From IMG/VR virus record IMGVR_UViG_3300028920_000005, positions 1-64,000 of that record: 64,000 nucleotides of DNA; one strand, written 5' to 3'. The stretch's first letter is position 1; every line of letters starts with the position of its first letter. Below, piece by piece: positions 1-64,000 of this stretch. The notes below the pieces were generated by a model. That model was not told the origin of the DNA. It was given only the letters and a program-made list of their open reading frames with translations, and searched no databases. The translations under genes were made by a program, and so were the position numbers. The stretch is from a virus.

Positions 1-6
1 ATTCAA

Positions 7-600
7 TCACTCCACTATATGATAAACTCCAAGATTAGGATTCTTGTAGGCATACTTCGCCGGCTCCTCCACCTCCTCACCCCTGGCCACTCTCACAGCC
101 ACCTCAGCCCATATCTCAGCCAACGGCGGAGCTTGGGCAGTAATCACCTTACCGTCAATAACAACAGTCCTCATATCCAATATAGCGCCAGCCCTCTTCA
201 GCGGCCCCTTCACACTATGACTATCATAACACGTAACCCTCTTCCCCTCCACAATGTCCACTAATATCGGCACTGTTGCGCAAATAGCCGCCACCACCTT
301 CTCTACACCATACATCCCCTTAATAATGTCCCTAGCCCGACTATCCTCTGTCAATATTCTTTTCCTCTTGGGCTCACCAGACGTAGCAAAGACAATATCG
401 TACTTCTGCGTCCAATTACCCTCCTCCCACACATCACTTATCACCCCACTCAACTCAACAGCAACACTCATATCTTCGGCCCAGATCTCTTTCTTCAGGG
501 CTCTAATATCATAATCCACGCCCTCCCTCTTCAAGACCTTAGTCACGGCCCTTAACTCCACAACATTGAAAATATCAGTAGGCATTATCAAAGCTCTCAA
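7..600 (-). CDS. DJ-1/PfpI family (class I glutamine amidotransferase-like) protein
   Basis: 197 aa. Blocks YDIVFATSG, VVAAICATVPILV (nucleophile-elbow Cys), GKRVTCY and VVIDGKVITAQAP occur in the order typical of DJ-1/PfpI. TTG start shortly after GGGGTGA. Confidence 0.6.
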   Translation of the reverse strand: MRALIMPTDIFNVVELRAVTKVLKREGVDYDIRALKKEIWAEDMSVAVELSGVISDVWEEGNWTQKYDIVFATSGEPKRKRILTEDSRARDIIKGMYGVEKVVAAICATVPILVDIVEGKRVTCYDSHSVKGPLKRAGAILDMRTVVIDGKVITAQAPPLAEIWAEVAVRVARGEEVEEPAKYAYKNPNLGVYHIVE

Positions 601-617
601 TCATTCACCCCATTCAT

Positions 618-887
618 TTAAGCATAACCTTTCGGAAAGTCCTTACCATCACTCCACAACCCAACACTAGTCTCCCCAAACAAATCCTCCTCCTTTATCA
701 ACACACCACCATTAAATCTATACAGAACCTCACAGTTACTGCATTGGTACCTATCGCCCGGCGCCCTCCAAAACAGAGTGTGCCCACATTCAGGACAAGT
801 GCAATCATTCAAAACACCTATATCATCTCCAATAAGAAATCTCTTATGACCTCTTAACCAGTTCATTTTATCTTCAGGTATTGGCAT
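618..887 (-). CDS. zinc-ribbon protein
   Basis: 89 aa with CTCPECGH...CSNCEV (two CxxC pairs); purine-rich sense strand. Confidence 0.55.
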   Translation of the reverse strand: MPIPEDKMNWLRGHKRFLIGDDIGVLNDCTCPECGHTLFWRAPGDRYQCSNCEVLYRFNGGVLIKEEDLFGETSVGLWSDGKDFPKGYA

Positions 888-973
888 TTACTTATCCTCC
901 ATTGAGCACACTCTTACCCTATCGTCTTACTCCTATCGCCTTACTCCTATCGCCTTACTCCTTTCCCTTTTCT

Positions 974-1375
974 CTAAATCTCGCCCTCATCCACCTTCTT
1001 CTTGGGCTTCGAGGGGCCCCATGCCTCCTCTTCCCAATCAGGGATCTCCTTTCCATCTCTATCGATATCCAGTCTCTTAAAGTACAGAACATCATTCCTC
1101 ACGACCACCGCTACCGGCATTCTGTGCTTCTTTGCATAGCCCCTCACTGTCATGGCTAAGCTACTAGCGTCCCGGCTAAACTCCTTATTGAACTCCTCCT
1201 CCGGTATCTTAGCCATATACATATCCGTCTCTATGAACGCCTTCAACAGGGGATAACTAACCGTCCCCTGCATCTTTCGCTCAGTAGCGACGACTTCGTC
1301 TTCTTTTACCGCTTCAAACTTCACCATAGGTTCACTCCCATAGTTATCTCGCGTGAAATTCCCAAATATACTCAC
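974..1375 (-). CDS. hypothetical protein
   Basis: 133 aa; stop-start overlap with the upstream gene (1372-1375); purine-rich sense strand; no motif recognised. Confidence 0.5.
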   Translation of the reverse strand: MSIFGNFTRDNYGSEPMVKFEAVKEDEVVATERKMQGTVSYPLLKAFIETDMYMAKIPEEEFNKEFSRDASSLAMTVRGYAKKHRMPVAVVVRNDVLYFKRLDIDRDGKEIPDWEEEAWGPSKPKKKVDEGEI

Positions 1376-2148
1376 TGATACGCTTTCTTATATTCCTCAC
1401 TCTCCCCACCCTTCACCCTCTTATCCATCTTCACAACACCAACACTCATCCCAGTCAATTCTTCCAAACGTTTCTGAATCAAAGCCTCTTTCTCATCATC
1501 GCTAATGTCCATTTCACAAACATCTCTAACCACAACCCTAGCAGCTTGTTGCAACGCATCCTCATCCACACCCTCACACCCCTTACTCCCACACTCCTTA
1601 CTCTCACACTCACACTTCCCACTTAACTTATCCCATACCAATTTAATCGAATCCAACACCATAGGGATCTTCTCCACTGGCACAGCATCATCTTTCAATA
1701 CACCAATGACCTTCTCACAAGTTGTCATCAGTGCGTCAAACCTTGACTCCTCCATCTCAATCTGACACAATCTCAAACTTTCCCTCACCTCCACCAACTC
1801 ATCCACACTCTCCAACATCTTGTCTGGCTGCTCTGTATAAAATATTAACTGAGCTTCTAACCTCAGCTTCTCCACCTCCCCCAATAACACATCCAGCCAA
1901 ACCGACTTTTCATAACACCTCCTAACATGTGCCTCCACCTCCCCCATCCTCTCCATCAATAACTTGTAAGATTTCTTCGGGTCATCATCATCAATGTTTT
2001 GAACAACATCCCTTATACTCTCCCACAATCGCTCAATTTCCTCCTTCTCAACACCCCTATCCCTCAACTCCTTCATCATGCTCAATAACTTATTGAACCC
2101 TTTCAAATGTCTATCGCCCACGTTCATATGCATACGTTCATTCCTCAT
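1372..2148 (-). CDS. hypothetical helical protein with Cys-rich patch
   Basis: 258 aa; start overlaps the upstream stop by 1 nt at 2148; CECESKECGSKGCEG patch; no family recognised. Confidence 0.55.
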   Translation of the reverse strand: MRNERMHMNVGDRHLKGFNKLLSMMKELRDRGVEKEEIERLWESIRDVVQNIDDDDPKKSYKLLMERMGEVEAHVRRCYEKSVWLDVLLGEVEKLRLEAQLIFYTEQPDKMLESVDELVEVRESLRLCQIEMEESRFDALMTTCEKVIGVLKDDAVPVEKIPMVLDSIKLVWDKLSGKCECESKECGSKGCEGVDEDALQQAARVVVRDVCEMDISDDEKEALIQKRLEELTGMSVGVVKMDKRVKGGESEEYKKAYQ

Positions 2149-2702
2149 TATAACACCCTCATAGGCCCACGACCTTTTAGTTTCCTACCAACCTTCTTTT
2201 TCACAATCTCCAAATCTCTATCATCATACAACCCTATCATCACATTATATTCCGCCTGCACCACACTCCTTAACAACGCCCTATCCTTCTTATAATACCC
2301 CACATAACTCTTCGGCGCGCCCCTCTCCTCCATATGTCGTACCTTCATCTCAGTAACATTATCAAACGTAACTAACTCCCTCAACTTCTTCCTTCTTGCC
2401 CTCAACATCGGATCCACTTCACCATCCATAATGTAGGCACTCCACTTCTCCTTCATCCACCCCAACAGCTCCGTCTCCTCTCTACCCCTCCACTTAATAG
2501 TAACACTCTTAGTTACCTCCTTCCCATCCACCTCCTCTCTATCTGCATACAGCTCCACTCTCTGATCATTATCAAACCATGCCATGGCCGCGAAGCCTGC
2601 AAACTTTAAGTCCTTTTCCTTATTCCTCCGCTCCTTAAACTCCTCCTTCAGAGCGTGATACTCCTCACCAGTAAAGAACCAACTAATCATCAACCCTGCC
2701 AT
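2148..2702 (-). CDS. hypothetical protein
   Basis: 184 aa, operon-packed; no motif recognised. Confidence 0.5.
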   Translation of the reverse strand: MAGLMISWFFTGEEYHALKEEFKERRNKEKDLKFAGFAAMAWFDNDQRVELYADREEVDGKEVTKSVTIKWRGREETELLGWMKEKWSAYIMDGEVDPMLRARRKKLRELVTFDNVTEMKVRHMEERGAPKSYVGYYKKDRALLRSVVQAEYNVMIGLYDDRDLEIVKKKVGRKLKGRGPMRVL

Positions 2703-2862
2703 TAATCACACGCTCCAATACTTCACCTACATCCCTCACAATATAAATATCCAAACTCCCACACACAGGACACAACCTACTCTCTTCAGGCAACTCAATA
2801 TACACCCCACACTCCGGACACCTAAACCACATCACCCAGACAGGTGGAAATTCCTCCATCAT
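2683..2862 (-). CDS. zinc-ribbon mini-protein (59 aa, below the ORF-track cutoff)
   Basis: Hand translation gives MMEEFPPVWVMWFRCPECGVYIELPEESRLCPVCGSLDIYIV... with CPEC and CPVC pairs. The ATG overlaps the upstream stop (ATGA). Confidence 0.5.
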   Translation of the reverse strand: MMEEFPPVWVMWFRCPECGVYIELPEESRLCPVCGSLDIYIVRDVGEVLERVINGRVDD

Positions 2863-2990
2863 TCCACCTTTGATTTAAAAAAGGTTAACGTATTCCTACA
2901 TATCGGACAAAATCTACTGTTCATCTTCAACATGAAATTCACATTACATTTGTCACAATAAAAAGGCCCTATACTCATTGCTTCAATCAT
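2859..2990 (-). CDS. zinc-ribbon mini-protein (43 aa, below the ORF-track cutoff)
   Basis: Hand translation gives MIEAMSIGPFYCDKCNVNFMLKMNSRFCPICRNTLTFFKSKVE. GGAGGAG lies about 9 nt upstream. CDKC and CPIC pairs. Confidence 0.5.
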   Translation of the reverse strand: MIEAMSIGPFYCDKCNVNFMLKMNSRFCPICRNTLTFFKSKVE

Positions 2991-3053
2991 CCGAACAACT
3001 CCTCCAGCCCTGCATTCATTTGTTCCTCATTCACTTACATCCCTACCTTTATC

Positions 3054-3641
3054 TCACTCCCCAGTTTCCCTTTTCCTCAAATACTCTACCACCGCCTTCT
3101 CAGCCATCATTCCGCCAATCGTCATTACTCTGGGCGCCACCCCCCAATTGTTGACATTCGCCTCAGTCTCCATATCCCCAACTATCCACCCACACATAGT
3201 CCTCCTCACCTTTATCTCACTCCCCACCCCTCCAGTCCCATTACACCCAACCCACATAACTTCCCGCGCATCCAACATCTTCCAAATATCTCTCTTCATA
3301 CCAGCACCATCCACCGCCTCAATCACAACATCGGTCTCATCCCATCTTATCAAGGGAGCGACCTGCTGTATTTTCCTCGCAATCGCCACCCACTCAATCT
3401 CCTCATCAATCCCCTCAAGCAACACGCCAGTCGCTTCCACCTTACCCCAACCAATTTGATTCCTCATGAATGCCTGATTCCTCAGATTCTTCTTCTCCAC
3501 CTTATCGGGATCAATTAAGATAAACCTCTTCACTCCTATCCTCCCCAATGCCACAGTCACATGACTCCCAATACTCCCACACCCAATTACCACAACCTTC
3601 ATCTGTTTTACAGAGTCCTTATCCTCATAACTGAACTTCAA
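3054..3641 (-). CDS. ThiF/MoeB/E1-like adenylyltransferase (compact, 195 aa)
   Basis: VVVIGCGSIGSHVTVALGRIGVKRFILIDPDKVEKKNLRNQ matches the E1 Rossmann signature GxGxxG...D.D.V...NL.RQ. Later blocks DVVIEAVD and GVAPRVMTIGGMMAEKAVVEYL match the E1 adenylation-domain layout. Confidence 0.7.
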   Translation of the reverse strand: MKFSYEDKDSVKQMKVVVIGCGSIGSHVTVALGRIGVKRFILIDPDKVEKKNLRNQAFMRNQIGWGKVEATGVLLEGIDEEIEWVAIARKIQQVAPLIRWDETDVVIEAVDGAGMKRDIWKMLDAREVMWVGCNGTGGVGSEIKVRRTMCGWIVGDMETEANVNNWGVAPRVMTIGGMMAEKAVVEYLRKRETGE

Positions 3642-3645
3642 ACTC

Positions 3646-4917
3646 TTACCTCCTTAATCTTACCATCTCAGTCGATTTAAGTGGACCATTCGCTCTCGCA
3701 ACATCCATAACCTCGTTAACCAACTCTTCAAACGACGCCCCACACCCCGGACAATACTTCCAATTAATGGAATGCACGCCCTTCCTAAAACCGTGACATG
3801 TATTCCGCACATTAGTTAAATCCATGCCACATCTGCAAGACTCAATGTATGATGGCGTCAACCACCTATCAATCTCTTCAACATCCATCCTCAACAAGTT
3901 AAGTAAATTTAATGCCGCATCACTATTAACAAGCACATGATACGGCTCATAACTTCTGCCATCTACCGTCAAATCAAATTTATACAACTCTTCATCATTA
4001 TAAATACATATAAGCTTTATCAAACCATACCTACTCGACAACACTTCCCCCTTAACCTCACCCAACATCTTCTCCACCTTCTCCTTCACACTCCCCAACT
4101 TCTCACTCTCCATCCTCACCCTCTCCGCATTATACGACTTAGCATAAATCTTAACCTGTCGCCTAACCCCTCTCTTAATTTTTCTAATCTCATTAATTCC
4201 TCCCAACCACTCTGACTCCACTCTATAAAGCAATACCTTACTATGCCCCCAACTCCCACGACCATACCAACAAACATCATACACGCCCACCCTCGGCCGC
4301 TCAATACCAACCCTCGCCCCAATCCCCTTCAACACATTCCTCTCCAACCATTTAAACTCTCTCTTCATATGTCTTAAGAATTCACCTTCATTCCAAGTCC
4401 AATGCTTACGTTCATCCTTCAACCAATCTGCCGCAAGCTCCGTCAACTTAACTTCCACCTCACCCTCCCACTCCTCACTCTCCCTCCTCAACATCAATCC
4501 ACTAACCATTAACTTTGTCAAAACACTCTTACCACCCCTACTCCCAACACCCTGCAATTTCGACATCACTACCTTCTCCAATACCCATCTTTCCTCGCCC
4601 CCTAACCTATTCACAATCTCCAACACCTTCCAACCATTACTCCTCCACGAAGGCCCATGCGCATAACTATTAACTTTACCTAAACTCGTAACCTCCAATC
4701 CAACATCTAACATTCTCCAAACATCTTCGCAAAGACTTTCAACAATCTCTCTACGCTCTAAATTCTTCATCGCGGGCTTAATTGCCTTCACCCCACACCC
4801 ACTCATCCCCTTCAACTCTTCCAAAGTTCTAATGTACCCAATCCCAGTATCCGCATCCCCTTCTCTCATACAATCCAAAATCATCTTCTGACTACGCGAC
4901 ACCGTTTCCCGCATCAC
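3646..4917 (-). CDS. wHTH / C-terminal zinc-ribbon protein, paralogue A
   Basis: 423 aa. N-terminal winged-helix-like segments. C-terminal CRC...WKYCPGCGASFEEL shared with the neighbouring paralogue. Confidence 0.6.
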   Translation of the reverse strand: MMRETVSRSQKMILDCMREGDADTGIGYIRTLEELKGMSGCGVKAIKPAMKNLERREIVESLCEDVWRMLDVGLEVTSLGKVNSYAHGPSWRSNGWKVLEIVNRLGGEERWVLEKVVMSKLQGVGSRGGKSVLTKLMVSGLMLRRESEEWEGEVEVKLTELAADWLKDERKHWTWNEGEFLRHMKREFKWLERNVLKGIGARVGIERPRVGVYDVCWYGRGSWGHSKVLLYRVESEWLGGINEIRKIKRGVRRQVKIYAKSYNAERVRMESEKLGSVKEKVEKMLGEVKGEVLSSRYGLIKLICIYNDEELYKFDLTVDGRSYEPYHVLVNSDAALNLLNLLRMDVEEIDRWLTPSYIESCRCGMDLTNVRNTCHGFRKGVHSINWKYCPGCGASFEELVNEVMDVARANGPLKSTEMVRLRR

Positions 4918-6154
4918 TACTACCTCCCTTAATGATCCTAGCCTTCTCCAATACCTTATCCTCCATCTCTTTTATATTGGCCCCACACACTGGGCAATAC
5001 TTCCACTTCACGTTATCATATAACAATCCACCAAAGTTCGTCTTACAACTCATGCACTCTCTCAGTTGCGCCCTACTCAATAACCTCTCTACGTGATCGC
5101 CCTCTCTATTCAACCACATTAACTTCGACAACCAATTATCATACCGACTAACTCTCTGCGCCGGCACAATACAGATCCTCCTTCCATTTAATTCAAACCA
5201 TGCATTATCCACCCCACCCTTCAACTCCAACACCCCGAACACGGTCTTCATACTATTAACATAATTCGGATTATCCAAATAACTTTCAGCCATCATCGCG
5301 GCCTTCTTATACTCCTCTGACACATTCTCAGTGCGCCTCTCCGCCGCAAACCGATTGCCAGTCTCCTGCACAAACTTCCGCTTATAACTCTGCAACCGGC
5401 TCTGACTATTTAACTCATCCACCTTAATATCCATTTGCCTCGTGCCAACGCCCCTCGTATATCTTACCCTCAATACCTCCACCTCATCACCCATTGGCAC
5501 TATCTCATGCGATATGTACTCTTCAAACTTCTGAACGTAACTCACGAACCTCTCCACATAATCAATATTATCCTCAGCGCCTACCAACTTCTTCACCATC
5601 GCTTTGCCGAAATCAGTTATCTTAAACTCTTTCACCTGCAACTCTTCATTATCCCTCATATCAAGATACCCACTTGCCACCATCTTCGCTATAACTGAAT
5701 TGCTCTCTCTGCCACTGGGACACAACACTGGTCCAGGGATCCACCTCCCCTCTTCTTTAGCCTTCTTCAGTAACTCTGAACTCGAAGTATTAGGTCCAGG
5801 CCGACTCGTATACGCATTAACCATCGACCAAACAGATTCATTGTCACTCATCTTCGTAACAACAAACTTCAACTCTCCCTTCTTTACCATCTCCCTTGTT
5901 TCCTTAGTCACACGATAATAAGCCACCTCTCCGCCGTCGTTAAGGATACTCATGTTAACGTGACCCCTCTCTCTGAGGTTATTCATCTGACCATTAACTC
6001 TCTTCGTATAAGACGCCTGCCAACTTTCCCAACGCCTCTCCTCCTCTGTAGCAACCTCCAATGCCATCTCATGGGCATTATACGCAAGGTCAGAGTGCTC
6101 TATCAATAAATCTAATACGTTCTTCTGTATCCTTCCTACATATTCAGTCTTCAT
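4892..6154 (-). CDS. wHTH / C-terminal zinc-ribbon protein, paralogue B
   Basis: 420 aa. Same architecture as 3646..4917 with C-terminal CMSC...WKYCPVCGANIKEM. 26-nt overlap with paralogue A. Confidence 0.6.
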   Translation of the reverse strand: MKTEYVGRIQKNVLDLLIEHSDLAYNAHEMALEVATEEERRWESWQASYTKRVNGQMNNLRERGHVNMSILNDGGEVAYYRVTKETREMVKKGELKFVVTKMSDNESVWSMVNAYTSRPGPNTSSSELLKKAKEEGRWIPGPVLCPSGRESNSVIAKMVASGYLDMRDNEELQVKEFKITDFGKAMVKKLVGAEDNIDYVERFVSYVQKFEEYISHEIVPMGDEVEVLRVRYTRGVGTRQMDIKVDELNSQSRLQSYKRKFVQETGNRFAAERRTENVSEEYKKAAMMAESYLDNPNYVNSMKTVFGVLELKGGVDNAWFELNGRRICIVPAQRVSRYDNWLSKLMWLNREGDHVERLLSRAQLRECMSCKTNFGGLLYDNVKWKYCPVCGANIKEMEDKVLEKARIIKGGSSDAGNGVA

Positions 6155-6278
6155 TACAACTACCCCTTATACTACCTACAGTGAGCACACACTCATGTCA
6201 AAAATCAAAGGACGGTCGCTCAGGGGACAGAAGTCGCCCTTCATTACGACCGCCACAGGCAAGCCAACTTAAGCTCGC

Positions 6279-6494
6279 TCACCCGCCAGTCTGATCAGCG
6301 ATCAGGTCCAATGTCACGACTTCGGCCGCAAGTTTTCCACCCTGCTCATAGCTGGTTACGGGCACACCAGCAGCATCCAGCGCCACTAGGTAATACCCTT
6401 CCCTCTCCAGCTCTTGGGCCCTCTCTAAGGCCTGCAGGGGTTCCAACTCACACTCCGAATGTCCTGATTCATCTTGGACTCTCACAAGTGTCAT
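6279..6494 (-). CDS. small protein ending in Gly-Gly; candidate ThiS/MoaD/SAMP-like ubiquitin-like carrier
   Basis: 71 aa. Strong SD (AAAGGAGGTGAACC-ATG). Ends ...LIADQTGG-stop. Size and YYLVALDAAGVPV...VVTLDLI pattern resemble ThiS-type beta-grasp proteins. Visibly more GC-rich than the flanks. Confidence 0.4.
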   Translation of the reverse strand: MTLVRVQDESGHSECELEPLQALERAQELEREGYYLVALDAAGVPVTSYEQGGKLAAEVVTLDLIADQTGG

Positions 6495-6659
6495 GGTTCA
6501 CCTCCTTTGTGTTGTTGTTCTCTGTGTTAGTATTTAGCGTCATCATTCCTGCATCATAATCATTGAAACTTCACAAGAGTGCACAACTCAGATATCCTCG
6601 TATGTATATATAAAATGTTCGGACTGTTGGTTAGCACGCTCAGCCTCTCAGTTCTCTAT

Positions 6660-6980
6660 TCAATAATCACCATTCCTGTTCCCATTCTCCTCCACTTCGA
6701 TAGCAAATCGCTTATGCGACATCCTCACATACACGACCTTAACATCGAAGTCCGTCTCTTCGCATTCCGTCAAATCCGGCACAATTACGTTAACTAATTG
6801 CTGCACGTCCTTCTTCCTCCCCCTCAATATCAGTGCAACGTTGCAATACCAATCATCCGGTATCCTCGAATCATCACCATTGCGTTTCGCTGCTACCGCT
6901 GCTTCGTGCTCCCAATCAAATGCCGTAATTTCTTTCTCAACATCGTTCTCTGTTTCTTCAATACCAATTTCTTTATCCAT
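6660..6980 (-). CDS. hypothetical acidic protein
   Basis: 106 aa; GGAGGTG 7 nt upstream of the ATG at 6980. Confidence 0.55.
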   Translation of the reverse strand: MDKEIGIEETENDVEKEITAFDWEHEAAVAAKRNGDDSRIPDDWYCNVALILRGRKKDVQQLVNVIVPDLTECEETDFDVKVVYVRMSHKRFAIEVEENGNRNGDY

Positions 6981-7582
6981 TCTCTACACCTCCATTTCCA
7001 TTCCCAAACCATTTCATCCCATTCTCTATCAATCTTCAGTCGACGTATATCTCGATCCAACATAGGCACGCCAGTGTACCCCTCACACCACATGAATTCA
7101 AAGTCATGGTTCGCCGGTGGATTCATACTTCCTGTAACATGCCACTCCTTATTCTCCTCCGCCATGTAACAACTAATCATGTTCCTTCTTTGCAATATCG
7201 TTATATGAGCCTTCATCACATCCCACTGCTCGGCCGTATTAATCCTAAATATGTCAACTAACCTTATAACTGGGAACGTGGCCCAATCATAATCCCTCAA
7301 CATCCCCCACATCTTATTAATCTCATAATCAGTATGTACGAATGTCGCCCTAGTCATATCCACGGGCACAAGTTCTCCTCTCTTCATCTCATACTTATCT
7401 ACTCGGTCAACGTACGCTACATCATAACTCTCCCCATCACTCTCCAACCCCACCCCTTCAAAAATTTCCTCGATCACATCAGCCTTCGGCCTCATAGCTC
7501 CGGGCCCAGACTTCTTTTGCCTGGCGCTATGCCTAGCGGCGTAGAAAGCCGTCTCTGATGCATTCCTCGGATTATATCCCAT
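6893..7582 (-). CDS. hypothetical protein
   Basis: 229 aa, Trp-rich; the 3' end overlaps the next gene by 88 nt. Confidence 0.5.
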   Translation of the reverse strand: MGYNPRNASETAFYAARHSARQKKSGPGAMRPKADVIEEIFEGVGLESDGESYDVAYVDRVDKYEMKRGELVPVDMTRATFVHTDYEINKMWGMLRDYDWATFPVIRLVDIFRINTAEQWDVMKAHITILQRRNMISCYMAEENKEWHVTGSMNPPANHDFEFMWCEGYTGVPMLDRDIRRLKIDREWDEMVWEWKWRCREWIKKLVLKKQRTMLRKKLRHLIGSTKQR

Positions 7583-7613
7583 AGTGCTTACTCCTTCAGT
7601 GCTTCGTCCTTTA

Positions 7614-7826
7614 TCATTTCACCTCTAACAGTCTACCATTCCGCCTCCTCAGCGGCCTCCTATGTAGGCCGTTACCTTCAGTCTTACAAATATGACATCT
7701 GAAACTCTTCCCAGTGTAATACACACCACTGTCCCCTCTCTCTATCGATATCATTTCGTAATACACTGGTTCATAATCAGGGATATGTCTCCCACACGCC
7801 CCACAAGCTATCCCCTTCATAACCAT
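7614..7826 (-). CDS. zinc-ribbon protein
   Basis: 70 aa with CGACGRH...CHICKTEG. Confidence 0.5.
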   Translation of the reverse strand: MVMKGIACGACGRHIPDYEPVYYEMISIERGDSGVYYTGKSFRCHICKTEGNGLHRRPLRRRNGRLLEVK

Positions 7827-8089
7827 CCCAACACGTCAAGGATCCTACCTTCAATGTTCTCTAACTCATCGATCAACCAATTCCGATCCAAATACTGATC
7901 CTCCTCCGTCACCATCTTTCGAAGGTTACTCATATCTTTTTCTATTATCTTCTTCCAGACAACCTTGGTCTCATCCTCCGGTAACCTATCTCTCATTTCT
8001 TCAAAAGTACTCACACCGTAGTACTCCATCAGCCGATCCATTTGCCTCACATTCAATTCATTTATTTCCATAATCTTATCTCCTACCAT
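7817..8089 (-). CDS. hypothetical protein
   Basis: 90 aa, operon-packed, purine-rich sense strand. Confidence 0.45.
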   Translation of the reverse strand: MVGDKIMEINELNVRQMDRLMEYYGVSTFEEMRDRLPEDETKVVWKKIIEKDMSNLRKMVTEEDQYLDRNWLIDELENIEGRILDVLGWL

Positions 8090-8319
8090 ACTTTAACATA
8101 CTCTCCATGCTCCCCCGTAAAATCCGTTATCGTCCCCACCTCACAAATCCACCCATCGCCCACCGCTAAATCAATCACAATAACCACACCCACATACGGC
8201 GGCCATGCTACTCTCACAAACAAACAATCATCAATCTCAAGTACACCATCGCCCACACCCTCACACATCGGTCCTTCTGACCTCCCCCACATCCCCACAT
8301 CCGCACGTCGTTGTTTCAT
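8083..8319 (-). CDS. hypothetical protein
   Basis: 78 aa, operon-packed. Confidence 0.4.
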   Translation of the reverse strand: MKQRRADVGMWGRSEGPMCEGVGDGVLEIDDCLFVRVAWPPYVGVVIVIDLAVGDGWICEVGTITDFTGEHGEYVKVW

Positions 8320-8323
8320 AATT

Positions 8324-8524
8324 TCACTTCCTCAGTTCCTCAATCAACATTTCTTTGAACACTGACACAGTCGCTCTGATGAGCAACCCAATCTCCTTCT
8401 CCCATTCCACCTCCTCATCCCATTCCACCTCCCCCACATCCCAAACGATATCCTCCATATCCTCATCCCAGATTATTGCCCTTCTTAGTTCAGCAAAATT
8501 CACTCTCTCACCTTTAATTCCCAT
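8324..8524 (-). CDS. hypothetical acidic protein
   Basis: 66 aa, W/E-rich. Confidence 0.4.
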   Translation of the reverse strand: MGIKGERVNFAELRRAIIWDEDMEDIVWDVGEVEWDEEVEWEKEIGLLIRATVSVFKEMLIEELRK

Positions 8525-8732
8525 CTCCCAACATCTTCGTAAACGTCTCTTCCATCCCCATCATAAACTTTTCCAACTCATTCCGCCGTGCTATCCAAAT
8601 TCTTCTCTCCTCACTTCTTATCGCTTCGTTCTCCAGTATCTCAAACACCTTCTCTCTGAACTTCGCATTCAAATCCAAAAATCGGAATGAGTGCGGGTAA
8701 TCACTTTTCATTCCCAACATCATCTGATACAT
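8514..8732 (-). CDS. hypothetical protein
   Basis: 72 aa, operon-packed. Confidence 0.4.
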   Translation of the reverse strand: MYQMMLGMKSDYPHSFRFLDLNAKFREKVFEILENEAIRSEERRIWIARRNELEKFMMGMEETFTKMLGDGN

Positions 8733-8747
8733 CTTATCACTCCTTAA

Positions 8748-8876
8748 TTATATCGCCCTCGGTTCAAGATCATCTTCAGTAAGTCCAATCGGACAGTGCC
8801 CAGTATAGGGCGCACTGCAACGCTCACAGTACCTCGGGTAGTCTCTACACTTCTCACGTTTCTCCTTCTCATTCAT
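8748..8876 (-). CDS. Cys-rich mini-protein (42 aa, below the ORF-track cutoff)
   Basis: Hand translation gives MNEKEKREKCRDYPRYCERCSAPYTGHCPIGLTEDDLEPRAI. GGAGGTG lies 7 nt upstream of the ATG. Confidence 0.5.
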   Translation of the reverse strand: MNEKEKREKCRDYPRYCERCSAPYTGHCPIGLTEDDLEPRAI

Positions 8877-9122
8877 TCCAATCCACCTCCAATACAAATC
8901 ATTCTTAATCTTCACCCTTGGTAGGCGAGGGAACCCTTCAATTCAGATTCCCCCGCTCTACGGGTTCGGTCATTAAGTCGGCCGACAGACGTAAGGCTTT
9001 CCAGGTAGCCTCTCACCTTCAATACAGCATGTCGATCTCTGATCAACACACTTGCTTCCGTGCTGCTCACAGGCAGTCACTGGCAGTCACTTATCTGGTG
9101 CGTATGGTACACAGGCCCTATC

Positions 9123-9404
9123 TCATGCCATGCTGTACACGTTCTGACCGCGAAGAACCTTCTTCACTTCGCTCACCTTCGAATTCTTGACCAGGGTCTG
9201 AAGGCTGGAAAAGGTACTCTCGTGCCTCTTGATCCCAGCTCCCTTCTTGATCTCCTCGACGGTGAACCATGCGGGCTTCCCGGCCTTCTTCCGCTCAGCG
9301 GTTGCTTTGCGAAGGAAAGCCAGTATAGCCTCCTGGTTCGATCCTGCGGCCACCTCGTGCATCTCGCACAACTGAGACAGTTCCTCGTTAGACAAAGTCT
9401 TCAT
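9123..9404 (-). CDS. hypothetical protein, possibly DNA-binding
   Basis: 93 aa. SD TAGGAGGT upstream of the ATG. Sits in a GC-rich patch that differs in composition from its neighbours. Confidence 0.5.
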   Translation of the reverse strand: MKTLSNEELSQLCEMHEVAAGSNQEAILAFLRKATAERKKAGKPAWFTVEEIKKGAGIKRHESTFSSLQTLVKNSKVSEVKKVLRGQNVYSMA

Positions 9405-9618
9405 GTGTTCGATACCTCCTAGGTGTTCGACTTGTTGCGTTCACATGTCTAGCCCACAAACGATCAGTCCCTCGGACAATCCTTCAGATAATCCTTTAGA
9501 CCAACCTCCTCCTCCGCCACACCCCATACAGAAGAGGGAGGAAGCCACTAGTCCTCCCTCTCTCTGCGGGTGGGCGATCAGGATCTTCTTCCCAACCGCC
9601 AAACCATATCAGGCTTCC

Positions 9619-9813
9619 CTACTCTCCTTCCCCCGTTTCGCTTTCCAAATACTCAAGATGAGCAATCCACACATTGGCAGTCTCCTCTACCATATCCTCC
9701 ACAATACTCTCGATACCACCTTGCGGCTTTCCGATCCGCTTCTCAGCCTCCCCCCTCCAGTACTTGATCTTCTGCACTACCTCGTCTGACAGCTCAATAG
9801 TATATTTAGCCAT
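9619..9813 (-). CDS. hypothetical small protein
   Basis: 64 aa; overlaps the next gene start by 8 nt. Confidence 0.4.
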   Translation of the reverse strand: MAKYTIELSDEVVQKIKYWRGEAEKRIGKPQGGIESIVEDMVEETANVWIAHLEYLESETGEGE

Positions 9814-10276
9814 TCCAATTCACCTCGATCATCCAACGAACATATCTCAGGGCCGCAACCTTCGCCACATCCTCCAGATCACACCACTCCACGCACCCTG
9901 ATCCCACCCCTATGTATGCACCCTCTCTGATCTCGTCATACTCATTCTTCATCCACCCTATGTACTCCGTCAAGAGGGCAACCTCCTGATGCACACACAC
10001 ATCATCATCAGTAACCCCATACTCCTTCCCAACACAACTCACACATGCCACCACTCCACCACCAGCATAACATCCAATCATCTCAATGTCTTCAGCAAGC
10101 TGACGATCATCCTTCGGATTCCAAAACTGCTCATCTTCGCCGCTGGCCGCTACCCATGGCTCACACTCTTTTATGTGTCCGCTCTCTACTCGAGACTCAC
10201 ACACATGATCCATCAGTACGCCAACCAGCGTCTCATGCTCATTCATTTGTTTTCCACATACGTAACATTTCTTCAA
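9806..10276 (-). CDS. Cys-rich hypothetical protein
   Basis: 156 aa. TTG start 6 nt after GGAGGT. N-terminal CYVCGKQ plus further Cys clusters (CVSCVG). Confidence 0.5.
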   Translation of the reverse strand: MKKCYVCGKQMNEHETLVGVLMDHVCESRVESGHIKECEPWVAASGEDEQFWNPKDDRQLAEDIEMIGCYAGGGVVACVSCVGKEYGVTDDDVCVHQEVALLTEYIGWMKNEYDEIREGAYIGVGSGCVEWCDLEDVAKVAALRYVRWMIEVNWNG

Positions 10277-10417
10277 TCAATTACCTCCGTCTGTACTCTT
10301 TAATCTCTTCCTCCACCTCCACCCCCTCCCTATACAGACGAGGGAGGCTAAGTCGGCAGTCACCTGCACCTCATACTCTCAGCCTCCCCCGTCCTGCGGG
10401 ATGGGATCTGTTCATCC

Positions 10418-10849
10418 TTATTTCTTCAACACCATATCTACAACATACTCCAACATCGTCTTACCCGTTAAAACGGGTATTATATCATCTGTCCTGAAGT
10501 CGTTGTTATCTACCCAGTAACACAACACTCGGTAGACAATATTCTCCTGTGTGGCTGCCTCCTTCATCTCTCGATCTACATCCTGCACCGTTATGCTTAC
10601 GTCATACATCTTGACAAGTACCTTACCTGCCAACAAATGCATCTTCAGCTCATCCAACAACGACTTCCCTTCGCCACCCTCATCCCCATCCATCTCCTTC
10701 AACGTACAATATACGCTGTGCGCCATATACGTTAGAAGGCAATTCCCCTTCTGTTCGTTGGACAGGCTATCAAACTCACCCTCCAACCCATTCACCGCCA
10801 TCATCTTCCGCATAAGATCATTCGGTGATATGAATTCAAACCCCGCCAT
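10418..10849 (-). CDS. hypothetical protein
   Basis: 143 aa; the ATG overlaps the upstream mini-ORF. Confidence 0.5.
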   Translation of the reverse strand: MAGFEFISPNDLMRKMMAVNGLEGEFDSLSNEQKGNCLLTYMAHSVYCTLKEMDGDEGGEGKSLLDELKMHLLAGKVLVKMYDVSITVQDVDREMKEAATQENIVYRVLCYWVDNNDFRTDDIIPVLTGKTMLEYVVDMVLKK

Positions 10850-10949
10850 TCTTCTTCCTCCTTATCAGATACCCAGTCCCATTGCACTTCTCACAATCAC
10901 CACCTCTCCTCCCCTTACATTCAGGACACTTCACATATCCAACGCTCAT
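10836..10949 (-). CDS. DnaJ-type CxxCxGxG zinc-finger mini-protein (37 aa, below the ORF-track cutoff)
   Basis: Hand translation gives MSVGYVKCPECKGRRGGDCEKCNGTGYLIRRKKNGGV. ATGA overlap with the upstream stop. Confidence 0.45.
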   Translation of the reverse strand: MSVGYVKCPECKGRRGGDCEKCNGTGYLIRRKKNGGV

Positions 10950-11173
10950 TCCCTCACCACCTTAATCATTACGTACGCCCTCTTCACATCATCCGTCTTG
11001 CACCCAATAACCTTCCTCACCACTATATCCTTGTTCTGCCGAATGATACTTCTCACTGTTCCCTCCACCATCTCTAACTCCTCCGACAGTTCCTCATAGG
11101 TGTACGCCGTTCCTGCATTCTTCGTCAAGAAGTCAATTACCTTCTTTACATTTGTTTCATGTACTCCATTCAT
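10946..11173 (-). CDS. winged-helix DNA-binding protein
   Basis: 75 aa. KKVIDFLTKNAGTAYTYEELSEELEMVEGTVRSIIRQN resembles an HTH followed by a wing. Confidence 0.5.
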   Translation of the reverse strand: MNGVHETNVKKVIDFLTKNAGTAYTYEELSEELEMVEGTVRSIIRQNKDIVVRKVIGCKTDDVKRAYVMIKVVRE

Positions 11174-11243
11174 TTGTTATCACCTCCTCAACACTTCGTA
11201 AAGCGTCGAGCGTCATAAGTAACTATATTCGATTGTCTGATAA

Positions 11244-11819
11244 CTACTTTCGGAATTCTGTATCCCAGCAGTCTCTACTATAACTAAGTTCGTACAGACC
11301 TCCATCCTCGTGATGTTCGTCTGCTTCAACCTTCAGTACTTCAATCATCACACTATAAATATACATACACTCTTCACCGCACGCTAAAGGCCCTCTTCCC
11401 ATGTTATGTGCTTCAACCTTCAAAGTGTAAGTGTTCTTAAATTCTGATTCAAGTATGCTAATTGCTTTCAGCGTATCATCAAGCACATTCAGGTATACAT
11501 GCAACTTCATTCTGCCTCCTACCTTCAATACCCTCCACATCTCACGTATGGCGCTCTCATCAGTGTATACCATTACGCAACAACTCGAATGTACTTCTTC
11601 GAACGACTCATCCTTAAATGGCAACTGTTCTCCATCCGCTGCCACATAAAGTCCTTCATGTTTCGTTCCACGCCACCCGTACCTTCCTTCTGCACCGAGG
11701 TCTACGATAGCGCAGTCGTCAGTATACGGATCGCTACCTGCTCCAACGTCAAGCTTCATACAATCAACCTTCCAATCAACTTTCCTTCTTCGCAAATTAA
11801 TATTGTCGGTAGAAAGCAT
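11244..11819 (-). CDS. class I SAM-dependent methyltransferase
   Basis: 191 aa. Motif I LDVGAGS, acidic loop IVDL, LPFKDESFEEVHSS, and post-III REMWRVLKVGG, typical of Methyltransf_11-like enzymes. Substrate unknown. Confidence 0.6.
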   Translation of the reverse strand: MLSTDNINLRRRKVDWKVDCMKLDVGAGSDPYTDDCAIVDLGAEGRYGWRGTKHEGLYVAADGEQLPFKDESFEEVHSSCCVMVYTDESAIREMWRVLKVGGRMKLHVYLNVLDDTLKAISILESEFKNTYTLKVEAHNMGRGPLACGEECMYIYSVMIEVLKVEADEHHEDGGLYELSYSRDCWDTEFRK

Positions 11820-11852
11820 TCCTGATCGGTTCTTCTTCCGTACATAATTCTT

Positions 11853-12524
11853 TCACCAATCCATCTTTCCTAATGACTCCTTAACTTCTTCCTCCTCCCA
11901 CATATTCCACCTAGGCTCCTTAACAGCCAACAGTATCTCATCCCATCCGATATACATAAACAGTCTTACCATCACTGGCGCGAATTGCGTATACTGTTTA
12001 CGTTCACTCTTCAATTCCTTAATCTTGCCTTTTAACTTCTTCTTATCGTCATACGAACTAACTTTATTCACCTTCTGTTCAATATTCATTATCTTGTCAC
12101 TCAGTGCTGCGTGTTCTTCCTGTGCTCCTGCTTTCCTACTCGGTATTCTCATCCACTGCAGTTTAGTGTCGTTATTACTATCCAAGTCGAACATATGCTC
12201 TCTGAACACCTGCCTACTGTATGAGTACAAGTATTTAAAGTCAGGCTTACAGTATTCTTCATTGTCCAAATACTTCTGTCTGTGTGCATTGCAAACGTAG
12301 TGCAGTACTTTTCGCTTCAACTGCCATTCAGCAACCCTCTCAACTCCGTGCTCCTTACATTCGGCACAAAATCTTACCGGCTTACCTTCAGGCTTCATAA
12401 AGTACTCCCACGTTTGTCTAAGCTCCTCCAATTCGGCCGCATCCCGTATTCCAAGTAACAGCGATTTATATTCAGCGTAAGTCTTAAATCCGTTTGCCTT
12501 CATACTCCATCCGGCCTTCTTCAT
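11853..12524 (-). CDS. hypothetical protein (first gene of the leftward block)
   Basis: 223 aa. CAEC...CNAH Cys/His pairs. AT-rich TATA-like box (12541-12550) about 20 nt upstream of the ATG. Confidence 0.55.
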   Translation of the reverse strand: MKKAGWSMKANGFKTYAEYKSLLLGIRDAAELEELRQTWEYFMKPEGKPVRFCAECKEHGVERVAEWQLKRKVLHYVCNAHRQKYLDNEEYCKPDFKYLYSYSRQVFREHMFDLDSNNDTKLQWMRIPSRKAGAQEEHAALSDKIMNIEQKVNKVSSYDDKKKLKGKIKELKSERKQYTQFAPVMVRLFMYIGWDEILLAVKEPRWNMWEEEEVKESLGKMDW

Positions 12525-12689
12525 TAATTCTTTTATCTTTAATATATATTCCTTTGTACCTTCTTCCAGTATACCATCCTCCTTATTTCTTATTCCGTAT
12601 TCCTCATTAATATTGTATATAGTTACAGCTTCCTACTTCAGTTATATTGTGTTCTGTCCGTTCCGTTATTATATTTTAAAAATTTAATA

Positions 12690-12736
12690 ATTTAATAATA
12701 TATATAAATAGGACATATATATATAATTTGTGGGAA
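12690..12736. promoter_or_regulatory. AT-rich TATA-like element, copy 1 of 2 (TAATAATATATAT...CATATATATAATTT)
   Basis: Near-duplicate of 14750-14797. Both copies lie upstream of a leftward gene and at the start of a rightward non-coding stretch. Confidence 0.4.
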
Positions 12737-13037
12737 CTTTCCGTCCGGGCACGTCGGATGAACATAGGAAACCCTTTGTTGGAATATGACGAAGAACCAA
12801 TGAAGTTTGATCGAAGCACAAAGTTGCTGAACTGAGGAACTGAGAATTTTGAGAACGTCTCGTTCCGTCACAATGTCAGAGGCGGGCGCCAACAAGTGTC
12901 TTCCGATGTTTTCCGAGTTCATCGCTCCGGGCATATGAAGTGCAGGTATAAGGGCACGCTTCATTGATTTCGGCCATTCGGCTCTCAAACTACAGTCCCC
13001 TTTAATACTCTCAAAATTCGGGTGTTTTCGGTTATTC

Positions 13038-13107
13038 CCGTATATGTGTGTCCTTCGGTATATGATCATGATCCGGTTTATGTTCATGGTTCGGTATATG
13101 TGCGTGG
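13038..13107. repeat. four degenerate tandem units with core CGGTATATG
   Basis: ccgtatatgtg, tcggtatatgatcatg, ccggtttatgttcatgg and ttcggtatatgtgcgtgg start near 13038, 13055, 13073 and 13090, a period of about 17 nt. Confidence 0.5.
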
Positions 13108-13578
13108 TTTTGGGCAAGGACATTGGGGCCTTGGACCTTCTCAGGCGCTCATATTTACCCCTGGACCCATTTTGTAAATGGTTTGTCTTTATTCCTTTGT
13201 TTTTTCGCGATTCGGTATGACGTTCGGCTCGTTTCATACTAATATCACGTATATAGGTAACCCTCGTTTACGCCCAAAAACGTATTTCTTCGTGGTTTAC
13301 ACAGTATGACGATCATCGATTCTTTCTCGATCACTAACTGGCTGCCCATCCACAAAAATACGACCGTATTCGTGGTGCCGTCCTTGATATCTAGGCGTTG
13401 TGCGTCGATTCATACCTATTTCGGGGTTTAATTTTGTATCGGTCGGTCCCTAACATAGGTGGACGTCTCCCATATATGGTTGTTATTGTGCGGCTTCAGG
13501 TCTTGGGCCGTAAGGGTCTACCCCAATTTTCATATATTCGGTTACTGGTTTGTGCGTCTGGCTTCAGTGTCTTGTGCA

Positions 13579-13977
13579 TCAGACTTCGATGTCTTGTGCG
13601 TCAGTCTTACTGTCAAGCGCATCGTCTTCAGGCCAATAGTAGTAAATGAGATCCCTCCCAGTTACTCGTGGCATGAGCTTTCGCGCAACCAGTCCTTTCC
13701 GTTCCATGGCATATAAGCTGGCGAACACTGTCGTTACCGGTATGTCCAGTTTCTCCGACAGCTCTTTCGCAGTCCAGGCCGTCCCGGGGTCGTTCTCAAG
13801 CAGTTCCCTTATAGCTTCTTGCCTTCGGTTGTTTCCATTATATTCTTCCACATCTTTCAAGTCCTTCGTATTAATGGGCATTTCATATCCCTCCAGAGTG
13901 ATGCGCACTTCCTTTCGGCCCCTCTCTACGGCCGTTCCTCCCACGTTCCTCCTATCTTCCTCTACAGTCGGTCCCAA
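13579..13977 (-). CDS. winged-helix (MarR/TrmB-like) DNA-binding protein
   Basis: WTAKELSEKLDIPVTTVFASLYAMERKGLVARK resembles an HTH plus wing. The track start is TTG. A better start is the ATG at 13881 (MPINTK...), preceded by GGAGGG. Confidence 0.55.
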   Translation of the reverse strand: MGPTVEEDRRNVGGTAVERGRKEVRITLEGYEMPINTKDLKDVEEYNGNNRRQEAIRELLENDPGTAWTAKELSEKLDIPVTTVFASLYAMERKGLVARKLMPRVTGRDLIYYYWPEDDALDSKTDAQDIEV

Positions 13978-14025
13978 TCCGTGTCTACCAATAGAACCCC
14001 TGGGCAGTCTTATTCTGCTCAGGTA

Positions 14026-14664
14026 CTATACCGTGCTGTATCTTGCTTCCATCTTCTTACGGTAATGTTCTTCAATCTTCTGTTTAGTCTCCGGCTGTAC
14101 CCAGACGAACTCCCCTTTCCATTCTCCATCTTTCCGGTTCTGTACGTACACCATCACGCGACTATCTTCTTCCAGTTCGTCGTGGAGTCTTTCACGTTCG
14201 CGTTCTTCTTTTGACTTCGGTTTACGTGCTTCGTAGGTACTGCGTCCTGTTGCCTCAAACTTATACCACAGTTTTCCCTCAGACTCGACGGTTTCAACGA
14301 TTCCAAGTTCATACATCAGTTTGAGTACTTTCGTGATCGGTGATACTGACGGCTTCATTAGTATCATCTTTATTTCGTATTTCGTGTACCACAGATCTCG
14401 GTGTTCTCTCAACAGGCTAAGGACTCCCATGAACGTTCTGTGTTGATCTGGCTTCAGACGTGTTACGCGCCTCCGACGTACCACCTTATACAACCAACCT
14501 TCTTCTTCGTTGAGTCTTGTATACGGCACTACGTCATACCTCGCATACTCTCGGTATGTAAATCCACAGTCCGCGCAACTCTGTTTCATTAAGTCCTGCT
14601 TTCTTCCTACTAAACACCTTGGGCATACTTCAAATATTCTATCAGACCTCCATCCGTTGTTCAT
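14026..14664 (-). CDS. zinc-ribbon plus winged-helix DNA-binding protein
   Basis: 212 aa. N-terminal CPRC...CADCG. Central MGVLSLLREHRDLWYTKYEI...KVLKLMYELGIVETVESEGKLWYK is wHTH-like. Basic/acidic tail. Confidence 0.55.
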   Translation of the reverse strand: MNNGWRSDRIFEVCPRCLVGRKQDLMKQSCADCGFTYREYARYDVVPYTRLNEEEGWLYKVVRRRRVTRLKPDQHRTFMGVLSLLREHRDLWYTKYEIKMILMKPSVSPITKVLKLMYELGIVETVESEGKLWYKFEATGRSTYEARKPKSKEERERERLHDELEEDSRVMVYVQNRKDGEWKGEFVWVQPETKQKIEEHYRKKMEARYSTV

Positions 14665-14749
14665 TGTTCTTCTTCCTTATTATTATTATTATTTAGCCTT
14701 CCTACTTCTTACTTTTTAAGTTCGTTCCTGTTCCTACTATTTTTTTTAA

Positions 14750-14797
14750 TTTTATAATATAATAATATATGGGAACCATATATATAATTTTTGGTGA
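14750..14797. promoter_or_regulatory. AT-rich TATA-like element, copy 2 of 2
   Basis: The strings taataatatat and catatatataattt are shared with 12690-12736. Confidence 0.4.
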
Positions 14798-15020
14798 AGA
14801 AGGATGGATGCCCTTAAGGGAGGAAGGGAAGAGGTAATGAATACTTGACCGAAGAACTATGAAGCAGAACGGCATAACATTTGAACAAAGGTTCTTTCCC
14901 ATAACATCCTAAACTCAACGGTCGGGCCTCAGCATAGTTTCTCCGATTGATTCTCAAGATTTCATAGCATTCTGTCACGGCCGTCGAACGGCGCTTCCGG
15001 GTCCAGTTCAGTGCTGTTGA

Positions 15021-15680
15021 GATCATCGGATTTCATCGGTTTTCATCTGAGCTCAGGGACCGGTCCCGGGATTCTATAGGGAGGCAAGCGAAGGCCACGG
15101 CCGTATGGCGAGTGCTGCGCAATGGGACTGACCCGGGTTCTCTGGGGAAGGGAGTAAGTGGGAATACTTATGGAACATGTGGGAACACTTAAGGACCTTT
15201 TGGGGGAACACTTAAGGACCTTTTGGAGGAACTTTGGGGCGAAGCCCTGGAAGGGACCGACTTTGGCGGACCAGCGGAACGTTTGGCGGAAGACCAGGAC
15301 CAGGCAGGACGGGTTGACGGATAGGTTGCCAGACCTGTCTCTGGCAACCTAAGGGCAAGATAGGTTGCCAGCCCTGTCATAGGCAAGATAGGTTGCCAGC
15401 CCTGTTAAGGGCAGGATGGGACATTCCAAAGGACCATCACCGGGAACTATGCCGGACAGTGCTGCGCCCTGACTGATGCGCTACCCTCTACGGACGGGCC
15501 CTCTAATGAACGTCGCGGACCGGTCCCGGCGGGGGCGTGAGTAATGCGCAAGACCATTCGGGGAATACTCTGAGGACATAATCACAAAGTTCCTGGACCG
15601 GTCCCGGGATTCTATATGGGACATGACGGCCGAGTGATGCGCGCCTGAGTGTTGCGCGCGGCTCTACGGACCGAACTCTG
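15021..15680. repeat. GC-rich non-coding block with several unrelated direct and inverted repeat families
   Basis: GGACCGGTCCCGG occurs three times (15057, 15517, 15595), and two copies extend to GGACCGGTCCCGGGATTCTATA. A 23-nt tandem GGGAACACTTAAGGACCTTTTGG occurs twice (15181-15226). ATAGGTTGCCAGNCCTGT occurs three times (15321, 15360, 15388). TCATCGGWTT occurs twice (15021-15049). ACTCTGAGGACAT occurs twice. GGACC occurs 10 times on the plus strand. Confidence 0.8.
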
Positions 15681-15717
15681 AGGACATTTTAGGAATAAAA
15701 AAATAAAATATTACAAT

Positions 15718-15848
15718 GTTACACTGTTACATATATTGTAATACTTGGAGTTACACTGTTACAATATGTGTAATACTGTTCTATCGTGTTACGCTGTTAC
15801 ACATATTGTAATACTGTAAAATTATACTATTACATATATTGTAATATT
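15718..15848. repeat. four ~28-nt iteron-like repeats (GTTACACTGTTACATATATTGTAATACT)
   Basis: Copies start at 15718, 15750, 15788 and 15821 (period 32-38 nt). Each contains inverted arms TTACA-N5-TGTAA. A fifth partial copy lies at about 16979-16999, beyond the two wHTH genes. Confidence 0.8.
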
Positions 15849-15853
15849 AAATT

Positions 15854-15926
15854 AAGTTACTTTGAATAGTGACAAAAAAATGTTACTTTCAATAGTGACA
15901 AATTAAGTTACTTTCAATAGTAACAA
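15854..15926. promoter_or_regulatory. three palindromic operator-like sites WWGTTAC-N8-GTRACAA
   Basis: Sites at 15854-15875, 15880-15901 and 15905-15926, spaced 25-26 bp centre to centre, with a conserved spacer TTTSAATA. Confidence 0.65.
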
Positions 15927-15992
15927 AAAAATAGGAATCATAAATTGATTTTGTACCCCATATATATTTACTAAATAAACTAATTAAAAAAA

Positions 15993-16024
15993 TACATTAA
16001 TGTATAATAAGATACATTAATGTA
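15993..16024. repeat. two copies of the perfect palindrome TACATTAATGTA
   Basis: 15993-16004 and 16013-16024, 20 bp apart, in AT-rich DNA. GATAACTT occurs twice at 16035-16053. Confidence 0.7.
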
Positions 16025-16251
16025 GATAAGTAATGATAACTTCTCGATAACTTATATATACTTTGCATGTTTTACTTAATATTACAATTGCATGAGTCGG
16101 GTTGTCCGCACTTCTTTAAGTGTTAAATTCCCTATCGGTAAAAAAAAGGACCGACTCACAAACGCAAAAAATGGTTAAGCAATTGTCCGAAAAAGAAGGG
16201 AATTATCGGAGGACAAACCTTTCAATCTACTAAAACATCGGAGGTAAAAAT

Positions 16252-16542
16252 ATGCCAAAAACGGACGAAGAGATTTTCAATGGGATTGACAGTGAATATT
16301 CAAGGGCTGGAAACAGTGAAGGACGAAAGGATGAGATAATAAAATACCTCAAAAAAATGAGGTCAACAGATCATCCAATAGCAACCATAGACGAAGTACA
16401 TTTGAAAATGTCCTTCAGTCACACCAAACGGCAGAATACATATTCTGCAATAATGGAATTGATCCGTGAAGGTAGAATACTCGGAAGGAAAAACGGAAAT
16501 GGTCATTGGATGGTATTCTATCCCGAAGGAAGCAAAAAATAA
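16252..16542 (+). CDS. winged-helix DNA-binding protein
   Basis: 96 aa; GGAGGT 7 nt upstream; YSAIMELIREGRILGRKNGNGHWMVFY is wHTH-like. The gene sits in an AT-rich island. Confidence 0.55.
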   Translation: MPKTDEEIFNGIDSEYSRAGNSEGRKDEIIKYLKKMRSTDHPIATIDEVHLKMSFSHTKRQNTYSAIMELIREGRILGRKNGNGHWMVFYPEGSKK

Positions 16543-16599
16543 TTAGGTTTTTTGAAAGGTTCCTTAAACGATAATTCCCTTCAATAAAGAGGTGTTTAA

Positions 16600-16911
16600 A
16601 TGTGGGATATGAAACTAAATTCAATCAATGGGCCAAAACCAATAGATGAAACGATCATCCTGCAAAGATGTATTTGTAAGGGATTATTGAGAAAACAAGT
16701 CATGGATATTGCAATGATTTTCGTTGAAAGTCCTGATACTTGGATATCTCCAAATGAGATATTTCATTACCTAAACCTTATCGAAGATAGGGCAATGCAG
16801 ATAAACATTAATGCAATTACTGTAATACTTTGCTGGATGAAAGATAAAGAAGCAATTGAGGAAATAATCACTCCAACAGAAAAGAGTTATTATCGACTTG
16901 TCACCGAATAG
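16600..16911 (+). CDS. winged-helix DNA-binding protein
   Basis: 103 aa; AGAGGTG upstream; ...ITVILCWMKDKEAIEEIITPTEKSYYRL is wHTH-like. The stop codon is embedded in an operator-like palindrome. Confidence 0.5.
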   Translation: MWDMKLNSINGPKPIDETIILQRCICKGLLRKQVMDIAMIFVESPDTWISPNEIFHYLNLIEDRAMQININAITVILCWMKDKEAIEEIITPTEKSYYRLVTE

Positions 16912-16957
16912 AGTGACAAAAAAATAACTTGATATTTGTCACTTTAATAAGTGACAA
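16898..16957. promoter_or_regulatory. two palindromic operator-like sites TTGTCAC-N8-GTGACAA
   Basis: Perfect inverted arms at 16898-16919 and 16936-16957. Same family as the three sites at 15854-15926. Confidence 0.65.
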
Positions 16958-17391
16958 TTTTTTTTATTTCATTTATAATGTTACACATATTGTAATATTG
17001 TATATTATTAATTATATTTTTTTTTAATAAATTTCAATTTTTTTTTAATACCTACCGCAACGTATCTATACAATATAGCCTAGTTCAAAACCCTTGTCCC
17101 AAAATTCGGGTAACCAAAAGTTCCTGTGGACCCTGGCGTCGTTCCTATGGGCCGTGCCATTGTGTTAGGGCCGCGCCGCTTAAACCACCTATATAAGATA
17201 TTTGAATATATTAACATATGCGCGGAGGGCATTGCCGATTTGCTGCCGTCCTGCGATATCATATGTATATATATAAGAAGGGCGCTGCGCCGCTGTCCTG
17301 TTGCATTATAGTTTGGGGCCTTGTCTCTTTGTCCCTTTGCTTAAGACTTCCCCTCCCATCGGAGGAGGGGATTTATCGACAGTCCCATATC

Positions 17392-17400
17392 TTTATATAT
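17392..17400 (+). promoter_or_regulatory. TATA-like box TTTATATAT upstream of the rightward late block
   Basis: Lies 18-26 nt upstream of the in-frame GTG at 17418. A hairpin CCCCTCC-N-GGAGGGG at about 17351-17370 precedes it. An archaeal-type or bacterial -10 reading cannot be distinguished. Confidence 0.35.
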
Positions 17401-17417
17401 TCAAAACGCGGATTGTA

Positions 17418-18098
17418 GTGTGTCGAATATGCCCTGGGAGGGAAAAGACCATTCCGTTGGAAGGCAATGATCTGAGGAAAGCAGAAGAGGAGCAGCAGGT
17501 GGAGGGGGAGAGGGTTGTTGCGGAGGAGAATTGTGCGTTGTGCAATCACCCCGATAGGAAGCATATTGAAGATGGGTTGGCGACCGGAGAGTTGAGGCGG
17601 AAGGCCGTGGCCGAAGATTTGGATATGTCGATGCAGGAGATGCATGACCATATGATGCATCATTTTACGAGGTTTGGTGTGAGGGATGAGAAAGGGGATG
17701 TTATTGGGGATCAGGCGCATGTGCCTAATGAGATCAGGAAGTTGTATAATAAGAAGGATATTCTGTTTAATTTGATGGTGGATTTGAAGGAGAGGTTGGA
17801 TTTATATTTTGCGAAGGATGAGTTTGATCCGTCTGAGACGACTGAGATTGTGCGGATGGTGGATGCGGTTAGGAAGTTGATTGATTCGTTGCATACGTTG
17901 GAGAAGGATCTCAAGTCTGAGAATGATTTGGTGTTGAAGAATTATGAGGACTTGAAGATGATTATTTTGAGTAAGCTTTGTGGGCCCTGCAGAGGGGCTG
18001 TGATGGAGGCCTTGGAGAAGGCGGAAGAGAATAACGAAAAGAAAGTGATCGCTGAGATAAAGGATGATGGCAGTATACCGATGCCCCAATGGAAGTGA
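17418..18098 (+). CDS. terS: terminase small subunit-like protein (zinc ribbon + HTH + coiled coil)
   Basis: The track ORF starts at 17301, but the first 39 codons run through the TATA box and hairpin. From GTG 17418 it reads MCRICPG...CALCNHPDRKHIEDGLATGELRRKAVAEDLDMSMQEMHDHMMHH. This is the CxxCxH-x-R-x2-I-x5-G-x3-R-x-A...H pattern common in phage small terminase/HTH proteins. Confidence 0.5.
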   Translation: MCRICPGREKTIPLEGNDLRKAEEEQQVEGERVVAEENCALCNHPDRKHIEDGLATGELRRKAVAEDLDMSMQEMHDHMMHHFTRFGVRDEKGDVIGDQAHVPNEIRKLYNKKDILFNLMVDLKERLDLYFAKDEFDPSETTEIVRMVDAVRKLIDSLHTLEKDLKSENDLVLKNYEDLKMIILSKLCGPCRGAVMEALEKAEENNEKKVIAEIKDDGSIPMPQWK

Positions 18099-18535
18099 AT
18101 GAAATGGCTGAAAGCAGTTATATAAATAGCGGTGATGTGATTTTGTCCCTGAGTGGGGCTGGTGCCGAGGATGTGGGAACGATTAAGCTCCCGTATGTGA
18201 ATCGGGTGTTCATGATGAAGAATGTGAGGGTTGTGAGGAAGACGCAGGCCGGGACTCCATATACTCCGAGCAGTCTGAAGCTTGAGCTGTGGAATAGAGA
18301 TCCCGCTCATGTGGATGCCGATCTGACGAATCTAATTTTGAGGAGGACTGGACTGGAGCCCGATACGGAGGAACTTATAATGAGTGAGACCGAAAGCACG
18401 TTGGGGGCGGTGATTTTTGAAAGTAATGATGATCCTAAGAGCGGGTTGCTATATGTGAAGGCGGTTCGAGCTGGAGGAGATGGGACTTCTGTTGAGACGA
18501 TTAAATTTCATGTAGATGCTGAAAGGAGGCTTTAA
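18089..18535 (+). CDS. hypothetical protein
   Basis: 148 aa (the start could be the ATG at 18104); no motif recognised. Confidence 0.45.
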   Translation: MEVNEMAESSYINSGDVILSLSGAGAEDVGTIKLPYVNRVFMMKNVRVVRKTQAGTPYTPSSLKLELWNRDPAHVDADLTNLILRRTGLEPDTEELIMSETESTLGAVIFESNDDPKSGLLYVKAVRAGGDGTSVETIKFHVDAERRL

Positions 18536-18536
18536 G

Positions 18537-20729
18537 ATGGCTGCTTCGAGTATTCCGACACAAGTTGTAACGACTGAGTTATCATCGACTACTATGGAGA
18601 ACAAATCGAGTGTGACTGGGACCACAGTTACTGATGCATTGAATTGGATCCTGTCTAATATGGTGAGTGGTCTTACATGTAAAGGCACATGGGATGCCAA
18701 TGCCAATAATCCTGTGCTTTCGAATAATGGCGGGGGCGGTGTGCAGGGTGATTTTTATATTGTTGGGACTGCTGGTTCGACTACGATAGATGGGGAGTCG
18801 GATTGGAAGATTGGGGACTGGATTTTGCAGGCCACTAACCTGTGGCATAAGATCGATAATACTGATATGGCTCATGACCTAGGTGGGGCGATGCATATTG
18901 CCGATACCCTGGCCAATCTGAACTTAAAGATTAGTGATGCTACGTTAGATGATTCGGGCGATCCGCGGACGCCGACTGGGCACAAGGCATCACATGAAGA
19001 TGGGGGCACTGATGAGATTTCTGTTGCCAATCTGAGTGGGCTTCTTGCTGATCCTCAAACACCTGCTTCACATGGGAGTGACCATGGTGATGGGACTGAT
19101 GCGATTGCGGCTGCAGTGCCTTCTGGCAAGTTTCTGAAAGATGATGGGACTTGGGATACTCCTGCTGGAGGTGGAGGTTCAGCTTTCACGATCGTCGATG
19201 CTGGCGGTGGTGGTGATTACACTACCATAGAGGCGGCGGCGGCGGCAGTGACTCATGGGACAATTTACGTGAGAGCTGGATTATATTCTCCGATTGCCAC
19301 AATAGTTCTTCAGCCAGGTGTCATTCTCATGGGTGAGAACTATGGCCCTGGTATTGGGAACGGTGTTATCATTGATGACACGCTTACTGGACCAGGTGCC
19401 CCACTCGTAACATTCACAGGTGGAGCTCCACCTGTCGTTGGATCATATTTGGTAAAGTATTTCATCTTTTCACTGAGCAATGACGGCATTGGTGTGCTTA
19501 TCAATGACAGTTACGTTGAGGTTTCGAACTGTAGGTTCGCCAATGCCCTTGGTCCAGGCAATTCTTCAATAGGTATTCAGGTTGTTGGTGGGTCTTTGTC
19601 AATTGAAGGACTGGTATCACGTTGTACCTTCGACGCTGTTGAATTTGGAATTGAGGGTATTAATATTAGAGCCAGCGATGCAAGATTCAAAGTAGAGTTG
19701 TGTACTTTCGCTGGTTGCAATTCATACGGAATCACATGGACTGTATTTGGTCCTGATGTATATACAACAATTGATGTCACAAGTTCTGATTTCCTACAGT
19801 GTGTAACTGGTATATATACCGATGCACATTTGCAGGCAGATCAACTCACTTTTGATTTTTGTCAAACTGGCATTGAGGTGGATCACACAATTCATGCTTA
19901 TGCATATAACTGTCCGCCTTTGATATCAAATGTCAAACAGGTGAATTGTGATACTGTTGGGATACTCCTGACAAAGACTGATGGTGCAACTATTGATGGC
20001 CATTCGACAACACAGTGTAATGGCAATCCTTTGCATGTTGTGGAAAGTGAGCATTTCAGCATTGAAGGTTGTCATACGAACTTCAATCAGAGAGTCTGGA
20101 TTGATTTTTCTGGAGAAGGGTATCTCCAATTGTCACTTGACAAAGCAAACTGTGATGGTTTGTCATGTGATAACAGTTATTCTCTCACAGTTGATCTATA
20201 CGCCAAATGTTCAAGTAGTGGTGGTGTACCACTGGTACTTGAATCTACCATCTTGAGTGTATTCACAGGTCATGTGGTAGCTTATGCTACAGGTAAAGCC
20301 GCAATCGAGTTGGTTCAGGACTGTTCGAGGAATAGTTTTGACATGACTGCCGATTCAAAAGCTGGTATTTGTGTAGATATCGGAACATCTGACCCAGGGA
20401 ATTATAGCAACACATTCCGTGGTTTTTATACTGGCTCTGTCAAAGCATTCAATATACCAGTAAACAACGACAAGAACATCATAAGCGGTGCTACTGCGAA
20501 ATCATCTTCAACTCCAGCTATTGATTTGGATTCAGATAACAATGTGATAACCGGAGCATATGTTGAAGATGTTGCTGGAGTAACTGCTTTGGATGTCTCT
20601 GGAAACAACAATTCAATAGGCAGCAGTACATTTGATGCCGCTGCTTCTGGAACTGAAGTGGTTGATACTGGCGCAGGGAACGGACTCGGTGCTGGTGGGA
20701 ATATATCGACCCATAACAAGATACTGTGA
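18537..20729 (+). CDS. tail fibre / receptor-binding protein with right-handed parallel beta-helix
   Basis: The ATG at 18537 follows AAGGAGG. GTWDANANNPVLSNNGGGGVQGDFYIV...GDWIL...WHKID and HKASHEDGGTDEISVANLSGLL / SHGSDHGDGTDAI are motifs recurrent in phage fibres. They are followed by many Gly/Asn/Ile-rich beta-helix-like repeats. Confidence 0.65.
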   Translation: MAASSIPTQVVTTELSSTTMENKSSVTGTTVTDALNWILSNMVSGLTCKGTWDANANNPVLSNNGGGGVQGDFYIVGTAGSTTIDGESDWKIGDWILQATNLWHKIDNTDMAHDLGGAMHIADTLANLNLKISDATLDDSGDPRTPTGHKASHEDGGTDEISVANLSGLLADPQTPASHGSDHGDGTDAIAAAVPSGKFLKDDGTWDTPAGGGGSAFTIVDAGGGGDYTTIEAAAAAVTHGTIYVRAGLYSPIATIVLQPGVILMGENYGPGIGNGVIIDDTLTGPGAPLVTFTGGAPPVVGSYLVKYFIFSLSNDGIGVLINDSYVEVSNCRFANALGPGNSSIGIQVVGGSLSIEGLVSRCTFDAVEFGIEGINIRASDARFKVELCTFAGCNSYGITWTVFGPDVYTTIDVTSSDFLQCVTGIYTDAHLQADQLTFDFCQTGIEVDHTIHAYAYNCPPLISNVKQVNCDTVGILLTKTDGATIDGHSTTQCNGNPLHVVESEHFSIEGCHTNFNQRVWIDFSGEGYLQLSLDKANCDGLSCDNSYSLTVDLYAKCSSSGGVPLVLESTILSVFTGHVVAYATGKAAIELVQDCSRNSFDMTADSKAGICVDIGTSDPGNYSNTFRGFYTGSVKAFNIPVNNDKNIISGATAKSSSTPAIDLDSDNNVITGAYVEDVAGVTALDVSGNNNSIGSSTFDAAASGTEVVDTGAGNGLGAGGNISTHNKIL

Positions 20730-20739
20730 GGTGATCTGA

Positions 20740-21009
20740 ATGGCTAAAAAGAAGGATTCTGCGAAACCTGATCTCAAGGAGATTCAAAAGAAGATAGCTG
20801 ATAGTGATGCGAAGATCAGAAAGGATAGATCGGAGGCTTCAAAGAAGAGGCGTGTTGCTGCAGTTGAGTCTGGTATCAGTGAATATAATGCCATGCTTGA
20901 GATAGAGGAGAAAAGGCTCAAGAACGATAATCTCAGCGATCTTGACAAAAATGCTATTCAGAAGGATATAAATCGTATAAAGAAGAAACTTGAACGCCTG
21001 ACCAAGTGA
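20740..21009 (+). CDS. coiled-coil small protein
   Basis: 89 aa, K/E-rich heptad-like. Confidence 0.45.
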   Translation: MAKKKDSAKPDLKEIQKKIADSDAKIRKDRSEASKKRRVAAVESGISEYNAMLEIEEKRLKNDNLSDLDKNAIQKDINRIKKKLERLTK

Positions 21010-21022
21010 TGGGGTGGAATAG

Positions 21023-21220
21023 ATGAGTGACCGTGACACTGTGATGTCCGAGACATTAAAACAAAAGAATACAGAGGTTGCCGCTCTGAGATCACAGTGC
21101 ACGGGATACATACTTCGGGTGGGTGATTTGGAGGGTGGGGTTACTCAGGCAATTGAGTTAATTGATGAGGGGGAGTATGCTGAGGCGAAGGCGACGTTAG
21201 AAGCTCTTCTGGGGGAGTGA
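21023..21220 (+). CDS. hypothetical small protein
   Basis: 65 aa, tightly packed. Confidence 0.4.
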   Translation: MSDRDTVMSETLKQKNTEVAALRSQCTGYILRVGDLEGGVTQAIELIDEGEYAEAKATLEALLGE

Positions 21221-21221
21221 G

Positions 21222-22670
21222 ATGGCAACTTATACGTCAGCAGTCGTTGATGGACTGTGGAGTAATTCTAATAGTTGGAGTCCAGTGGCGCCTGCCGGTG
21301 GGCCGTCGAAATTTGATGATGTGATTCTGACCGGTGGGAATCATATTATTGTGGATGTTGACATTGAGATTGGGCCCGATAATGGGGATCCGGCAATTCA
21401 GATTCAGGCCAATACTATATTGAAGCAGAACTCTGGTACGACCATCGAGTTATATGGTGCCATGATATTGGAACAGAGCGGCAGGTTCCAAGGGTATGGC
21501 GGAGTTGGTGCGCCTTGTGTTGTTGATCAGAAAACTTTAGGAGCTTATATTTTTCATTATAAGCTCGTTGGTGGAAGTGTTAGTGCGGGTGTTCATTTTA
21601 AGGGCGCAAGCACTTTGGCGGGTGATAGGAATATTATCCGTGGCGATGATGTTGGTATGGTATTTTATAGTCAGCAGGCGCGGTATGCGTATGCCGAGAT
21701 GGAGTATGTTGATGTGGAGCCGACGGCACTTACGCAATCTATAGGGCATTATTCGACTACTAACTCAAGGATTCATACCAAGTTCACTGATGTTGATTTT
21801 AAGACTACGCCCAGTGGAAGCGGTTATGTTGATAGTGCTAATGTTAAAAGTTTCAATGTGTTTGAATGGGAGGATGTGATTTTTCCTAGCACGAACTCAG
21901 CTCTATATATTGCGTTAGGTGTAAAGACAACATCAGGGACGATTGTTAATAGTGAATTTACGAATAATCATGCAACGTCAAGTACTTTATATTTGTCACA
22001 GAATGCCAATACTTTGATAATGAGAGATTGTATCATTCGGAATTTGGGTATTGGTCCTGCGTTTACTCCATCGACAGATGGTGGTGTTAGCCAAGATACT
22101 ATTCAGAAGTTTTATGGTTGTGAATATTATAGTGGTGGGCCGTATCTTTGGGATTTGGATAAGGCGTCTGTTATACTTCACGATTATGGTAGTGTGTTGA
22201 AGTTATCTGATATTAATCAAGGAACTATGTCCAATTGTATGTATAGTTTGTTTAAGAAGAAGGCCCCCACGATCCTAGACGCTGGCGGTGCGCCGGTTGA
22301 GAATGTGAGTTTGTTTTTGAGATCAGGTAACGTTGATCCTGCGACAAGTCAGCCATATTCTTCGACGTCGGATGTAAGTGACAGTAATGGGGAGCCCAAT
22401 GATGATATGTATGTTGGTTGGGTTCAGTTGACGGGTGCTGGTGAAGTGTATATGAGTGATGGGGTTAATAAGCCGCAATTGGTTTTAAGTAGGGATCCTT
22501 ATGATCAGTGGTCGTTGAATAATGTCGATTACAGTTCGATGGGGTCGCCGATATTGTTAGAGCCTGATGAGGATGAGACTTTTTTTGTTTATCTCAAAGA
22601 TGTGGCACAGCCGGTACCCGTGCAGCCGAGATTCATAACGCCGTTTAGGGTGCGTACGGAGGTAAGGTGA
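21222..22670 (+). CDS. beta-helix-like fibre/depolymerase-like protein
   Basis: 482 aa. N-terminal GLWSNSNSWSP...DDVILTGGNHIIVDVD resembles the start of parallel beta-helix proteins. Confidence 0.45.
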   Translation: MATYTSAVVDGLWSNSNSWSPVAPAGGPSKFDDVILTGGNHIIVDVDIEIGPDNGDPAIQIQANTILKQNSGTTIELYGAMILEQSGRFQGYGGVGAPCVVDQKTLGAYIFHYKLVGGSVSAGVHFKGASTLAGDRNIIRGDDVGMVFYSQQARYAYAEMEYVDVEPTALTQSIGHYSTTNSRIHTKFTDVDFKTTPSGSGYVDSANVKSFNVFEWEDVIFPSTNSALYIALGVKTTSGTIVNSEFTNNHATSSTLYLSQNANTLIMRDCIIRNLGIGPAFTPSTDGGVSQDTIQKFYGCEYYSGGPYLWDLDKASVILHDYGSVLKLSDINQGTMSNCMYSLFKKKAPTILDAGGAPVENVSLFLRSGNVDPATSQPYSSTSDVSDSNGEPNDDMYVGWVQLTGAGEVYMSDGVNKPQLVLSRDPYDQWSLNNVDYSSMGSPILLEPDEDETFFVYLKDVAQPVPVQPRFITPFRVRTEVR

Positions 22671-23270
22671 ATGGACAGAATTGTTGTGGTGCAGGGTGAT
22701 ACGCCTGTATTTGAATTTACGATCCTTGACGCAAACGATAAGCCACTGGACTTGGGCCTCGTGTCCACGATAATTTTTAAGATGGCGAGGGTGGGAGAAG
22801 AGGATGGGCATGTGGCGGAAGTCTGTAGTATTTCTAATGTGCCCGGGACTGATGGAAAGTGTTACATAGGTCTGACGGCGGCGCAAACTGAAGATGATGG
22901 GGAGTATTTGGCCGAGGTAGAAATTCATATGAATACGGGCGAGATCCTTAGTCCGTTGCAGTTTACCGTTGGCATTGTGAATGAGGTCGATGAACCTAAA
23001 CTTGATACACCTGTTGTTGTGGATTTGGTTACGCCTAATGTGACTGGCGATTATCAGGTGGCATGGTCTACTGTTGATGATGCAACGAGTTATGTGTTGG
23101 AAGAAGATGATGGTACGGGGTGGTCGACAGTGTACAGCGGCCCCAACACATATTATGATGTGACTGGGAATACTGATGGCAGTTATTTTTATAGGGTTAC
23201 TGCGACAGCATCATATCATAAGAATTCGGACGTAAGCGATGTTGTAGGAATAACGGTGGATATTCCGTGA
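22671..23270 (+). CDS. Ig-like / fibronectin type III-like domain protein
   Basis: 199 aa. The N-terminal domain resembles 35072..35482. The C-terminal YQVAWSTVDDATSYVLEEDDGTGWSTVYSGPNTYYDVTGNTDGSYFYRVTA is FN3-like. Confidence 0.5.
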   Translation: MDRIVVVQGDTPVFEFTILDANDKPLDLGLVSTIIFKMARVGEEDGHVAEVCSISNVPGTDGKCYIGLTAAQTEDDGEYLAEVEIHMNTGEILSPLQFTVGIVNEVDEPKLDTPVVVDLVTPNVTGDYQVAWSTVDDATSYVLEEDDGTGWSTVYSGPNTYYDVTGNTDGSYFYRVTATASYHKNSDVSDVVGITVDIP

Positions 23271-24799
23271 ACTTGATTGGGCAATTAAGGAATGAATTAG
23301 AAGCAATGGAAGATGTTGTAGTATATACTCGGCAGATTTTGGGCATCGATTGGTTGTTTGAAAGACAGTGGAAAGTGCTTAAAGAGTTTTATAATAAGAG
23401 TCCAGATACAGGCCGAATGATTTTTAAAGATATGGTTTTATGTTGGGGGATGCGTAGTGGTAAGACAACGGAAGCTTCGATTATCGCCACATATGAGGGA
23501 TTTAAGCTTATACAAATGGGCACACCTTGTGCACATTATGGGTTACCGGCAGGGACAGAGATTTTCATCATCAATGTGGCTACTTCTGACAGGCAGGCGA
23601 AAGACACTGTGTTTGCACATATTAAAGCGAGATTCGAATATTCCAGATGGTGGAAGAACCAGAAAAAGATTGAAAGACATAACGAAATTGTCTTTCCCGT
23701 TCAGGATGGGAAGATTATATTTAGAAGTGAACATTCAAACTCTGCGTCGTTAGCGGGGAAGAATGTGATTTGTAGCGTTTTCGATGAGATGGCAAGATTC
23801 AAGCAAACTGGTGGAGTGGCTAGCGCCGAGATGGTGTATGATACCTTATCTCGTGGTGCGAAGACATTTAAGAAGGATGGTAAGCGGATTGCGATAAGTA
23901 GTCCTGTGTTGGTGGATGATTTCTTTTATGGCGAATTATATATGAAGGGCAAGAATGAACCTCAAGTTTATGTTGATCATGGTGCAACGTGGGAAGTTAA
24001 TGATACAATTGGAATGGAGGATCTTGAAGATGAATTCAGAAGGAACCCTGAGACAGCTATGCGAGACTATGGTGCAATCCCAAGTCATGCCATTGAGCGG
24101 TACTTTAGAGAATTTAATCGTATAGAGTTGTTGGAGAGAGGTACTCCGAATCCTAGAGTGACATTTGCGGAGCACAAGTTAGAGGATAATAGTATTGAGA
24201 TGTTGTGTGATATTAAGAATGTTGATGGGACGGATTGGAAAGGACAGCAAGGCATAATATATCATTCGGCCGGAGATCCTGCTGTGAAGAATGATGTATT
24301 TGGCTTTGCGTTAGGGCATAAGAGTCCAACTGGTATGCTCATGTGTGATTTGATATTTACGTTTGGGCATGATGATATGGGTAAGGATAACGATGGTAAG
24401 CAGATTAAAGAAGTTGATGCGAGGAAGGTTAAGGCCCTGGTGTTGGAGCTGAGGAAGAGATGTTTGTTGGCATGTTTTGTTACAGATATCTGGAACTTTC
24501 CTGAGACACTCCAGGAGATTAGGCGAAACGGAATTGAGGTAAGGCAAAATACTGTTGGCAAAAGGGAGTATGACCATTTCAAGGAGAAAGGGTATTTGGG
24601 AGAAGTGGATTTGCCGACTAATGCTTTGGTCTTGCATGAATTTGAGAATTTGGAAGTAATCAATCAGACGAAGGTCGAGCATCCGAGGACTGGGAGCAAG
24701 GACACTTCAGATGCGGTCGTGAACATGTTTTATAGCTTCCAGGAAAAGAGTAAGGCAATACGTGAGGAACCCGTAGCAGTATCTGTAGTGGTGGTATAA
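23267..24799 (+). CDS. terL: terminase large subunit
   Basis: 510 aa. Walker A CWGMRSGKTTEAS, Walker B VICSVFDEMARF, and a C-terminal nuclease-like block HSAGDPAVKNDVFGFALGH. Confidence 0.85.
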   Translation: MNLIGQLRNELEAMEDVVVYTRQILGIDWLFERQWKVLKEFYNKSPDTGRMIFKDMVLCWGMRSGKTTEASIIATYEGFKLIQMGTPCAHYGLPAGTEIFIINVATSDRQAKDTVFAHIKARFEYSRWWKNQKKIERHNEIVFPVQDGKIIFRSEHSNSASLAGKNVICSVFDEMARFKQTGGVASAEMVYDTLSRGAKTFKKDGKRIAISSPVLVDDFFYGELYMKGKNEPQVYVDHGATWEVNDTIGMEDLEDEFRRNPETAMRDYGAIPSHAIERYFREFNRIELLERGTPNPRVTFAEHKLEDNSIEMLCDIKNVDGTDWKGQQGIIYHSAGDPAVKNDVFGFALGHKSPTGMLMCDLIFTFGHDDMGKDNDGKQIKEVDARKVKALVLELRKRCLLACFVTDIWNFPETLQEIRRNGIEVRQNTVGKREYDHFKEKGYLGEVDLPTNALVLHEFENLEVINQTKVEHPRTGSKDTSDAVVNMFYSFQEKSKAIREEPVAVSVVVV

Positions 24800-26188
24800 A
24801 TGGGCATGTTTTCGAGAAAAGAGAAAGGCACAGAGGACAGCGAAATAATGCCTATGGGTAAGGCAATTAAAGAGGTGGGGCTTAGCGCAGGTGGGTCTGT
24901 GAATTGGGATTTCGAATCAATGTTCACGGACGGCGCTGGATGGCCACATGGTATTCACGATGAGATGGATGCGTACAAGAAGGTGGGGTTGGTAAGGACA
25001 TGTATTAATGTGAGAAGTTATTATACTCGCCGAGATGGGTATGAGGTGAAGGTTGAGCCTTATGATGCAGAGTTGAAGTCGTTTATAGATGATATGAATT
25101 TTAAGGTGAATTTGGGTAGGACGTCTGACGTATCTTTGACTAAGCGGCAGATCTTTGGCCGATGCGGTTGGGAGATTGTTTGGGGTGAGGTGGTTGTTGA
25201 TGGGCAGACGGTTAGGGGCATCGATTCGTTGTTGCAGTTGAAGAGTAAGGCGATTAAGCCGAAGTTCGATGATAATGAGCCCCAGAAGTTACTTTATTAT
25301 GATTATGCTGAAGCGACAAATGGAAGGTTGGATCCGAGGCAGGCTTTATACTTTGAGTTAGATTCACTGGATAGGGACAAAGTGGGTATATCAGGGGTGG
25401 ATAGCGTTAAGGATAGTGTGAATGCGAGGGTGAATTTGAATAGGGACCTGTTGGAAAGTTCTAAGAGGCTTTGGGCGCCGTTCGGGATGTTTAAGATGAA
25501 TACGGAGCAGTGGTTGGATCCTGCTGTGAAGAAGACAAAGATGGAGGAGTTTGCCAGGAGTATAATTCCTGGGAGGACTATTGTTTATAATACGGCAATT
25601 GAGGATAGCAAAGTTGTGGATCTTCAGCCGAATTTGATAAACTTGATTAGGTCGCTTGAGAAGGTGGATGAGGACATTATGGGCTTTTGGATGATACCAA
25701 AGGAGATACTTGCTAGGGGCAAAACTGTTAATAAAGCGACATTGACTGATGCCATGGAGGCCCTGTATGTTGGTCCCGTGAATGCGGATCAGTCGTACAT
25801 GAAGGAAGAGTTGGAGAAGCAGTGGTATCCTAAATTGGTTGCTATCTGGAAGCAAGCACACCCTGATAAGGCCAATAAGGTTTACAAGGTTCAGCATATA
25901 TGGAAGACGCAGAGATTCTTGGATCCGGCGCTAGTGAGGGCGTTTGCCTATGCGGTCAGAAATAAGGTCATGACGAGTAAGGCCTTTTTCGAGATTCTCC
26001 ATATCCCGATTGAAGAGGGATATATCCCTGAGACTGCGGCAGCACCAACTAAGGCGCAGCAGGCTAAGGGCGAATTGGAGGCGTTGATAGAGGAGGCTGT
26101 GGAGTTGGAATGGGGGGATTTGGCCGCGGCACAAAACAATACGCCTTCGTTGGGTGTGGAGGATGGAGCTAATGTGGAGGAAATTTAG
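24800..26188 (+). CDS. portal protein
   Basis: 462 aa, immediately downstream of TerL (stop/start abut). Size and position are typical. No specific motif verified. Confidence 0.6.
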   Translation: MGMFSRKEKGTEDSEIMPMGKAIKEVGLSAGGSVNWDFESMFTDGAGWPHGIHDEMDAYKKVGLVRTCINVRSYYTRRDGYEVKVEPYDAELKSFIDDMNFKVNLGRTSDVSLTKRQIFGRCGWEIVWGEVVVDGQTVRGIDSLLQLKSKAIKPKFDDNEPQKLLYYDYAEATNGRLDPRQALYFELDSLDRDKVGISGVDSVKDSVNARVNLNRDLLESSKRLWAPFGMFKMNTEQWLDPAVKKTKMEEFARSIIPGRTIVYNTAIEDSKVVDLQPNLINLIRSLEKVDEDIMGFWMIPKEILARGKTVNKATLTDAMEALYVGPVNADQSYMKEELEKQWYPKLVAIWKQAHPDKANKVYKVQHIWKTQRFLDPALVRAFAYAVRNKVMTSKAFFEILHIPIEEGYIPETAAAPTKAQQAKGELEALIEEAVELEWGDLAAAQNNTPSLGVEDGANVEEI

Positions 26189-26253
26189 TGAATTTGCTTA
26201 GCCATGGGGTTGGTGTAAACTTAACTGTATTGGAAGTTATGGAGGAATAAGAT

Positions 26254-28185
26254 ATGCCATTTTATAAAGGTGCACAGAAGTTATTCCCTGATATGAGTTT
26301 AAAGAGCCTTGCGCCACTGTGCAGGGAATTGCATATGGCCTGGGGGATTTGGCGTAGGCACGAGAAGTATACAGATAGTAAAGGTAATTCTTGGAGTAAG
26401 GAAGATTTCTATAACTTTTGGCGAAGTTTAAATTACAATCTCAAACAGAAAGGCGGCACAGGGTGTGTGATGTTGAAAGGGATGCCTACCAGTTTGACTT
26501 GTGTGAGTTGTTCGGAGCAAGAGCAGAAGGACCTTGAGAGTTTGTATAAGGGCATAGAGAGAGACTTCCCGTCTATGTCCTTGGAAAGATTGGCAAGGTT
26601 CTGTTTGGTGTTGCATATGGGATGGGGCACGTATCGTCAGTTTAAGAATTTTACTGATGTTAAAGGCAATGAATGGAAGGTAGAAGATTTCAGGAGAGTG
26701 CATAAAGTGCTTGATGAACAGATGAAGAAGAAAGGGGGAAAAGGTTGTAAGCCTTTTAACCCATTCGATGAACCAGCGACTAAAAGAGAGACGCCGTCAT
26801 ATCCTAGAGCGTCAAGCATGTCACGTTCGGGCAAATGTCAGGCACTTGTACTAAAGAATGGAAGATTAGCAACAATGGAGGATTATGATGAGATCTGTTT
26901 CTGCGACGGAACCTGTGTTGATATGGACAGTCGAAATTTCGAGGCAACCAGGCTCGAGTTGGATGGTCACGGGGCGAATCGCCTGTTGACGAGGGATGCG
27001 ACACCTGAGTTGAAGAAGGCGTGGCTTAGTGAGGGCGTGGATGTTAGATATGTGGATGAGGAACTTGAGCAGATGAATGCGTTAGATGATAGTGAGATGC
27101 CGATTAAGTTCTTTTTGGTTGGCGCCGAGAGGAGGGAGATTTCGAAGCTCGCCGATGGAGTGATGCTGAATGCCGTTCAAATCAAACAGGCAAAACAACT
27201 TGAGCCATGGAGGTCTGAGTTTAGAGGACAGATTATGTTGGATAATGGTATCTTTGGGGATACCTTACTTAATGTGGATGAGCTTGTCGGTAGGGTTCAC
27301 TCCGTTATGCCTGATATTGCTGTCGGCCCCGATGTGTTGTATGATCGCGATATCCATATTAAGTCGCTCAAACGACAGAAGGAGTTTCTCAGTAAGAAGT
27401 TGCCCAAAGAAGTAAGTGTGATGCTTGTGCCTCAGGGCAATACCTGTTTGGAGTTTGAGTGGTGTACGAAGCAGATACTGAAGATGAAGCCCGAGGTGAT
27501 AGGGTTAGGGAGAATGAGCATGAAGGTTGCTGGTTACCCTGGAAGGGGGCATAAGCAGCGGATTTATGCACTTAAGCGGTTGCAGGATTTGGGGATATTG
27601 GACGAGATTAAGAGTGAGGGGATCAGGATGCATGCCCTTGGGCTAAGCAAGCCGTGGGAGTTGCCTTACTTGAATAAGTTTGGATTTTATAGCATTGACT
27701 CCATGAGTTATATTTATAGCTCACTGTACAATCAGCTTGCGATGCCGGGTGATCCGACAGAGATGAGTTTCTCTGTGGTGAATGGACAGGTGAAGCAGAC
27801 CAGGAATATCGAAGATGATGTACATAGTAGAAGGGCGCAGTTTGTAAAGGAGTATCCACATAGTGGGAGTCTTGATGCGAGGCAATGGTGGATTGTGCAG
27901 AATGTGTGGAAGCCTATGAGTAAGATGAAGGCAACTGATTATCACATTATGAATTCGGTCAGGGACCTAAAGTTCGAAGACCGTGATGATAAGCCTATGT
28001 TGGAGAAGCCCACGAAAGAGGGCCTGTCGCATAAGGTATATCAGACGTTGCAAAATGACCAAGCCAGTGTGGGAGTTCCTGATGTGGATGCGATGGATGT
28101 TGCAAAGTTGAGTGACCGAGAGCTCCATCATTTACATCATTTGATGCATGTGGCCTGGAAACAGAAGGGCGCTGGAGGTGAGTAG
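26254..28185 (+). CDS. dpdA: DpdA/TGT-like transglycosylase fused to a duplicated N-terminal domain
   Basis: 643 aa. Residues about 290-560 carry, in TGT order, IMLDNGIFGD, VGPDVLYD, LVPQGNT, IGLGRMS, MHALGLSKP and YSIDSMSY. The N-terminus has two ~70-aa repeats (FPDMSLKSLAPLCRELHMAWGIW...KGNSWSKEDF...KQKGGTGC and FPSMSLERLARFCLVLHMGWGTY...KGNEWKVEDF...KKKGGKGC). Confidence 0.6.
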   Translation: MPFYKGAQKLFPDMSLKSLAPLCRELHMAWGIWRRHEKYTDSKGNSWSKEDFYNFWRSLNYNLKQKGGTGCVMLKGMPTSLTCVSCSEQEQKDLESLYKGIERDFPSMSLERLARFCLVLHMGWGTYRQFKNFTDVKGNEWKVEDFRRVHKVLDEQMKKKGGKGCKPFNPFDEPATKRETPSYPRASSMSRSGKCQALVLKNGRLATMEDYDEICFCDGTCVDMDSRNFEATRLELDGHGANRLLTRDATPELKKAWLSEGVDVRYVDEELEQMNALDDSEMPIKFFLVGAERREISKLADGVMLNAVQIKQAKQLEPWRSEFRGQIMLDNGIFGDTLLNVDELVGRVHSVMPDIAVGPDVLYDRDIHIKSLKRQKEFLSKKLPKEVSVMLVPQGNTCLEFEWCTKQILKMKPEVIGLGRMSMKVAGYPGRGHKQRIYALKRLQDLGILDEIKSEGIRMHALGLSKPWELPYLNKFGFYSIDSMSYIYSSLYNQLAMPGDPTEMSFSVVNGQVKQTRNIEDDVHSRRAQFVKEYPHSGSLDARQWWIVQNVWKPMSKMKATDYHIMNSVRDLKFEDRDDKPMLEKPTKEGLSHKVYQTLQNDQASVGVPDVDAMDVAKLSDRELHHLHHLMHVAWKQKGAGGE

Positions 28186-31100
28186 ATGAAAGTATTGCTG
28201 ATGTGGGAACATGCAAAAGCCCTTGCGAAAGAATTCAAGAGGGCCGGGCACGACGTCACCTTGATAAAGGACGAGAGCAGCTTTGGCCCTGATGAGAGGT
28301 TCGATGTTGTGTGGATCAGTCCACCTTGTTCTGGGCTGTCGAAGGCCGGGGCCTGGAAGCATTGGGACATTGAGGAGGATGTAAGGTATACTCCGATGAC
28401 GGCCGAAGCGAAGAGGACTACGAAGTTGCTTAAGGATGCCGTTGACTTTGTGAAGAAGTGTGGTGCCAAAGTTTGGTATATTGAGTTGCCTATGGGGTTG
28501 GCTAGGAAGTTTAGTTTTATGAAGGCGTTGCCTAGGAAGAATACGACGTTGTGTCAGTATGGGTTGGAGTTTCGCAAGGAGACTGACATTTGGACAAATG
28601 CCAAAGGTGAATTTTTGGAGTCTTGTGATCCTGGTGATGGGTGCCATAAGCCGCAGCCACGTGGGGTCAAGAAGAGTGGCAAAAACGCTGGGATCAATAC
28701 CAAATGGGCAGATAAGAGGGCGGTGCTGCCTTTGGAATTTTGCAAGGCGGTCGTTACCATGAGTGAGAAGACAATAGGTCGCGGCGAACTGATGAGTGTG
28801 AACTTGAGCCCTGATGAGGTCGTTAGGTGGCATGAGAGTATTGTTAGTGAGTTGGCGCGCCGGGGGCTAAGTGACCATGATACGCCGTTAGGGAATGATA
28901 ATAAGAGTAACTATCAGCAGCCTGCGCAGTCTGGTGTGGTTAGTGGGCCTGAGGTGACTTTGCAAGAAGTGCTTGGGTATTTTGGTGAGGCGAAGATAGG
29001 TAAGGGCCTTGTGATGTTAACCGGTGGGATCGTGAATAATGGCAAAAGTGTAAATGATATTGACATTCTTATTCGTATGGAAAAGGATGATCCGTTGTCT
29101 GTGCCTATACAGTTTAGGATCCTGAGAATGTTTCCCGAGCATTTGAGAGATAGGATACAGTTTATATTCAGTGATAGTGGCGGACAGCCCTTTACTTCTC
29201 ATATCCCGCTGTATGATGTGGATATGAAGTTGCAGAGCCCGTTGAAGAAAGTGGAGATGAGTAGGAAGGAATTGGAGGAGAGCGTCCAGAGGAGGAGTTT
29301 GCCTCCGAGTCGCGACGGGAAGTGTCCACCTGGGTATAAGTTAAAGGATGGCAAGTGTGTGTGGATGGAGGAAGCGAGTGAAGGGGGAGAGGTGGAAGAG
29401 TTAGAGAATAAGGAGGTTGATCTACAGAGTGTGCGGTGGCCTAAAGAAGAAGAGGCCCATCCTTTCGTGATGCAGATACATTTTAGGGGTGAGAGCGCGC
29501 ACCATGACTTTAGGGCCAAAACCAATGGGGAGTTGGAAGGGTGGAGTGTGTTTAGTCAGCCTGCAGGTCAGGTCAACGAGGATGTGAGTAATGAGGCCCA
29601 GGCGCAAGCGATAATTGCGAAGGTCGATTGGAAATGGCCTAAAGAAGAAGTACATGCTGAGGCGAGGCCTAAGACAGTGCAGCCTGCTGAATGGTTAAAA
29701 GTGTCTGGACACTTTGACCCTGGCCAGATTGGCGCGGGAAAGGACGTGGCTGGATTTATGCAGATAGTGGATCAGGGCAATGTTGAGTTTGGTGCTAGGA
29801 AGACTTGGTTTTATGAGTATTTTCTGCATGGGGCGAAGACTAAGGGCCGATTGGTGTTTAGGTATATTCCTAGGCAGAGGTCCACTAGTATTGCAGCGGC
29901 CGAGGAGTTGGCTCTTTGGGATTGGAACTGGGTTAAGTTCACAAGGGATATGTCCGAGAAGAAAGAGTTGAGTGAGGTGCCCAAGACACTTATGGAGTAT
30001 TATAATAAGCATAAGGGTGTGAATTCTGCCTACCAGGTAATGAGATATGCGAAGAAGAATGGGCTGACTGAGTTGGCAGAGACCTTTGAACAGCGCTTCA
30101 TGGAACATCAAAAGAGGGGGCAATCTTTTACCTACTCTGAAGAGTTACTGGAAGAACAGATTTCTGAGGCCGACACTAGTGACCTCCGAGACGTCTATAT
30201 GCGCATCTTTGATGTTATGGATAATAAAGGCCAAAAAGTGCTTCAAGACGACCTAGCGGTCTTTATTGACGTCCTCGAAGATGAATTGCTCGGGAGAGGG
30301 GCCTTACAGGATAGGAGGAGTGCAGGGTATTGGACCACGTGGTTGGCCAAGAGTGAGACTCCGTATGTGTTGACTCGAGCTGCAGTTAATGAGGAATGGA
30401 TACCGCCTTATGGGGTTAGTGCCTTGCCCAAAGAGGTAAGAGATAAGGTCCCTGAGAAGTATCAGTATTGGAAATTTAGCTCTAGGCAGCAGAGGCTAAA
30501 GGTAAGGGATGAGTTGCGAAAGGCAAAGGATGTTAAGCTTCATATTCGTAACTCTTATGATGAGAATCATCATGTAGTGGAGCATGAGGGCACAACATAT
30601 TTGGCCACTACTCTTTCGAAACCGGAATCTGAGGACATTACCTTCGCCGACGTTGAAGTGATGTGTAAGGTGGATTTGTCAGAACATGAGTATGTGTTGT
30701 TGCATCATTTTTGGAAAGGGCAACAGGTCGTGAGGGTTGGGCCAACTACGCAGCACTGGGATTTATTTATAGGCGATAATATGTGGGTCTTGGACACTGA
30801 TCCTTTGAAAAGTGCCTCGAATGCAAGTAGGCGTAGGCCTTATTCGAAGGGGTTTCAGGAGAGGGGTGCTAGTGGGCCTGAGTTCATTGAGCCCGGCACA
30901 CCTGGAAACCCGACCAAGAGTACGGCCGCATGGGTAACTAGAGTTGATAAGGGCAGTGTGCATATGCTCGAGGACGATGCACATTTTAAGAAGTTTAATT
31001 TGTCTGGCGGGAAGTTGAAAGGAACCTTTGTCCTGAAGCAAGAAGAACCGACTGTTAATTTGTGGAGGTTTGGCAAAGATCATGGGAGTAAGGCCCTATC

Positions 31101-31548
31101 GAAGGGAAATGTGGTGAAGCAGTATATTACGATGAGTACTGGCAAATCATATGAGAGGGATGGAAAGTTGTATGTTCCCGGCGATGCGCTGAGCTATGGC
31201 GTTTGGAACGGGGATTTCTATCCACCGGAGGTTATTGCAGATAGGCCTGAAAGGTTGAAGAGTAAAGCCACTAGTATTGTTTCACATAGGAACCGGAACA
31301 ACTATGGGAGTGTCGTTGAATTGAACTTTGACGAAAGCACTTCGACCATACACATAGTGGGCGAATTCGAGGGGGAGGAAGCCATAGAGAGGATCAAACA
31401 GGGCGACCTAATCGGCTATTCGGTCGAAGTCACTGTTGAAGTGGATGAGGACAGGCACATTGTGAAAAAGATATTGGACTACGACCGTGTTGTTCTGGTT
31501 CCTGACCCAGCCTGTGAGGTGTGCACAGTTGACGGTGTCTGCAATTAG
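28186..31548 (+). CDS. multi-domain polyprotein: C5-MTase-like + minimal nucleotidyltransferase + two LigD 3'-phosphoesterase-like domains + HK97-family prohead protease
   Basis: 1120 aa. Residues 1-195: DVVWISPPCSGLSKAG (motif IV PC), WYIELPMG, CQYGLEFRKETDIWTN, with no FxGxG motif I. Residues 270-345: LTGGIVNNGKSVNDIDILIR...IQFIFSD. Residues 425-565: FVMQIHFRGESAHHDFRAKTNGELEGWSV...GQIGAGKD...FLHGAKTKGRLVF. Residues 835-960: LLHHFWKG...QHWDLFIG...LSGGKLKGTFVL. Residues 985-1120: SHRNRNNYG...LIGYSVEV...VVLVPDPACEV. Confidence 0.65.
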   Translation: MKVLLMWEHAKALAKEFKRAGHDVTLIKDESSFGPDERFDVVWISPPCSGLSKAGAWKHWDIEEDVRYTPMTAEAKRTTKLLKDAVDFVKKCGAKVWYIELPMGLARKFSFMKALPRKNTTLCQYGLEFRKETDIWTNAKGEFLESCDPGDGCHKPQPRGVKKSGKNAGINTKWADKRAVLPLEFCKAVVTMSEKTIGRGELMSVNLSPDEVVRWHESIVSELARRGLSDHDTPLGNDNKSNYQQPAQSGVVSGPEVTLQEVLGYFGEAKIGKGLVMLTGGIVNNGKSVNDIDILIRMEKDDPLSVPIQFRILRMFPEHLRDRIQFIFSDSGGQPFTSHIPLYDVDMKLQSPLKKVEMSRKELEESVQRRSLPPSRDGKCPPGYKLKDGKCVWMEEASEGGEVEELENKEVDLQSVRWPKEEEAHPFVMQIHFRGESAHHDFRAKTNGELEGWSVFSQPAGQVNEDVSNEAQAQAIIAKVDWKWPKEEVHAEARPKTVQPAEWLKVSGHFDPGQIGAGKDVAGFMQIVDQGNVEFGARKTWFYEYFLHGAKTKGRLVFRYIPRQRSTSIAAAEELALWDWNWVKFTRDMSEKKELSEVPKTLMEYYNKHKGVNSAYQVMRYAKKNGLTELAETFEQRFMEHQKRGQSFTYSEELLEEQISEADTSDLRDVYMRIFDVMDNKGQKVLQDDLAVFIDVLEDELLGRGALQDRRSAGYWTTWLAKSETPYVLTRAAVNEEWIPPYGVSALPKEVRDKVPEKYQYWKFSSRQQRLKVRDELRKAKDVKLHIRNSYDENHHVVEHEGTTYLATTLSKPESEDITFADVEVMCKVDLSEHEYVLLHHFWKGQQVVRVGPTTQHWDLFIGDNMWVLDTDPLKSASNASRRRPYSKGFQERGASGPEFIEPGTPGNPTKSTAAWVTRVDKGSVHMLEDDAHFKKFNLSGGKLKGTFVLKQEEPTVNLWRFGKDHGSKALSKGNVVKQYITMSTGKSYERDGKLYVPGDALSYGVWNGDFYPPEVIADRPERLKSKATSIVSHRNRNNYGSVVELNFDESTSTIHIVGEFEGEEAIERIKQGDLIGYSVEVTVEVDEDRHIVKKILDYDRVVLVPDPACEVCTVDGVCN

Positions 31549-32095
31549 TTTGGAACTGCTTGAAGGCATGGTTTGCGGCATTACGGTGTCACAACGGGCA
31601 AAGGCCCAATTGGGCATACGCGCACACCCTTGGGCCGAGGTGCGGTGCGAAAGACCGGACCTTTTAGAGACCCTACAAGTTGAGTTGCTGGCGTTATCGA
31701 TTGGTTCCACAACATTGGGAACGCCAACCGATAAGCTTCGCATCCAGGGCATCAACAACTGTTCTTTGCTCACGCCCTACGTCCCAGAGAAATATGCCTG
31801 GTGGAATGAAGCAATGACCTTATTCGATGCAGGTGAGCATCGGACAAAAAACGGCCTATTAAAAATCCTACAGCTTCGCCCTGGCGAGCGGCTGCCTAAG
31901 AATCTGTGTTTCCTAAATGATTGAGAGACACAAACCCCAGGTCTGTGCCTCTCGTGGTTTTGGGTAAGACACTCAAACGCAGTATCATTATATAAAGAGA
32001 TTGGACTGTCGAACATTCCTCATACTACAGTCCACCTCCAGATTTTTCCCTCCCATTGGACTTTATATAGTCATAATGGATTCTTATGAATAGGT

Positions 32096-32794
32096 GTGAA
32101 ACCTATGCCTGAAGGAACAGAATTGGAGGAGAACGTCGAATTAGAAGACGTGTACCCTCCCGAAGGCGATAAAGCCGCACCTAAGGACAAAGCTCCTGAA
32201 CCACCTAAGCCGAAGGAGAAAAAGCAGGAAGACATGCCGGCTGACAAGCCCATGAAAGTTCCTGCCGCGAAGCTGGAAACTGTGATTCTGATTCCCAAGG
32301 GATATCAGGGTCAGTATCCTGTTGCACAGGCAGCCAATGAGCAGATGTTGTCACAGCAGGAAGAGATTTCCAAGCTTAAGGAACAGGTTCAGGCGTTGAG
32401 TAAGGCGGTGGAGGAGAAGGATAACAAGATCAGCGAGTTGTCCAAAAACATCAGTGAAAGGGAGACCGCAGACAGGACCGAGGTCGCGTCTGAGGTTGTT
32501 GAACTGAAACTGTCATCTGGGATAATGGCCCTTGACGAGAACGAGGAGAAAGCCAAAACCCAGAAGGACGCAGCTGTGAAAGAACTTTCCAAGCTCCCCA
32601 TCGAACAGCTCAAGACCCTGAGGACTGAGGTCAAGACACTGAGCAAAAAGCCAGAAGGATCTTCAGCATCGTCTGCTGAGGTTTTCACCCCTGGCATTGC
32701 CCAGCATAAAGACCTTAGTAACTCTGAGGTAAGGAAGGCAGAACTCCGTAAAAAGATGTTCGGCCATTCCAAGCCCTTAGGTGAGGAGGAGTGA
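32096..32794 (+). CDS. scaffolding protein
   Basis: 232 aa, acidic, K/E/A-rich coiled coil, lying between the protease and capsid genes. Confidence 0.55.
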   Translation: MKPMPEGTELEENVELEDVYPPEGDKAAPKDKAPEPPKPKEKKQEDMPADKPMKVPAAKLETVILIPKGYQGQYPVAQAANEQMLSQQEEISKLKEQVQALSKAVEEKDNKISELSKNISERETADRTEVASEVVELKLSSGIMALDENEEKAKTQKDAAVKELSKLPIEQLKTLRTEVKTLSKKPEGSSASSAEVFTPGIAQHKDLSNSEVRKAELRKKMFGHSKPLGEEE

Positions 32795-32798
32795 TAAA

Positions 32799-33203
32799 AT
32801 GGCAGCTGGAGATATAATCAGATCTGTCGAGACCGTCGTAGAGCAGCAGCTGGGGAAAACCACGACTGCAATCACGAAGGGTTTAGTGTTAGTGTATGAC
32901 ACTGACGGTTTGAATACCGCCGGTGCCGATGCACCTGGGCCGCACTATATGGCTTACGAAGACCATGCCGCACCTACGGCTGGTCAGACTGAGTTTAGTG
33001 CAGTGAAGAGGGGATGGGTGGTATTTGCAAAAGCTGCAGGTGCCGCTGTGACCCCGAACGCGTATGTCAAGTCTGACGCGAACGGCAAAATAGTCGATTT
33101 CATCCCTGGAACCGACCTTGCCGAGGAGATCGTTGGATACTCTGACAAGGACGGGGCCGCGTCCGCAGCCACAGAAGTGAAAGTGTTCCTTGGAGGACGG
33201 TGA
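32799..33203 (+). CDS. head decoration / capsid-associated protein
   Basis: The ATG at 32799 follows GAGGAGGAG. 134 aa, Ala/Gly-rich, immediately upstream of the major capsid gene. Confidence 0.4.
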   Translation: MAAGDIIRSVETVVEQQLGKTTTAITKGLVLVYDTDGLNTAGADAPGPHYMAYEDHAAPTAGQTEFSAVKRGWVVFAKAAGAAVTPNAYVKSDANGKIVDFIPGTDLAEEIVGYSDKDGAASAATEVKVFLGGR

Positions 33204-33208
33204 GTTAA

Positions 33209-34033
33209 ATGGGTAAGATTCTCGTTGACTCTGATATTCCGGATGCACTGCTCGCTGAGACTGTCGTCGAGGAAATGCTGGGCTTAGCCCGCCAGAAGTA
33301 TACCCTGAGGCAATTCTGCCGTGTGATCAACTTTGGTCAGACGATCACCGGTAAGATACCCATTGGGACAACGCTGACTGGTCAGGAAAAGGTCAAGCCC
33401 CTCGTCGAAGCAGAGCTAGCCGCTGAGGCATACACTGAACTGGACTTCAATCTGTGGAAGAATGTCGTACACATCCTGGTACCGAAGGAGACGCAGCTCA
33501 AATCCAACATTGATCTCATGAAGATGAATGTTGAGGATGGATCCAAGGATTTGGCTCGCATGGAGAACAAGCAGATCTCTGAGGAGATTGCTACGTTCAC
33601 CGGTATTGGGGCAACTGCAACCTGGGATAATACCACTGGTGGGAATCCACTGGAGGATATAGCCGCTGCACAGAATGCTGTGGCAAACCTGGGTTATCTG
33701 CCCAAGGATGTGGTCATGCAGACAGACGTTTACCGATACTTCTCGGTGAACGACTACGTTGTAGCTGCCTATGAGCGTGGGGCCACCGTGAAAACGGGGC
33801 ACATACCCGCGGTCATGGGTCTGAATATCAGCGTAGAATATGCACTGGCTGCAAAGACAGCTTTCGTGGTGGATAAGGCAGCGCCTGCAATGGTTCTTGC
33901 CGATGGTCCTAACCTTGTGGAGCGGTACAAGAAGCCCGCCGTGTTCGCCGATGGATATGTTTCGGCCCAGTTTCTGGAGCCGAAGAAGGCCCTCGACGAT
34001 GCTGCAAGGCAGTTGACTGCGTGCATACCATAA
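33209..34033 (+). CDS. major capsid protein (HK97 fold)
   Basis: 274 aa. Position after protease, scaffold and decoration genes. Sequence style typical of small HK97-like capsid proteins (..LWKNVVHILVPKE..., ...GYVSAQFLEP...). Confidence 0.7.
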   Translation: MGKILVDSDIPDALLAETVVEEMLGLARQKYTLRQFCRVINFGQTITGKIPIGTTLTGQEKVKPLVEAELAAEAYTELDFNLWKNVVHILVPKETQLKSNIDLMKMNVEDGSKDLARMENKQISEEIATFTGIGATATWDNTTGGNPLEDIAAAQNAVANLGYLPKDVVMQTDVYRYFSVNDYVVAAYERGATVKTGHIPAVMGLNISVEYALAAKTAFVVDKAAPAMVLADGPNLVERYKKPAVFADGYVSAQFLEPKKALDDAARQLTACIP

Positions 34034-34518
34034 TCAAGGTACGTTGTTCACCTCTGTGTTGGTGTGAGACCGCGATCGTCAGGTTGTGTGTTCCTTTGGC
34101 TGTTGAAGTTGAAGACGTTCGCACTGCTTTGGGTGAAATGTCGGAGGGAGAAATCCCTTCGACTACCATCCAGCAGAAAATACGCGATGCAGAACGTTTA
34201 TCCAATTCGATTGGGCTGGCCACGACGCCAGTGTTACAATTGGAAAAGACTGAGACATTCATACGGGACTATGCAGCCTGGCGATCTTTTATTCTTTCGA
34301 GAACGTACGAACATTTAGAGATCGGCGCTGTGGAACTTCATCAGAAAGAGATGATAAAGTTACGGGCCGCGGAATTGAAGAAGCAAGCTCAACAGTCGTT
34401 GGATGAAGCATATGGGGGTGTGGGTATAGCTATCGTTACCGCGATGTGGGACGATAGACCTGAAGATCCATATTATTATTGTAAGGATGAAGATGATACA
34501 ATAGTCATACGCTCGTGA
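34021..34518 (+). CDS. head-tail adaptor/connector protein (start uncertain: 34096 TTG or 34138 ATG)
   Basis: VEDVRTALGEMSEGEIPSTTIQQKIRDAE resembles the N-terminus of gp6-like head-tail connectors. The track start overlaps the capsid gene and is probably too early. Confidence 0.5.
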   Translation: MHTIIKVRCSPLCWCETAIVRLCVPLAVEVEDVRTALGEMSEGEIPSTTIQQKIRDAERLSNSIGLATTPVLQLEKTETFIRDYAAWRSFILSRTYEHLEIGAVELHQKEMIKLRAAELKKQAQQSLDEAYGGVGIAIVTAMWDDRPEDPYYYCKDEDDTIVIRS

Positions 34519-34550
34519 ACTACTACTAGTGAAAACCACTGGTGGGTAAT

Positions 34551-35075
34551 ATGTCGGTCGAACCAACTGTAATATATCAGGTCAACGTTGACCTTAATGT
34601 AGTAGCTAGTTTGCTCGACGACGCATTGGAGGAGTATAAGAGGAAGATGGCCGAGCGTGGTGCGAGTCTTGTTCGTCAAGAAGTTATTCAGGGGCAACCT
34701 GTAGTGGGTACGTGGCCTAGGATTGCAGGCGGTACCCAAGATTTAAAGAAGAGTAAACAGACTTACGGTATCGTATCAGGGAAGCTTTACAAAGGTGTTT
34801 ATTGTCGTAAAGCTAGGGATACCTGGGAGTATGGGGTGGAGCATCCTGGTGCGAAGATGTTTGAGTTTGGCCACAAATATTGGCGAAGTGGAAAACAGAC
34901 ACGTTATATCTTTGCCAAATTGGGCAATTACAATTCAGCTTTTTATTGGACGGCCAATCAACAGGTCACAGTGCCTGAGAGGCCTCTTATTATGCCAGCA
35001 TCACAACAGTTGATACGCGAAGAGCCCAGTATCTGGGAATCTACTGTTGGGAATATTTGGAGGTTAGCAACATGA
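34551..35075 (+). CDS. head closure / neck protein
   Basis: The ATG at 34551 follows GGTGGG. About 174 aa. Call is by position in the head-tail joining block. Confidence 0.45.
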   Translation: MSVEPTVIYQVNVDLNVVASLLDDALEEYKRKMAERGASLVRQEVIQGQPVVGTWPRIAGGTQDLKKSKQTYGIVSGKLYKGVYCRKARDTWEYGVEHPGAKMFEFGHKYWRSGKQTRYIFAKLGNYNSAFYWTANQQVTVPERPLIMPASQQLIREEPSIWESTVGNIWRLAT

Positions 35076-35482
35076 GTGAGTATGATGTTATTTTGAGAGC
35101 TGAGGAACGTTTTGTTGTTGAGATTGCTCAACCTGATAGGGATATTAGAATTATGAGAGGTGATTCGCTTAGCATGAAAGTGAGAGTCTCTACTGATGAA
35201 GGGGCCTATCTTAATATGGTTGGTGCCTCAGTAGATATGACAGTGAAAAAGGAACTAAGTGATGATGATTTGGATGCTGTGATATCTAAATCTGTTGGTT
35301 CCGGAATTACACTTCTTGAATCGGCTAACGGTTATTTTGAAGTTGTTCTTACGGGTGATGATACTAAGGATCTCGATGATGGGGTTTATTATTATGATGT
35401 GCAGGTTACACTTGATAGTACAGAAGTGTATACTGTGATGGTTGGTAAGCTTTATCTTAAGCCGGATGTGACAATTGGATGA
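35072..35482 (+). CDS. Ig-like (BppU N-terminal-like) domain virion protein
   Basis: The ATG at 35072 follows GGAGGT (ATGA overlap). Pattern ...GDSLSMKVRV...DLDDGVYYYDVQV...GKLYLKPDVT. Similar to the N-terminus of 22671..23270. Confidence 0.45.
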   Translation: MSEYDVILRAEERFVVEIAQPDRDIRIMRGDSLSMKVRVSTDEGAYLNMVGASVDMTVKKELSDDDLDAVISKSVGSGITLLESANGYFEVVLTGDDTKDLDDGVYYYDVQVTLDSTEVYTVMVGKLYLKPDVTIG

Positions 35483-35847
35483 ATGCAAATCTTGAACGTC
35501 CGACCATGGGCGATGTTGGTGCGGCATTGAAGCCGTTTGAGAAGACCCTTAAGGTTGCACATGAGACGCAGCAGCAAGTGGTAGACGGTTATGTGGAGCC
35601 TATTAGAGAGAATCTTGAAACGTTTTTTGGTATTGTGGCACCGGCAAAGTTCTTCAGGTTCAGCAGCCTTGGCGTACACACAGAAGAGAGTACGTTTTTG
35701 TATGTGAGATTAGAGCAGGAGGATTTGCCTGAGATTATGACTAATGATATAATCTATGAGGGTGGTAAGCGTTGGCGTGTAACTGAAGAGATGGATTATG
35801 AACATCAGGCCTGGGCTAAAATCTTTACAGTTCAGAAGGTAACATAA
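35479..35847 (+). CDS. neck / tail completion protein
   Basis: 122 aa, overlapping starts and stops in the structural operon. Confidence 0.4.
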   Translation: MNANLERPTMGDVGAALKPFEKTLKVAHETQQQVVDGYVEPIRENLETFFGIVAPAKFFRFSSLGVHTEESTFLYVRLEQEDLPEIMTNDIIYEGGKRWRVTEEMDYEHQAWAKIFTVQKVT

Positions 35848-36641
35848 TGTTGACAGAAACACAGAAGGCATGGATCATTAGACGGATCCCTAACGAAGTC
35901 ACTGTTGATAATGTTGCCTTTAAGGCTGGCAAGCGTTATGGTAATCAGTTCGAGTTTGATATGTTTCCTGCGATTGTTCTTACGTATGCGGAACAAAGCA
36001 ACTTCATGGGACATTGGCCTATACTTAATAATAAAAGACGATGGACGAATCAGACGAAGGAGAATGTGCGATATCGCAATGGAGTGTTGGTTTATATACT
36101 TACGGTCGATCAGCCTGATATGTTGGTGAGTGTTACAGGCACTGTTGCAGGTAGTGCGTATTCATTTGGTATCGGTGATACACGCGATGTGTATGTGAAT
36201 AGTAGTCGTGAGTTGGAATTTACTGGTGCTACGTTGCCTGATGCAGATACATTGGTCCTTGTTGAATATACTCATCGCACGGTTCGATTGGAGAAGGGGA
36301 ACGAGGTTAATGATAGGTTGACTGTTGACATATGGGCTGAGGATTATGATGACAGGGCCGATGGTGCTGGTCCATATGTTAATGGAGTTAAGATTGTAAA
36401 TGCATTGACTAAGGTTGTTCACGAGTGGTTTAGATATGTTGAGGATATTTATGATGATGCGGGCGATCGCGTTGATGTGACGTTTAAAACAGAAGCTATC
36501 AGGAATTTGGACGATGTGGTCGAAAGTAATATTCGGCGGCTAAGACAATTTGAAGTATACATCGCACACATAGAAGGACTTACTGAGCAGATCCCATCAG
36601 TTGAGACTGTTGAGTGGGAATTCGGTAATGTGTACCCGTGA
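35847..36641 (+). CDS. virion structural protein (neck/tail terminator region)
   Basis: 264 aa; call is positional. Confidence 0.4.
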   Translation: MLTETQKAWIIRRIPNEVTVDNVAFKAGKRYGNQFEFDMFPAIVLTYAEQSNFMGHWPILNNKRRWTNQTKENVRYRNGVLVYILTVDQPDMLVSVTGTVAGSAYSFGIGDTRDVYVNSSRELEFTGATLPDADTLVLVEYTHRTVRLEKGNEVNDRLTVDIWAEDYDDRADGAGPYVNGVKIVNALTKVVHEWFRYVEDIYDDAGDRVDVTFKTEAIRNLDDVVESNIRRLRQFEVYIAHIEGLTEQIPSVETVEWEFGNVYP

Positions 36642-36651
36642 GGGAATAACC

Positions 36652-36987
36652 ATGGCAAAAAGCTATGAAATAAAGGCCAAATCTGGCACGCAGCTGATCA
36701 GTCTGCCTGGGGCACCTGTATTGGGCCCTGGAAAGACGATTGTGGTTGAGTTGCCGGATGGGCCAACAGCCGAGATGAAGCGGTGCCAAGATATTGGTAT
36801 GATTAAGTACCATGAGTATAAGGCACCCGCCAAGTCGAAGGCTCCAACAAAGAAGGAGGAGACTCCGAAAGAGGAGACTGAGCCCGAACCTGAGCCAGAG
36901 CCAGAGCCAGAACCCGAACCCGAGCCAGAACCTAAGGAGACGAAGTCCAAAGGTAAGGGAAAAGGGAGAGGAAAGGGGAAAAAGTGA
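36652..36987 (+). CDS. small protein with (Glu-Pro)n and Lys/Gly-rich tail
   Basis: The ATG at 36652 follows GAGGGA. Sequence MAKSYEIK...TEPEPEPEPEPEPEPEPEPKETKSKGKGKGRGKGKK. Confidence 0.5.
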   Translation: MAKSYEIKAKSGTQLISLPGAPVLGPGKTIVVELPDGPTAEMKRCQDIGMIKYHEYKAPAKSKAPTKKEETPKEETEPEPEPEPEPEPEPEPEPKETKSKGKGKGRGKGKK

Positions 36988-36999
36988 TCGGTGGTATAA

Positions 37000-38271
37000 A
37001 TGCCAGTGAACCCGATTGTAATAGACACCACAATCCAAGCCTATGCTGAGCCTACTGTTACGTACGGTAATATTCTTATCATAGGCCGCGAATCAGGTGG
37101 TAGTGCAAGCGACGATGAGGTTAAACAGTGTGATAGCCTCAATGATGTCGCAACATATTTCGGCAGCACAACGGATATCTACTATGCCGCAGTACAGGCA
37201 TTCAATCAAGGGATAGCCCGTGTGTGGGGCATCAGAGTAAGTCAGACTGCCGTAGCTGTAGAGAGCACACCCGGTGCCGCACTTCATGTGTTGGATAACT
37301 TCCCGGTGAGTGCGACGCCTGCGCCGGCGATAGCTGGTTATACGTTTGAGTATACTTTTGGTGTGCCGACAGATCCAGGTGCATTGAAGGCTATGCTGAA
37401 TCCGTTGACTGGGCAGATATATATCAATAGCGCTGGTCCACATAATGTGGCTTATAGCTACACTGACTGGACTGCAATAGAGGCTATCATCGCTGAGGAA
37501 GCGATAGATATCGTCTGTCTTGCTGGTGCTGAGGGTGATGCACAGTGGTATGGTGAAGTGGATTCCGTTCTGGATATCTGTGACACCAACAAGTGGATTC
37601 TGCCCATGAAGTCTGATCCTGCTGCAGATGCTGCTGATATCGTGACTGATTTCGGAAATTATTCCAGTAGGAATATGCTTGCAGTAGCCTGCAAAGCGCT
37701 GGGATCCAATGAGGATCTCAACGGCGCTTTGGCTGGACTCATAGCACAAATCGAGCCCTGGGACAAACTCATGTGGAAGAGGATTAATGACATAACTGTG
37801 TCTGCCTACTTCACAACGTCCGAGGTAGAGAGTACGCTGGAAGCCGGAAATGTGAACGCAATAATCCTAAAGCAGGCCGCACCACGACTGAGCGATGGCT
37901 TGACGATGGCTGGCGGTGACTATAAGTACATGGACACCACCAGAACCCAGTATTGGCTTGAGGAACAGATCATCGATGATTTGTCTCTGCTGATGCAGAA
38001 CTCGAGAGTTCCATTCACGCAGACCGGTATAGATATCGTGCAGGACACGATTGAAGGTACCTGTGATCTTGCAGTTGCGAATGGGGCCCTACGGAGTCCG
38101 TGGGTTGATAACACGGGCCAAGGCCGGATCGGTTATACCGTTCAGGTGCCCGATTTCAGTGATGTGGCTGATGCTGACAGGTTGGATCGAATCCTGAAGA
38201 ATGTGTATGTGACTGTGTGGTTTGCGGGCCATATCCAGTCGATTACACTGAATTTGGCCATACAGCTGTGA
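37000..38271 (+). CDS. contractile tail sheath protein
   Basis: 423 aa, directly upstream of a tube-like gene. N-terminal ...VTYGNILIIGRESGG... is typical of sheath proteins. Confidence 0.65.
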   Translation: MPVNPIVIDTTIQAYAEPTVTYGNILIIGRESGGSASDDEVKQCDSLNDVATYFGSTTDIYYAAVQAFNQGIARVWGIRVSQTAVAVESTPGAALHVLDNFPVSATPAPAIAGYTFEYTFGVPTDPGALKAMLNPLTGQIYINSAGPHNVAYSYTDWTAIEAIIAEEAIDIVCLAGAEGDAQWYGEVDSVLDICDTNKWILPMKSDPAADAADIVTDFGNYSSRNMLAVACKALGSNEDLNGALAGLIAQIEPWDKLMWKRINDITVSAYFTTSEVESTLEAGNVNAIILKQAAPRLSDGLTMAGGDYKYMDTTRTQYWLEEQIIDDLSLLMQNSRVPFTQTGIDIVQDTIEGTCDLAVANGALRSPWVDNTGQGRIGYTVQVPDFSDVADADRLDRILKNVYVTVWFAGHIQSITLNLAIQL

Positions 38272-38281
38272 GGTGATATGA

Positions 38282-38773
38282 ATGCCTGACGAAGAAGGAA
38301 TAATCCAGGAACCTGAGGTGTACGATGTACGCAAAGTAGACCTTATCATTGCCGGACAGATCATAACAGGAATAGGGGAGGATGGATTCGGCATAACTCC
38401 TGCAGAGGAGAATATGCTGATTAAAGGTCTGAAAGGTGAGGGTGGGTTTAGTATGGATCCGTCTACTGCAGCTGAGGCCACTGTCTCACTGCTATCGACG
38501 AGTCCGAGTAATCAGTACCTCAGACAACTGTGGAAGAGACAGAACCCAGGAATGAATGCCGCTGCGCCAAGGCCCTTTACCTTTTTGGTACGGGTGAAAA
38601 CGACGTATGCGGAAGCCTTTGGGTTCATGAAAAAATATATCAGGTACACCATGATACAGGGTCCTCCTGAGTTGGTGACTGAGAAAGAAGCACCGCAGTA
38701 TGAGTGGAAGTTCATTGGGTATGGGTACGAGGAAACTCCGCCCGTATTCCTGAACGATGTTCCACTAGCCTGA
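38282..38773 (+). CDS. tail tube protein
   Basis: 163 aa. VDLIIAGQIITGIGEDGFGITPAEE...GEGGFSMDPSTAAEATVSLLSTSPSNQYL resembles XkdM/FII-type tube proteins. Confidence 0.6.
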   Translation: MPDEEGIIQEPEVYDVRKVDLIIAGQIITGIGEDGFGITPAEENMLIKGLKGEGGFSMDPSTAAEATVSLLSTSPSNQYLRQLWKRQNPGMNAAAPRPFTFLVRVKTTYAEAFGFMKKYIRYTMIQGPPELVTEKEAPQYEWKFIGYGYEETPPVFLNDVPLA

Positions 38774-38860
38774 TAGTGCCGGAAAACGAAAGACAAGAAA
38801 ATATGAGGTGATTGCATAGGAGAGAAAAACTCTCAGTCGCGACCACCCAGAGTGAGGGTC

Positions 38861-38886
38861 GGAGAGGGGGCGAAAGCCTCTTCTCC
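38861..38886 (+). promoter_or_regulatory. GAAA-tetraloop hairpin between the tube and chaperone genes
   Basis: GGAGAGGGGGC-GAAA-GCCTCTTCTCC gives about 11 bp including G-U pairs. No U-tract follows. Confidence 0.35.
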
Positions 38887-38950
38887 ACCTTCACCGACCA
38901 AACAGAACATCGATCATCTCCTGGTCGACGATGTGCCAAAGGAGATAACA

Positions 38951-39232
38951 GTGAAGGGTGTGACGTTTCAGGTCCGCGAAGCCGATGGTGAGTATGTAAT
39001 GAAGCTCATCGATAAGTGCACTCGTGGCGACCCGATGCGGCCAGAAACTCTGAGACTGGATCGCGGAGAATACCTCAGCGCATTGATCGAGCACTGTGTG
39101 GTTAGCCCCAAACTGCCTCGAGGAAGGATTAAGCCCGGTGTATACACTGAGCTTGGTACTGAGATCGAGAAGTTTTTAGGTCTGGGAGAGGTGGCGCAAA
39201 AAAACTTAAGCGAGATGTCGAACGAGAAATAG
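38951..39232 (+). CDS. tail assembly chaperone (G-like, zero-frame product)
   Basis: The track ORF begins at GTG 38852 but runs through the hairpin. GTG 38951 follows AAGGAG by 6 nt. Position between tube and tape measure. Confidence 0.6.
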   Translation: MKGVTFQVREADGEYVMKLIDKCTRGDPMRPETLRLDRGEYLSALIEHCVVSPKLPRGRIKPGVYTELGTEIEKFLGLGEVAQKNLSEMSNEK

Positions 39233-39417
39233 AACTCTGGTTAATAGCCAAAGAGTTTTCGATCGACATCGAAGTGGTGGAGAAGTGGCCTATAAGAAAG
39301 ATCAAAAGGTATGGTGCCTTTCTGATGTGGTATTATGAAAACCAAAACGATGCAATGAAAGGCAAAGCACCTAGATCTAAGGGCAAGAAAAAACTGCATA
39401 AGTTTCACTTCAAGTGA
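38951..39417 (+). CDS. tail assembly chaperone, -1 frameshift-extended product (GT-like)
   Basis: The slippery heptamer A AAA AAC at 39199-39205 is in the zero frame (CAA AAA AAC). The -1 frame is then open for 71 codons (KLKRDVEREIELWLIAKEFSIDIEVVEKWPIRK...) to TGA 39415-39417, 13 nt before the tape measure ATG. Confidence 0.65.
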
Positions 39418-39429
39418 GACCACGGAGGT

Positions 39430-42195
39430 ATGAAGATGGTTGCTGGGACACAATCCCTTGTTGTTAGCAGAACAATCGCTGTAGTGGCTACTCAAAATGC
39501 CGCACAGGCACAGCGACAGCTTCAACAAGTACAGGAGGCGTCTAATAGCACATCGGAATCATTCCAACGTCTTCGTACCTCTCTTTTATATTTGTCGTTT
39601 GGATACCTTGCGTTAGGGGGAATATTAGGGCAGTTTGCCAGATCACTGACAACTGTAAAAGATACGATGCTTAATACGTATGCTGGCATTGAATATTCTG
39701 CGACGCAGGTAAGTACAATTTTAGTTGGGACCGCGGCCGAGACCGGGAGAGTTTATGAAACGATGATGCAGCTTGGTCGTGAGACCGAGTATACTGCTAC
39801 CCAGGTTGGGGAAGCATTAACTAAGCTTGCTATGGCAGGTTTGAATGCAGATGAGGCATTAGATTCCGTTGGCGGAACTCTAATGTTAGCTACTATCGGA
39901 ATGATGGATATTGATAGAGCTACTGATATAGCTGTAGGTGCTCTTAACAGCTTTAATTTGGTTAGTAGGTACGGTGGGGATGCGGCAGCGGCTTTGACAC
40001 AGTCCGTTGCGATGTTGGCACATTCGGCAACGAATTCGGCAGCTACTGTTGAAATGATGGGTGAGGCCATCAAGTATGCTGGTGCGATTGCCGAGATGGT
40101 CAATGTCTCAATGGCAGAAACGATTGGATTTTTGATGATTGCAGCAGATAATATGCAGCGAGCTGGGATAGCTGGTCGGTCGTTGCGTATGTCTATATTG
40201 CGGTTGTCCCAAGCTATTGGACTTCAGACCAATGGGGTTCGAATGGCGCAAGAAGTTATTGATAAGTATAATGTGCAATTGACTAATACCGATGGATCTA
40301 TGAAAGGATTGGCTGATACTGTTGATGAGTTGGATGATAAATTTGGTGATATGCAGGATGCACAGCAGTTAGCTATTATGACACAGCTCATGGGTGCCAG
40401 AGCTTCAACCTCTTGGGCTGCGAACCTTAGAGAAGGCAGAGATGCAATGGAGGCGGAAAGAGAGGAGTGGTTAAAGTCACATGATACTTTGGAAGGGTTC
40501 ATTCCTACATATCGATCAGCTGGAGATATGATTAGGAAGAATGAGATAGCCTTAGAGGCAGCTACGGCAAAAGAAATGTTATATAGAGCTGGTGTGAAGG
40601 ATACAACTAAGGTTATGAAGGCTTGGAGATCTGAGATTGATCGCACAGGCGCAGTTAGTGCTGAGTTCTTTGATGATATGGGAATGAGCGCTGAGGAACA
40701 GCAGAAGATTATTGATGTTTTGTTAATGTCGAGAGAGAACACTCAGTTGTGGACTGATGCTGTTGAGGATGCGTCAGATGCTTCTAAGATTTGGGAAGAT
40801 AGGTTGGCGACATTGGAAGGGAGTACTAAAATTTTAGAGAGCAGTATAGAGACTCTCTATGCGGCATTAGCGGAAGATTTGGCGCCGTTTATGATGAAGT
40901 TTAATAAGGCCATGACGGATTTGGCTAATATCTTGTCCAGTATGCCGAAGCCATTGAAAATGGTAGTAGGATTCATGGTACTATTCGGTAGTGTGATTTT
41001 TACTGCTGCCAGTAAAGTAATGCTGTTGCTTGGTTCAGTGGTAATGTTATCGGCCGCATTGGTGTATATGCAAAGGAACACTGCGGGAGCTACGAAGGCT
41101 ACGCAAACATATACTTGGTCACAGGTAAAGGCCCTCTGGGTAGAAAGAAAGAGAACTCAGCAAGCCGGTCTCACTGTCACGGGCCTTAGAATTGTTGTCA
41201 GAGAAATGAAGATTGCCGCTTACAGCACATACATGTGGGTGAGGGCAAATGTGAAGTTGTTAGCATCCATGGGTATTTTGGCAGTGCTTGCATATAAGTT
41301 GACACAGTATTATAAAGATGGTAATCAAGTGATGGTCTTTATTACGGGGACCATTGCAGGATTGGTATTCTGGTTCGGTGTATTGAACCAGCAGCAGAGA
41401 AATAATGTCGCTACGGCACTTAAAAACATTGCCGTTAAGTGGAGAGAGATACAAGCTGAAGGAGGATTAATTGCTGCTATTAAGCGCAAGAATATTGCAC
41501 TTCAGCAATCGCAAGTAAATTATTGGGCAGCATCTATGGCCGCGCAAGGATACACGGTTACGATGCATTATTCGACTGCAATGAATAAGAATTTCTTTGT
41601 TGCGACTAAGGTCACATCCACTGGATTGAAAACACAAGAAATGGCAACATGGCAAGGGACTGCTGCCAATTGGGCATATTCCACGTCTCTATGGGCAATT
41701 TTAGCGCCGCTAATGTTAATAGCGGCAGTAATGTTTGCCGTTGCCTTTTCAATGAAGAAAACTGAACATGGGGCCCAGAAGGTTGAAAACTCAATGGAGA
41801 GGTTGAGTAAGTCAGCATTAATGACACAGCGCGTGTTCCAACAACAAGATAAAGATTTTGATAGTATGTATGGACATAGCACTGTGCCTGAGTACTTTAG
41901 ACGTGGTACTGGTGAAGTGATTGGTTCCTTGCAGACTATGCAGAAGGCCGCAGTTACGACGCCCGAAGGCATCAGAAAAGATATCAAGTCACCTTTGGTA
42001 GATAGATTTAGGCGTGCGAGATCTGCCGCAGGTAAGAAAGTCATTAGTCCTAAAATTGATATCAATATGTCGAATATGAAGGTTGGCAGCGTTAAGGATG
42101 CCAGAGAGATACGCGACATGGTTAAGTTATCTGTTCAACAAGCAACAGATGATCTCTTAGCTTCAATAGAGTATGAGTCAGGTGGTGAGGTATAA
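39430..42195 (+). CDS. tail tape measure protein
   Basis: 921 aa, Ala/Met-rich helical N-terminal half, hydrophobic segments at about residues 500-760, located after the chaperone pair. Confidence 0.8.
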   Translation: MKMVAGTQSLVVSRTIAVVATQNAAQAQRQLQQVQEASNSTSESFQRLRTSLLYLSFGYLALGGILGQFARSLTTVKDTMLNTYAGIEYSATQVSTILVGTAAETGRVYETMMQLGRETEYTATQVGEALTKLAMAGLNADEALDSVGGTLMLATIGMMDIDRATDIAVGALNSFNLVSRYGGDAAAALTQSVAMLAHSATNSAATVEMMGEAIKYAGAIAEMVNVSMAETIGFLMIAADNMQRAGIAGRSLRMSILRLSQAIGLQTNGVRMAQEVIDKYNVQLTNTDGSMKGLADTVDELDDKFGDMQDAQQLAIMTQLMGARASTSWAANLREGRDAMEAEREEWLKSHDTLEGFIPTYRSAGDMIRKNEIALEAATAKEMLYRAGVKDTTKVMKAWRSEIDRTGAVSAEFFDDMGMSAEEQQKIIDVLLMSRENTQLWTDAVEDASDASKIWEDRLATLEGSTKILESSIETLYAALAEDLAPFMMKFNKAMTDLANILSSMPKPLKMVVGFMVLFGSVIFTAASKVMLLLGSVVMLSAALVYMQRNTAGATKATQTYTWSQVKALWVERKRTQQAGLTVTGLRIVVREMKIAAYSTYMWVRANVKLLASMGILAVLAYKLTQYYKDGNQVMVFITGTIAGLVFWFGVLNQQQRNNVATALKNIAVKWREIQAEGGLIAAIKRKNIALQQSQVNYWAASMAAQGYTVTMHYSTAMNKNFFVATKVTSTGLKTQEMATWQGTAANWAYSTSLWAILAPLMLIAAVMFAVAFSMKKTEHGAQKVENSMERLSKSALMTQRVFQQQDKDFDSMYGHSTVPEYFRRGTGEVIGSLQTMQKAAVTTPEGIRKDIKSPLVDRFRRARSAAGKKVISPKIDINMSNMKVGSVKDAREIRDMVKLSVQQATDDLLASIEYESGGEV

Positions 42196-42806
42196 TGGTT
42201 ACTAGGTTTAATGAAAACCCCGCACTTAACTTCCGCGATTGTGTCGTTAAGGAACAGGAGACTGGCAACACATTTAAGTTCCATACTGTGACCAATCTTC
42301 AGTTTGCCAAGTCTGCCGAACTTACGGATTCTGCAATCGATGCAGGGCAAGAAGCTTTGGTCCCAATATCGTGGCACATGGCCGTAGACAACCCTGAATT
42401 TACAATGTCTTTGGATGCTTGGGAATGGGGCCCTGGATACAGAGATTCTCTGTTTGAGCATTTAAAGTTTTGGATGAATGGAAGAAAGTTATTGACCTTT
42501 ACTAATGAGTTCGGTTCATACACTGATTGTGTGATACTTGATATTAATTTAGATGCTACTAAGGATTCATATAATGTGTGGAAGGCAGAGATAAAGATTA
42601 AACAGATTGCAGTTGTTACGCGTAAAGTCACATATTTTTATGCCATATATGATGATGAAGGTAAGCCGTATTCCGCATCACCGCAAACAAGTGGTGGTTT
42701 GACAATTGTTCTTCCATCGCCGGAGCAAATTGAAGAGGGTGATACTGAAGCGTTAGAGATCAAGTATACTACGATTGAACCAGCCGTAGTGGGGTTAGAG
42801 TCATGA
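42195..42806 (+). CDS. tail/baseplate protein
   Basis: 203 aa; ATGA overlap with the tape measure stop; call is positional. Confidence 0.4.
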   Translation: MVTRFNENPALNFRDCVVKEQETGNTFKFHTVTNLQFAKSAELTDSAIDAGQEALVPISWHMAVDNPEFTMSLDAWEWGPGYRDSLFEHLKFWMNGRKLLTFTNEFGSYTDCVILDINLDATKDSYNVWKAEIKIKQIAVVTRKVTYFYAIYDDEGKPYSASPQTSGGLTIVLPSPEQIEEGDTEALEIKYTTIEPAVVGLES

Positions 42807-43165
42807 CATTGTATGTGAATTGGGTTAAAGTCCCTATAAATTATAGTATAGGTTACCCGCAAAAGAACAGTGTCCAACTCGGTGGGTATGGATTCGATTT
42901 TATTTGGAAGTTGAACTATACACAGTTGTTCAATGATGAAGATCGTGAGTATACGGTGCATGTGAAAGTGATCTTGCAACAAGATAAAACCGTTGTGTAT
43001 AATGGAAAGTTGTGCCAAGGTTCCACATATCCTGTTTTGAGTCCATGGAGTGGCAGACTGTGGTTTTGGCTCAAAGTGTTTAATCTTGATGTTGCAGATA
43101 TGGATGTTAGGGCTTTGCCGGCGAATTGGATTCGCACTGGCAATTGGTTAATTGAGACGGATTAA
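42803..43165 (+). CDS. tail/baseplate protein
   Basis: 120 aa; call is positional. Confidence 0.35.
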   Translation: MTLYVNWVKVPINYSIGYPQKNSVQLGGYGFDFIWKLNYTQLFNDEDREYTVHVKVILQQDKTVVYNGKLCQGSTYPVLSPWSGRLWFWLKVFNLDVADMDVRALPANWIRTGNWLIETD

Positions 43166-43166
43166 A

Positions 43167-44816
43167 ATGTCGAGTTCACAGACTGGATCCGGGATGCGTA
43201 TCGCAGGTAAAATAGTCGAGTTTATGGCGCCACCGGTTAATTATGCTTTAAAGGGTGTCGAGAGAGTTAAGAGTAGTCAGAAGCCGCCTGCCGGTAGTGG
43301 AAGCTTATATAATTTTGTGAATGAGCCAGATTTGACTTGGTTAAAGTATGTGCAGGTTACAACGGCGCCTGGCCCAGATAATATGAAAAAATACCGTGGT
43401 CTTGACCTAGGTGCCTGGTCGTTTAGCTTTAAATTCGAAAAGTTATATGAGCGAGATGAAAGGATAGTAAGTCAAGTATTTCACTCTGGTAGACCGGGAA
43501 CTGAATTTGATCATGTGCAGCGACCTCAAACGGAAAAGTCAACACAAAGTAATGCGTTTACTAAAACTGTTGCAGATCTGGTGAATAAAGCTGCAAGTCT
43601 TAAAAGAGATATAGTTGGACCCTCACCAACAAGAGATAATCTCTATTGGGAAGAAGGCTATGAGATTGAGTTAGAGATTCAGAAAAATGATACTGAGAGT
43701 GAGAATCAGGCCGTAATAAAAATACATAATGTGCACCCTGATTTGCATTCTGAGTTTGAAATTGGCAGAATGATTAGAGTTGAAGCAGGTTGGATAAATG
43801 ATTATGATTTGATTTTTACTGGTAAGATCAATCTCTTTCATGTTGAGCGTGATGGCACTGATACGGTGTGTATTATTAAGGCTGAGACTTGGGAGAATTA
43901 TTATCTCGATGCACAATTGACTTTTAATAAAGATCAATTGGGATTATTAAAGAATATGCATGGATCGGATGTGATTAAGAGAATTTGTGAGATGTACAAT
44001 TTTCCTATTGGTTATATTGAAGTGACTCCATATTATAGATTCACGGGCGATCTGTCAATGAATGCTTATTCTATGGCAGAGATACTTGAAATAGTCACTG
44101 ATTGGATTAATATGGAGTATAATTTGTATGAAGATGGTGTTGGTAATTTTGGTGGGAATCAGATAAAACCTAAAGTAGGCAACAATGAAACAACTACTGA
44201 TGATTACAGTTATGGTAGGCGCGAAGGTGGTAAGACACATATCAGGGGTCGTGTTGGTGGTACCTTTTATCATACGCCGAAGAGTTTTTCTTGGATGATA
44301 TATTATGGTAGATTATATTGGATGCGGAATGAAAAGATGTTGCCAAATGGTATGATTTTGAGTCCTTATACTGGGTTACTGAGTTATAAGTTTGAGACAA
44401 CAGATGAGGGCGATGTACAGTATAAGGCAAATCATCTATTTTTGCCTCATATTACAGAGGGCATGACTGTGCGTATTGTTTGGTCATGGATTTTAGAGGG
44501 AATGGGCTTTTTCGAAGTGCTCGGTGTTAAACATGTGTCAGATGATTCAACACATGAGACACAGCTATTATTGCAGCCTATTGATATGACTGGCGAATCT
44601 AAGATTGCGTTTTATGACTATGGTGGTTGGAATTCACGTCGATTTGTGGGTGAAAATTTAGTTGATAGGGGCGAGATACCATTATGGATGGACTTGGATG
44701 ACTATGATGATATTGGTCCGATTTCATCAGAAAGTACAGAGAGGCCAGTGCCTACATATGCGACAGTTCCTGATGATGAGGCTGATTATTATCAGGGTGA
44801 GGAGATAGTGGAGTGA
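43167..44816 (+). CDS. baseplate hub / late-control-D-like protein
   Basis: About 549 aa from the ATG at 43167. Size and position upstream of a spike-like gene. Confidence 0.45.
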   Translation: MSSSQTGSGMRIAGKIVEFMAPPVNYALKGVERVKSSQKPPAGSGSLYNFVNEPDLTWLKYVQVTTAPGPDNMKKYRGLDLGAWSFSFKFEKLYERDERIVSQVFHSGRPGTEFDHVQRPQTEKSTQSNAFTKTVADLVNKAASLKRDIVGPSPTRDNLYWEEGYEIELEIQKNDTESENQAVIKIHNVHPDLHSEFEIGRMIRVEAGWINDYDLIFTGKINLFHVERDGTDTVCIIKAETWENYYLDAQLTFNKDQLGLLKNMHGSDVIKRICEMYNFPIGYIEVTPYYRFTGDLSMNAYSMAEILEIVTDWINMEYNLYEDGVGNFGGNQIKPKVGNNETTTDDYSYGRREGGKTHIRGRVGGTFYHTPKSFSWMIYYGRLYWMRNEKMLPNGMILSPYTGLLSYKFETTDEGDVQYKANHLFLPHITEGMTVRIVWSWILEGMGFFEVLGVKHVSDDSTHETQLLLQPIDMTGESKIAFYDYGGWNSRRFVGENLVDRGEIPLWMDLDDYDDIGPISSESTERPVPTYATVPDDEADYYQGEEIVE

Positions 44817-44823
44817 GGTTAAT

Positions 44824-45849
44824 ATGCCAGTGAGACGAGCCACTAGACGTGATCCACCTGGTAAGATATTCAAACGTTTCGTACGAGATATGTTGAATAA
44901 GTCTTGGACTTTGTGCCCAGTGAAGATTGTTGGATTGTATGCGGATGAGATGAGGGCTGATATTGTTATTAAATTCAAGGCCAAGAACATTGAGCCCATG
45001 GTCGTGAGAAAAGTCCCAATTGTGGTTCCACGTGGCGGCAATGCGGCCCTAATAATGCCGTTCAAGGTCAATGATATATGTTTAGCCGGCTTCTCGAAAT
45101 ACGCACTACATCACCTTCTAGATAATCGTGAAGTTACAGATCGTACATTCACGAAGTATTCGAAATTGTTCAATGTCTCTGAAGCCATGATCCTTGGTGG
45201 GTTTGTCCTTAATTCTGAAGTCGGTGAGGCAATTGATCTTGCCTCCGGGCCAAATTGGTCGATACCCACTGATGGGCCTGTGTTGGCCTCAGACGAGAAC
45301 TTCCTACTACATTCCCGTAAGTTTATTAAGCTGGGCGGCGATTCATTATACAAATGGTCTGTTGTGCAGCCGGGTAGTATCATTGTGCCTGGTCAAACAA
45401 TTGAGCCATTAGATGGAAGTCGAGGTGTAGGGGTTCCGATGGGAGCCTCGGACGAATGTTCCTTTTCTTGGTTAGTGCCTGATGATTGGGACCGAAGTGT
45501 AACGTCGCCGCCGTCTGTGTTCATTGATTGTCTTGTTGGGGCCAGTGCGAGTGGGACGTTGGGTTTCGATGGATTGTTTTACTGTTCTAAGGAAGATCAA
45601 CAACATGATTCGAATCCCGGAGTTATGGACTGGAATCCGCAGATACTTCTTTCTATGCCGCAGCCGTACACACATAGGGTTGAACATGATTATTGTGAAG
45701 ATTGGCCGCCACCGGATAAATGGTATGGGGTTGATTTCCATTTCACCAGAACAGGAACATATGCAAATGATATATGGATCCGAAGGATTATCTTCCAGTA
45801 TAAGCGCGATCAATTAGGTTATGCACTGAATTATGAGACTATAGTATGA
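44824..45849 (+). CDS. baseplate central spike (gpV / Mu gp45-like OB fold)
   Basis: VKIVGLYADEMRADIVIKF...VRKVPIVVPRGGNAALIMPFKVNDICLAGF resembles the Phage_base_V N-terminal domain. Confidence 0.5.
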   Translation: MPVRRATRRDPPGKIFKRFVRDMLNKSWTLCPVKIVGLYADEMRADIVIKFKAKNIEPMVVRKVPIVVPRGGNAALIMPFKVNDICLAGFSKYALHHLLDNREVTDRTFTKYSKLFNVSEAMILGGFVLNSEVGEAIDLASGPNWSIPTDGPVLASDENFLLHSRKFIKLGGDSLYKWSVVQPGSIIVPGQTIEPLDGSRGVGVPMGASDECSFSWLVPDDWDRSVTSPPSVFIDCLVGASASGTLGFDGLFYCSKEDQQHDSNPGVMDWNPQILLSMPQPYTHRVEHDYCEDWPPPDKWYGVDFHFTRTGTYANDIWIRRIIFQYKRDQLGYALNYETIV

Positions 45850-46286
45850 CATCATATGTTGGGCAACTTGAGCAAAATCCAGATTATGGATGGACACTTA
45901 AGTTGGACTCTGATGGTGATTTGTCTTTTAATTCTGATAACACGCTCGAGGTAATCGGTGGCAAGCAGATTATAAATGGGGTGGAGGTAGATACCCTCCG
46001 TGATAAGATATCGCAGGATTTGCGCATCTTATTTAGAACAATGCTGGGGGATAATCTTTTTCATACGTCGATGGGTTTGGACTTCGTCTCTATTATCGGT
46101 GGTGATTATCAGGATCATATTGTGAAGCCGATTTTAGAGAGGACATTTTTGGGTTATGCGTTTGCGAACCAAATCAAAGAAATAAAAATTGAGAGAACAT
46201 GGGTTAGCGGCGGGGAGGATTTAGTTTGGACGATCACAGTATACATTGGTGTGTTAGGACCGATTAAATTTGAGGTGGGCTTCTAA
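45846..46286 (+). CDS. baseplate wedge protein, gp25/GpW-like
   Basis: 146 aa. ISQDLRILFRTMLGDNLFHTSMGLDF matches the gp25-like core i..l..iL.T..G.r...p.fG. Confidence 0.6.
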   Translation: MTSYVGQLEQNPDYGWTLKLDSDGDLSFNSDNTLEVIGGKQIINGVEVDTLRDKISQDLRILFRTMLGDNLFHTSMGLDFVSIIGGDYQDHIVKPILERTFLGYAFANQIKEIKIERTWVSGGEDLVWTITVYIGVLGPIKFEVGF

Positions 46287-47377
46287 TGGCTTATGGCGTT
46301 ACGATTACAGGCTTCAACAAAAAGACAATTGATGCCATTCTTCAGGATTTAGAAACTGAGGCACAGGCACAATTTGGCACGACTGTGGACCTCACATCTA
46401 CTTCGCCGTTGAAAATGATGTTGGAGGCCGTTGCCGTTGAGATTGCCCGTATTTGGGACATGGCAGAGAATATTTATGATAATGGCTTCGTGGATTATGC
46501 CGGTGGGATAAATCTCGATAGACTTGGCGCCATTGTAGATGTGTTGAGGCAAAGTGCGACTCAGAGTACGGGCACTGTGACATTTACCGGTGTTGCAGCA
46601 ACAGTTATTCCTGTAGGTAGTCGTGTGTCTACTAATGAGGGGTTGGAGTATCAGACCACGGCGGCAGGGATCGTAGGTGGGGGCGGCACTGTTGATATTG
46701 CTGTTGAGTCGTTAGGTTATGGGGAAGAGTATAATGCCGGTGCAGGATTGATTGTGAATCTGGTTACGCCTATCGTGGGCATTACTTCTGTGGTTAATGC
46801 GGCGGCGACAGTTGGCGGGAGCGATAAGGAAAGTGATGCATCGTATAGGGACAGGGTGAAGGGTGCCTTAACTGGTTTTGGTAAAGGGACCCTTGAAGCT
46901 ATTATTTTGGCTGTGAGAGCTGTTAGTGGAGTAACAGGTTGTTCAGGAACTGAGGATTTGAACAATCATACTGTGCAGTTGTATGTGAGTGGTAGTCCAA
47001 GTGCATCTGATGTTGATGATGCGATTGAAGATTCTAAGCCTGCTGGCATTGAAGTGAGTTGGTCACCTGTTACAGGCGATACGGTGAATATAACGTTGAA
47101 TATTACTACAGATACAGCCGCGAGACCTGGTGATTGGGATACCAGGATTGAGGACAGTATTACTGCGTATATTCAGTCACTTGGTGCCGGGGAAGATGTG
47201 ATATGGTCTAGTCTCATGGATGCTGTGTATGATGCAGAGGAGGTTGATGGTGTGAGTCAGGGGTGGATTGAGACTGTTCCCAGAGATGAGTTGAAGATTA
47301 ATGGAACAGCGGCAGATTATGTGATTGCCGCGGATAAGGAAGCAGTGGTAGGGACCATTGTTATAAGTGAGGTGTGA
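46286..47377 (+). CDS. baseplate J-like protein
   Basis: 363 aa. The N-terminal TIDAILQDLETEAQAQFG...TSPLKMMLEAVAVEIARIW...LDRLGAIVDVLRQSATQSTGTVTFTG pattern is typical of Baseplate_J. Confidence 0.7.
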   Translation: MAYGVTITGFNKKTIDAILQDLETEAQAQFGTTVDLTSTSPLKMMLEAVAVEIARIWDMAENIYDNGFVDYAGGINLDRLGAIVDVLRQSATQSTGTVTFTGVAATVIPVGSRVSTNEGLEYQTTAAGIVGGGGTVDIAVESLGYGEEYNAGAGLIVNLVTPIVGITSVVNAAATVGGSDKESDASYRDRVKGALTGFGKGTLEAIILAVRAVSGVTGCSGTEDLNNHTVQLYVSGSPSASDVDDAIEDSKPAGIEVSWSPVTGDTVNITLNITTDTAARPGDWDTRIEDSITAYIQSLGAGEDVIWSSLMDAVYDAEEVDGVSQGWIETVPRDELKINGTAADYVIAADKEAVVGTIVISEV

Positions 47378-47378
47378 G

Positions 47379-48116
47379 ATGGCCACTAAAGAAGAAATAG
47401 CGCAAAGCCTTTTGCGACTTCTTACAGATGCCTACTGGAAGGAAAACAATTCCAATTGGGCGAAATACTTTAGGGTCTTGTCCGAAGAGTTCCAGTTCTT
47501 TGCTGATGAGGATCAAGTACTTGGGGACATATTGAAAGTACATGGCGGACTGTCGACGCCCACACTTGGTGGTAATACTGGGGTAAATTTGGATTATCTT
47601 GGGTCGCTGTTAGGTATTGGGAGATTTCCTGGTGAGTCGGACACTGATTATCGTGCAAGGATCTTTGATGCTGTTGATTCGTTCTCTGGTGGAGGTACTA
47701 AGCAATCGATAATTGAGCGATTGTATAATGTTTTGATTTATCTTGGATGGGTAGGGACCAAAGCAGATATTGCCGTGGTTGATGGATGGGATGATCCGCC
47801 AGGGAGTGGAGAGTATGGTCATATTTATATTGTGGTTAGTGGCGATTGGACAGGGTTAACTGAGGATATCACTGATCCTAGTAGTAAGTTTCTCTATGAA
47901 GCCAATAGAGTTAGAGCCGCTGGTATTAAGATTGAGGACGTTGGACCAGCTGTTATAGAAGAATGGGGGGCGGAGTTCGTTGAGACGTTGTATTATAATT
48001 TGGATCATTATCATTTGCCTGAAGAACGTTGGGGTTCCCAATGGACTGATGAAAATCATAGATGGCACTGGACCGGAATAACAAGCACTGAGAGTTTAAA
48101 TGTAACAAAACCCTGA
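47379..48116 (+). CDS. baseplate/tail protein, gpI / Mu gp48-like
   Basis: The ATG at 47379 follows GAGGTG. Call is by position after the J-like gene. About 245 aa. Confidence 0.45.
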   Translation: MATKEEIAQSLLRLLTDAYWKENNSNWAKYFRVLSEEFQFFADEDQVLGDILKVHGGLSTPTLGGNTGVNLDYLGSLLGIGRFPGESDTDYRARIFDAVDSFSGGGTKQSIIERLYNVLIYLGWVGTKADIAVVDGWDDPPGSGEYGHIYIVVSGDWTGLTEDITDPSSKFLYEANRVRAAGIKIEDVGPAVIEEWGAEFVETLYYNLDHYHLPEERWGSQWTDENHRWHWTGITSTESLNVTKP

Positions 48117-48125
48117 GGGATTTGA

Positions 48126-48614
48126 ATGGGTAGAATTATAGAGGGAATAACCTGGAAGGCAAAGCTGTGGGCTGAAATATGTAGAGCCGATGGCACGAAG
48201 GAACATATCGAAGGCGGAGGAAATTTGCTACTGAATGATGGCTGTGAGCTATTGTCCGATATCTTTAATCAGACGGTTGGGGCATTTACACCGCAGTGCA
48301 TTGCCATTGGTTCAGGAACAACGGCACCAACAGTTAATGATACTGATTTGGAGACACTGTTTGCGCCTGAGAGCGAGTCCTATGCAACAGTGAACAAGCA
48401 GGTGGTTGGGGTCGGAAGGACAATCCTAATTAATTCGAGCTTCGGGACAGTAAGCGCACCGCCCTGGGCCGTTAGTGAGTGTGTCTTGGCGGATACTAAT
48501 GCCGCGAGAGGGGCCAGGAAGTGTTTTGCAAGGAGTACGTCACTGTCCTTTACTCTCGGGGCCGGTGACACGGTCACTATATTCTGGCAAATTGAATTTG
48601 TGCCTAACCTGTGA
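48126..48614 (+). CDS. tail fibre-associated protein
   Basis: 162 aa; call is positional. Confidence 0.4.
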   Translation: MGRIIEGITWKAKLWAEICRADGTKEHIEGGGNLLLNDGCELLSDIFNQTVGAFTPQCIAIGSGTTAPTVNDTDLETLFAPESESYATVNKQVVGVGRTILINSSFGTVSAPPWAVSECVLADTNAARGARKCFARSTSLSFTLGAGDTVTIFWQIEFVPNL

Positions 48615-48624
48615 GGTGATTGGA

Positions 48625-50352
48625 ATGGTTTTATATACACCTAAGGCTTGGAGCAACGAAGTCATTCTTGATAATGATATGAATCGAATGGAGGCAGGAC
48701 TGCAGGGCAGGGCCGCTAACATTGTGGTGACTGTTTCTGGGAGTAAGGGTGATTCGAATAATTTGAAGACGGCAATCGAATCATATACTGGTACTGATGA
48801 TGCTGTGGTGTATATACAGGGCACTGAGAATGCGACAATCATTGATGTTACGGCCGGAATCTTTGTGCCTGGAAATGTGAGCATCGTCTGTGATGCTGGT
48901 GTGTTTTTGAGGGCAGCACCTGGGATCACTGGACCTATATTTAGTTTCGGTGCCAGTGGCTCAGAGTCAACTACGAGGCAGTTTCTGCGTGGTGCCAAGT
49001 TTATTGCCAATACATCGCAGGGCGCCCAGCCTATGATAAGTGTTGGATATGGTGCGACCAATCAGGCTTATAATCTGACCATTGAACAGTGCATGTTTGA
49101 CCCCTCGGGTCAGAACTGGGCCAGCATGATTGCAATAAGATATGGAAGTAAGAACATACGAATTCGCGATTGTTACATGACTGGCGCACAGCAGCGCTTT
49201 GTGGATATTGGTGGGTTGGATACAGTTGTTCCTGTGCAGAATGTTTATATTGAGAATAATGTGTTTGACACTTGTGCACTGCATGGGATTTATATCGATG
49301 ATGAGTGTGCGAATGTTAATGTGGTGAGGAATAAGTTTGTTAATGTTGCCACTACAGTTGCTTATCGTACAATACTTATAGATGCATCAGTGAACCCGAT
49401 GCGTGACATAAGAGTGCAGCAGAATAGTTTTGAAGGCGGCAGAATTGCTATTCAAGCAAGTAGAACCGGTGGTGTGTCACTCAGTGATATCTGGATTACT
49501 GATAATCAGATATTAAGTTGTATTGATGCTGGTATCCACGTTGAAGGTGACAATATCAATATACGTGGAAATGTGATAGATACCACTGTGAATGGGATCC
49601 AGATAAAAGGCGATAGGATAACGATCAAAGATAACTTTATGACTGGCCTCACTGGCATAGGTGTATATATTTATGATGTGTTGGTGCCCACAGATTTAGT
49701 TGTTGAGGATAACTATATAGATTGCTTTGATAATGGTGTTGAGGCCTTAAGTGGTGCTGGTAAGCTTGAAGTTACTGGCAACACGATATTAAGTTCAGGG
49801 AATCATGGCATATTACTTGATGGCTGTGCATTCCTGACATATATCATTGACAACAGCATCACGCCAAGCGGATTGGCCGGTAAACGCGGCATACTTGTAT
49901 TAAATGATTCAATTGCAAATGGAAGTCATATAAATGGGAATAGGATCTTCTGCAATAATAATGGTGCAGGTGGAATAGATCTCGCGTTGTCAGCTGCTGA
50001 AGATTTGGATATAACAGGTAATATGATCGATCGGCCCGGTGGTGTAGGCATACAGGTACTTCAGGGAGGTGGTGCGGGAAGATCACACACATATGTGAGG
50101 AATCATATAAGGGGCGGAACACTTGCAATAAACGCTGCGATCTACATAGATACAATCAGTGGTATTGTGTCTCACAACATATATAGACGATTCGTTGGAA
50201 CCAATATTGGGCTTAATGAAATAGCACCTGGCAATTATAATTCCGTTACCCTGAACGTGGTTCATCACCAGAGTGCAACAGGAGCACGAATTGCAATTGT
50301 AGGTGCACAGAGCGTTAACCTTGCAAATATAACATCAATCGTAATACCATGA
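48625..50352 (+). CDS. tail fibre with parallel beta-helix repeats (second beta-helix locus)
   Basis: The ATG at 48625 follows TGAGGTGA. MVLYTPKAWSNEVILDNDMNRMEAGLQ is a common fibre N-terminus. Repeated NIxIxxNxI-type beta-helix turns follow. Confidence 0.65.
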   Translation: MVLYTPKAWSNEVILDNDMNRMEAGLQGRAANIVVTVSGSKGDSNNLKTAIESYTGTDDAVVYIQGTENATIIDVTAGIFVPGNVSIVCDAGVFLRAAPGITGPIFSFGASGSESTTRQFLRGAKFIANTSQGAQPMISVGYGATNQAYNLTIEQCMFDPSGQNWASMIAIRYGSKNIRIRDCYMTGAQQRFVDIGGLDTVVPVQNVYIENNVFDTCALHGIYIDDECANVNVVRNKFVNVATTVAYRTILIDASVNPMRDIRVQQNSFEGGRIAIQASRTGGVSLSDIWITDNQILSCIDAGIHVEGDNINIRGNVIDTTVNGIQIKGDRITIKDNFMTGLTGIGVYIYDVLVPTDLVVEDNYIDCFDNGVEALSGAGKLEVTGNTILSSGNHGILLDGCAFLTYIIDNSITPSGLAGKRGILVLNDSIANGSHINGNRIFCNNNGAGGIDLALSAAEDLDITGNMIDRPGGVGIQVLQGGGAGRSHTYVRNHIRGGTLAINAAIYIDTISGIVSHNIYRRFVGTNIGLNEIAPGNYNSVTLNVVHHQSATGARIAIVGAQSVNLANITSIVIP

Positions 50353-50362
50353 GGTGATACAA

Positions 50363-50719
50363 ATGGGCAAAAAGACTGATACAGGGACAGCCGAAGTGTC
50401 AACTGAAGTTGGTAAAGCTGTCGAGCAGAAGATTGACGACACACTCATATCAGAACATGAACAGCAGATCAAGGACCTGAGCGCCAAAAAAGATAAGACT
50501 GATGAAGAAAAGGCCCATCTCAATGAACTGAAACGGGTGAAGAAGATTAGGGACAACCCTAAAGAGGTGGAGCGCAGAATCGATCAGTTAACTGCTCTAT
50601 TGAACATAAGAACATTGCTCTCTGAAACAATACAAGAAGTCAGATTCGCCAGCCAGTATAGAGGCAATAAGGCCGATGAACTGGTGAAACAGATCAAGGA
50701 CTGCGCCGACAAACTCTGA
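50363..50719 (+). CDS. hypothetical coiled-coil protein
   Basis: The ATG at 50363 follows GAGGTGA. K/E-rich. Confidence 0.45.
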   Translation: MGKKTDTGTAEVSTEVGKAVEQKIDDTLISEHEQQIKDLSAKKDKTDEEKAHLNELKRVKKIRDNPKEVERRIDQLTALLNIRTLLSETIQEVRFASQYRGNKADELVKQIKDCADKL

Positions 50720-50728
50720 GGTGTCTCT

Positions 50729-51004
50729 ATGGTCCACGAATTCAATTTTGATGAGGAGACTGAAACTTTCAAGTCCAGTAATCCGATTCGTTGGAGATTG
50801 CTCTGTGATGTTTGCGAAGATTATGTGTCTGATTTGGCGGAAAGTGAACCTGTTGTATGTCCGATATGTTCAAGTGAAAGTATATCTGAACAAACGCAAC
50901 AGAGGCCATATCTGAGCGATGTGTCACCTGATGGTACGGTATGGGACCACTTCACCGAAGACGATGGAACAATAATAGTTGCAAGGAGGCCTTCAAGTGC
51001 CTAA
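50729..51004 (+). CDS. zinc-ribbon protein
   Basis: 91 aa with CDVCED...CPICSSE. Confidence 0.45.
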   Translation: MVHEFNFDEETETFKSSNPIRWRLLCDVCEDYVSDLAESEPVVCPICSSESISEQTQQRPYLSDVSPDGTVWDHFTEDDGTIIVARRPSSA

Positions 51005-51266
51005 GTTAGCGCCCATGAGTGCAGTGCTGAAAAAAGAGTATGAGAGCAAGATCGAGAGTGAGATCCCCGCCGGGGAGGACGTGACCATTTTATTTGATAC
51101 CACGTTCCCGTTAAAGCCTGACATTGATTCTTGGGAAACAGACCAAGATGGATTGACCGTGCAATCTATTCAGAAATTTAAGGACAGGGTGAAGGTCCGG
51201 TTTAATCAGAACTTTCAGGTCGGAAAGCGACTCAAATTGAAGGTGAAGCCCAAGAGGTTGATTTAA
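50997..51266 (+). CDS. hypothetical protein
   Basis: GTG 50997 lies 7 nt after AAGGAGG; about 89 aa. Confidence 0.4.
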   Translation: MPKLAPMSAVLKKEYESKIESEIPAGEDVTILFDTTFPLKPDIDSWETDQDGLTVQSIQKFKDRVKVRFNQNFQVGKRLKLKVKPKRLI

Positions 51267-51479
51267 ATGGTCGAAATAGAAGTGGGAACATTGGAATACT
51301 CCGTGATTGGAGAAATCATAACAGTATATAAACAAACGAATGGGGACAATATTCCGTGCTACGCGAGAACGGCAACGCAGCACATTGAATGGCAGGCAAT
51401 GATGTCAGCCGAATCGACCAATCAAGAGATACTCGATGCTTGTGACGGATACCTCAGGAATGAGAAGGGTTGGTGTTAG
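51267..51479 (+). CDS. hypothetical protein
   Basis: 70 aa, tightly packed. Confidence 0.4.
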   Translation: MVEIEVGTLEYSVIGEIITVYKQTNGDNIPCYARTATQHIEWQAMMSAESTNQEILDACDGYLRNEKGWC

Positions 51480-51572
51480 GTGTCAAAAAGTCAGAATCTT
51501 GTAACTTGTCCTCACTGCGGGCAAGTTCAGAAAGTGCGTAAGGTATGCTTTCGATGTGCGAAGGCAATGTGA
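51480..51572 (+). CDS. zinc-ribbon mini-protein (30 aa, below the ORF-track cutoff)
   Basis: Hand translation from the GTG gives VSKSQNLVTCPHCGQVQKVRKVCFRCAKAM. No clear SD. Confidence 0.3.
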   Translation: MSKSQNLVTCPHCGQVQKVRKVCFRCAKAM

Positions 51573-51581
51573 GGTGTGCAA

Positions 51582-51935
51582 ATGAGCAACGGCAAAAATA
51601 ATGGGCCTATGTCAAAAGAACTGGCACGTGCGGAATTCGTGGGTGTAAAGGAGTGTAATAAAACGCAGAGATCAGTGAGAAGTGAGATTTTAGATTTAGA
51701 GCGTAGGTTCAACGAAAAAGTGAACACATTAACAGATAACTTGAATCGTGCCGTTACTCTGCAAGAACAGATGATATTAGAAAGGAATACGGAAGCCGAA
51801 GCCGAAGCAATGTCGAAAACACAAGAGAGAACTGAAATTAGAAAAGAACAACGCCGCGATATGATGTTGTTTGGCGGTGCTGTTGCTGTTACTGTCGCTG
51901 TTATACAGATTTTGCCTTTTATCTGGCCGAATTGA
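51582..51935 (+). CDS. tail-anchored membrane protein (coiled coil + C-terminal TM)
   Basis: The ATG at 51582 follows TGAGGTG. C-terminal MMLFGGAVAVTVAVIQILPFIW hydrophobic segment. Possible lysis accessory protein. Confidence 0.45.
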   Translation: MSNGKNNGPMSKELARAEFVGVKECNKTQRSVRSEILDLERRFNEKVNTLTDNLNRAVTLQEQMILERNTEAEAEAMSKTQERTEIRKEQRRDMMLFGGAVAVTVAVIQILPFIWPN

Positions 51936-51936
51936 T

Positions 51937-52116
51937 ATGAAGAGTGTGTATATTGTTTTGAAGAAGAGAAACAATATCATAGAAAAGATCCATAGCGTAT
52001 GGGAGGGAGAGGATAAGAAATTAGCCCAGATGTTATGTGACGAGTTAAATTCCGAGAAGGATGAACTTTATATCGAATATGTGGTACATGAGAAAGTGAT
52101 TGCAAATTCTAGGTGA
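51937..52116 (+). CDS. hypothetical small protein
   Basis: 59 aa from the ATG at 51937 (MKSVYIVLKK...), directly after the upstream stop. Confidence 0.4.
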   Translation: MKSVYIVLKKRNNIIEKIHSVWEGEDKKLAQMLCDELNSEKDELYIEYVVHEKVIANSR

Positions 52117-52117
52117 T

Positions 52118-52660
52118 ATGATGTCGAGGCATTTGTATAAAATTGCAGGAACAATATATGGGTATCTGTTCTTCAGAAAGAGACTCACATTTGAGGAGGC
52201 TCTAGTGAAGTTGGATACGCCTTTTAAGATACATGCGTATCAGTGTAAGTGGTTTCGGTATAGGGCCAATGAGGATGTGCAATATAATAAGTTGCAAGCC
52301 GAAGAGGTCTGGTCCGACGAGATGTTGGACGAGAATGGAAAGCACTGGGACGATTGCGATGGCTATGCGGTCGTGGCTGCGAGGATCCTGAATGGGATTA
52401 ATAATGAGGATCCGTGTAGATTGGTTAGTATGTTTACTGACGACTCTGGGCACGCAACATGTTTGGTGCAAGAACTGATGGATACTAAGACTATCGGGAC
52501 ATTTGGTCTTTGGTCCCATGGTTTGGCCGATTCTCTGCCGGATATATGCCAGAAGTTTTATAAGGAACCGATAAAAAGAATCAGAATCTATGACGATCGA
52601 TGGAATCTCATTAGCTACGGCGAAGAAGTCAATGGCAAATGGGAATTCGTTGAGGTGTGA
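52118..52660 (+). CDS. papain-like (NlpC/P60 or transglutaminase-like) cysteine peptidase; candidate endolysin
   Basis: WDDCDGYAVVAARIL (candidate nucleophile Cys) followed by DDSGHATCLV (candidate His). Located next to a holin-like gene at the end of the late operon. Confidence 0.45.
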   Translation: MMSRHLYKIAGTIYGYLFFRKRLTFEEALVKLDTPFKIHAYQCKWFRYRANEDVQYNKLQAEEVWSDEMLDENGKHWDDCDGYAVVAARILNGINNEDPCRLVSMFTDDSGHATCLVQELMDTKTIGTFGLWSHGLADSLPDICQKFYKEPIKRIRIYDDRWNLISYGEEVNGKWEFVEV

Positions 52661-52663
52661 GAT

Positions 52664-53026
52664 ATGTTTGGCTTAGAAAGCAGAGAACTATGGATGCTGG
52701 TGGGTATGGTAGTGGTAGCTGCATTCTTTGCCTGTCTCAATTACGGGTTGACAAAGGTAGGTCTGGATAAGAGCTTGAAGGATGTGCCTTTGTATAAGTG
52801 GAAGAAACCTGTGATGATTGGTGGGGCGCTAGGGTTCTTGACCTGGCTCTCTACAGCGAGTGGTGCATTGCCACATGAGACAGGTTTGTTTATGGCGGCC
52901 AATGCCGGTTGGATAGGGGAGAAGGGGCTGGCCCTATATCTGAATAATAAGGAAAGGAATAGTGGGCCAAAGGTACCAGACGAGAAAGCATTCCGGCTGT
53001 TCAGAAAAAACAATGAACAAAAGTAA
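52664..53026 (+). CDS. holin-like membrane protein
   Basis: 120 aa with about three hydrophobic segments (LWMLVGMVVVAAFFACL, VMIGGALGFLTWL, LFMAANAGWI) and a charged C-terminus. Confidence 0.5.
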   Translation: MFGLESRELWMLVGMVVVAAFFACLNYGLTKVGLDKSLKDVPLYKWKKPVMIGGALGFLTWLSTASGALPHETGLFMAANAGWIGEKGLALYLNNKERNSGPKVPDEKAFRLFRKNNEQK

Positions 53027-53141
53027 ACAAGGTCCATTACTAACCGACGCGGGGCCACAACTGGTGTGTCCGCTGACGTTGGTATATGTGTCAGACAGTA
53101 ACGATACATTACTTGGGGCTAATGGACCTTGTATTTTTTTT
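53027..53141 (+). terminator. long stem-loop followed by a T8 run at the end of the rightward block
   Basis: ACAAGGTCCATTA (53027-53039) pairs perfectly with TAATGGACCTTGT (53120-53132). T8 lies at 53134-53141, one nt after the holin-like stop. Confidence 0.55.
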
Positions 53142-53352
53142 CGATGGCAGTAGCTCGAAGCGCAAGACTTTTGCCGTACAAAAATGATGGAAGACGCAAG
53201 AGAAACTCTCACGCCTTCCGGGTTGTGGGCTAAAGTAAACAAACGCTGTCGTACTACTTAAACTTTACTGACTGTTGCTCAGACCCTCACAAACACAAAT
53301 CTTCTATCATCGTTCTGTTCACCAGTGCATTTGAGTTTGAGATCTTTTCCCT

Positions 53353-54159
53353 TCATGGGATCTTTACATTATTAGTTATGGCTCTTGCAACACCTTTCCA
53401 GTACTCAATGCTCGGATCACTCCTCCCCAGGGCCTTAAACCCATTGTTCCTCAGAACACAGGCATCACACTCTCCACACGGCAGCACCTCACCCTTATAA
53501 CAGCTCCAGGTAAACGCATAAGGGACCTTAACCTTAAAGCCCTCGCCAAACTGCACAATATCCTTCTTACCCATATACTGCAATGGGGCAATCACCTTAA
53601 TCGGCTTCCCCTCTACCGCTCGCTGTGAGCTAAGCAACGCCAACTCATTCCATCGGGCAATATACTCAGGCCTACAATCAGGATATCCTGAAAAGTCCAC
53701 ATGGTTAACGCCCACGGCCACAGCGTCAGCATCCATAACTTCAGCTACACTTAGCCCACAGGCAATAAACATAGTATTCCTGCCCGGAACATACGTCACA
53801 GGGATATCGCTCATCTCCTCTTCGGCCCTTCCTACCGGCACATCAATTCTCTCGTCCAGGAGTGCACTGCCTCCGATCCGCCTCATGAACCCAACATTAA
53901 GGATCATAGATCGGATAATCAAGTGGCCTTTATCACTCTCTTTAAAGTACTCTTTCACGCTCGCCATGGCCTTCAACTCCTTATCATGGACCTGGCCATA
54001 ATCAAACGCTACCAAAACCACCTCGATATCATTCTCAAGCAGCCACCCCAGAACGGTCGGAGAATCCAACCCCCCTGATATTGCGACTACCGCCCTCTTT
54101 ACCCCATCAACACACAACTTTGCATGTCCAATAGGATCCACTTCATTTATGCTTTCCAT
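53353..54159 (-). CDS. queC: 7-cyano-7-deazaguanine (preQ0) synthase QueC
   Basis: 268 aa. PP-loop AISGGLDSPT, FDYGQVH, YVPGRNTMF, DFSGYPDCRPEY, and C-terminal zinc motif SCY...CGECDACVLR. Collinear with QueC as I recall it. Confidence 0.9.
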   Translation of the reverse strand: MESINEVDPIGHAKLCVDGVKRAVVAISGGLDSPTVLGWLLENDIEVVLVAFDYGQVHDKELKAMASVKEYFKESDKGHLIIRSMILNVGFMRRIGGSALLDERIDVPVGRAEEEMSDIPVTYVPGRNTMFIACGLSVAEVMDADAVAVGVNHVDFSGYPDCRPEYIARWNELALLSSQRAVEGKPIKVIAPLQYMGKKDIVQFGEGFKVKVPYAFTWSCYKGEVLPCGECDACVLRNNGFKALGRSDPSIEYWKGVARAITNNVKIP

Positions 54160-54182
54160 TTTATCACCTGTTCTTTACTCAG

Positions 54183-54575
54183 TTAATCGGTTACACCTCT
54201 CAATAGCTCCTGCATCCTTTCCCGTTTCACAGGAGCGCCACCCTTCTCAAATAGGATCTGCCTCTGCTTCCCATAAGTAGAGGTCTCTACCTTCTCCACT
54301 TCAATCACAATCTTAAACGTAAACCTCATATCACTACCTTTCCTCATATACGTTACCTTCTCGCCCAACATCTCTGAGGCAAAGTCCAAGAGCCGCTGCC
54401 GTATTATATATTCCGCTGCAGGTTCAAACTTATCAACAATATGGCATGTTCCTATTTCAACTATCGCACGGCCATCCTTCCAGTTCTTTTGTATCTGGTC
54501 GTAATGCTTATCTTTCCATTCACGATACAATCTCATTTCTTTGTTCGCCTGTGTTATTCCATCAGTCATACTCAC
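54183..54575 (-). CDS. hypothetical protein
   Basis: 130 aa; no motif recognised. Confidence 0.45.
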   Translation of the reverse strand: MSMTDGITQANKEMRLYREWKDKHYDQIQKNWKDGRAIVEIGTCHIVDKFEPAAEYIIRQRLLDFASEMLGEKVTYMRKGSDMRFTFKIVIEVEKVETSTYGKQRQILFEKGGAPVKRERMQELLRGVTD

Positions 54576-54728
54576 ACAACCTTATCGCCGACTATAATAA
54601 TCTTTAATCATGGACTTATCTCCTTAAGAGGTCTTATGGCGGTCTTCACTTAAGTTTATCCTATATAGGACATACGGGGGTTTGACGTCAAAGAGAGGTC
54701 TTCAGCTATCATATAGCTATCCTCAAAT

Positions 54729-54983
54729 TTAGTCATTACCAGCCCCCTCTAAATGTAAAAACATCACCGTTATAAACCCCCCACCACGCGGTATACTATT
54801 CTGCAATACCTCAATTCCTTGCTTCCTTCGTAACATATATCCGTGATCTTTTGTGCCCAACGTCGGCCACCCCGCATTCACACAATATATTTCCACTTGG
54901 TAGTGTGCCTCATAGCCATTGTGCACATCACTTAAAGCTTTCAATTGTTGTTTGATTGTCTGGTCTAACATTTTGCTTCCCAT
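54729..54983 (-). CDS. hypothetical protein
   Basis: 84 aa; start uncertain (54983 or 54971); overlaps the UDG 3' end. Confidence 0.35.
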   Translation of the reverse strand: MGSKMLDQTIKQQLKALSDVHNGYEAHYQVEIYCVNAGWPTLGTKDHGYMLRRKQGIEVLQNSIPRGGGFITVMFLHLEGAGND

Positions 54984-55527
54984 CCTTCCAGTTACGGCCG
55001 AATTCCTTCCACATTGCGATCATGGTTTCCGTTCTAAGATGTCCTCTAACGTTAAAACTGGGGTGAAACATCGGGATAACATAGCACCCAAATTCCTCGC
55101 TCCAATGCCATTGGCCGCAAGCATCCGTAAGGCTTCCTTTAACTGGCCGCAATATACTCCAGGGCACACCGCCCAATGCAACAATAACTCTAGGTCGTAT
55201 GCGTTCAATCTCTCCCCTAAGGTGTAGCCGCATACACGTTCTTCTCCACGTCATCTTCGGAGTTTCATTTCCATCTGGTCTACATTTACAGACATTTGTA
55301 ATATAGAACTCCGATTCACTGATCCCCGACTCCGGGATACACGTCCCACGCAGTTTCCTGCCAGATTTCCCCATAAAGGGTCGCCCTTTTTCATCTTCCA
55401 CTGCTCCTGGCGCTTCACCAACTAACATAATGCGAGGACGTCCCTCACTTAGTTTTTCTCCCTTCACCATTCCTTTGTTCGAGCACAACCCCAAAGGGCA
55501 TTCCGCGCATTTCTCCCGGAATATCAT
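54928..55527 (-). CDS. uracil-DNA glycosylase, family 4
   Basis: The track start is 55575, but the ATG at 55527 follows GGAGGTG by 7 nt. CAECPL, MLVGEAPGAVEDEKGRPFMGKSGRKL and IPMFHPSF are UDG family 4 signatures. Confidence 0.75.
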   Translation of the reverse strand: MIFREKCAECPLGLCSNKGMVKGEKLSEGRPRIMLVGEAPGAVEDEKGRPFMGKSGRKLRGTCIPESGISESEFYITNVCKCRPDGNETPKMTWRRTCMRLHLRGEIERIRPRVIVALGGVPWSILRPVKGSLTDACGQWHWSEEFGCYVIPMFHPSFNVRGHLRTETMIAMWKEFGRNWKDGKQNVRPDNQTTIESFK

Positions 55528-56371
55528 CACTGAACACCTCCGCAAAAGCATTATGCACATGTATACTTTCCTCATTCTCTACCCTAATCCTATACCAGCC
55601 CAATCTCCTCTCCTCTTGATGCACAATCAATTTCTTCTTCACATCTCTTGCCACATCTTCCACGAACTTGGGATTATTATACGCGATATCAACGACCGCC
55701 GCTTCATCCACTCTCTTCAGTAACGGTACAATCGGCGCACTACCCGACAATATACACAGATGTGCCATGTCCTCGATCCACATAAAGTCGTACATTACCG
55801 CATCGACTGTGACCCAACTCCTCTGATTATGGGTATTTCCCGTTGTGCTTATCTCCTTTGAACAAGGACAACAGGTATGTACCGGCACCTTTACACTTAA
55901 CACCGGGTCATGGTAATCAGAGACAATAAATCTACACTGCAACGGCAACCATGATATTCTCTCTGTGGCTGGGCTTATAGTCCTGACCAAGTACTTAAAA
56001 CTCACTTCCATGTGCGCTTTCCTGGCTTCCATTACTTCTCTCAAATGTGGCTTCATATGGAGATTCATAACCTCTAATGTTATAGCCTCACTCTGGTACT
56101 CTTGCAATATCTCTATGAACCTACTCATGTGAGTCCCTTTGGTACCCGCCTCCACTTCAACATAAAGGTTCCAAGTACCATGCACCACATAACTATCCTC
56201 TTCCATTCTCCTAATCAACATCGGCCACTCCACGCCCTTAACCCCTACCTTATCGAGGGAAATCCCTGAATCTTCATTCCGCCGCTGAACATCCGGCAAT
56301 TCCTCTTTGCCTTTTTCGCTGATCGCTATTCTTTTTTTAACTGTTTTGATCATGTTTCCGTCTCCTTGCAT
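55445..56371 (-). CDS. folE2: GTP cyclohydrolase I type 2 (FolE2/MptA family)
   Basis: 308 aa. HTCCPCSKEISTTGNTHNQRSWV and C-terminal VENEESIHVHNAFA are FolE2 signatures. A ~30-aa tail extends beyond the usual end into the UDG gene. Confidence 0.8.
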   Translation of the reverse strand: MQGDGNMIKTVKKRIAISEKGKEELPDVQRRNEDSGISLDKVGVKGVEWPMLIRRMEEDSYVVHGTWNLYVEVEAGTKGTHMSRFIEILQEYQSEAITLEVMNLHMKPHLREVMEARKAHMEVSFKYLVRTISPATERISWLPLQCRFIVSDYHDPVLSVKVPVHTCCPCSKEISTTGNTHNQRSWVTVDAVMYDFMWIEDMAHLCILSGSAPIVPLLKRVDEAAVVDIAYNNPKFVEDVARDVKKKLIVHQEERRLGWYRIRVENEESIHVHNAFAEVFSDDIPGEMRGMPFGVVLEQRNGEGRKTK

Positions 56372-56603
56372 ACTGACATTCTTTCGCTATGTAATTAAAC
56401 TTTCCAACTAATTCCTTATCTGGAATCATCTCCCATCCATCTACCCACACAAATGTGGCCGTGTCCCTGTCCAAACCGGCTAAATCCTTATACCCCACAA
56501 CATACACAGCCTTAAACCTCTTACCCTCCTCCTCGTGCTCGTGCCTTACTATATCACACCAATATTTAAAGGCCCGATGTGTAGGTGCCAATACATAATA
56601 CAT
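56337..56603 (-). CDS. hypothetical protein
   Basis: The ATG at 56603 (MYYVLAPTH...) overlaps the QueE stop (TAATG) and follows AGAGGTG. 88 aa. Confidence 0.45.
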   Translation of the reverse strand: MYYVLAPTHRAFKYWCDIVRHEHEEEGKRFKAVYVVGYKDLAGLDRDTATFVWVDGWEMIPDKELVGKFNYIAKECQYARRRKHDQNS

Positions 56604-57271
56604 TACACACCTCTCTTCTTCGGGTCCCATATTATCTTATGCAACTGCAACTGCAGCCTTGCGCCTGGCACTGTATTCTTTACCCATTCGGCCAACTCAG
56701 GCAACTTCCAATCATTCCACTGTGGGCTTATGATCATACGGTCTCTAATCCTTCTGTTCTGGTACATCATTAAAACATCACTAAGATCAGACTTCTTAAC
56801 CACGAACTTTACTTCGTCATTATCGCCGATTACAGGCATTATCTTCTTGACAAAGTTCGCCTGATAGTCTCGAAAGTCTTTTATATCAATGAACGCACTC
56901 GGCAACTTAAAGTCATAAACTACTTTAACTAGTTTCCGAAGTTTCTCGCTAGGAACGATAGTGCCATTAGTCTCGATGCTATAATACTTTCCTGGCAGCA
57001 TCTCGACGATCTTTAACACATCATCCTGTTGTAGTAACGGCTCTCCGCCCGTGAAACATACATAATAGGCGTTATATTCCGCTATCTGGTGTGCAACATC
57101 TTCTGGATTGAAGTCAAATCCTTGCTGATCCCTTCTCCATCCTCCTTGCGCATAAGCCGTATCACAATACGTACACTTAAGATTACACCCCTGCAACCTC
57201 ACAAACACAGTCGGATACCCAACATATGTACTCTCACCCTGTATCGAGCAGAATATCTCATTCACATTCAT
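56603..57271 (-). CDS. queE: 7-carboxy-7-deazaguanine synthase QueE (radical SAM)
   Basis: 222 aa. IFCSIQGESTYVGYPTVFVRLQGCNLKCTYCDT is the QueE N-terminal CxxxCxxC cluster region. Confidence 0.85.
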   Translation of the reverse strand: MNVNEIFCSIQGESTYVGYPTVFVRLQGCNLKCTYCDTAYAQGGWRRDQQGFDFNPEDVAHQIAEYNAYYVCFTGGEPLLQQDDVLKIVEMLPGKYYSIETNGTIVPSEKLRKLVKVVYDFKLPSAFIDIKDFRDYQANFVKKIMPVIGDNDEVKFVVKKSDLSDVLMMYQNRRIRDRMIISPQWNDWKLPELAEWVKNTVPGARLQLQLHKIIWDPKKRGV

Positions 57272-57813
57272 TACACCACTTCCTCAAACGTTGAACTATG
57301 TAACTCAAACGATGCAAAACTCTTTGGGCCCTCCCACACATCCACATGCACCCAATATTCATACTCACTTCTCTGTGCAAGTAATCGTGCAAACCTCATG
57401 ACAAAATACCTTGCTATATTCTCACTCGTCACTGCGCCAAAGGCCATTGGGAATACAAATAGATCCTCTGTCGGAATCTCATAGTACTTGAACCCCTTAT
57501 CGGCAATCGTCATTATTGCCGTTGTATCATGTTCAGTCTCATGCAACTTAACATCACCTGTCTCTGGCCACACCTTTGCTTTCCCCTCATTATTCAGCAA
57601 CCCCGCAGCAACCACTATCTTGTGATCTAGCTCATTAATGACAGCCTTCAAATCAGAAAAATCCACCACCATACCATCATCACATATCTCACCCCTCATA
57701 ACCACCTTCACCGTCCAGGTATGTCCATGTAGTCTAAAGCACTTACTCTTCGGATCAGTATGTACGAAATGCGCCATACTAATGCTCTGCTCAGTTTCAA
57801 TCTTACTTTGCAT
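57271..57813 (-). CDS. queD: 6-carboxy-5,6,7,8-tetrahydropterin synthase QueD (PTPS family), long form
   Basis: 180 aa. MAHFVH...KCFRLHGHTWTVKV...GMVVDFSDLK...LDHK matches PTPS/QueD catalytic motifs. Confidence 0.8.
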   Translation of the reverse strand: MQSKIETEQSISMAHFVHTDPKSKCFRLHGHTWTVKVVMRGEICDDGMVVDFSDLKAVINELDHKIVVAAGLLNNEGKAKVWPETGDVKLHETEHDTTAIMTIADKGFKYYEIPTEDLFVFPMAFGAVTSENIARYFVMRFARLLAQRSEYEYWVHVDVWEGPKSFASFELHSSTFEEVV

Positions 57814-58656
57814 TTACTCAGGCTCCTTCCATTTATCTTCAGCTTCTAGCATACATTCCTTAACATACGAACACCAATCACACAGCGGCGTATGCTTCTT
57901 AGGAAAGAATCTAAACTTGATACCCTTCCTCGTCTTCTCCAACTTCTTATAAAACGCCTTCTCCGTTGCACTCTTAAACGGCTCCGAGATCACTTGCGGC
58001 TGAATCGCCGTATCTACCCCACCAAGAAAGATCTGCCCCCAATGTGTTACCTCACCTTTCACAATCCCATTGGCCTCAACCAGATGCTTATACCCAAACA
58101 TCTCATTCCTCATCTTACTTAAATTATACTCTCTATACTTCCCAGTCTTATAATCCAGCAATATATACTTCCCCTTCCGCCACTTATCCAAACGATCCAA
58201 AGTCCCATAATACTTAATCTCATCATCCTCTAAAAACATCTCCTTCTTCTTGGGCCAGAACCTATTAGGATACTTCAAATTCCTCATACCCCAACGTTGC
58301 TCTTCAACAGTTATAAACTTATTGAGCAAAATTCCCAAATTATTGCCCAACTGCGCATCCTCTTTTCTGATATCGTCAAGTCTCTTAGCAAAGAAATCCC
58401 AATACTCACGCCTCAAATCACTTGAACTATCAATCTTTTCCCTATCAATATTATCATAAACCTCAAAGATTAAGTCGTGCGCAATATTCCCCTGAAACAT
58501 CTCTATGCTCTTTACAAAGGGCGTCCCAAGTACTACCTGATGGTAAAAGCGAAATGGACACTGGTTATAGGCATGGACACCTGATTTGCTTAGCCAAATG
58601 TCCTTGTAATTAAATTCTTTACGCTGCCTAACTGCAGCATCCACACGCTCAACCAT
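57814..58656 (-). CDS. Cas4/RecB-like PD-(D/E)xK nuclease with Fe-S cysteines
   Basis: 280 aa. N-terminal YNQCPFRFY, core GTLDRLD...YILLDYKTGK, and C-terminal CDWCSYVKEC give the four-Cys pattern of Cas4/AddB-type nucleases. Confidence 0.65.
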   Translation of the reverse strand: MVERVDAAVRQRKEFNYKDIWLSKSGVHAYNQCPFRFYHQVVLGTPFVKSIEMFQGNIAHDLIFEVYDNIDREKIDSSSDLRREYWDFFAKRLDDIRKEDAQLGNNLGILLNKFITVEEQRWGMRNLKYPNRFWPKKKEMFLEDDEIKYYGTLDRLDKWRKGKYILLDYKTGKYREYNLSKMRNEMFGYKHLVEANGIVKGEVTHWGQIFLGGVDTAIQPQVISEPFKSATEKAFYKKLEKTRKGIKFRFFPKKHTPLCDWCSYVKECMLEAEDKWKEPE

Positions 58657-58660
58657 CTTA

Positions 58661-59323
58661 TCACCCCTTGATATTAACCTTCACACCTGCAATTGGCTCA
58701 ACACTCACCGTTAACACAATCTCCGGCTTCCCATTCACTTCCATCAGATATCTTACCCCGCCAATATGTATCTCCTTCTGACTTGCCAAATAATCGGCAT
58801 AAGCGACAATAACTTGGCCCCTAGTCTCGGCCACATACTTCTTTGTCCAGTTATGCATGTGATTCTGGGCCATCAGTCGGATCTTCTTATCGAAACCATG
58901 AGGCTTCAGATACGGATGCACATACACCCCGTGCCCAATGTGCGGCACTTTCATTTTGCCAAAGTCATGCACCGCCATCGCCGCTAACCTGTTATTCTTT
59001 AGCCTCTGAAATTTGGCCTCACTCTTCTTATCACTCTTCTTTCGCGTAAACCCAGCTTCTTCGATACTGAGATGTTCGCAGAAATACATTCCCCTTATCA
59101 CATGATTCAACAGTCCATAAGGTACTGTTTGCTCAGTCCAATGGTGGTATTTCCCAGAGCTACTTGCCTGCATCTGACTAATCTTCGGCCAATGCTCCTT
59201 ATACACGGCCGAAACCTTATCCAACAGTTCTTGATCCGTTAGATAGTCACTCAGTATCTCGATAAACATTGCATGATCATCTGCAACGTATCCTTTGTCT
59301 CCATTTTCAAAGTCCCATGACAT
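58661..59323 (-). CDS. HD-domain phosphohydrolase-like protein
   Basis: 220 aa. ...KYHHW..., AMAVHDFGK (HD dyad) and further His residues. Confidence 0.5.
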   Translation of the reverse strand: MSWDFENGDKGYVADDHAMFIEILSDYLTDQELLDKVSAVYKEHWPKISQMQASSSGKYHHWTEQTVPYGLLNHVIRGMYFCEHLSIEEAGFTRKKSDKKSEAKFQRLKNNRLAAMAVHDFGKMKVPHIGHGVYVHPYLKPHGFDKKIRLMAQNHMHNWTKKYVAETRGQVIVAYADYLASQKEIHIGGVRYLMEVNGKPEIVLTVSVEPIAGVKVNIKG

Positions 59324-59355
59324 TTTGACATCTCCTGGTAGTCTTGACAGTAATC

Positions 59356-59880
59356 TTATAGATATATTGGTTCGAGTTCTTTGACGTCTTCTTTTATACG
59401 CGAGACGTCTACAGGACCTCTAGGAGGTCTTCCTTGCTTCCATACTAAATACTCACTCCACAATGAAGTCCAAGCCAGTGCAGTTATCTGATTTGCAACT
59501 GCCGACATATCATATGACACGGCCTTCAGTTTATTGCCAAAGTCCTTGGCCGCTGTCCCAGCCTCCTCTAATCTACTCGACAACACTTCATCTTCAGTGT
59601 ACTTTCGAGGTATATCTTCCTCATTTGCGTGTAACGCCTCTACATGCCGTTGCAGTTCTTTGATCTCTTGCTCAACGTCAACTTTTATATGTTCATCCTT
59701 TGAGAAGCTCCGAGATGCCTCAGCTTCCGCCGCTTCCGCCTCCCCATCATATTGTGCCATTTCCGCCTCAGCTTCCGCCATTTCCGCCTCCGCTGCTGCA
59801 TCCGCCTCCGCTTGCATCATTGCTTCAGCTTCCGCCGCTGCATCCGCTTCATCATATGTATTAAAACCCCAGTCATTCAT
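59356..59880 (-). CDS. protein with highly acidic Ala/Glu-repeat N-terminus
   Basis: 174 aa. EADAAAEAEAMMQAEADAAAEAEMAEAEAEMAQYDGEAEAAEAEA, followed by a helical domain. Confidence 0.5.
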   Translation of the reverse strand: MNDWGFNTYDEADAAAEAEAMMQAEADAAAEAEMAEAEAEMAQYDGEAEAAEAEASRSFSKDEHIKVDVEQEIKELQRHVEALHANEEDIPRKYTEDEVLSSRLEEAGTAAKDFGNKLKAVSYDMSAVANQITALAWTSLWSEYLVWKQGRPPRGPVDVSRIKEDVKELEPIYL

Positions 59881-60053
59881 GCTACTCGCCTCGCTCCGAA
59901 GTGTAAAGTATCAGTCTTACCCCTCCTCTCTACCACTTGATCCTTCCCACAGAATGTACAAGTCACATTCACCATAGCACTATCCTCAAAGGTGACAGTG
60001 TTATTCACATATCTACATCCTGGATTCGAACATCTCCATTTCAGTAAGCCCAT
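59877..60053 (-). CDS. zinc-ribbon mini-protein
   Basis: The likely start is the ATG at 60053 (MGLLKWRCSNPGCRY...CTFCGKD), abutting the MazG-like stop. The track start at 60152 would overlap the MazG-like gene by 98 nt. Confidence 0.45.
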   Translation of the reverse strand: MGLLKWRCSNPGCRYVNNTVTFEDSAMVNVTCTFCGKDQVVERRGKTDTLHFGARRVA

Positions 60054-60054
60054 T

Positions 60055-60330
60055 CTATTCCTCCTGTAATATATTTTGCAATCTTTCAAGTTTTCGCTTA
60101 AACCACATCTCATACTCTTCTTGTAACCCCATCTGATAACGTATCTGTGCAATCATCAGTGCCACATCGGCCAACTCCTCAGCTATATTCATCCTATCCC
60201 CCTCCCCAATAAGATCCTTACATAACTCCTTCTGCAATTCACTCATTTCCTCAATAGCCTTAACCTGCTGCAATTCCGCACCCCACTTATCCACACAGGC
60301 TTGAAACAACTTATTTAACTCTCCATTCAT
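60055..60330 (-). CDS. MazG-like nucleotide pyrophosphohydrolase
   Basis: 91 aa. KAIEEMSELQKEL...IAEELADVALMIAQI carries the EExxE...ExxD helices of the all-alpha NTP-PPase fold. Confidence 0.6.
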   Translation of the reverse strand: MNGELNKLFQACVDKWGAELQQVKAIEEMSELQKELCKDLIGEGDRMNIAEELADVALMIAQIRYQMGLQEEYEMWFKRKLERLQNILQEE

Positions 60331-60338
60331 CCTTTCAC

Positions 60339-60494
60339 CTATACCTTAGTCATGCACTTCTTACATACACGAACCCTATTATCACCATCCTTAATAGTGA
60401 TAAACTCCTTAGATTGACACTTCGAACAGATTATCAACTTTCTTTTTCCTATCTTTCTTCTCCTCGGTTTTGACTTCCTCTCATACATCATCAT
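60339..60494 (-). CDS. zinc-ribbon mini-protein (about 50 aa, below the ORF-track cutoff)
   Basis: Hand translation gives (M)nYERKSKPRRRKIGKRKLIICSKCQSKEFITIKDGDNRVRVCKKCMTKV. Five consecutive in-frame ATGs span 60486-60500, so the exact start is uncertain. Confidence 0.45.
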   Translation of the reverse strand: MMMYERKSKPRRRKIGKRKLIICSKCQSKEFITIKDGDNRVRVCKKCMTKV

Positions 60495-60569
60495 CATCAT
60501 CTCCCCAAAATTTCTTTAATTCACTTTCCAGAAAAAAGAAGGGGCCGATCTATCGACCCCCAAACCCAC

Positions 60570-60737
60570 CTACACTCTTATCATCGATCCCCCACATTCA
60601 GGACACTTTGTCTGATTGCATGGTTTTCCAGTGCTATGGTCCATGGCATGTCCGCATCTTTCACACTTACAAACGCCACCGGGTCCTTCTCCGGTGCCAC
60701 CAGGTTGTCTTGCTCTTGGTTCTCCTTGCATATTCAT
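60570..60737 (-). CDS. Cys/His-rich metal-binding mini-protein (55 aa, below the ORF-track cutoff)
   Basis: Hand translation gives MNMQGEPRARQPGGTGEGPGGVCKCERCGHAMDHSTGKPCNQTKCPECGGSMIRV. ATGA overlap with the upstream stop. Confidence 0.5.
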   Translation of the reverse strand: MNMQGEPRARQPGGTGEGPGGVCKCERCGHAMDHSTGKPCNQTKCPECGGSMIRV

Positions 60738-60865
60738 ACGTCCTTCTGTTCATCTTTGGGCACCTCTAAAACATCACAAAGTGCATCTCTATACCCTTTG
60801 TAATAGCCGCCCTTTAACTCTTTAACACTTACAAGTAACTTTTGCACTTGATCCCTATCCAACAT
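60734..60865 (-). CDS. hypothetical mini-protein (43 aa, below the ORF-track cutoff)
   Basis: Hand translation gives MLDRDQVQKLLVSVKELKGGYYKGYRDALCDVLEVPKDEQKDV. The ATG immediately follows the RNR stop (TGAATG). Confidence 0.4.
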   Translation of the reverse strand: MLDRDQVQKLLVSVKELKGGYYKGYRDALCDVLEVPKDEQKDV

Positions 60866-62989
60866 TCAACCACCACACTGCTCCATACCACACTTCAAAC
60901 ACATGAAACACCCCATACTAAATACCACCTCACCCCCACACGTACATGTATTTCGCTTCTTTCCAGGTTCCGCCGCCCCAGCTTTACCTTTCATTTCTTC
61001 CTCAATCTTCTGCCCTATCACATCAGGACAACTTAACTTCGGCACCTGCGCTGGCAACGCACTAGGACATCTAATCCCTCTTAACTGTGCCACGATCTCT
61101 TCAGCCGGCGTATTATACCTCAACGCAACACTCACCACCCTACATAACGCCTCAGCGAACGCATTCTCACACCCACCAGCCTTACCTATATGAGTCTTAA
61201 CCTCATACGGCCGCTTCCCAATCATTGCCACATCCACAAAGATATTGCCACAACCGGTTTTATCCTTATGGCTCGCCGCTATCAACCTAGCAGGTCTCTC
61301 TATTGGCCACTCTGTCCTCGTATCCAACACCTGCACCTGTCTGCTGCCATCCCGATACACAGTTACACCCTTACACCCTTTCTCATATATCTGCAACACC
61401 ACATCAGCAATCTCCTCCCTGGTCGCCTCATTCGGCATATTAATCGTCTTGCTGACCGCCGCATCGGTATGCTTTTGGAATGCCGCTTGCATATTCACAT
61501 GTGCCTGAGGATCGATCTCTGTGGCAGTCTTAAACAACTTCTTCAGCTGAATACTCACATTCATATCAGCCAACGTGCCTCCATGCTCCATTACCTGTTC
61601 CCAAGTAATATCATACTGGTCCAAATACTCATCTAACAGATAATTGGTTACAAAGAACTTGCTATCCAAGATATGCCTATTATAACACAACTTAAAGTAC
61701 GGCTCAATGCCACCAGAGCAGTTCGCTATCGAAGCGATTGTCCCCGTCGGTGCGAGAGTTATCCTCTCTGCATTCCTCGGCGGTGTCTTCCATTCCTTAT
61801 AACTTGATTCCTTCCACGCTGGAAAGGGGCCTTTCTCCTGGCCCAACTCTACAGATGTCTCTAATGCTGTAGTATGCACCAACTCCATAACCATATCGGC
61901 CCATTCCAATGCCTGTGGACTATCATAAGCCACACCGATCTTTACAAGAAAGTCACTCCACCCCATTACGCCCAATCCCACTTTCCTGGTCCTCAACGTC
62001 TTTTCCTCGATCTTTTTGAGCGGGAACTTCGTTGCATCGACAACATTATCTAAGAATCTCACAGCTATCTCCACAGTCTCCTGCAACTTATCCTCGTCAA
62101 ATTGTCCATCTGCCGTAATCATATTGGCCAGATTTATACTACCTAAGTTACAAGATTCATATGGCAACAACGGCTCCTCTCCACATGGATTAGTGCTCTC
62201 TATCACTTCCTCCATGACATGTTTCTCATTTATCCTATCAATAAAGACTATCCCTGGCTCACCGTTCTGCCACGCGCCCTCTATTATAGCATCGAATATC
62301 TCTTTCGCGGGCAACGTCTCCACCACCGTCTTCTCTGCAGGATCAATCAAATTGAACAATGCACCCTTCTCCAACGCCGACATAAACTCATCAGTCAACG
62401 CAACACTGATATTAAAGTTCGCAAGCTCACCCTCCTTGGACTTACACTTACAGAACTTCATTATATCCGGATGGTCCACCCTCAATATCCCCATGTTAGC
62501 GCCCCGCCTCATACCACCTTGCTTGACCGTATCCGTGACCGCATTATACATCTTCATAAAACTAATCGGCCCTGAGCTTGTGCCATGAGTACTATTTACT
62601 ATGGCACCCTCTCTCCTCAACTTAGAGAAACTCATTCCGGTGCCGCCACCACTCTTCTGTATCAAAGCCATATCAGTCATAGTATTCATGATACTGTCCA
62701 TCGTATCATCTACTTTTAGCACGAAGCAACCGGCCAACTGACCTGTCGCGCGCCCCGCATTTGCCAAAGTCGGAGAGTTGGGCAAAAAGTCCAAGTTCGC
62801 CATCACGTCGAAAAACTTCTTATACCATAACTCCTTTAACTTCTTATTCTTCTCAACGTTCGAGACCACCATTGCAACTCTCTTAAACATCTGCTCAGGA
62901 GTCTCATGGTCCGACAAATAACGCTCGTGCAATATTTCTATTGCCATTGGTGTAAGTTCTTTCATGCCAGTCCACCTCTTCTTTTTCAC
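60866..62989 (-). CDS. nrdJ: class II (adenosylcobalamin-dependent) ribonucleotide reductase
   Basis: 707 aa. TNPCGEEPLLPYESCNLGSINL, SNPTLANAGR..GQLAGCFVL, LAPTGTIS-like block, and a C-terminal Cys-rich tail CTCGGEVVFSMGCFMCLKCG. Confidence 0.9.
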   Translation of the reverse strand: MKKKRWTGMKELTPMAIEILHERYLSDHETPEQMFKRVAMVVSNVEKNKKLKELWYKKFFDVMANLDFLPNSPTLANAGRATGQLAGCFVLKVDDTMDSIMNTMTDMALIQKSGGGTGMSFSKLRREGAIVNSTHGTSSGPISFMKMYNAVTDTVKQGGMRRGANMGILRVDHPDIMKFCKCKSKEGELANFNISVALTDEFMSALEKGALFNLIDPAEKTVVETLPAKEIFDAIIEGAWQNGEPGIVFIDRINEKHVMEEVIESTNPCGEEPLLPYESCNLGSINLANMITADGQFDEDKLQETVEIAVRFLDNVVDATKFPLKKIEEKTLRTRKVGLGVMGWSDFLVKIGVAYDSPQALEWADMVMELVHTTALETSVELGQEKGPFPAWKESSYKEWKTPPRNAERITLAPTGTIASIANCSGGIEPYFKLCYNRHILDSKFFVTNYLLDEYLDQYDITWEQVMEHGGTLADMNVSIQLKKLFKTATEIDPQAHVNMQAAFQKHTDAAVSKTINMPNEATREEIADVVLQIYEKGCKGVTVYRDGSRQVQVLDTRTEWPIERPARLIAASHKDKTGCGNIFVDVAMIGKRPYEVKTHIGKAGGCENAFAEALCRVVSVALRYNTPAEEIVAQLRGIRCPSALPAQVPKLSCPDVIGQKIEEEMKGKAGAAEPGKKRNTCTCGGEVVFSMGCFMCLKCGMEQCGG

Positions 62990-63002
62990 CTATACCGCCA
63001 CT

Positions 63003-63746
63003 TCACACTTGATTCTCCTCATTATTCTTATCCCACCCCTTCTGTTCCTTGAACCGATTCCAATTCTCATCGTTCTTCTCACAATACGCCCGATATATAT
63101 CCGTACTATCCGCCCCAATGCACCTACAGAACTCTATCCAAAAGTGCAACAAATCAATCGCCTCCTCGAGCGCCTTCTGCTTCCTCTCAGGAGTTAACTC
63201 CCAGACCCCTCTCCCCCACCACTTCCAAGGGATATTATCCGTCATCTCCCCAACCTCTCTGAACAGCGCAATCGACAACCTACACATGAATACCTCCGTA
63301 CTCATGTCCACCCTCCGCGGATTATTCTCCTTTGCATAGTCCGTAAATTGGTTGTTCCGCTGAACAATGTCATCGAACTTATCTTCGAAGTATCTCTTCT
63401 CCTGATGAAGGAAAGCCTCATCCGGCCGATTCAGATCCACCTTCACACTGTAGTGCTCTCTGATGAATCTAATGAAATCATCATTCTGGAGAAGCTGTTG
63501 CAAAATACTATCAGCTCTTCCTTCCATTCCAGTATCTAAAGCTCCCTCTAACTGCTTCCTCAACAGTATCCTCGTTGAGCTATCCAACGGTTCGTCTTTC
63601 ACTTCACCCATGTTACTCACCTCTGCGGCTTTTTTATTTTGTATCTTATTCCTTTTATCTTGAACTTCACAGTTTCCCTTATACGGGCAATTCTGACAAG
63701 GACCTTCACCATACGGACAATATGTCATCTTGTGTTGATGATTCAC
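63003..63746 (-). CDS. dimeric (all-alpha) dUTPase / dCTPase-like protein with N-terminal Cys-rich extension
   Basis: 247 aa. REVGEMTDNIPWKWWG...ALEEAIDLLHFWIEF...YCEKNDENWNRF matches the dUTPase_2 pattern (E..E...WKWW...E..D.lHF...Y..KN..N..R). N-terminal CPYGEGPCQNCPYKGNC. Confidence 0.6.
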   Translation of the reverse strand: MNHQHKMTYCPYGEGPCQNCPYKGNCEVQDKRNKIQNKKAAEVSNMGEVKDEPLDSSTRILLRKQLEGALDTGMEGRADSILQQLLQNDDFIRFIREHYSVKVDLNRPDEAFLHQEKRYFEDKFDDIVQRNNQFTDYAKENNPRRVDMSTEVFMCRLSIALFREVGEMTDNIPWKWWGRGVWELTPERKQKALEEAIDLLHFWIEFCRCIGADSTDIYRAYCEKNDENWNRFKEQKGWDKNNEENQV

Positions 63747-63994
63747 ATAAATGCCTCCAAGCTCACTTGCTCAGTTCCAGTGATTATCTCTCGGAAATTC
63801 ATTCCGAATGCATCAAGTATCGGTTCCAACTTATTCTCCAACACTTTCTGCGTCTGCACTTCCCAATCAATATACCTTCTCCACTCTTCGAACTGATCCT
63901 CATCCAAAGCAACCCTATTCACAGACTTCATAACGCCGAACACATCGACATGGCCCGGGAGCCCGTCTGGAAATCTCTTAACATAAAAGACCAT
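63743..63994 (-). CDS. hypothetical protein
   Basis: 83 aa; 4-nt overlap with the downstream gene start. Confidence 0.4.
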   Translation of the reverse strand: MVFYVKRFPDGLPGHVDVFGVMKSVNRVALDEDQFEEWRRYIDWEVQTQKVLENKLEPILDAFGMNFREIITGTEQVSLEAFM

Positions 63995-64000
63995 GCACCT

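What the first reader, a model, noticed from the sequence alone, without database searches (positions are those of the whole stretch)
3054..6494. Candidate virus-encoded ubiquitin-like modifier (71 aa, C-terminal Gly-Gly) with a compact E1-like activating enzyme
ORF 6279..6494 has a strong ribosome-binding site (AAAGGAGGTGAACC-ATG) and ends ...LIADQTGG-stop. That leaves an exposed di-glycine terminus, as in ThiS/MoaD/SAMP/TtuB/ubiquitin-type beta-grasp carriers. Its length and its YYLVALDAAGVPV...VVTLDLI layout resemble ThiS-like proteins. On the same strand, 2.6 kb downstream, ORF 3054..3641 carries the diagnostic ThiF/MoeB/E1 adenylation signature (GCGSIGS...LIDPDKVEKKNLRNQ, DVVIEAVD, GVAPRVMTIGGMMAEKAVVEYL). 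It is only 195 aa, with no rhodanese, E2-binding or JAB domain visible. I saw no E2 or JAMM partner in the window. A DJ-1/PfpI cysteine-hydrolase-like gene sits at 7..600. The GG-protein gene is visibly more GC-rich and less purine-loaded than its neighbours, which would fit capture from a cellular genome. Two functions are possible. One is SAMPylation-like protein conjugation, used for host manipulation or to counter Ubl-based defences. The other is sulfur-carrier chemistry feeding a nucleoside modification. I do not know of a described Ubl/E1 pair carried by a tailed virus, so this is worth testing.
Basis: partly seen in the sequence, partly recalled or inferred. Interest (0 to 1): 0.8.

Follow-up and report, generated by a model that had tools for sequence, protein, structure and literature searches.

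The report
Virus-encoded Gly-Gly modifier with E1 enzyme
A tailed virus carries a small protein ending in Gly-Gly and a compact ThiF/E1-type activating enzyme, and the same two gene families recur together, usually with a JAMM protease, in dozens of uncultured marine viruses, so this looks like a family of virus-borne ubiquitin-like systems that I found no description of.

Summary
ORF 6279-6494(-) encodes 71 aa ending ...DQTGG-stop behind a strong RBS. ORF 3054-3641(-) is a 195-aa ThiF-family protein (Pfam E 4.8e-20).

- The E1 is a diverged short ThiF. Its closest cellular relatives are ~200-aa ThiFs that sit next to, or are fused to, ThiS-like proteins. The canonical NxxRQ arginine is displaced (KNLRNQ).
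- The 71-aa protein has no Pfam, PHROG or PDB match, and two shallow AlphaFold models did not give a beta-grasp.
- Comparative genomics supports it strongly. All 3 close homologues end in GG.
- Profile comparison (95.4% probability; at most 1.8% for shuffled controls) joins it to a 65-80-aa family in marine viral contigs. That family has an invariant C-terminal GG, usually followed by 1-3 extra residues as in Ubl precursors.
- All 16 distinct marine loci with enough upstream flank carry this protein upstream of a short E1. Most also carry a JAMM peptidase.
- This virus shows no JAB or E2 in 74 of its 89 kb.

Most likely the E1 adenylates the GG terminus. Conjugation without an E2 is favoured over sulfur carriage, but this is unproven. 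I rate it a new variant of a known kind.

The parts
6279..6494 (-). Gene for the 71-aa GG-terminated small protein, the candidate ubiquitin-like modifier or carrier
   Evidence: The ORF and its translation are. All three close homologues end in GG-stop. hhalign to the marine viral NETGHT...GG family gives 95.4% probability, E 1.7e-8, against at most 1.8% for shuffled controls. It is the only hit to the family HMM in the window.
6495..6508 (-). Shine-Dalgarno region AAAGGAGGTGAACC immediately upstream of the ATG
   Evidence: Read directly from the sequence.
6607..6627 (-). Promoter-like motif ACAGTCC-N6-TTTATATA about 115 nt upstream of the GG-protein start. It is conserved upstream of the orthologues in L001 and L004.
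   Evidence: Alignment of the three upstream regions. The window holds 3 exact copies and 4 with up to 2 mismatches, against 0.31 expected.
4892..6154 (-). Protein A, 420 aa, unknown function, with a C-terminal CxxC...CPxCG zinc ribbon. It lies between the GG gene and the E1.
   Evidence: Orthologues occupy the same position in L001. In L144 the orthologue (49% identity) sits directly upstream of the E1. No Pfam or PDB match.
3646..4917 (-). Protein B, 423 aa, a diverged paralogue of A
   Evidence: hhalign of A against B gives 98.7% probability over 359 columns. It is present in L001 and L002 and absent between A and the E1 in L144.
3054..3641 (-). Compact E1-like, ThiF-family adenylyltransferase homologue, 195 aa
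   Evidence: Pfam PF00899 at E 4.8e-20. NCBIfam short ThiF NF006395 scores 124.9 bits, below its cut-off of 159. PDB profile hits are MccB, UBA5, TcdA, MoeB, Cap2 and ThiF. The closest non-viral relatives are ~200-aa ThiFs.
7..600 (-). DJ-1/PfpI-family gene. It is syntenic in the relative L001, but a functional link to the pair is not shown.
   Evidence: Pfam at E 1.3e-15. The orthologue in L001 scores E 2.8e-80. The nucleophile-elbow Cys is retained (AAICA, read).

Best explanation
The 71-aa protein and the 195-aa enzyme form a virus-encoded modifier and activating-enzyme pair.

Shown:
- The enzyme is a ThiF/E1-fold protein derived from the short ThiF lineage. The cellular members of that lineage sit next to, or are fused to, ~66-aa ThiS-type proteins.
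- The small protein belongs to a virus-specific family whose one invariant feature besides an N-terminal (D/N)-x-(T/S)-G-H motif is a C-terminal Gly-Gly.
- That family travels with short E1 genes in two very different virus groups, and with a JAMM peptidase in the marine group.

Inferred:
- The E1 binds the small protein and uses ATP to adenylate its terminal glycine.
- The activated terminus is then passed directly to lysines of viral or host proteins, without an E2. This is how archaeal SAMPs with UbaA, bacterial TtuB with TtuC, and Urm1 with Uba4 work.
- In the marine relatives the JAMM enzyme trims the 1-3 residues that follow GG and may also remove conjugates.
- In this virus the protein is made already ending in GG and no JAMM gene was found, so no processing is needed. 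Removal, if any, would depend on a host enzyme.

The gene has its own promoter-like element and a strong RBS, which fits an abundant product made in the early or replication gene block.

The confidence of 0.45 is for the whole chain including E2-independent conjugation. For the pair-and-adenylation step alone I estimate about 0.7.
For: 1. E1 identity. Pfam ThiF scores E 4.8e-20. The best NCBIfam model is the short ThiS-adenylating ThiF. GxGxxG, the ribose Asp (LIDPD), the Lys (GKVE), the Mg/phosphate Asp (EAVD) and the C-terminal GD and AP(R/K)V motifs align with short ThiFs.
2. Closest cellular relatives. They are ~200-aa ThiFs at E about 1e-26, many fused to an N-terminal ThiS-like domain (PF14453). 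In L064 the short ThiF sits directly next to a canonical 66-aa ThiS ending in GG.
3. GG conservation. All three close homologues of the 71-aa protein (49-66% identity) end in GG-stop although the preceding residues differ: ADQTGG against SGIRGG.
4. Wider family. hhalign of the window family against the marine family gives 95.4% probability, E 1.7e-8. Reversed and 30 column-shuffled controls give at most 1.8%. The marine HMM hits P0002 at E 2.4e-5. The 22 distinct members align end to end with GG in one column, and 15 of them carry 1-3 extra residues after it.
5. Co-occurrence. 16 of 16 distinct marine short-E1 loci with at least 6.5 kb of upstream flank carry the GG protein. None of 27 loci with other E1 classes do. 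The layouts differ between lineages: Ubl next to E1 (L054), Ubl-JAB-E1 (L138), Ubl...E1-JAB (12 loci) and Ubl-A-B-E1 (this window). This argues for a functional link and against inherited gene order alone.
6. The JAMM partner in the marine group is identified by an HTHPFGxAYFSGTD motif, AMSH-like PDB hits and Pfam Prok-JAB.
7. No sulfur-acceptor enzyme and no rhodanese or other extra domain on the E1 was identified; the Pfam scans covered the larger window ORFs and the conserved genes of one marine locus.
Against: - A beta-grasp fold is not demonstrated. Two AlphaFold models built on 2- and 3-sequence alignments reach pLDDT 66 and 73. They show a confident beta-beta-alpha-beta N-terminal part and a low-confidence C-terminal helix. 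Foldseek finds nothing with E below 1.
- Profile similarity to ThiS-like domains is only 47-49% probability, and 3% against a single ThiS. No Pfam Ubl model reaches significance.
- The conserved Arg of NxxRQ, which contacts ATP in MoeB and ThiF (established knowledge), is Asn here, with Arg or Lys one position earlier. Adenylation activity is therefore assumed and not assured.
- Within this virus lineage the two genes are 2.6 kb apart and separated by two unrelated genes. Only one relative (L001) shows both genes on one contig.
- No E2, no JAB and no identified target.
- GG followed by a short extension and paired with a JAMM enzyme also occurs in pure sulfur-carrier pathways such as QbsE/QbsD and CysO/Mec+ (established knowledge). 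The marine context therefore does not prove conjugation.
Confidence: 0.45

Rival explanations
1. Sulfur carrier. The E1 adenylates the GG terminus, and a host persulfide donor converts it to a thiocarboxylate. That thiocarboxylate delivers sulfur to a cofactor, a tRNA or the heavily modified viral DNA, as ThiS, MoaD, TtuB and QbsE do.
For: - The closest cellular relatives of the E1 are ThiS-activating short ThiFs.
- There is weak in-register profile similarity of the family to ThiS-like domains.
- GG with a short extension plus a JAMM enzyme is also the QbsE/QbsD and CysO/Mec+ pattern (established knowledge).
- The virus invests in nucleobase modification: QueC, FolE2, QueE and QueD lie at 53.3-57.8 kb.
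Against: - No rhodanese domain on the E1 and no cysteine desulfurase were seen.
- No sulfur-acceptor enzyme (ThiG, MoaE, CysM, or a TtuA/NcsA-type PP-loop enzyme other than a clear QueC) turned up among the window ORFs scanned or the conserved marine module genes that had a Pfam hit.
- The 7-deazaguanine genes lie about 47 kb away and need no sulfur (established knowledge).
Confidence: 0.22
2. Not a pair in this virus. The GG protein has an unrelated role, for example as a small regulator or inhibitor. The E1-like protein acts alone on another substrate, as TcdA does on t6A in tRNA, or is a non-catalytic scaffold because it lacks the canonical Arg.
For: - The two genes are separated by 2.6 kb and two other genes.
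- Synteny among close relatives could simply be inherited.
- The Arg of NxxRQ is replaced.
- The fold of the small protein is unresolved.
- TcdA and other Ubl-independent ThiF enzymes appear among the PDB hits.
Against: - The same two families co-occur in a very distant virus group, 16 of 16 against 0 of 27, in several different gene orders that include direct adjacency.
- The invariant terminal GG and the precursor-like tails have no ready explanation outside E1 or JAMM chemistry.
- ThiF relatives that lack RQ typically carry K, R or H just before the Asn. This suggests a relocated positive charge and not decay.
Confidence: 0.15
3. C-terminal tailoring of a ribosomal product. The E1-like enzyme adenylates the small protein's C-terminus to make a nucleotidylated or otherwise modified protein that acts as a toxin or effector, as MccB does with MccA and PaaA with its peptide.
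For: MccB is the best PDB sequence hit of the E1 profile (E 2.8e-16) and PaaA is also found.
Against: - That match covers only the generic Rossmann half, residues 8-111.
- The 195-aa protein is too short to hold MccB's N-terminal peptide-clamp domain; MccB chains are 348-358 aa.
- MccB chemistry needs a C-terminal Asn (established knowledge), and here the terminus is GG.
- Over its full length the E1 is most similar to short ThiFs.
Confidence: 0.05

Closest known systems
Short ThiF with ThiS (NCBIfam PRK08644 / TIGR02354 lineage, including ThiS-like-ThiF fusions; example L064)
   Same: A ~200-aa E1 fold without Zn-ribbon or rhodanese domains. Full-length alignment shares the EAxD, xGxxG, (Y/W)IVGD and AP(R/K)V motifs. 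The partner is a 65-71-aa protein ending in GG.
   Different: - The score is below the curated ThiF cut-off, 124.9 against 159.
- SNLNRQ is replaced by KNLRNQ.
- No ThiG, ThiH or ThiE context.
- The small protein does not match ThiS models.
- The genes are virus-encoded and not adjacent.
Archaeal SAMP/UbaA/HvJAMM1, bacterial TtuB/TtuC and eukaryotic Urm1/Uba4
   Same: A GG-terminated small protein, a single E1 and no E2 or E3. A JAMM enzyme is the protease in the sister viral clade. These systems serve both conjugation and sulfur carriage (established knowledge; PMC4443979, PMC4895103, PMC2948915).
   Different: UbaA, TtuC and Uba4 are larger, have the canonical Arg and, in Uba4, a rhodanese domain. 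No sequence-level membership of the viral protein in the SAMP, MoaD or ThiS families was found. The system here is encoded by a virus.
Bacterial anti-phage Ubl systems: type II CBASS Cap2/Cap3, and Bil and Bub operons
   Same: E1-type adenylation of a C-terminal glycine with a JAB partner. PADLOC E1-E2 and NCBIfam 6A-MBL Cap2 models hit the N-terminal Rossmann part of the viral E1.
   Different: Those E1s are fused to, or paired with, an E2 and are host-encoded defences (PMC10097602, PMC10557695). Only residues 7-134 match. No E2 is present here.
Marine viral Ubl-E1-JAMM module found here (e.g. L034, L018, L138)
   Same: A homologous GG protein and a short ThiF-family E1 that lacks the RQ arginine. 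Both lie in the early or replication region, near ribonucleotide reductase in the marine loci and in the replication-side gene block here.
   Different: - The marine viruses add a JAMM peptidase, and most of their Ubls carry 1-3 residues after GG.
- Their E1s are only about 24% identical to the window E1 and diverge in the C-terminal half.
- They carry a TFIIB-like gene, which points to archaeal hosts.
- The intervening genes are unrelated to A and B.
E1-like genes already reported in tailed viruses: crass-like phages with a JAMM-motif protein next to a ThiF-like gene, and Nidhogg (Helarchaeota) viruses
   Same: A virus-borne ThiF/E1 homologue (bioRxiv 10.1101/2021.07.29.454249).
   Different: No dedicated free GG protein is annotated or was found beside those genes. 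The Nidhogg report proposes hijack of the host ubiquitin system.
Lambda and T1 tail assembly protein I with TAPK (Ubl domain plus JAB)
   Same: A Ubl-type domain with a conserved C-terminal Gly, together with a JAB peptidase, in tailed phages (PMC1779556).
   Different: No E1 is involved, and those genes lie in the tail-assembly cluster. Here the genes lie in the non-structural block and include an E1.

Membership tests
ThiF/MoeB/E1 superfamily (Pfam PF00899) | Profile HMM match above the curated gathering score | tested here: met
   72.2 bits against a cut-off of 28.1, E 4.8e-20, covering residues 3-184.
ThiF/MoeB/E1 superfamily (Pfam PF00899) | Nucleotide-binding GxGxxG loop, ribose-binding Asp, phosphate-binding Lys and Mg/phosphate Asp | tested here: met
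   G20-C-G-S-I-G25, D44 (LIDPD), K67 (GKVE) and D111 (EAVD) are invariant columns in the alignment with short ThiFs and marine viral E1s.
ThiF/MoeB/E1 superfamily (Pfam PF00899) | Conserved Arg of the N-x-x-R-Q motif (Arg73 in E. coli MoeB) | tested here: not met
   The motif is KNLRNQ, KNVRNQ or KNLKNQ in all five family members. Asn aligns with the Arg of MccB's NLTRQ. Almost all short ThiF relatives have SNLNRQ. An Arg or Lys sits one residue earlier.
ThiS-adenylating ThiF (NCBIfam NF006395 / TIGR02354 equivalogs) | Score at or above the curated equivalog cut-off | tested here: not met
   124.9 bits against 159 for NF006395, and 74.7 against 152.2 for TIGR02354.
ThiS-adenylating ThiF (NCBIfam NF006395 / TIGR02354 equivalogs) | Genomic association with thiazole or thiamine genes (ThiS, ThiG, ThiH/ThiO, ThiE) | tested here: not met
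   No such family appeared among the window ORFs scanned against Pfam or in the precomputed Pfam hits for the next 10 kb.
Ubiquitin-like beta-grasp modifiers and carriers (ThiS, MoaD, SAMP, TtuB, Urm1, ubiquitin) | Exposed or processable C-terminal Gly-Gly | tested here: met
   The protein ends in GG-stop. GG is invariant in 22 distinct family members, 15 of them with 1-3 trailing residues.
Ubiquitin-like beta-grasp modifiers and carriers (ThiS, MoaD, SAMP, TtuB, Urm1, ubiquitin) | Beta-grasp fold | tested here: inconclusive
   The AlphaFold models have pLDDT 66 and 72.6. Their beta-beta-alpha-beta start is compatible with a beta-grasp, but the C-terminal third has low confidence. Foldseek against the PDB gives no hit with E below 1. 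The alignments held only 2-3 sequences, because the tool does not accept the marine homologues.
Ubiquitin-like beta-grasp modifiers and carriers (ThiS, MoaD, SAMP, TtuB, Urm1, ubiquitin) | Sequence-profile membership (Pfam ThiS PF02597, ThiS-like PF14453 and similar models) | tested here: not met
   The window protein and its two close homologues have no ThiS, MoaD or ubiquitin match in Pfam, and the window protein none in NCBIfam, PHROGs or PADLOC. One of 14 marine members hits ThiS at E 0.018. hhalign to ThiS-like domains gives 47-49% probability.
Ubiquitin-like beta-grasp modifiers and carriers (ThiS, MoaD, SAMP, TtuB, Urm1, ubiquitin) | Conserved genomic association with an E1-like adenylating enzyme | tested here: met
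   The window and L001 keep both genes. In the marine clade 16 of 16 loci carry both, against 0 of 27 for other E1 classes. The genes are adjacent in L054 and L138.
Prokaryotic Ubl conjugation operons (Ubl-E1-E2-JAB: Bil, Bub, CBASS type II) | E2 (UBC-like) component | tested here: not met
   No Pfam or PADLOC E2 hit among the neighbours tested. The 133-aa and 184-aa proteins downstream of the E1 contain no Cys. PADLOC E1-E2 models match only the E1 half.
Prokaryotic Ubl conjugation operons (Ubl-E1-E2-JAB: Bil, Bub, CBASS type II) | JAB/JAMM peptidase | tested here: not met
   No JAMM motif or marine-JAB HMM hit in the window or in 64-74 kb of the contig. About 15 kb of the genome was not examined. 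A JAB is present in the sister marine clade.
MccB/PaaA-type peptide C-terminal adenylating enzymes | N-terminal peptide-clamp domain and a substrate with a C-terminal Asn | tested here: not met
   The protein is 195 aa and starts 19 residues before GxGxxG. The MccB match covers only residues 8-111. The candidate substrate ends in GG.

The most novel reading that the evidence does not exclude
Tailed viruses of prokaryotes encode their own dedicated ubiquitin-like conjugation systems. These consist of a virus-specific GG modifier family, a minimal E1 that needs no E2, and usually a JAMM protease. During infection the viruses would use them to tag host or viral proteins, for example to send host factors to proteolysis, to regulate the adjacent transcription-factor-like proteins, or to blunt host Ubl-based immunity. 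The window would represent a JAMM-less branch that makes the modifier in mature form.
Probability: 0.35. Interest if true: 0.85.

Novelty: new variant of a known kind. Interest (0 to 1): 0.7.

Why it matters
Ubl-E1-JAB systems in prokaryotes are currently studied as cellular sulfur-transfer pathways, as archaeal SAMPylation, and most recently as host anti-phage defences (CBASS Cap2/Cap3, Bil, Bub). This finding points to the mirror image. A modifier family confined to viral contigs, with its own minimal E1, recurs in at least two unrelated groups of tailed viruses and is common in marine viral metagenomes.

If it conjugates proteins, it would be a virus-encoded post-translational tagging system in prokaryotic viruses. 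That would be comparable to what eukaryotic viruses do with ubiquitin. It would also give a very small E1 and modifier pair (195 and 71 aa) for mechanistic work, including how an E1 functions without the canonical arginine.

If it carries sulfur, it would point to an unknown sulfur-dependent step in viral nucleic-acid or cofactor chemistry.

Tried and rejected
1. Direct family searches of the 71-aa protein against Pfam, NCBIfam, PHROGs and PADLOC gave nothing. Profile searches of the marine family against PDB sequences gave nothing relevant. Four marine members gave sub-threshold hits to the PinA inhibitor family (best E 0.0055). I judged these to be noise.
2. Structure route. 
3. The k-mer-indexed search of 5.8 billion proteins found only three distinct members of the close family, even with a profile. 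IMG/VR holds no close relative of the E1, and the genome collection holds none either.
4. I looked for homology between proteins A and B and the conserved marine module genes (the TFIIB-like gene, the 430-aa c4 family, RNR, c6, c7). There is none beyond an 11-15-column zinc-knuckle match. The A/B and c4 profiles against the PDB gave nothing.
5. Host assignment failed.
- The closest RNR matches are bacterial MAGs at 43-49% identity.
- TerL is only about 25% identical to any GenBank phage.
- The window has no megablast match among GenBank phages.
- The sample accessions do not occur in the paper library.
- The TATA-like promoter motif is suggestive of an archaeal host but not decisive.
- The sigma-70 promoter scan is at background and no intrinsic terminators were found.
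6. 'Recent capture from a cell' is rejected, because the GC-rich composition is shared by diverged orthologues.
7. I rejected treating the DKVE(E/K)KN motif shared by the window and marine E1s as evidence of kinship, because it was the search pattern used to fetch those loci.
8. Rfam found no family anywhere in the window.

Full report
OBSERVATION

The two ORFs exist exactly as described. ORF 6279-6494 on the minus strand encodes 71 aa ending ...LIADQTGG followed by TGA, and AAAGGAGGTGAACC lies directly before the ATG. ORF 3054-3641, also on the minus strand, encodes 195 aa with the quoted motifs. It matches Pfam ThiF at E 4.8e-20, well above the gathering score.

ORF 7-600 is a DJ-1/PfpI protein. 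The GG gene is GC-richer and less purine-loaded than its neighbours. The window comes from a tailed virus. It encodes TerL, a portal, an HK97-like capsid protein, a tape measure, baseplate J and a sheath-like protein. All coding strands are strongly G-rich and C-poor.

THE E1-LIKE PROTEIN

The best curated model is the short ThiS-adenylating ThiF, NF006395. It scores 124.9 bits, below the cut-off of 159. So the protein is a relative of that family and not a certified member.

An exhaustive profile search of 1.84 billion representative proteins found one cluster for the viral family itself. The next hits were ~200-aa ThiFs at E about 1e-26. Many of those are 262-278-aa proteins with an N-terminal extension. 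The extension is a ThiS-like ubiquitin domain. In the bacterial contig L064 a short ThiF sits directly next to a canonical 66-aa ThiS ending in GG.

Alignment shows that the viral E1 keeps several features:
- the GxGxxG loop;
- D44, K67 and D111;
- the C-terminal (W/Y)IVGD and AP(R/K)V motifs of short ThiFs.

One canonical residue is missing. The Arg of NxxRQ is Asn, with Arg or Lys one residue earlier, giving KNLRNQ, KNVRNQ or KNLKNQ. Among the relatives listed, those that lack RQ usually have K, R or H just before the Asn. This pattern looks like relocation of a positive charge and not decay, but that is an inference. The 195-aa size is normal for this subfamily.

THE 71-AA PROTEIN

On its own it is an orphan. 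It has no hit in four HMM libraries. Only three distinct close homologues exist among 5.8 billion proteins. All three end in GG-stop, although the residues before GG differ.

In the 16.9-kb relative L001 the order is GG protein, A, B, E1, several small genes, then DJ-1, the same as in the window. In L144 an orthologue of A lies directly upstream of a 53%-identical E1.

The key result came from the loci fetched with the E1 alignment. Many marine viral contigs carry a 65-80-aa ORF a few kilobases upstream of a short E1, on the same strand. Its consensus is MxLxIxNETGHTEL...HPTHWVFIDGxMVSRE...VDLTPAIVGG, and it usually has 1-3 further residues after GG.

Profile-profile comparison joins the window family to this family at 95.4% probability, E 1.7e-8. 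Reversed and 30 column-shuffled controls give at most 1.8%. The marine HMM alone hits P0002 at E 2.4e-5. A joint alignment of 22 distinct sequences runs end to end with GG in one column.

Co-occurrence is strict. All 16 distinct marine short-E1 loci with at least 6.5 kb of upstream flank carry the protein. None of 27 loci with other E1 classes do. Most marine loci also have a JAMM peptidase just downstream of the E1. Gene order varies between lineages:
- Ubl next to E1 in L054;
- Ubl-JAB-E1 in L138;
- Ubl ... c4, TFIIB-like gene, E1, JAB in twelve loci.

Because the association survives these rearrangements, it is better explained by function than by inherited synteny. The marine viruses carry a TFIIB-like gene, which suggests archaeal hosts.

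WHAT IS NOT SHOWN

- The beta-grasp fold was not recovered. Foldseek finds nothing.
- Similarity to ThiS-like domains is in register but weak, at 47-49% probability and 3% against a single ThiS.
- This virus has no JAB, E2 or second Ubl in the window or in the next 10 kb of its 89,216-nt contig. About 15 kb remains unseen.
- Proteins A and B are paralogues of each other. They have no detectable relatives in Pfam or the PDB.
- The host is unknown. The RNR points to bacteria. A conserved ACAGTCC-N6-TTTATATA element upstream of the GG gene and at two other sites looks like an archaeal TATA promoter.

MECHANISM

The best-supported reading is that the E1 adenylates the terminal glycine of the 71-aa protein. 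I rate this pair-and-adenylation step at roughly 0.7. What happens next is inferred.

I favour E2-independent conjugation to proteins, as with SAMP, TtuB and Urm1. Two observations lead me there:
- No sulfur-transfer domain or sulfur-acceptor enzyme accompanies the module in either virus group.
- JAMM enzymes persist in marine loci even where the modifier already ends in GG (L018, L058, L075). That suggests a role beyond precursor trimming.

A sulfur-carrier role is the main rival, since the E1's ancestry is ThiS-activating. My probabilities are about 0.45 for conjugation, 0.22 for sulfur carriage, 0.15 for no functional pair, and the rest for other chemistry.

COMPARISON AND NOVELTY

E1-like genes in tailed viruses are already on record. 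Crass-like phages have an E1 next to a protein with a JAMM motif, and the genes are annotated as hypothetical proteins or as a metalloprotease. Nidhogg viruses of Helarchaeota are reported to encode E1-like proteins that might hijack host ubiquitin. Lambda-like phages have a Ubl domain with a JAB peptidase in tail assembly.

Searches of the paper library, GenBank phages and PHROGs turned up no description of a dedicated free GG modifier family paired with a minimal E1 in prokaryotic viruses. I therefore rate this a new variant of a known kind. The window is a JAMM-less branch whose modifier is made in mature form.

The orthologues in L001 and L004 share the GC-rich composition.

Noticed in passing
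window 53353-57813 (-); also L170 5901-6623 (outside the window): A complete 7-deazaguanine (preQ0) synthesis set is present: QueC 53353-54159, FolE2-type GTP cyclohydrolase 55445-56371, radical-SAM QueE 56603-57271 and QueD/PTPS 57271-57813. This implies that the virus modifies guanines in its DNA. A 240-aa protein just beyond the window could be the DpdA/TGT-like transglycosylase, but it was not tested.
   Followed up: partly
window 1-12000 and throughout: The coding strands are extremely G-rich and C-poor. GC skew reaches 0.6-0.8 in 200-nt windows and flips sign with gene orientation. Relatives share this (L144 0.66-0.72). The cause is unknown.
   Followed up: no
window 6607-6627 (-), 17379-17399 (+), 31989-32009 (-): The motif ACAGTCC-N6-TTTATATA occurs three times exactly, and four times with up to 2 mismatches against 0.31 expected. 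It is also conserved upstream of the GG-protein orthologues. It is probably a virus-specific strong promoter and resembles an archaeal TATA box.
   Followed up: partly
window 31549-32095, minus strand: A ~550-nt gap lies between structural genes. It has one copy of the promoter motif on the minus strand and no convincing ORF. The 386 nt downstream fold with a z-score of -4.1 against shuffles. Rfam has no match. This is a candidate structured non-coding RNA.
   Followed up: partly
window 3646-6154 (-): Two ~420-aa paralogues, A and B, have a C-terminal WKYCPxCG zinc ribbon (hhalign 98.7%). By eye their N-terminal regions look like winged-helix domains; this was not tested. They are found only in this virus lineage and have no Pfam or PDB relatives.
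   Followed up: partly
L034 5518-5763, L055 10522-10761, L043 10513-10755 and others (marine relatives): A second small protein of ~80 aa sits between the E1 and the JAMM gene in the marine module. It has a CxxC...HxxxH motif. Six of seven members end in GG plus one residue (MGGI, MGGV, TGGL, QGGV). It may be a second GG-type substrate or an adaptor.
   Followed up: no
window 7-600 (-): A DJ-1/PfpI-family protein that keeps the nucleophile-elbow cysteine (AAICA). It is conserved in the relative L001. It belongs to the class I glutamine-amidotransferase-like fold. It might serve the deazaguanine pathway or act as an amidase, but no link to the Ubl-E1 pair was shown.
   Followed up: partly
L170 6648-10004 (same contig, about 64-67.5 kb, outside the window): A family B DNA polymerase of 1,118 aa is interrupted by a LAGLIDADG intein-type domain.
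   Followed up: no
L171 (crass-like phage cr128_1, MT774392.1 20.6-22.8 kb): A protein with a JAMM motif (HSHNNMSTFFSGTD) lies directly upstream of a 321-aa ThiF-like protein whose motif is also non-canonical (RVNLSGQ). Both are annotated as hypothetical proteins, one with a metalloprotease note. The same layout, a JAMM-motif gene next to the E1, recurs in IMG/VR loci L007-L013, L019 and L025. No free GG protein was seen next to them.
   Followed up: partly

Follow-up and report, generated by a model that had tools for sequence, protein, structure and literature searches.

The contig studied here, 89 kb long, is that of a tailed virus, probably one of archaea, and it was analysed over a 64-kb window, the whole stretch of DNA to which all positions below refer. 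Where the leftward genes of this window diverge from a rightward late block lies an AT-rich island of ~1.35 kb (15700-17040), which holds two tiny orphan genes and is followed 0.5 kb downstream by a gene in the position of terS (Table 1). A preliminary description of this DNA had stated that the island differs sharply from the rest of the window in base composition and suggested that it is a self-contained module. Both points held: its GC content is 18-24% against 45% for the window, and it has its own genes, Shine-Dalgarno sites, a candidate TATA box and predicted oligo-T terminators. The archaeal framing given there is also consistent with the evidence. The island genes have a lower GC content than neighbouring genes (34-38% against 42-51%) and a weaker G>C skew, and both carry strong Shine-Dalgarno sites, as genes in the rest of the virus do.

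Table 1. Positions of features in and around the island within the 64-kb window
Feature	Position	Strand	Description
Outlying sixth P site	5841-5862	.	TTGTCACTCATCTTCGTAACAA; perfect, TTGTCAC-N8-GTAACAA; inside minus-strand gene 4892-6154
GC-rich flank	14900..15690	.	Non-coding, 55-59% GC, own repeats
GGACCGGTCC, three copies	two within identical 22-mers at 15057 and 15595		In GC-rich flank
23-bp array, three copies	15159-15232		In GC-rich flank
28-bp array, 2.4 copies	15350-15417		In GC-rich flank
I array, left	15718-15745, 15750-15777, 15788-15815, 15821-15848	+	28-nt units, consensus GTTACACTGTTACATATATTGTAATACT; spacing 32, 38, 33 bp
I cores, left array	15727-15741, 15759-15773, 15797-15811, 15830-15844		15-bp palindrome TTACA-N5-TGTAA
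P array, left (P1-P3)	15854-15875, 15880-15901, 15905-15926	.	22-bp dyads WWGTTAC-N8-GTRACAA; spacing 26 and 25 bp
T pair	15992-16005, 16012-16025	.	ATACATTAATGTAT and ATACATTAATGTAG, 20 bp apart; family ATACATTAATGTA(T/G)
Candidate cassette promoter (inferred)	16035..16094	+	TATA-like CTTATATATAC at 16051-16061
GATAACTT, two copies	16035-16042, 16046-16053		Overlap BRE/TATA position of candidate promoter
TTGCATG, two copies	16063-16069, 16088-16094		Either side of predicted start, ~16079
Inverted repeat, left arm	16195..16225	+	31 nt, AAGGGAATTATCG-N7-AACCTTTCAA; brackets gene 1
Gene 1, gp16252	16252..16542	+	96 aa; GGAGGT Shine-Dalgarno; orphan; winged-helix model
Inverted repeat, right arm	16552..16582	+	T6 at 16548-16553 just upstream
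Gene 2, gp16600	16600..16911	+	103 aa; AGAGGTG Shine-Dalgarno; orphan; winged-helix-like sequence pattern only
P array, right	16898-16919, 16936-16957	.	Perfect TTGTCAC-N8-GTGACAA dyads
Oligo-T terminator zone (predicted)	16958..17046	+	T8 16958-16965, T9 17017-17025, T9 17038-17046
Fifth I unit	16972-16999 (core 16981-16995)		Within oligo-T terminator zone
TATA box before terS-position gene	17392-17399	+	TTTATATA, perfect; predicted start near 17419
terS-position gene, gp17418	17418-18098	+	226 aa, zinc ribbons + HTH; first of late rightward block

The preliminary description took the products of both island genes for small winged-helix proteins, a view that gained support for gp16252 only. 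The AlphaFold2 model of gp16252 (pLDDT 69) has the canonical H-S-H-H-S-S topology (H1-S1-H2-H3-S2-W-S3 fold), and its top Foldseek matches, though weak (E ~2e-3 to 5e-2, none at or below 1e-3), are all winged-helix domains, so the model supports this fold. Among these weak matches, the best of them at E ~2e-3 to 5e-3, are the MarR, Fur/PerR, ArsR and MecI repressors, and the viral structural neighbours include TubR of Clostridium botulinum phage c-st, C-terminal winged-helix domains of primases and a Replication initiator A family protein. The model of gp16600 was unusable (pLDDT 52), and hints of such a fold in this protein are confined to its sequence pattern and a match to the FUR N-terminal domain below threshold (E 0.07).

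A search among ~5.8 billion protein clusters returned each protein only to itself, a full HMMER search of 1.84 billion representatives likewise found gp16600 alone, and nothing significant came for either from Pfam, PHROGs, NCBIfam, PADLOC or PDB sequence searches. Paralogy was rejected, both between the two and with gp13579 and gp14026, the neighbouring proteins of winged-helix type. Because both are without homologues, no function can be transferred to them. The winged-helix fold also occurs in proteins that bind origins or centromeres. At the level of the contig, comparison with 50,697 phage records gave no DNA similarity, a TerL single-protein scan of IMG/VR gave no match, and Rfam and tRNA scans of the window were empty.

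Palindromic sites and transcription signals

Twelve palindromic sites of at least three classes, named P, I and T, lie on both sides of the two genes (Table 1). The P sites follow the overall pattern TTGTNAC-N8-GTNACAA; one of the two on the right spans the TAG stop codon of gene 2, the other is followed immediately by the T8 run, and P1-P3 on the left also allow a reading as six GTNAC pentamers that recur every 12-13 bp. A sixth site lies 10 kb from the island. The I family has the general form GTTAC…TTACA-N5-TGTAA, and its palindromic core occurs five times in the 64 kb, all five inside the island. Measured against shuffles within 1-kb blocks, which preserve local composition, the interval 15-18 kb contains 5 P sites where 0.2 are expected, 5 I sites where 0.17 are expected and 2 T sites where 0.03 are expected. 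Two-fold symmetry is found in all three classes, as expected of sites that dimeric winged-helix or HTH proteins would use.

These positions agree with those in the preliminary description for the three P sites on the left, the two perfect ones on the right, the pair of T sites, and the placing of dyad-symmetric sites on both sides of small DNA-binding-type genes. The I family, which had been called iteron-like and unrelated to P, does have its five copies in the places given, but they are not plain direct iterons, each containing a 15-bp palindromic core, and their separation from P fails because both families are built on the pentamer GTTAC/GTNAC. The repeat sequences were found nowhere outside this virus; scanning IMG/VR for the pattern of the I core, and JGI metagenomes for that of the 26-nt I unit, gave single matches and no arrays, and these matches were taken to be chance.

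On the + strand, 13 A-runs and a single T-run between 15697 and 16924 are succeeded by T8, T9 and T9, which is consistent with a single transcription unit that runs rightward and has a definite end. Short repeats cover and surround a TATA-like box located 190 nt 5' of gene 1, and gene 1 itself is enclosed by an inverted repeat with 25 of 31 positions matching, the best of 60 shuffles reaching 23. Matches to sigma-70 promoters and intrinsic terminators, among them GTGACA-17-TATAAT at 16951-16979 and P5 followed by T8, were not taken as primary evidence, given that the host is probably archaeal.

Relative to the predicted start of the cassette, the P and I arrays occupy about -360 to -150 and +820 to +920; they are 0.9 kb from the predicted TATA box of the leftward operon (~14780) and 0.4-0.5 kb from that of terS (17392-17399). 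None of their sites overlaps a predicted TATA box (~14780, 16051-16061, 17392-17399), and only the T pair, at about -86 to -53, and the two short direct repeats are located at the predicted cassette promoter. The preliminary description had likened the sites to an OL/OR-type switch, a reading that is unsupported in that form because such a switch needs operators overlapping divergent promoters and the P and I arrays overlap none that is predicted; for the same reason, classical operator occlusion does not explain these arrays.

To the left of the island, the non-coding GC-rich flank has its own repeats. An alternative genetic code or a hidden ORF in this region (14.7-15.7 kb) was rejected, all stop types being present in every frame, and the RNA folding of the same segment (z ~-2.4 on both strands) is not decisive.

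The locus in related viruses

An island lies within 8 kb upstream of TerL in 14 of 47 loci and downstream of it in one. The contigs of the closest relatives (L003, L004, L005 and L064; 72-77% TerL identity) end or lose synteny before the region; elsewhere, a layout of AT island, small winged-helix-like gene and palindromes on both sides is shared and the sequences differ. L077 has a 98-aa winged-helix-like gene with two ATCTG-N6-CAGAT sites upstream and one, inverted, downstream, and L089 a 112-aa winged-helix-like gene amid six TTCAAAT-N4-ATTTGAA palindromes; the AT island of L078 lies exactly at the divergence point, L074 has two genes, each with a duplicated TATA-SD unit, and GC-rich repeats precede the AT island in L074, L080 and L089 as well. 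A profile built from the island proteins of the relatives gave an in-register but weak alignment with gp16252 (E 0.008, probability 5%). Conservation in relatives, which the preliminary description had named as a check, was thus upheld for the architecture and failed for the repeat sequences and both proteins, which are unique to this virus. Joint replacement of proteins and sites with retention of position is the pattern of immunity and regulatory regions.

Since the locus holds differing gene sets in relatives (one, two or four small genes), the island may also be viewed as an accessory cassette of moron type, for example for anti-defence or superinfection exclusion, with no part in the early/late programme of the virus; one product would be the effector, and the winged-helix protein would merely autoregulate, as Aca proteins do in anti-CRISPR operons. 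The orphan status of both genes, their foreign composition (GC and G>C skew both below those of neighbouring genes) and the predicted promoter and terminators of the unit agree with this view. Nevertheless, autoregulation of the Aca1/Aca2 type typically involves one or two inverted repeats, a count far exceeded by twelve palindromic sites of at least three classes on two sides; both products resemble DNA binders and not an effector with its regulator; and the recurrence of a small winged-helix gene with flanking palindromes at the same position in several relatives suggests a core, not an optional, function. We consider the accessory cassette rather improbable.

The island is also immediately 5' of the terS-position gene, a homologue of which directly precedes TerL in at least 12 relatives, and AT islands lie 0.25-1 kb 5' of terS in many of them, an arrangement reminiscent of lambda, in which the terS protein binds R-site repeats located directly 5' of its gene. 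A packaging recognition region for terminase (pac, or cos with accessory sites) could account for this, and for the start or end of several large related contigs a few kb or less 5' of TerL. Here, however, the island is not terminal: 16-17 kb of contig precede it, and the sequence reads straight through it, which lends no support to a genome terminus at this point; the contig of L077 begins 3 kb before its island; and the sites enclose two unrelated regulator-like genes and do not abut terS. Packaging is, in our judgement, very improbable.

Features shared with replication origins

The island might instead be a replication origin, its AT-rich blocks serving as DNA-unwinding elements and its P and I arrays being bound by the two winged-helix proteins, which would recruit the family-B polymerase machinery of the virus; cassette and sites would then form a co-evolving module for origin specificity. 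In the 64 kb, the two 80-bp duplex segments of lowest stability start at 16971 and 15960; both are inside the island, lie ~5 SD above the mean and adjoin repeat arrays. In this virus, as in relatives, GC-rich repeats border the AT island. PolB, RNR and dUTPase are encoded by the virus itself, the two transcription arms diverge at the island near the cumulative GC-skew minimum, and primase C-terminal domains and a Replication initiator A family protein are among the structural neighbours of gp16252. The skew is not independent evidence, since its strong switch tracks transcription direction and a second switch occurs at 53 kb.

Iteron plasmid origins combine a Rep protein of WH1 and WH2 domains with direct iterons in the origin and inverted half-iterons as operator. 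The island resembles them in its winged-helix proteins, in the direct and inverted arrangement of the GTTAC word and in the adjacent AT-rich region. It differs in having two separate single-domain proteins in place of one two-domain Rep; Pfam, NCBIfam and PHROG gave no match to a Rep initiator with tandem winged-helix domains (Rep_3/RepA-like) for these proteins, which are single-domain in size. Directly repeated 17-22 bp iterons in helical phase were not found either: the I units (32, 38 and 33 bp) and P units (26 and 25 bp) are irregularly spaced, not at ~22 bp, and lack the helical phasing of plasmid iterons.

In archaea, oriC consists of an AT-rich unwinding element flanked by ORB or mini-ORB repeats beside orc1/cdc6, and the initiator gene of Thermococcales has a repeat cluster on either side (PMC5333045, PMC1904270). 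The island likewise has very AT-rich, easily melted segments with repeat clusters, and DNA-binding-type genes between two such clusters, although AT-rich unwinding elements with repeats on their flanks are not confined to origins. Unlike those origins, its repeats are GTNAC-based palindromes and not directional, and it has neither an Orc1/Cdc6 gene nor the ORB core. No AAA+/Cdc6 match was obtained in or around the island, whose proteins are only 96 and 103 aa, and no Orc1/Cdc6, MCM, Rep or primase gene was seen adjacent to it or in the ~74 kb of the contig examined. The ORB core motif TTCC..GGAA was not enriched; TTCCNNTGGAA, with at most one mismatch, matched 11 times in the window against 20 expected and never inside the island (15700-17040), the nearest matches being at 15424, 17121 and 17452. 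A replication origin is for us unlikely, while still carrying appreciable weight as the strongest of the rival readings. If it were true, the orphan winged-helix proteins of ~100 aa would be virus-specific initiators replacing Orc1/Cdc6, and origin recognition would proceed in a non-Orc1 mode. A wider form of this proposal takes GC-rich repeats, AT island, lineage-specific winged-helix gene or genes and two-sided palindromes upstream of terS together as the conserved origin, or combined origin and late switch, of an undescribed clade of archaeal tailed viruses, with proteins and sites exchanged together as a specificity module; it, too, seems unlikely.

Centromeres for plasmid partition are arrays of short repeats, sometimes on both sides of par genes, and TubR of phage c-st is among the structural neighbours of gp16252, so that the arrays could be a centromere bound by a small winged-helix adaptor of TubR/ParR type, which would keep the virus as an episome. 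As a ParA-, ParM- or TubZ-type NTPase was not detected beside the island or in the parts of the contig examined, we regard partition as barely probable.

A putative regulator/operator cassette

With confidence that stops just short of even, we favour a regulator/operator cassette, specific to its lineage and autoregulated, that lies at the early/late boundary in an archaeal tailed virus. The leftward early and replication genes and the rightward late genes would meet at this cassette. A TATA-type promoter of its own near 16051-16061 would drive rightward transcription of both small genes, which the T8, T9 and T9 runs (16958-17046) would end. The ratio of the two products, presumed to be dimeric DNA-binding proteins of winged-helix type, is probably set by the T6 run together with a long-range RNA helix that encloses gene 1. 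The P, I and T dyads would be operators of these proteins, possibly common to gp13579 and gp14026. Local autoregulation may operate through the T pair and the short promoter repeats, while the P and I arrays, ~1 kb apart at the two ends of the unit, may support cooperative binding with looping or a roadblock; in this way they would silence the cassette and either insulate it from the late terS promoter, 0.4 kb further right, or couple the two.

Besides the lack of overlap between the arrays and any predicted promoter, the absence of homologues and the unusable model of gp16600, further observations count against this cassette: at least three site classes and two pairs of short direct repeats face only two cassette proteins; the outlying perfect P site lies within a distant gene; and the unstable duplex segments are equally expected of an origin.

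To our knowledge, almost nothing is known of how gene expression is timed, or replication started, in tailed viruses of non-halophilic archaea. With two proteins of ~100 aa and three defined site classes, the island is a compact, testable system, whose position is kept across the whole TerL clade while its sequences are replaced. If the proteins bind the sites, they would form one of few defined regulator/operator sets for an archaeal tailed virus and could also supply orthogonal DNA-binding parts; should the island be neither a regulator set nor an origin, it would be an ordinary regulatory region of an uncultivated virus.

In the lambda immunity region, cI-rex is flanked by OL and OR, between which the DNA loops. 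Similarly, the regulator-type genes of the island stand between two clusters of dyad-symmetric sites ~1 kb apart (three P and four I on the left, two P and one I on the right), in an AT-rich, lineage-specific segment between divergently transcribed arms. In contrast, lambda operators overlap pL and pR/pRM, whereas the predicted promoters here are clear of the P and I arrays; the island proteins are orphans of ~100 aa and winged-helix type, unlike the HTH proteins cI and Cro; and the host is probably archaeal, with TATA/BRE promoters. Integrase, excisionase and plasmid-prophage functions were absent among the scanned proteins and precomputed Pfam lists (~74 of 89 kb), and a lysis/lysogeny switch is without support because no integrase or lysogeny gene was seen in the parts examined.

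F55 of SSV1, SvtR and AvtR are DNA-binding regulators of archaeal viruses (PMC5569661). They are ribbon-helix-helix proteins with sites over the TSS or BRE, unlike the predicted winged helix of the island and its sites, most of which are away from promoters. They time early versus late expression on the host RNA polymerase and share with the island small viral dimeric DNA binders, putative here, and short motifs repeated at several viral sites.

Ss-LrpB of Sulfolobus solfataricus binds three regularly spaced 15-bp boxes, TTGCAAAATTTGCAA, in its own control region by cooperative binding and DNA wrapping (PMC1802622). The island proteins have no Lrp/AsnC match and are too short for an HTH with a RAM domain, and the island boxes lie 230-360 bp upstream of the predicted start, not in the promoter, with a fifth box downstream of the genes. 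The likeness to Ss-LrpB is in the sites themselves: the 15-bp island box TTACA-WWWWW-TGTAA has four conserved bp per half-site and a weak centre of five bp, and the boxes are placed at regular intervals beside a regulator gene.

Genes and repeat families of the island

The AT-rich island (about 15700-17040) holds two small genes, gene 1 (product gp16252, 96 aa) and gene 2 (gp16600, 103 aa), both called as open reading frames in the source assembly and both provided with strong Shine-Dalgarno sites. As the preliminary description had proposed, its composition is distinct, the GC content (34-38%) and skew of both genes being unlike those of neighbouring genes. Homologue searches returned none for either protein. 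The winged helix that had been assigned to both is supported for gp16252, whose in silico fold is canonical, while in gp16600 it is a putative reading of the sequence pattern. Structural matches of gp16252 among PDB entries and viral models are weak and comprise winged-helix domains only, including MarR, Fur/PerR, ArsR and MecI repressors, primase origin-binding domains and the centromere protein TubR; because they span repressors, primase domains and TubR, the fold does not discriminate between the hypotheses, of which a partition centromere is the least probable.

All repeats described earlier are present in place, far above chance expectation; the island is genuine, its statistics are robust and its architecture is conserved. 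The supposed iterons (I family) are refined in that each contains a 15-bp palindromic core, TTACA-N5-TGTAA, whose 5 occurrences in 64 kb all fall inside the island. The I family shares the pentamer GTTAC/GTNAC with the P family of dyads, and P1-P3 can alternatively be read as six pentamers with a period of 12-13 bp. Further short repeats, GATAACTT and TTGCATG (two copies each), lie in the cassette promoter region.

A sixth perfect P dyad, TTGTCAC-N8-GTAACAA, lies 10 kb from the island at 5841-5862, inside a minus-strand 420-aa gene (4892-6154); by our own estimate, the chance expectation for this match is about 0.004. On the left, a 0.8-kb GC-rich stretch (14900-15690; 55-59%) is packed with repeats and has no open reading frame in any frame or genetic code.

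Features in and around the island
Feature	Position	Sequence or remark
Palindrome, three copies	within 14900-15690	GGACCGGTCC; two copies inside identical 22-mers GGACCGGTCCCGGGATTCTATA at 15057 and 15595
Repeat, two copies	within 14900-15690	CTCTACGGAC; GC-rich stretch
23-bp array, three units	15159-15232	GC-rich stretch
28-bp array, 2.4 units	15350-15417	GC-rich stretch
I family, four 28-nt units; fifth (I-e)	15718-15848; 16972-16999	
P dyads P1-P3; P4 and P5	15854-15926; 16898-16957	TTGTNAC-N8-GTNACAA
T pair (two sites)	15992-16025	
TATA-like box of the cassette	16051-16061	CTTATATATAC
31-nt inverted repeat bracketing gene 1	16195-16225 and 16552-16582	AAGGGAATTATCG-N7-AACCTTTCAA
Gene 1; gene 2	16252-16542; 16600-16911	
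24-nt motif, identical copies	17376-17399 (minus); 31989-32012 (plus)	TATATAAAGAnATnGGACTGTCGA
TATA box of the terS-position gene	17392-17399	TTTATATA, perfect
Large terminase (TerL)	23267-24799	Pfam PF27249

Transcription signals and the late block

Between 15697 and 16924, the plus strand contains 13 A-runs of at least 5 nt versus one T-run (T6, just after gene 1), followed at 16958-17046 by T8, T9 and T9. Oligo-T is the archaeal termination signal, and the run pattern fits a putative single rightward unit ending directly past P4/P5. The top plus-strand TATA-like box inside the island predicts a start at about 16079. Counted from this start, the T pair occupies roughly -86 to -53 and P1-P3 roughly -225 to -150, with the I array farther upstream (about -360 to -230), whereas P4, P5 and I-e fall downstream (about +820 to +920). 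Given these offsets, the large P and I arrays bracket the unit rather than occupy its predicted promoter, and because they bracket it, they would be likely to act by cooperative binding with looping or roadblock, not by simple promoter occlusion. Of the operator switch suggested earlier, the lambda-like geometry of flanking arrays is seen, and an overlap of the P and I arrays with predicted promoters is not.

The inverted repeat around gene 1 consists of identical blocks (13/13 and 10/10) around a 7-nt mismatch and outscores every one of 60 shuffles. In both the MFE and the centroid RNA fold its arms pair across the whole gene as a long-range helix (z = -4.8), and the repeat may have a role in the processing or stability of the RNA or in translational coupling.

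To the right, transcription from the perfect TATA box is predicted to begin at the first codon of 17418-18098, a gene whose 226-aa product, gp17418, has two zinc-ribbon-like CxxC pairs and an HTH. Because homologues sit directly before TerL in at least 12 relatives, this gene holds the small-terminase (terS) position at the head of the late block, and gp17418 is probably the small terminase. That the island is itself a packaging recognition region is very unlikely. In this virus and in the related locus L074, about 5 kb of beta-helix/tail(-fibre)-type genes are inserted between the terS-position gene and TerL.

The two copies of the 24-nt motif lie within about 75 nt of wider similarity, the plus-strand copy upstream of the head-gene block (gene 32096) and the minus-strand copy heading left from the TATA box of terS, in the direction of the island. 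The motif may be a late-promoter/leader module; late transcription running leftward would then converge on the cassette.

Related viruses and the nature of the island

The preliminary description had asked whether the pairing of repeats and genes is conserved: the repeat sequences of the island were not found as arrays elsewhere, while its architecture recurs. The contigs of the nearest relatives end short of the region. Of 47 loci in which at least 2 kb precedes TerL, a sharp AT-rich island lies no more than 8 kb upstream of TerL in 14 and downstream in only 1. The island of L077 encodes a 98-aa winged-helix-like protein, with ATCTG-N6-CAGAT twice upstream of the gene and once inverted downstream, and is followed by tandem repeats, a homing-endonuclease-like gene, terS and TerL. 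In L089, GC-rich hairpin repeats precede an AT island where the gene for a 112-aa winged-helix-like protein lies amid six TTCAAAT-N4-ATTTGAA palindromes, with terS 250 bp beyond. In L078 the minus-strand genes end before a 3.6-kb AT island that reaches terS and contains repeat arrays and four small genes on the plus strand. L074 combines GGACC/GGTCC-type GC-rich repeats, a pair of AT-rich genes whose promoter units are duplicated, and a conserved winged-helix gene (103 aa) that is a homologue of the gene for gp13579, a winged-helix protein encoded left of our island. Across these sequences, position and layout are kept, and proteins and sites are replaced.

We tentatively favour a virus-specific cassette of regulators and operators, autoregulated and placed at the early/late junction, because the dyad sites adjoin genes for small dimer-type DNA binders, the putative transcription unit is self-contained and positioned just upstream of the predicted late promoter, and proteins and sites turn over jointly, as in hetero-immune phages. 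An accessory moron with an Aca-like autoregulator is distinctly less probable. A replication origin, the strongest rival though still unlikely, would suit the position, inside the island and flanked by repeat arrays, of the window's two most easily melted segments; however, neither a recognisable initiator nor an ORB-like motif is present in the island, the testable defining features of ORB-type and iteron-type origins are not found in it, and transcription confounds the evidence from skew.

The island is closest to the lambda immunity region in geometry and to Ss-LrpB-type arrayed 15-bp boxes in site design, and it recalls archaeal-virus regulators such as F55. It is not demonstrably a member of these families, since its proteins are orphans, no overlap of operators with predicted promoters is seen and no lysogeny genes were found in the roughly 74 kb of the contig examined. 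Cassettes pairing a viral DNA-binding protein with its operators are already known, and the virus group is poorly known; the finding would weigh more if the island were a non-Orc1 origin or the clade's master late switch.

In L074, L080 and L089, too, the AT island comes after GC-rich repeats resembling those of 14900-15690. Three independent contigs from different samples (L003, L004 and L064, the closest relative; TerL identity 77%) all end near one and the same position, about 4.4 kb upstream of TerL and within the large beta-helix gene, which suggests a hypervariable or repeat-rich receptor-binding gene.

Virus and host

The sequence corresponds to positions 425-64424 of the 89,216-bp metagenomic contig k141_909181 (ENA ERZ27252253). 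The virus is tailed, with a contractile tail; its structural genes include portal, a sheath-type DUF3383 protein, tape measure and baseplate J. Genes run on the minus strand at 1-14664, on the plus strand at 16252-53026 and on the minus strand again at 53.3-64 kb, a pattern tracked by a very strong GC skew; since the strands switch there, the island lies at the divergence point of two transcription arms. The minus strand past 53 kb encodes QueC, FolE2, QueD and QueE-type proteins, a PD-(D/E)XK nuclease, ribonucleotide reductase, dUTPase and a family-B DNA polymerase with an intein.

The host is probably archaeal, based on five lines: 185,579 species genomes contain a single TerL relative, carried by a contig that was binned to a Thermoplasmata MAG; in deposited phage genomes, the polymerase is matched best by haloarchaeal tailed viruses; gp13579 has its top scores, all sub-threshold, with Sta1, Lrs14, halobacterial Lrp, TFE-alpha and Csa3, which are archaeal families; a unit duplicated in L074 follows the archaeal TATA-box layout (TTTATATA, about 22 nt, GGAGGT, ATG); and operons in the window are preceded by TATA-like boxes.

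The virus DNA is probably modified. A 7-deazaguanine (queuosine/archaeosine-type) gene set, comprising QueC, FolE2, QueD/PTPS and a radical-SAM QueE-like gene, is complete (53353-58656 and locus L009) and adjoins a uracil-DNA-glycosylase-family gene. The polymerase intein is of the LAGLIDADG type. Left of the island, the open reading frame at 12692-13237, whose skew is atypical and whose C-terminus derives from TATATA, is possibly not a genuine gene; the surrounding region (12525-13578) includes an AT-rich patch (12540-12740), which ranks third among the window's least stable duplex segments, as well as tandem repeats of 18 bp (three units, 13054-13109) and 22 bp (2.7 units, 13550-13608).

Follow-up and report, generated by a model that had tools for sequence, protein, structure and literature searches.

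In the current view, each 7-deazaguanine-modifying phage encodes one DpdA, together with the synthesis genes for the base, and modification is post-replicative (Hutinet et al. 2023, PMC10516641). Members of the DpdA3 subfamily include CGPG_00065 of Cellulophaga phage phiST, CP21_069 of the Campylobacter phage CP220 group and gp206 of Flavobacterium phage immuto_2-6A. Complete replacement of G has been reported for phiST, CP220 and immuto, and no DpdA3 has ever been reconstituted biochemically (PMC10516641). These proteins are compact (~240-270 aa), consist of a single domain and are encoded beside 7-deazaguanine synthesis genes. In the bacterial DpdA of Salmonella Montevideo (bDpdA, 7UI4) the active-site aspartates are Asp95, Asp130 and Asp256 (PMC10164549); those of TGT are Asp102, Asp156 and Asp280. 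DpdA4 (DUF6610, PF20314; archaeal virus HVTV-1) is specific to archaeal viruses. For polyvalent or packaged effectors encoded beside the portal (MuF/SPP1 gp7 fusions, P1 Dar proteins), packaging and delivery together with the DNA have been proposed, and the survey that describes them makes no mention of TGT, queuine or deazaguanine (Iyer et al. 2017, PMC5512222).

We analysed a stretch of 64,000 nucleotides of viral DNA (the window; positions 1 to 64,000 of IMG/VR virus record IMGVR_UViG_3300028920_000005). Its genome encodes two very different DpdA paralogues, an ordinary DpdA3 and a long form whose clade is tied to the head-assembly operon. As the preliminary description stated, the long form is encoded by an open reading frame at 26254..28185 (plus strand, 643 aa); it has an ATG start and a GGAGG ribosome-binding site 8 nt 5' of it. 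All six TGT motifs named there were found in the order claimed: LDNGIFG (residues 329-335), GPDVLYD (358-364), VPQGNT (392-397), IGLGRMS (416-422), HALGLSKP (460-467) and IDSMSY (481-486). Upstream lie the large terminase (23267-24799; phrog_17415, 3e-16) and, directly adjoining, the portal protein gene (24800..26188, plus strand), which matches Pfam Phage_portal at 5.9e-5, below gathering; syntenic portal orthologues in four relatives (L006, L014, L132 and L133) match Phage_portal in precomputed annotation. The TAG stop adjoins the ATG of the next reading frame at 28186, and the major head protein follows at 33209-34033 (phrog_1650, 5e-10). Scans for promoters and terminators in the head module gave nothing above shuffle expectation.

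The gene is embedded in the head operon, as had been noted, and its position is kept in distant relatives: the order portal, DpdA-like gene, polyprotein, scaffold and capsid is common to 10 distinct contigs. Placement in the head operon characterises the family as a whole. A profile search returned 408 relatives, the short ones among them being DpdA3, as identified by P0015, which matches phiST CGPG_00065, CP21_069 and immuto gp206. With hmmsearch in a library of 1.84 billion entries, DpdA3-like proteins were reached at E values down to 1e-17. The best bit score to DpdA3 was about 80, versus >320 within the long-form family, and in a neighbour-joining tree the family was set apart as its own clade by a long branch. 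No match to the protein was obtained by tblastn against 50,697 phage genomes, and none of 185,579 reference genomes scanned contained a relative. The long-form clade is related to DpdA3, previously undescribed, and recruited into the head operon of uncultured tailed phages. Compared with DpdA3, its members are multidomain and 2-6 times longer, adding one or more N-domains, a linker and, C-terminally, an extension of ~90 residues, in some cases also NTase, ligase or phosphoesterase (PE) fusions; they always lie between portal and capsid genes and not beside Que genes. As a precedent for a DpdA in a structural module, mycobacteriophage Orion ('singleton DpdA') was rejected, because its gene comes after that for the major tail protein and is encoded on the other strand.

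The C-terminal half of the protein had been described as a barrel of the TGT/DpdA superfamily, and both structure and profile comparisons bear this out. The DpdA3-related TIM-barrel core spans residues ~285-585 (27106..28008, plus strand) and includes a family-specific, conserved helical C-terminal extension of ~90 residues (~495-585). Its AF2 model (pLDDT 75-92) found DpdA 7UI4 as the top Foldseek match in the PDB (E 3.4e-7), and all 50 PDB matches listed were DpdA, TGT, arcTGT, QTRT1 or Cap10 (probability 1.00, E 3e-7 to 4e-6). A structure search of BFVD yielded phiST DpdA3 (M4SLA5, TMt 0.70), and hhalign against the DpdA3 subfamily gave a probability of 99.94% (E 8.1e-37, 204 columns). The joint profile of family and DpdA3 (A3) matched the 7UI4 sequence at E 1.4e-5, whereas the whole-family profile (A1) had no match among PDB sequences and gained one only after the DpdA3 sequences were added. 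A Pfam scan of the protein returned no family at E <= 1, including PF01702 (TGT) and DUF6610; NCBIfam NF041059 (DpdA), with a cut-off of 200 bits, scored 13.5 (E 0.024), and phrog_887 reached E 0.033 in PHROGs. Membership in the TGT/DpdA superfamily is assigned solely by profile-profile and structure comparison. Since the long-form clade lies below the thresholds of Pfam, NCBIfam and PHROGs, surveys of 7-deazaguanine modification that use DpdA signatures miss it.

Like DpdA3, the long form has a minimal TIM-barrel core without zinc subdomain and the motifs DNG, PD, QG, IG, HxLG and DS, and the window phage encodes preQ0 synthesis genes. CxCxxC, part of the C-terminal CxCxxC...H zinc site of canonical TGTs, was present in no family member and in none of three DpdA3 references; the zinc site is not a defining feature of the DpdA3 branch. 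DUF6610 gave a weak Pfam match from one relative (P0011, E 0.004) and matched 3 of 37 DpdA3-like proteins (best 7.6e-7), which indicates that the groups are related.

The best structural match, bDpdA, shares only about 15% identity, but its Asp95/Phe99, Asp130, Gly182, Leu236 and Asp256 have equivalents in the window protein, which implies the same double-displacement chemistry on DNA; His181 is replaced by Gln. Asp330 (codon 27241..27243) is the predicted general acid/base, equivalent to bDpdA Asp95, and is followed by Phe334, the counterpart of the Phe99 gate, with the same D+4 = F spacing as in bDpdA (PMC10164549). Asp360 (27331..27333) is the predicted base-recognition residue (bDpdA Asp130, TGT Asp156) and Asp482 (27697..27699) the predicted nucleophile (bDpdA Asp256, TGT Asp280); all three codons are on the plus strand. 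The equivalences of Asp330 and Asp360 were read from the order and spacing of the motifs and from the alignment with DpdA3, that of Asp482 from a HMMER alignment of A3 with 7UI4, in which the Asp of the family 'DS' motif falls on chain residue 276 (Asp256 once the 20-residue tag is subtracted), the Leu of HxLG on Leu236 and QG on His181-Gly182. Conservation of the catalytic aspartates could be confirmed: D330, D360 and D482, together with F334, Q394, G395 and L462, are invariant over the nine A1 sequences and conserved in six A3 family cores. Among all 42 A3 sequences (family plus DpdA3), D360 is invariant and D330 and D482 are near-invariant. Judged from these residues, the protein is apparently an active, catalytically intact relative of DNA-guanine exchange enzymes. 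Differences from the bacterial system concern the surroundings, as the window phage has neither a DpdB partner nor a dpd restriction cluster, and the accessory domains differ.

The partner polyprotein (28186..31548, plus strand, 1120 aa) is translationally coupled to the DpdA-like reading frame. It combines a C5-MTase-like, a pol-beta NTase-like and two LigD-phosphoesterase-like domains and ends in a His/Ser domain that occupies the slot of the protease. A match to phrog_757 (DNA methyltransferase, 4e-12) agrees with the MTase-like neighbour reported before; further matches are LigD_N (E 0.005) and TIGR02777 (E 0.0012), and the family profile matches DNA ligases (5e-17) and the PE structures 3P43/3P4H (0.01-0.06). 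The polyproteins of relatives likewise carry NTase-like, LigD-phosphoesterase-like and C-terminal His/Ser domains, the latter in the protease slot, and usually an ATP-dependent ligase; the ligase domain is confined to these relatives and is lacking in the window polyprotein. The DpdA-like core is fused in frame to the polyprotein in P0010 and P0012, and P0005 and P0013 have the NTase-like module within the DpdA-like protein, the window phage within the polyprotein. In the C-terminal domain, His58 and Ser103 (His1034 and Ser1079 of the window polyprotein) are invariant and their order fits a protease. The gene had been placed between the portal and the prohead protease: the portal does adjoin it, but the protease label is backed by no Pfam, PHROG or PDB-sequence match to a Peptidase_S78/U35 protease. 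Matches of this domain to polyubiquitin were artefacts.

Our preferred reading, held with about as much confidence as doubt, is that the long form is a late-acting, DpdA3-related DNA transglycosylase that works when DNA is packaged or as cargo inside the capsid; its timing, its substrate and its encapsidation are inferences. In the proposed mechanism, Asp482 would attack a deoxyguanosine of duplex DNA at C1' while its guanine leaves, protonated by Asp330; the enzyme would then be covalently linked to the DNA until a 7-deazaguanine base from the FolE2/QueD/QueE/QueC pathway of the phage resolves this intermediate. Bulk modification during replication is probably the task of the short DpdA3 next to the polymerase. 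Its head-operon paralogue, presumably expressed late with the portal and capsid genes, probably works on DNA that is being or has been packaged, or enters the prohead with the polyprotein. Nicks or abasic sites that arise from abortive exchange or host nucleases would then be healed and sealed by the partner's NTase-like and phosphoesterase-like domains, joined in relatives by the ligase. The in-frame fusions in relatives make such a coupling to packaging or encapsidation more plausible, while the argument for capsid cargo is weakened because the protease assignment has no profile support. An active head-operon enzyme would mean that base exchange may proceed in stages (first coupled to replication, then to packaging) or be carried by the virion, and it would make testable how some phages achieve complete guanine replacement and how they deal with the damage from abortive transglycosylation. 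Among multidomain phage proteins encoded next to the portal, the enzymatic domain of this clade is a new one.

A more far-reaching version, possible although we rather doubt it, takes the head operon as an encapsidated machine for DNA base exchange and repair: the transglycosylase and the NTase-, 3'-phosphoesterase-, ligase- and methyltransferase-like domains would be loaded into the prohead via the polyprotein, with its protease-like C-terminal domain targeting them to the capsid interior. Hypermodification, or its proofreading or repair, would then take place during or after packaging or, alternatively, co-injected enzymes would shield the incoming genome and mend it. Such a machine would provide the first DNA hypermodification enzyme as virion cargo.

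The protein could instead be an early effector, packaged and injected with fragments of the polyprotein, that re-modifies and repairs incoming phage DNA cut by host nucleases or attacks host DNA as a glycosylase. Packaged MuF-type and polyvalent effectors use the same portal-scaffold slot (PMC5512222), and like them the proteins described here are very large, multidomain and encoded beside the portal, with DNA-modifying and nucleic-acid-processing domains. The MTase-like domain of the window polyprotein would suit this role, as would the end-healing domains (ligase and phosphoesterase-like) fused to the DpdA-like protein in relatives and the family's possible occurrence in phages without nearby Que genes. 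However, Pfam and PHROGs revealed no MuF or other known capsid-targeting domain; MPTase and other hallmark domains of the effectors were not detected either, and the C-terminal domain occupies the prohead-protease slot. Moreover, exchange needs free 7-deazaguanine base, for which the host would be the sole source early in infection. We therefore regard injection as an early effector as unlikely.

The preQ0 genes bear on a further alternative. As previously described, they lie 25 kb away on the opposite strand, in a cluster at 53353..57813 (minus strand) that Pfam resolves into QueC (53353-54159, QueC 3e-62), a UDG-family gene, FolE2 (55445-56371, GCHY-1 1e-70), QueE (56603-57271, Radical_SAM/Fer4_12) and QueD (57271-57813, PTPS 4e-23). 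The cluster likely supplies the base substrate. With a complete pathway, intact catalytic residues and the QG motif typical of DpdA3, which reads HG in the short paralogue, the head-operon gene might simply be the phage's DpdA, inserting a preQ0-derived base genome-wide from an odd location. The preliminary description had taken it as such, but it is not the only DpdA of this genome. A canonical short DpdA3 of 240 aa is encoded just past the window end (L016 5901-6623, E 6e-31), where it adjoins PolB and shares arm and strand with the Que genes, which makes the head-operon gene a second, divergent paralogue; the underlying survey covered the 89-kb contig up to 74.2 kb. The arrangement of DpdA3 beside PolB on the Que arm is repeated in a close relative (L017) and agrees with the layout of ordinary DpdA3 loci: most of 32 such loci have Que genes within 10 kb, and none lies beside a portal. 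Conversely, a Que gene within 10 kb was found at 0 of 10 head-operon loci. We thus consider a sole, misplaced DpdA improbable and retain the late-acting second paralogue. In relatives, none of the best 120 matches of a QueC homology search fell on the large contigs, and a 78-kb relative contig was not among the 80 loci listed of at least 538 in a QueC alignment scan; the scan of relatives for a short DpdA3 relied on the LDNGAFE pattern. The 7-deazaguanine link of the head-operon gene may be limited to the lineage of the window phage.

Two other readings have very little probability. Recruitment of the barrel as a non-catalytic minor head or assembly protein would fit the head-operon location and the lack of a Pfam family at threshold, but the catalytic and base-binding residues remain invariant while family identities range from 34 to 66%, an intein in P0014 sits directly after LDNGAF and interrupts the catalytic motif, and a phosphoribosyltransferase gene adjoining the DpdA-like gene in L130/L131 points, in L130, to base chemistry. 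Action on host or phage tRNA, the founding activity of the superfamily, would agree with Foldseek scores for TGTs about equal to those for DpdA, but the nearest sequence relatives are DpdA3 from phages with fully modified DNA, PUA and zinc subdomains are absent, and the fusion partners are DNA ligase, LigD-PE-like and DNA-MTase-like domains.

The N-terminus is, as had been proposed, a true tandem duplication of a domain without recognisable fold. Copy 1 (residues 1-74, 26254..26475) and copy 2 (residues 93-168, 26530..26757), both on the plus strand, match the N-domain HMM at i-E 9e-34 and 5e-33, respectively. They align over 68 ungapped columns with a Smith-Waterman score of 187, versus 25 +/- 4.8 for shuffled copies (z = 33; 0 of 2000 shuffles reached the score). 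The domain is also duplicated in P0002 and present once in P0005-P0010, P0032 and P0096. The AF2 model of copy 1 (pLDDT 96) shows three helices and a short hairpin, and a fold search in the PDB yielded nothing significant (best E 1.9). Pfam Pyr_excise (PF03013) matched 3 of 10 family N-domain copies (best 3.3e-6) and neither window copy. This hint at T4 endonuclease V gained no further support: the model gave no endonuclease V match in the fold search, and the equivalent of catalytic Glu23 is not conserved, the Glu of 'RELH' varying among copies. Profile matches to designer PPR proteins in the PDB were short-repeat artefacts.

Between duplication and barrel lies a Cys cluster, C195...C215-x-C217-xxx-C221 (26836..26916, plus strand), a possible, lineage-specific zinc knuckle in a region modelled at low confidence (pLDDT about 50). 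CFCDGTC is indeed present N-terminal to the barrel (residues 215-221), but it is no relocated TGT zinc site, because DpdA3 proteins lack CxCxxC anyway and CxCxxxC was found only in P0001-P0003, the three closest relatives, among family members. Both the N-domain pair and the Cys cluster most likely serve in DNA binding or partner docking. The echo of the N-domain described at the extreme C-terminus (LHHLHH...GAGG, residues 624-642) proved marginal: in the tail (28093..28161, plus strand), residues 614-636 match N-domain HMM positions 9-31, that is, the first helices only (i-E 0.008), but pairwise comparison was not significant (z about 2.1-2.5). The HMM match recurs in P0002-P0004 (i-E 0.001-0.1), and in P0010 the equivalent of this region forms the linker into the fused polyprotein.

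The ORF at 26254-28185 (+) runs without interruption for 643 amino acids (aa) behind a strong ribosome-binding site (GGAGG). Its TAG stop is immediately followed by the ATG of the next ORF, which encodes a polyprotein of 1120 aa (28186-31548, +). All six motifs read from the sequence in the preliminary description were found, in the quoted order (residues 329-335, 358-364, 392-397, 416-422, 460-467 and 481-486). Pfam gave no match for the 643-aa protein; phrog_887 ('queuine tRNA-ribosyltransferase', E 0.033) and NCBIfam DpdA (E 0.024) matched the same residues, both sub-threshold. A homology search yielded eight relatives (34-69% identity), and their alignment with the window protein showed that residues ~285-585 form a conserved core. 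When 1.84 billion representatives were searched exhaustively with a profile, 408 relatives emerged, a handful of them close and the remainder a large cloud of 240-280-aa proteins. By sequence, this cloud can be identified as the DpdA3 subfamily, since its member P0015 exactly matches proteins named DpdA3 by Hutinet et al. (2023; PMC10516641): phiST CGPG_00065, those of the Campylobacter CP21/CPt10 group and the 'DNA guanine transglycosylase' of Flavobacterium phage immuto_2-6A. Profile-profile comparison linked the window family to DpdA3 with 99.94% probability (E 8e-37, 204 columns). The core of the AlphaFold model was confident (pLDDT 75-92). Its best PDB match was the bacterial DpdA of Salmonella Montevideo (bDpdA, 7UI4), all other listed matches belonged to the TGT superfamily (bacterial, archaeal and eukaryotic TGTs, Cap10), and in a viral structure library phiST DpdA3 reached the highest TM-score (0.70). 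Profile and structure comparisons both supported the TGT/DpdA barrel proposed for the C-terminal half.

In bDpdA, Asp95 is the acid/base, Phe99 the gate and Asp256 the nucleophile, while Asp130 and His181-Gly182 recognize the base; Gly206-Gly207 and Leu236 are also among the defined residues (PMC10164549). A joint profile of the long family and DpdA3 matched the 7UI4 sequence at E 1.4e-5, and a 20-residue tag in the chain numbering was allowed for in the residue mapping. In the alignment, His181-Gly182 pairs with the family QG, Leu236 with the Leu of HxLG, and Asp256 with the Asp of 'DS'; the equivalence of D330/F334 with Asp95/Phe99 and of D360 with Asp130 follows from motif order and spacing and from the DpdA3 alignment. 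All these residues, including the three catalytic Asp positions (D330, D360 and D482), are invariant throughout the long family. Among 42 family and DpdA3 sequences, D360, H460, L462 and G463 are invariant and D330, Q394, G395 and D482 near-invariant; in the relative P0014, an intein directly follows LDNGAF. The canonical CxCxxC zinc motif was found neither in the window protein nor in the DpdA3 references, so its loss is normal for this branch. Judged by these residues, the enzyme is very probably active, with the double-displacement chemistry of TGT/DpdA.

The gene is preceded by the large terminase (23267-24799) and, directly, by the portal (24800-26188). It is followed by the polyprotein gene, a scaffold-like ORF with coiled coils, a small cement-like ORF and then the gene of the major head protein (33209-34033). 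The complete preQ0 pathway (QueC, FolE2, QueE, QueD; 53.3-57.8 kb) lies on the opposite strand, as previously described. A UDG-superfamily glycosylase gene, 54928-55575 (-), sits inside the preQ0 cluster, flanked by QueC and FolE2. In ten distinct contigs, the long gene stands downstream of TerL and portal and upstream of the polyprotein gene and those for scaffold, cement and capsid, and none of the ten has Que genes within 10 kb of it. Of 32 ordinary DpdA3 loci, most lie within 10 kb of Que genes and none has a portal beside DpdA3. Head-operon placement is a property of the long family. At two loci of relatives (L130 7094-7672, L131 3853-4431), a phosphoribosyltransferase (PF00156) gene directly follows the DpdA-like gene; the validated immuto_2-6A deazaguanine cluster also has one (L002 3783-4178), and the enzyme could salvage the released purine base.

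The adjacent polyprotein had been called MTase-like, and its N-terminus indeed matched C5-MTase-like phrog_757 (4e-12); this part has a PPC motif and no obvious AdoMet-binding glycine loop. We further detected a pol-beta-type nucleotidyltransferase motif (GGIVNNGKSVNDIDILI) and two LigD-phosphoesterase-like domains (HHDFR, HWDLFI), whose matches were each weak but recurrent (Pfam E 0.005, NCBIfam E 0.0012, PDB 3P43 E 0.011). The C-terminal domain, with invariant His and Ser and PACxxC, occupies the usual place of the prohead protease. Of the slot initially assigned to the DpdA-like gene, between portal and protease, the portal side was correct, but no profile supported a protease, and that identity is unproven. 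Polyproteins of relatives contain an inserted ATP-dependent DNA ligase domain (Pfam 1e-24 to 1e-27, PDB 5e-17). Barrel and polyprotein are fused in frame in P0010 (1652 aa) and P0012 (1591 aa), and the NTase-like module of P0005 and P0013 resides within the DpdA-like protein instead of the polyprotein. Such shuffling of domains across a pair of neighbouring genes with coupled translation speaks for joint action of the two products. A small ORF, 31487-31924 (+), in a reading frame other than that of the polyprotein gene, overlaps the latter's 3' end and is conserved in several relatives (135-145 aa; syntenic at L014 7992-8408 and L132 10107-10514).

The window represents positions 425-64424 of an 89-kb contig. 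About 3 kb past its end, we found a canonical short DpdA3 of 240 aa (window-equivalent 67124-67846 (-); L016 5901-6623), which adjoins an intein-bearing family-B DNA polymerase (PolB) and shares arm and strand with the preQ0 genes. Its motifs are LLDNGAFE, LPDD, LHGQ, IHYLGL and SLDTS; it matched the profile at E 6e-31 and, like bacterial DpdA, has HG in place of the QG found in most DpdA3 proteins. With this canonical enzyme on the same contig, the window protein is therefore the second DpdA paralogue of the genome. Identity between the two is only ~30% over 56 residues; a distance tree put the short protein inside the DpdA3 cloud and the long family in a separate clade with a long stem. The close relative L017 repeats the short DpdA3/PolB adjacency, and a 66% identical head-operon gene (L008) stems from the same sample.

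An intact DpdA3-type catalytic barrel, late-operon placement and linkage to DNA-end-processing domains are established, as is the presence of an ordinary DpdA3 alongside the synthesis genes. With middling confidence, we favour a division of labour: the short DpdA3 would modify DNA in the replication phase, the long protein would act late (at packaging, after it or inside the capsid) and swap guanine for the 7-deazaguanine that the phage makes, and the polyprotein domains would heal and seal damage. The long protein might instead be injected and act as an early effector, which we consider unlikely. That the window protein is the only DpdA genome-wide, as first assumed, is quite improbable beside the canonical copy next to PolB. 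Given the invariant active site and the DpdA-type matches, a non-catalytic structural protein is scarcely credible, and a tRNA enzyme equally far-fetched.

The long protein is homologous to DpdA3 and bDpdA and predicted to work like them, but is larger than DpdA3, has several domains instead of one and lies in a different genomic neighbourhood; it scores below every curated model threshold. The searchable literature covers bDpdA and DpdA1-4, each modified phage encoding one DpdA with its pathway (PMC10516641). Neither two paralogous DpdAs in a single phage nor a DpdA within a head operon was reported there, and the survey of polyvalent phage proteins (PMC5512222) does not mention TGT, queuine or deazaguanine. 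The long-form DpdA clade is new in architecture and context.

Outside the barrel, the tandem N-terminal duplication proved real (z = 33 over 68 ungapped columns). The N-domain is an independent module, because it is single in more distant relatives and heads the barrel-less proteins P0032 and P0096. It had not been recognized at first reading, and its confident model (pLDDT 96, three helices and a hairpin) had no fold match in the PDB. Pfam Pyr_excise (T4 endonuclease V family) weakly matched three of ten N-domain copies (best E 3.3e-6) and neither copy of the window protein; the equivalent of the endonuclease V catalytic Glu is not conserved in the copies, and the putative link to this family is unproven. 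The reported C-terminal 'echo' does match the domain, but only its first helices and with marginal significance. The CFCDGTC cluster (residues 215-221) is confined to the three closest relatives.

This phage group has unusually many inteins or LAGLIDADG insertions (P0013, P0014, L130 2630-4888, L134 133-1944, L016 6648-10004), their hosts being the DpdA-like gene (in LDNGAF of P0014), a portal, a large terminase and DNA polymerase. Throughout the window the coding strand is very C-poor (12.5-16.8% C versus 28-33% G), most strongly at 1-12000 and 53300-64000; GC skew (0.35-0.63) tracks the direction of transcription, and the ORF at 3646-4917 has only 3.5% C at third codon positions. In relatives and other DpdA3 phages the skew has the same sign but is milder (median 0.14). 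Possibly, a C-poor coding strand keeps modified guanines off the template strand. The left arm, all on the minus strand (7-600, 3054-3641, 3646-6154, 11244-11819), encodes DJ-1/PfpI (class I amidotransferase-like), ThiF/E1-like adenylyltransferase and SAM methyltransferase proteins, together with two ~420-aa proteins without family; it possibly forms an additional module for modifying nucleotides or DNA, perhaps for further 7-deazaguanine processing.
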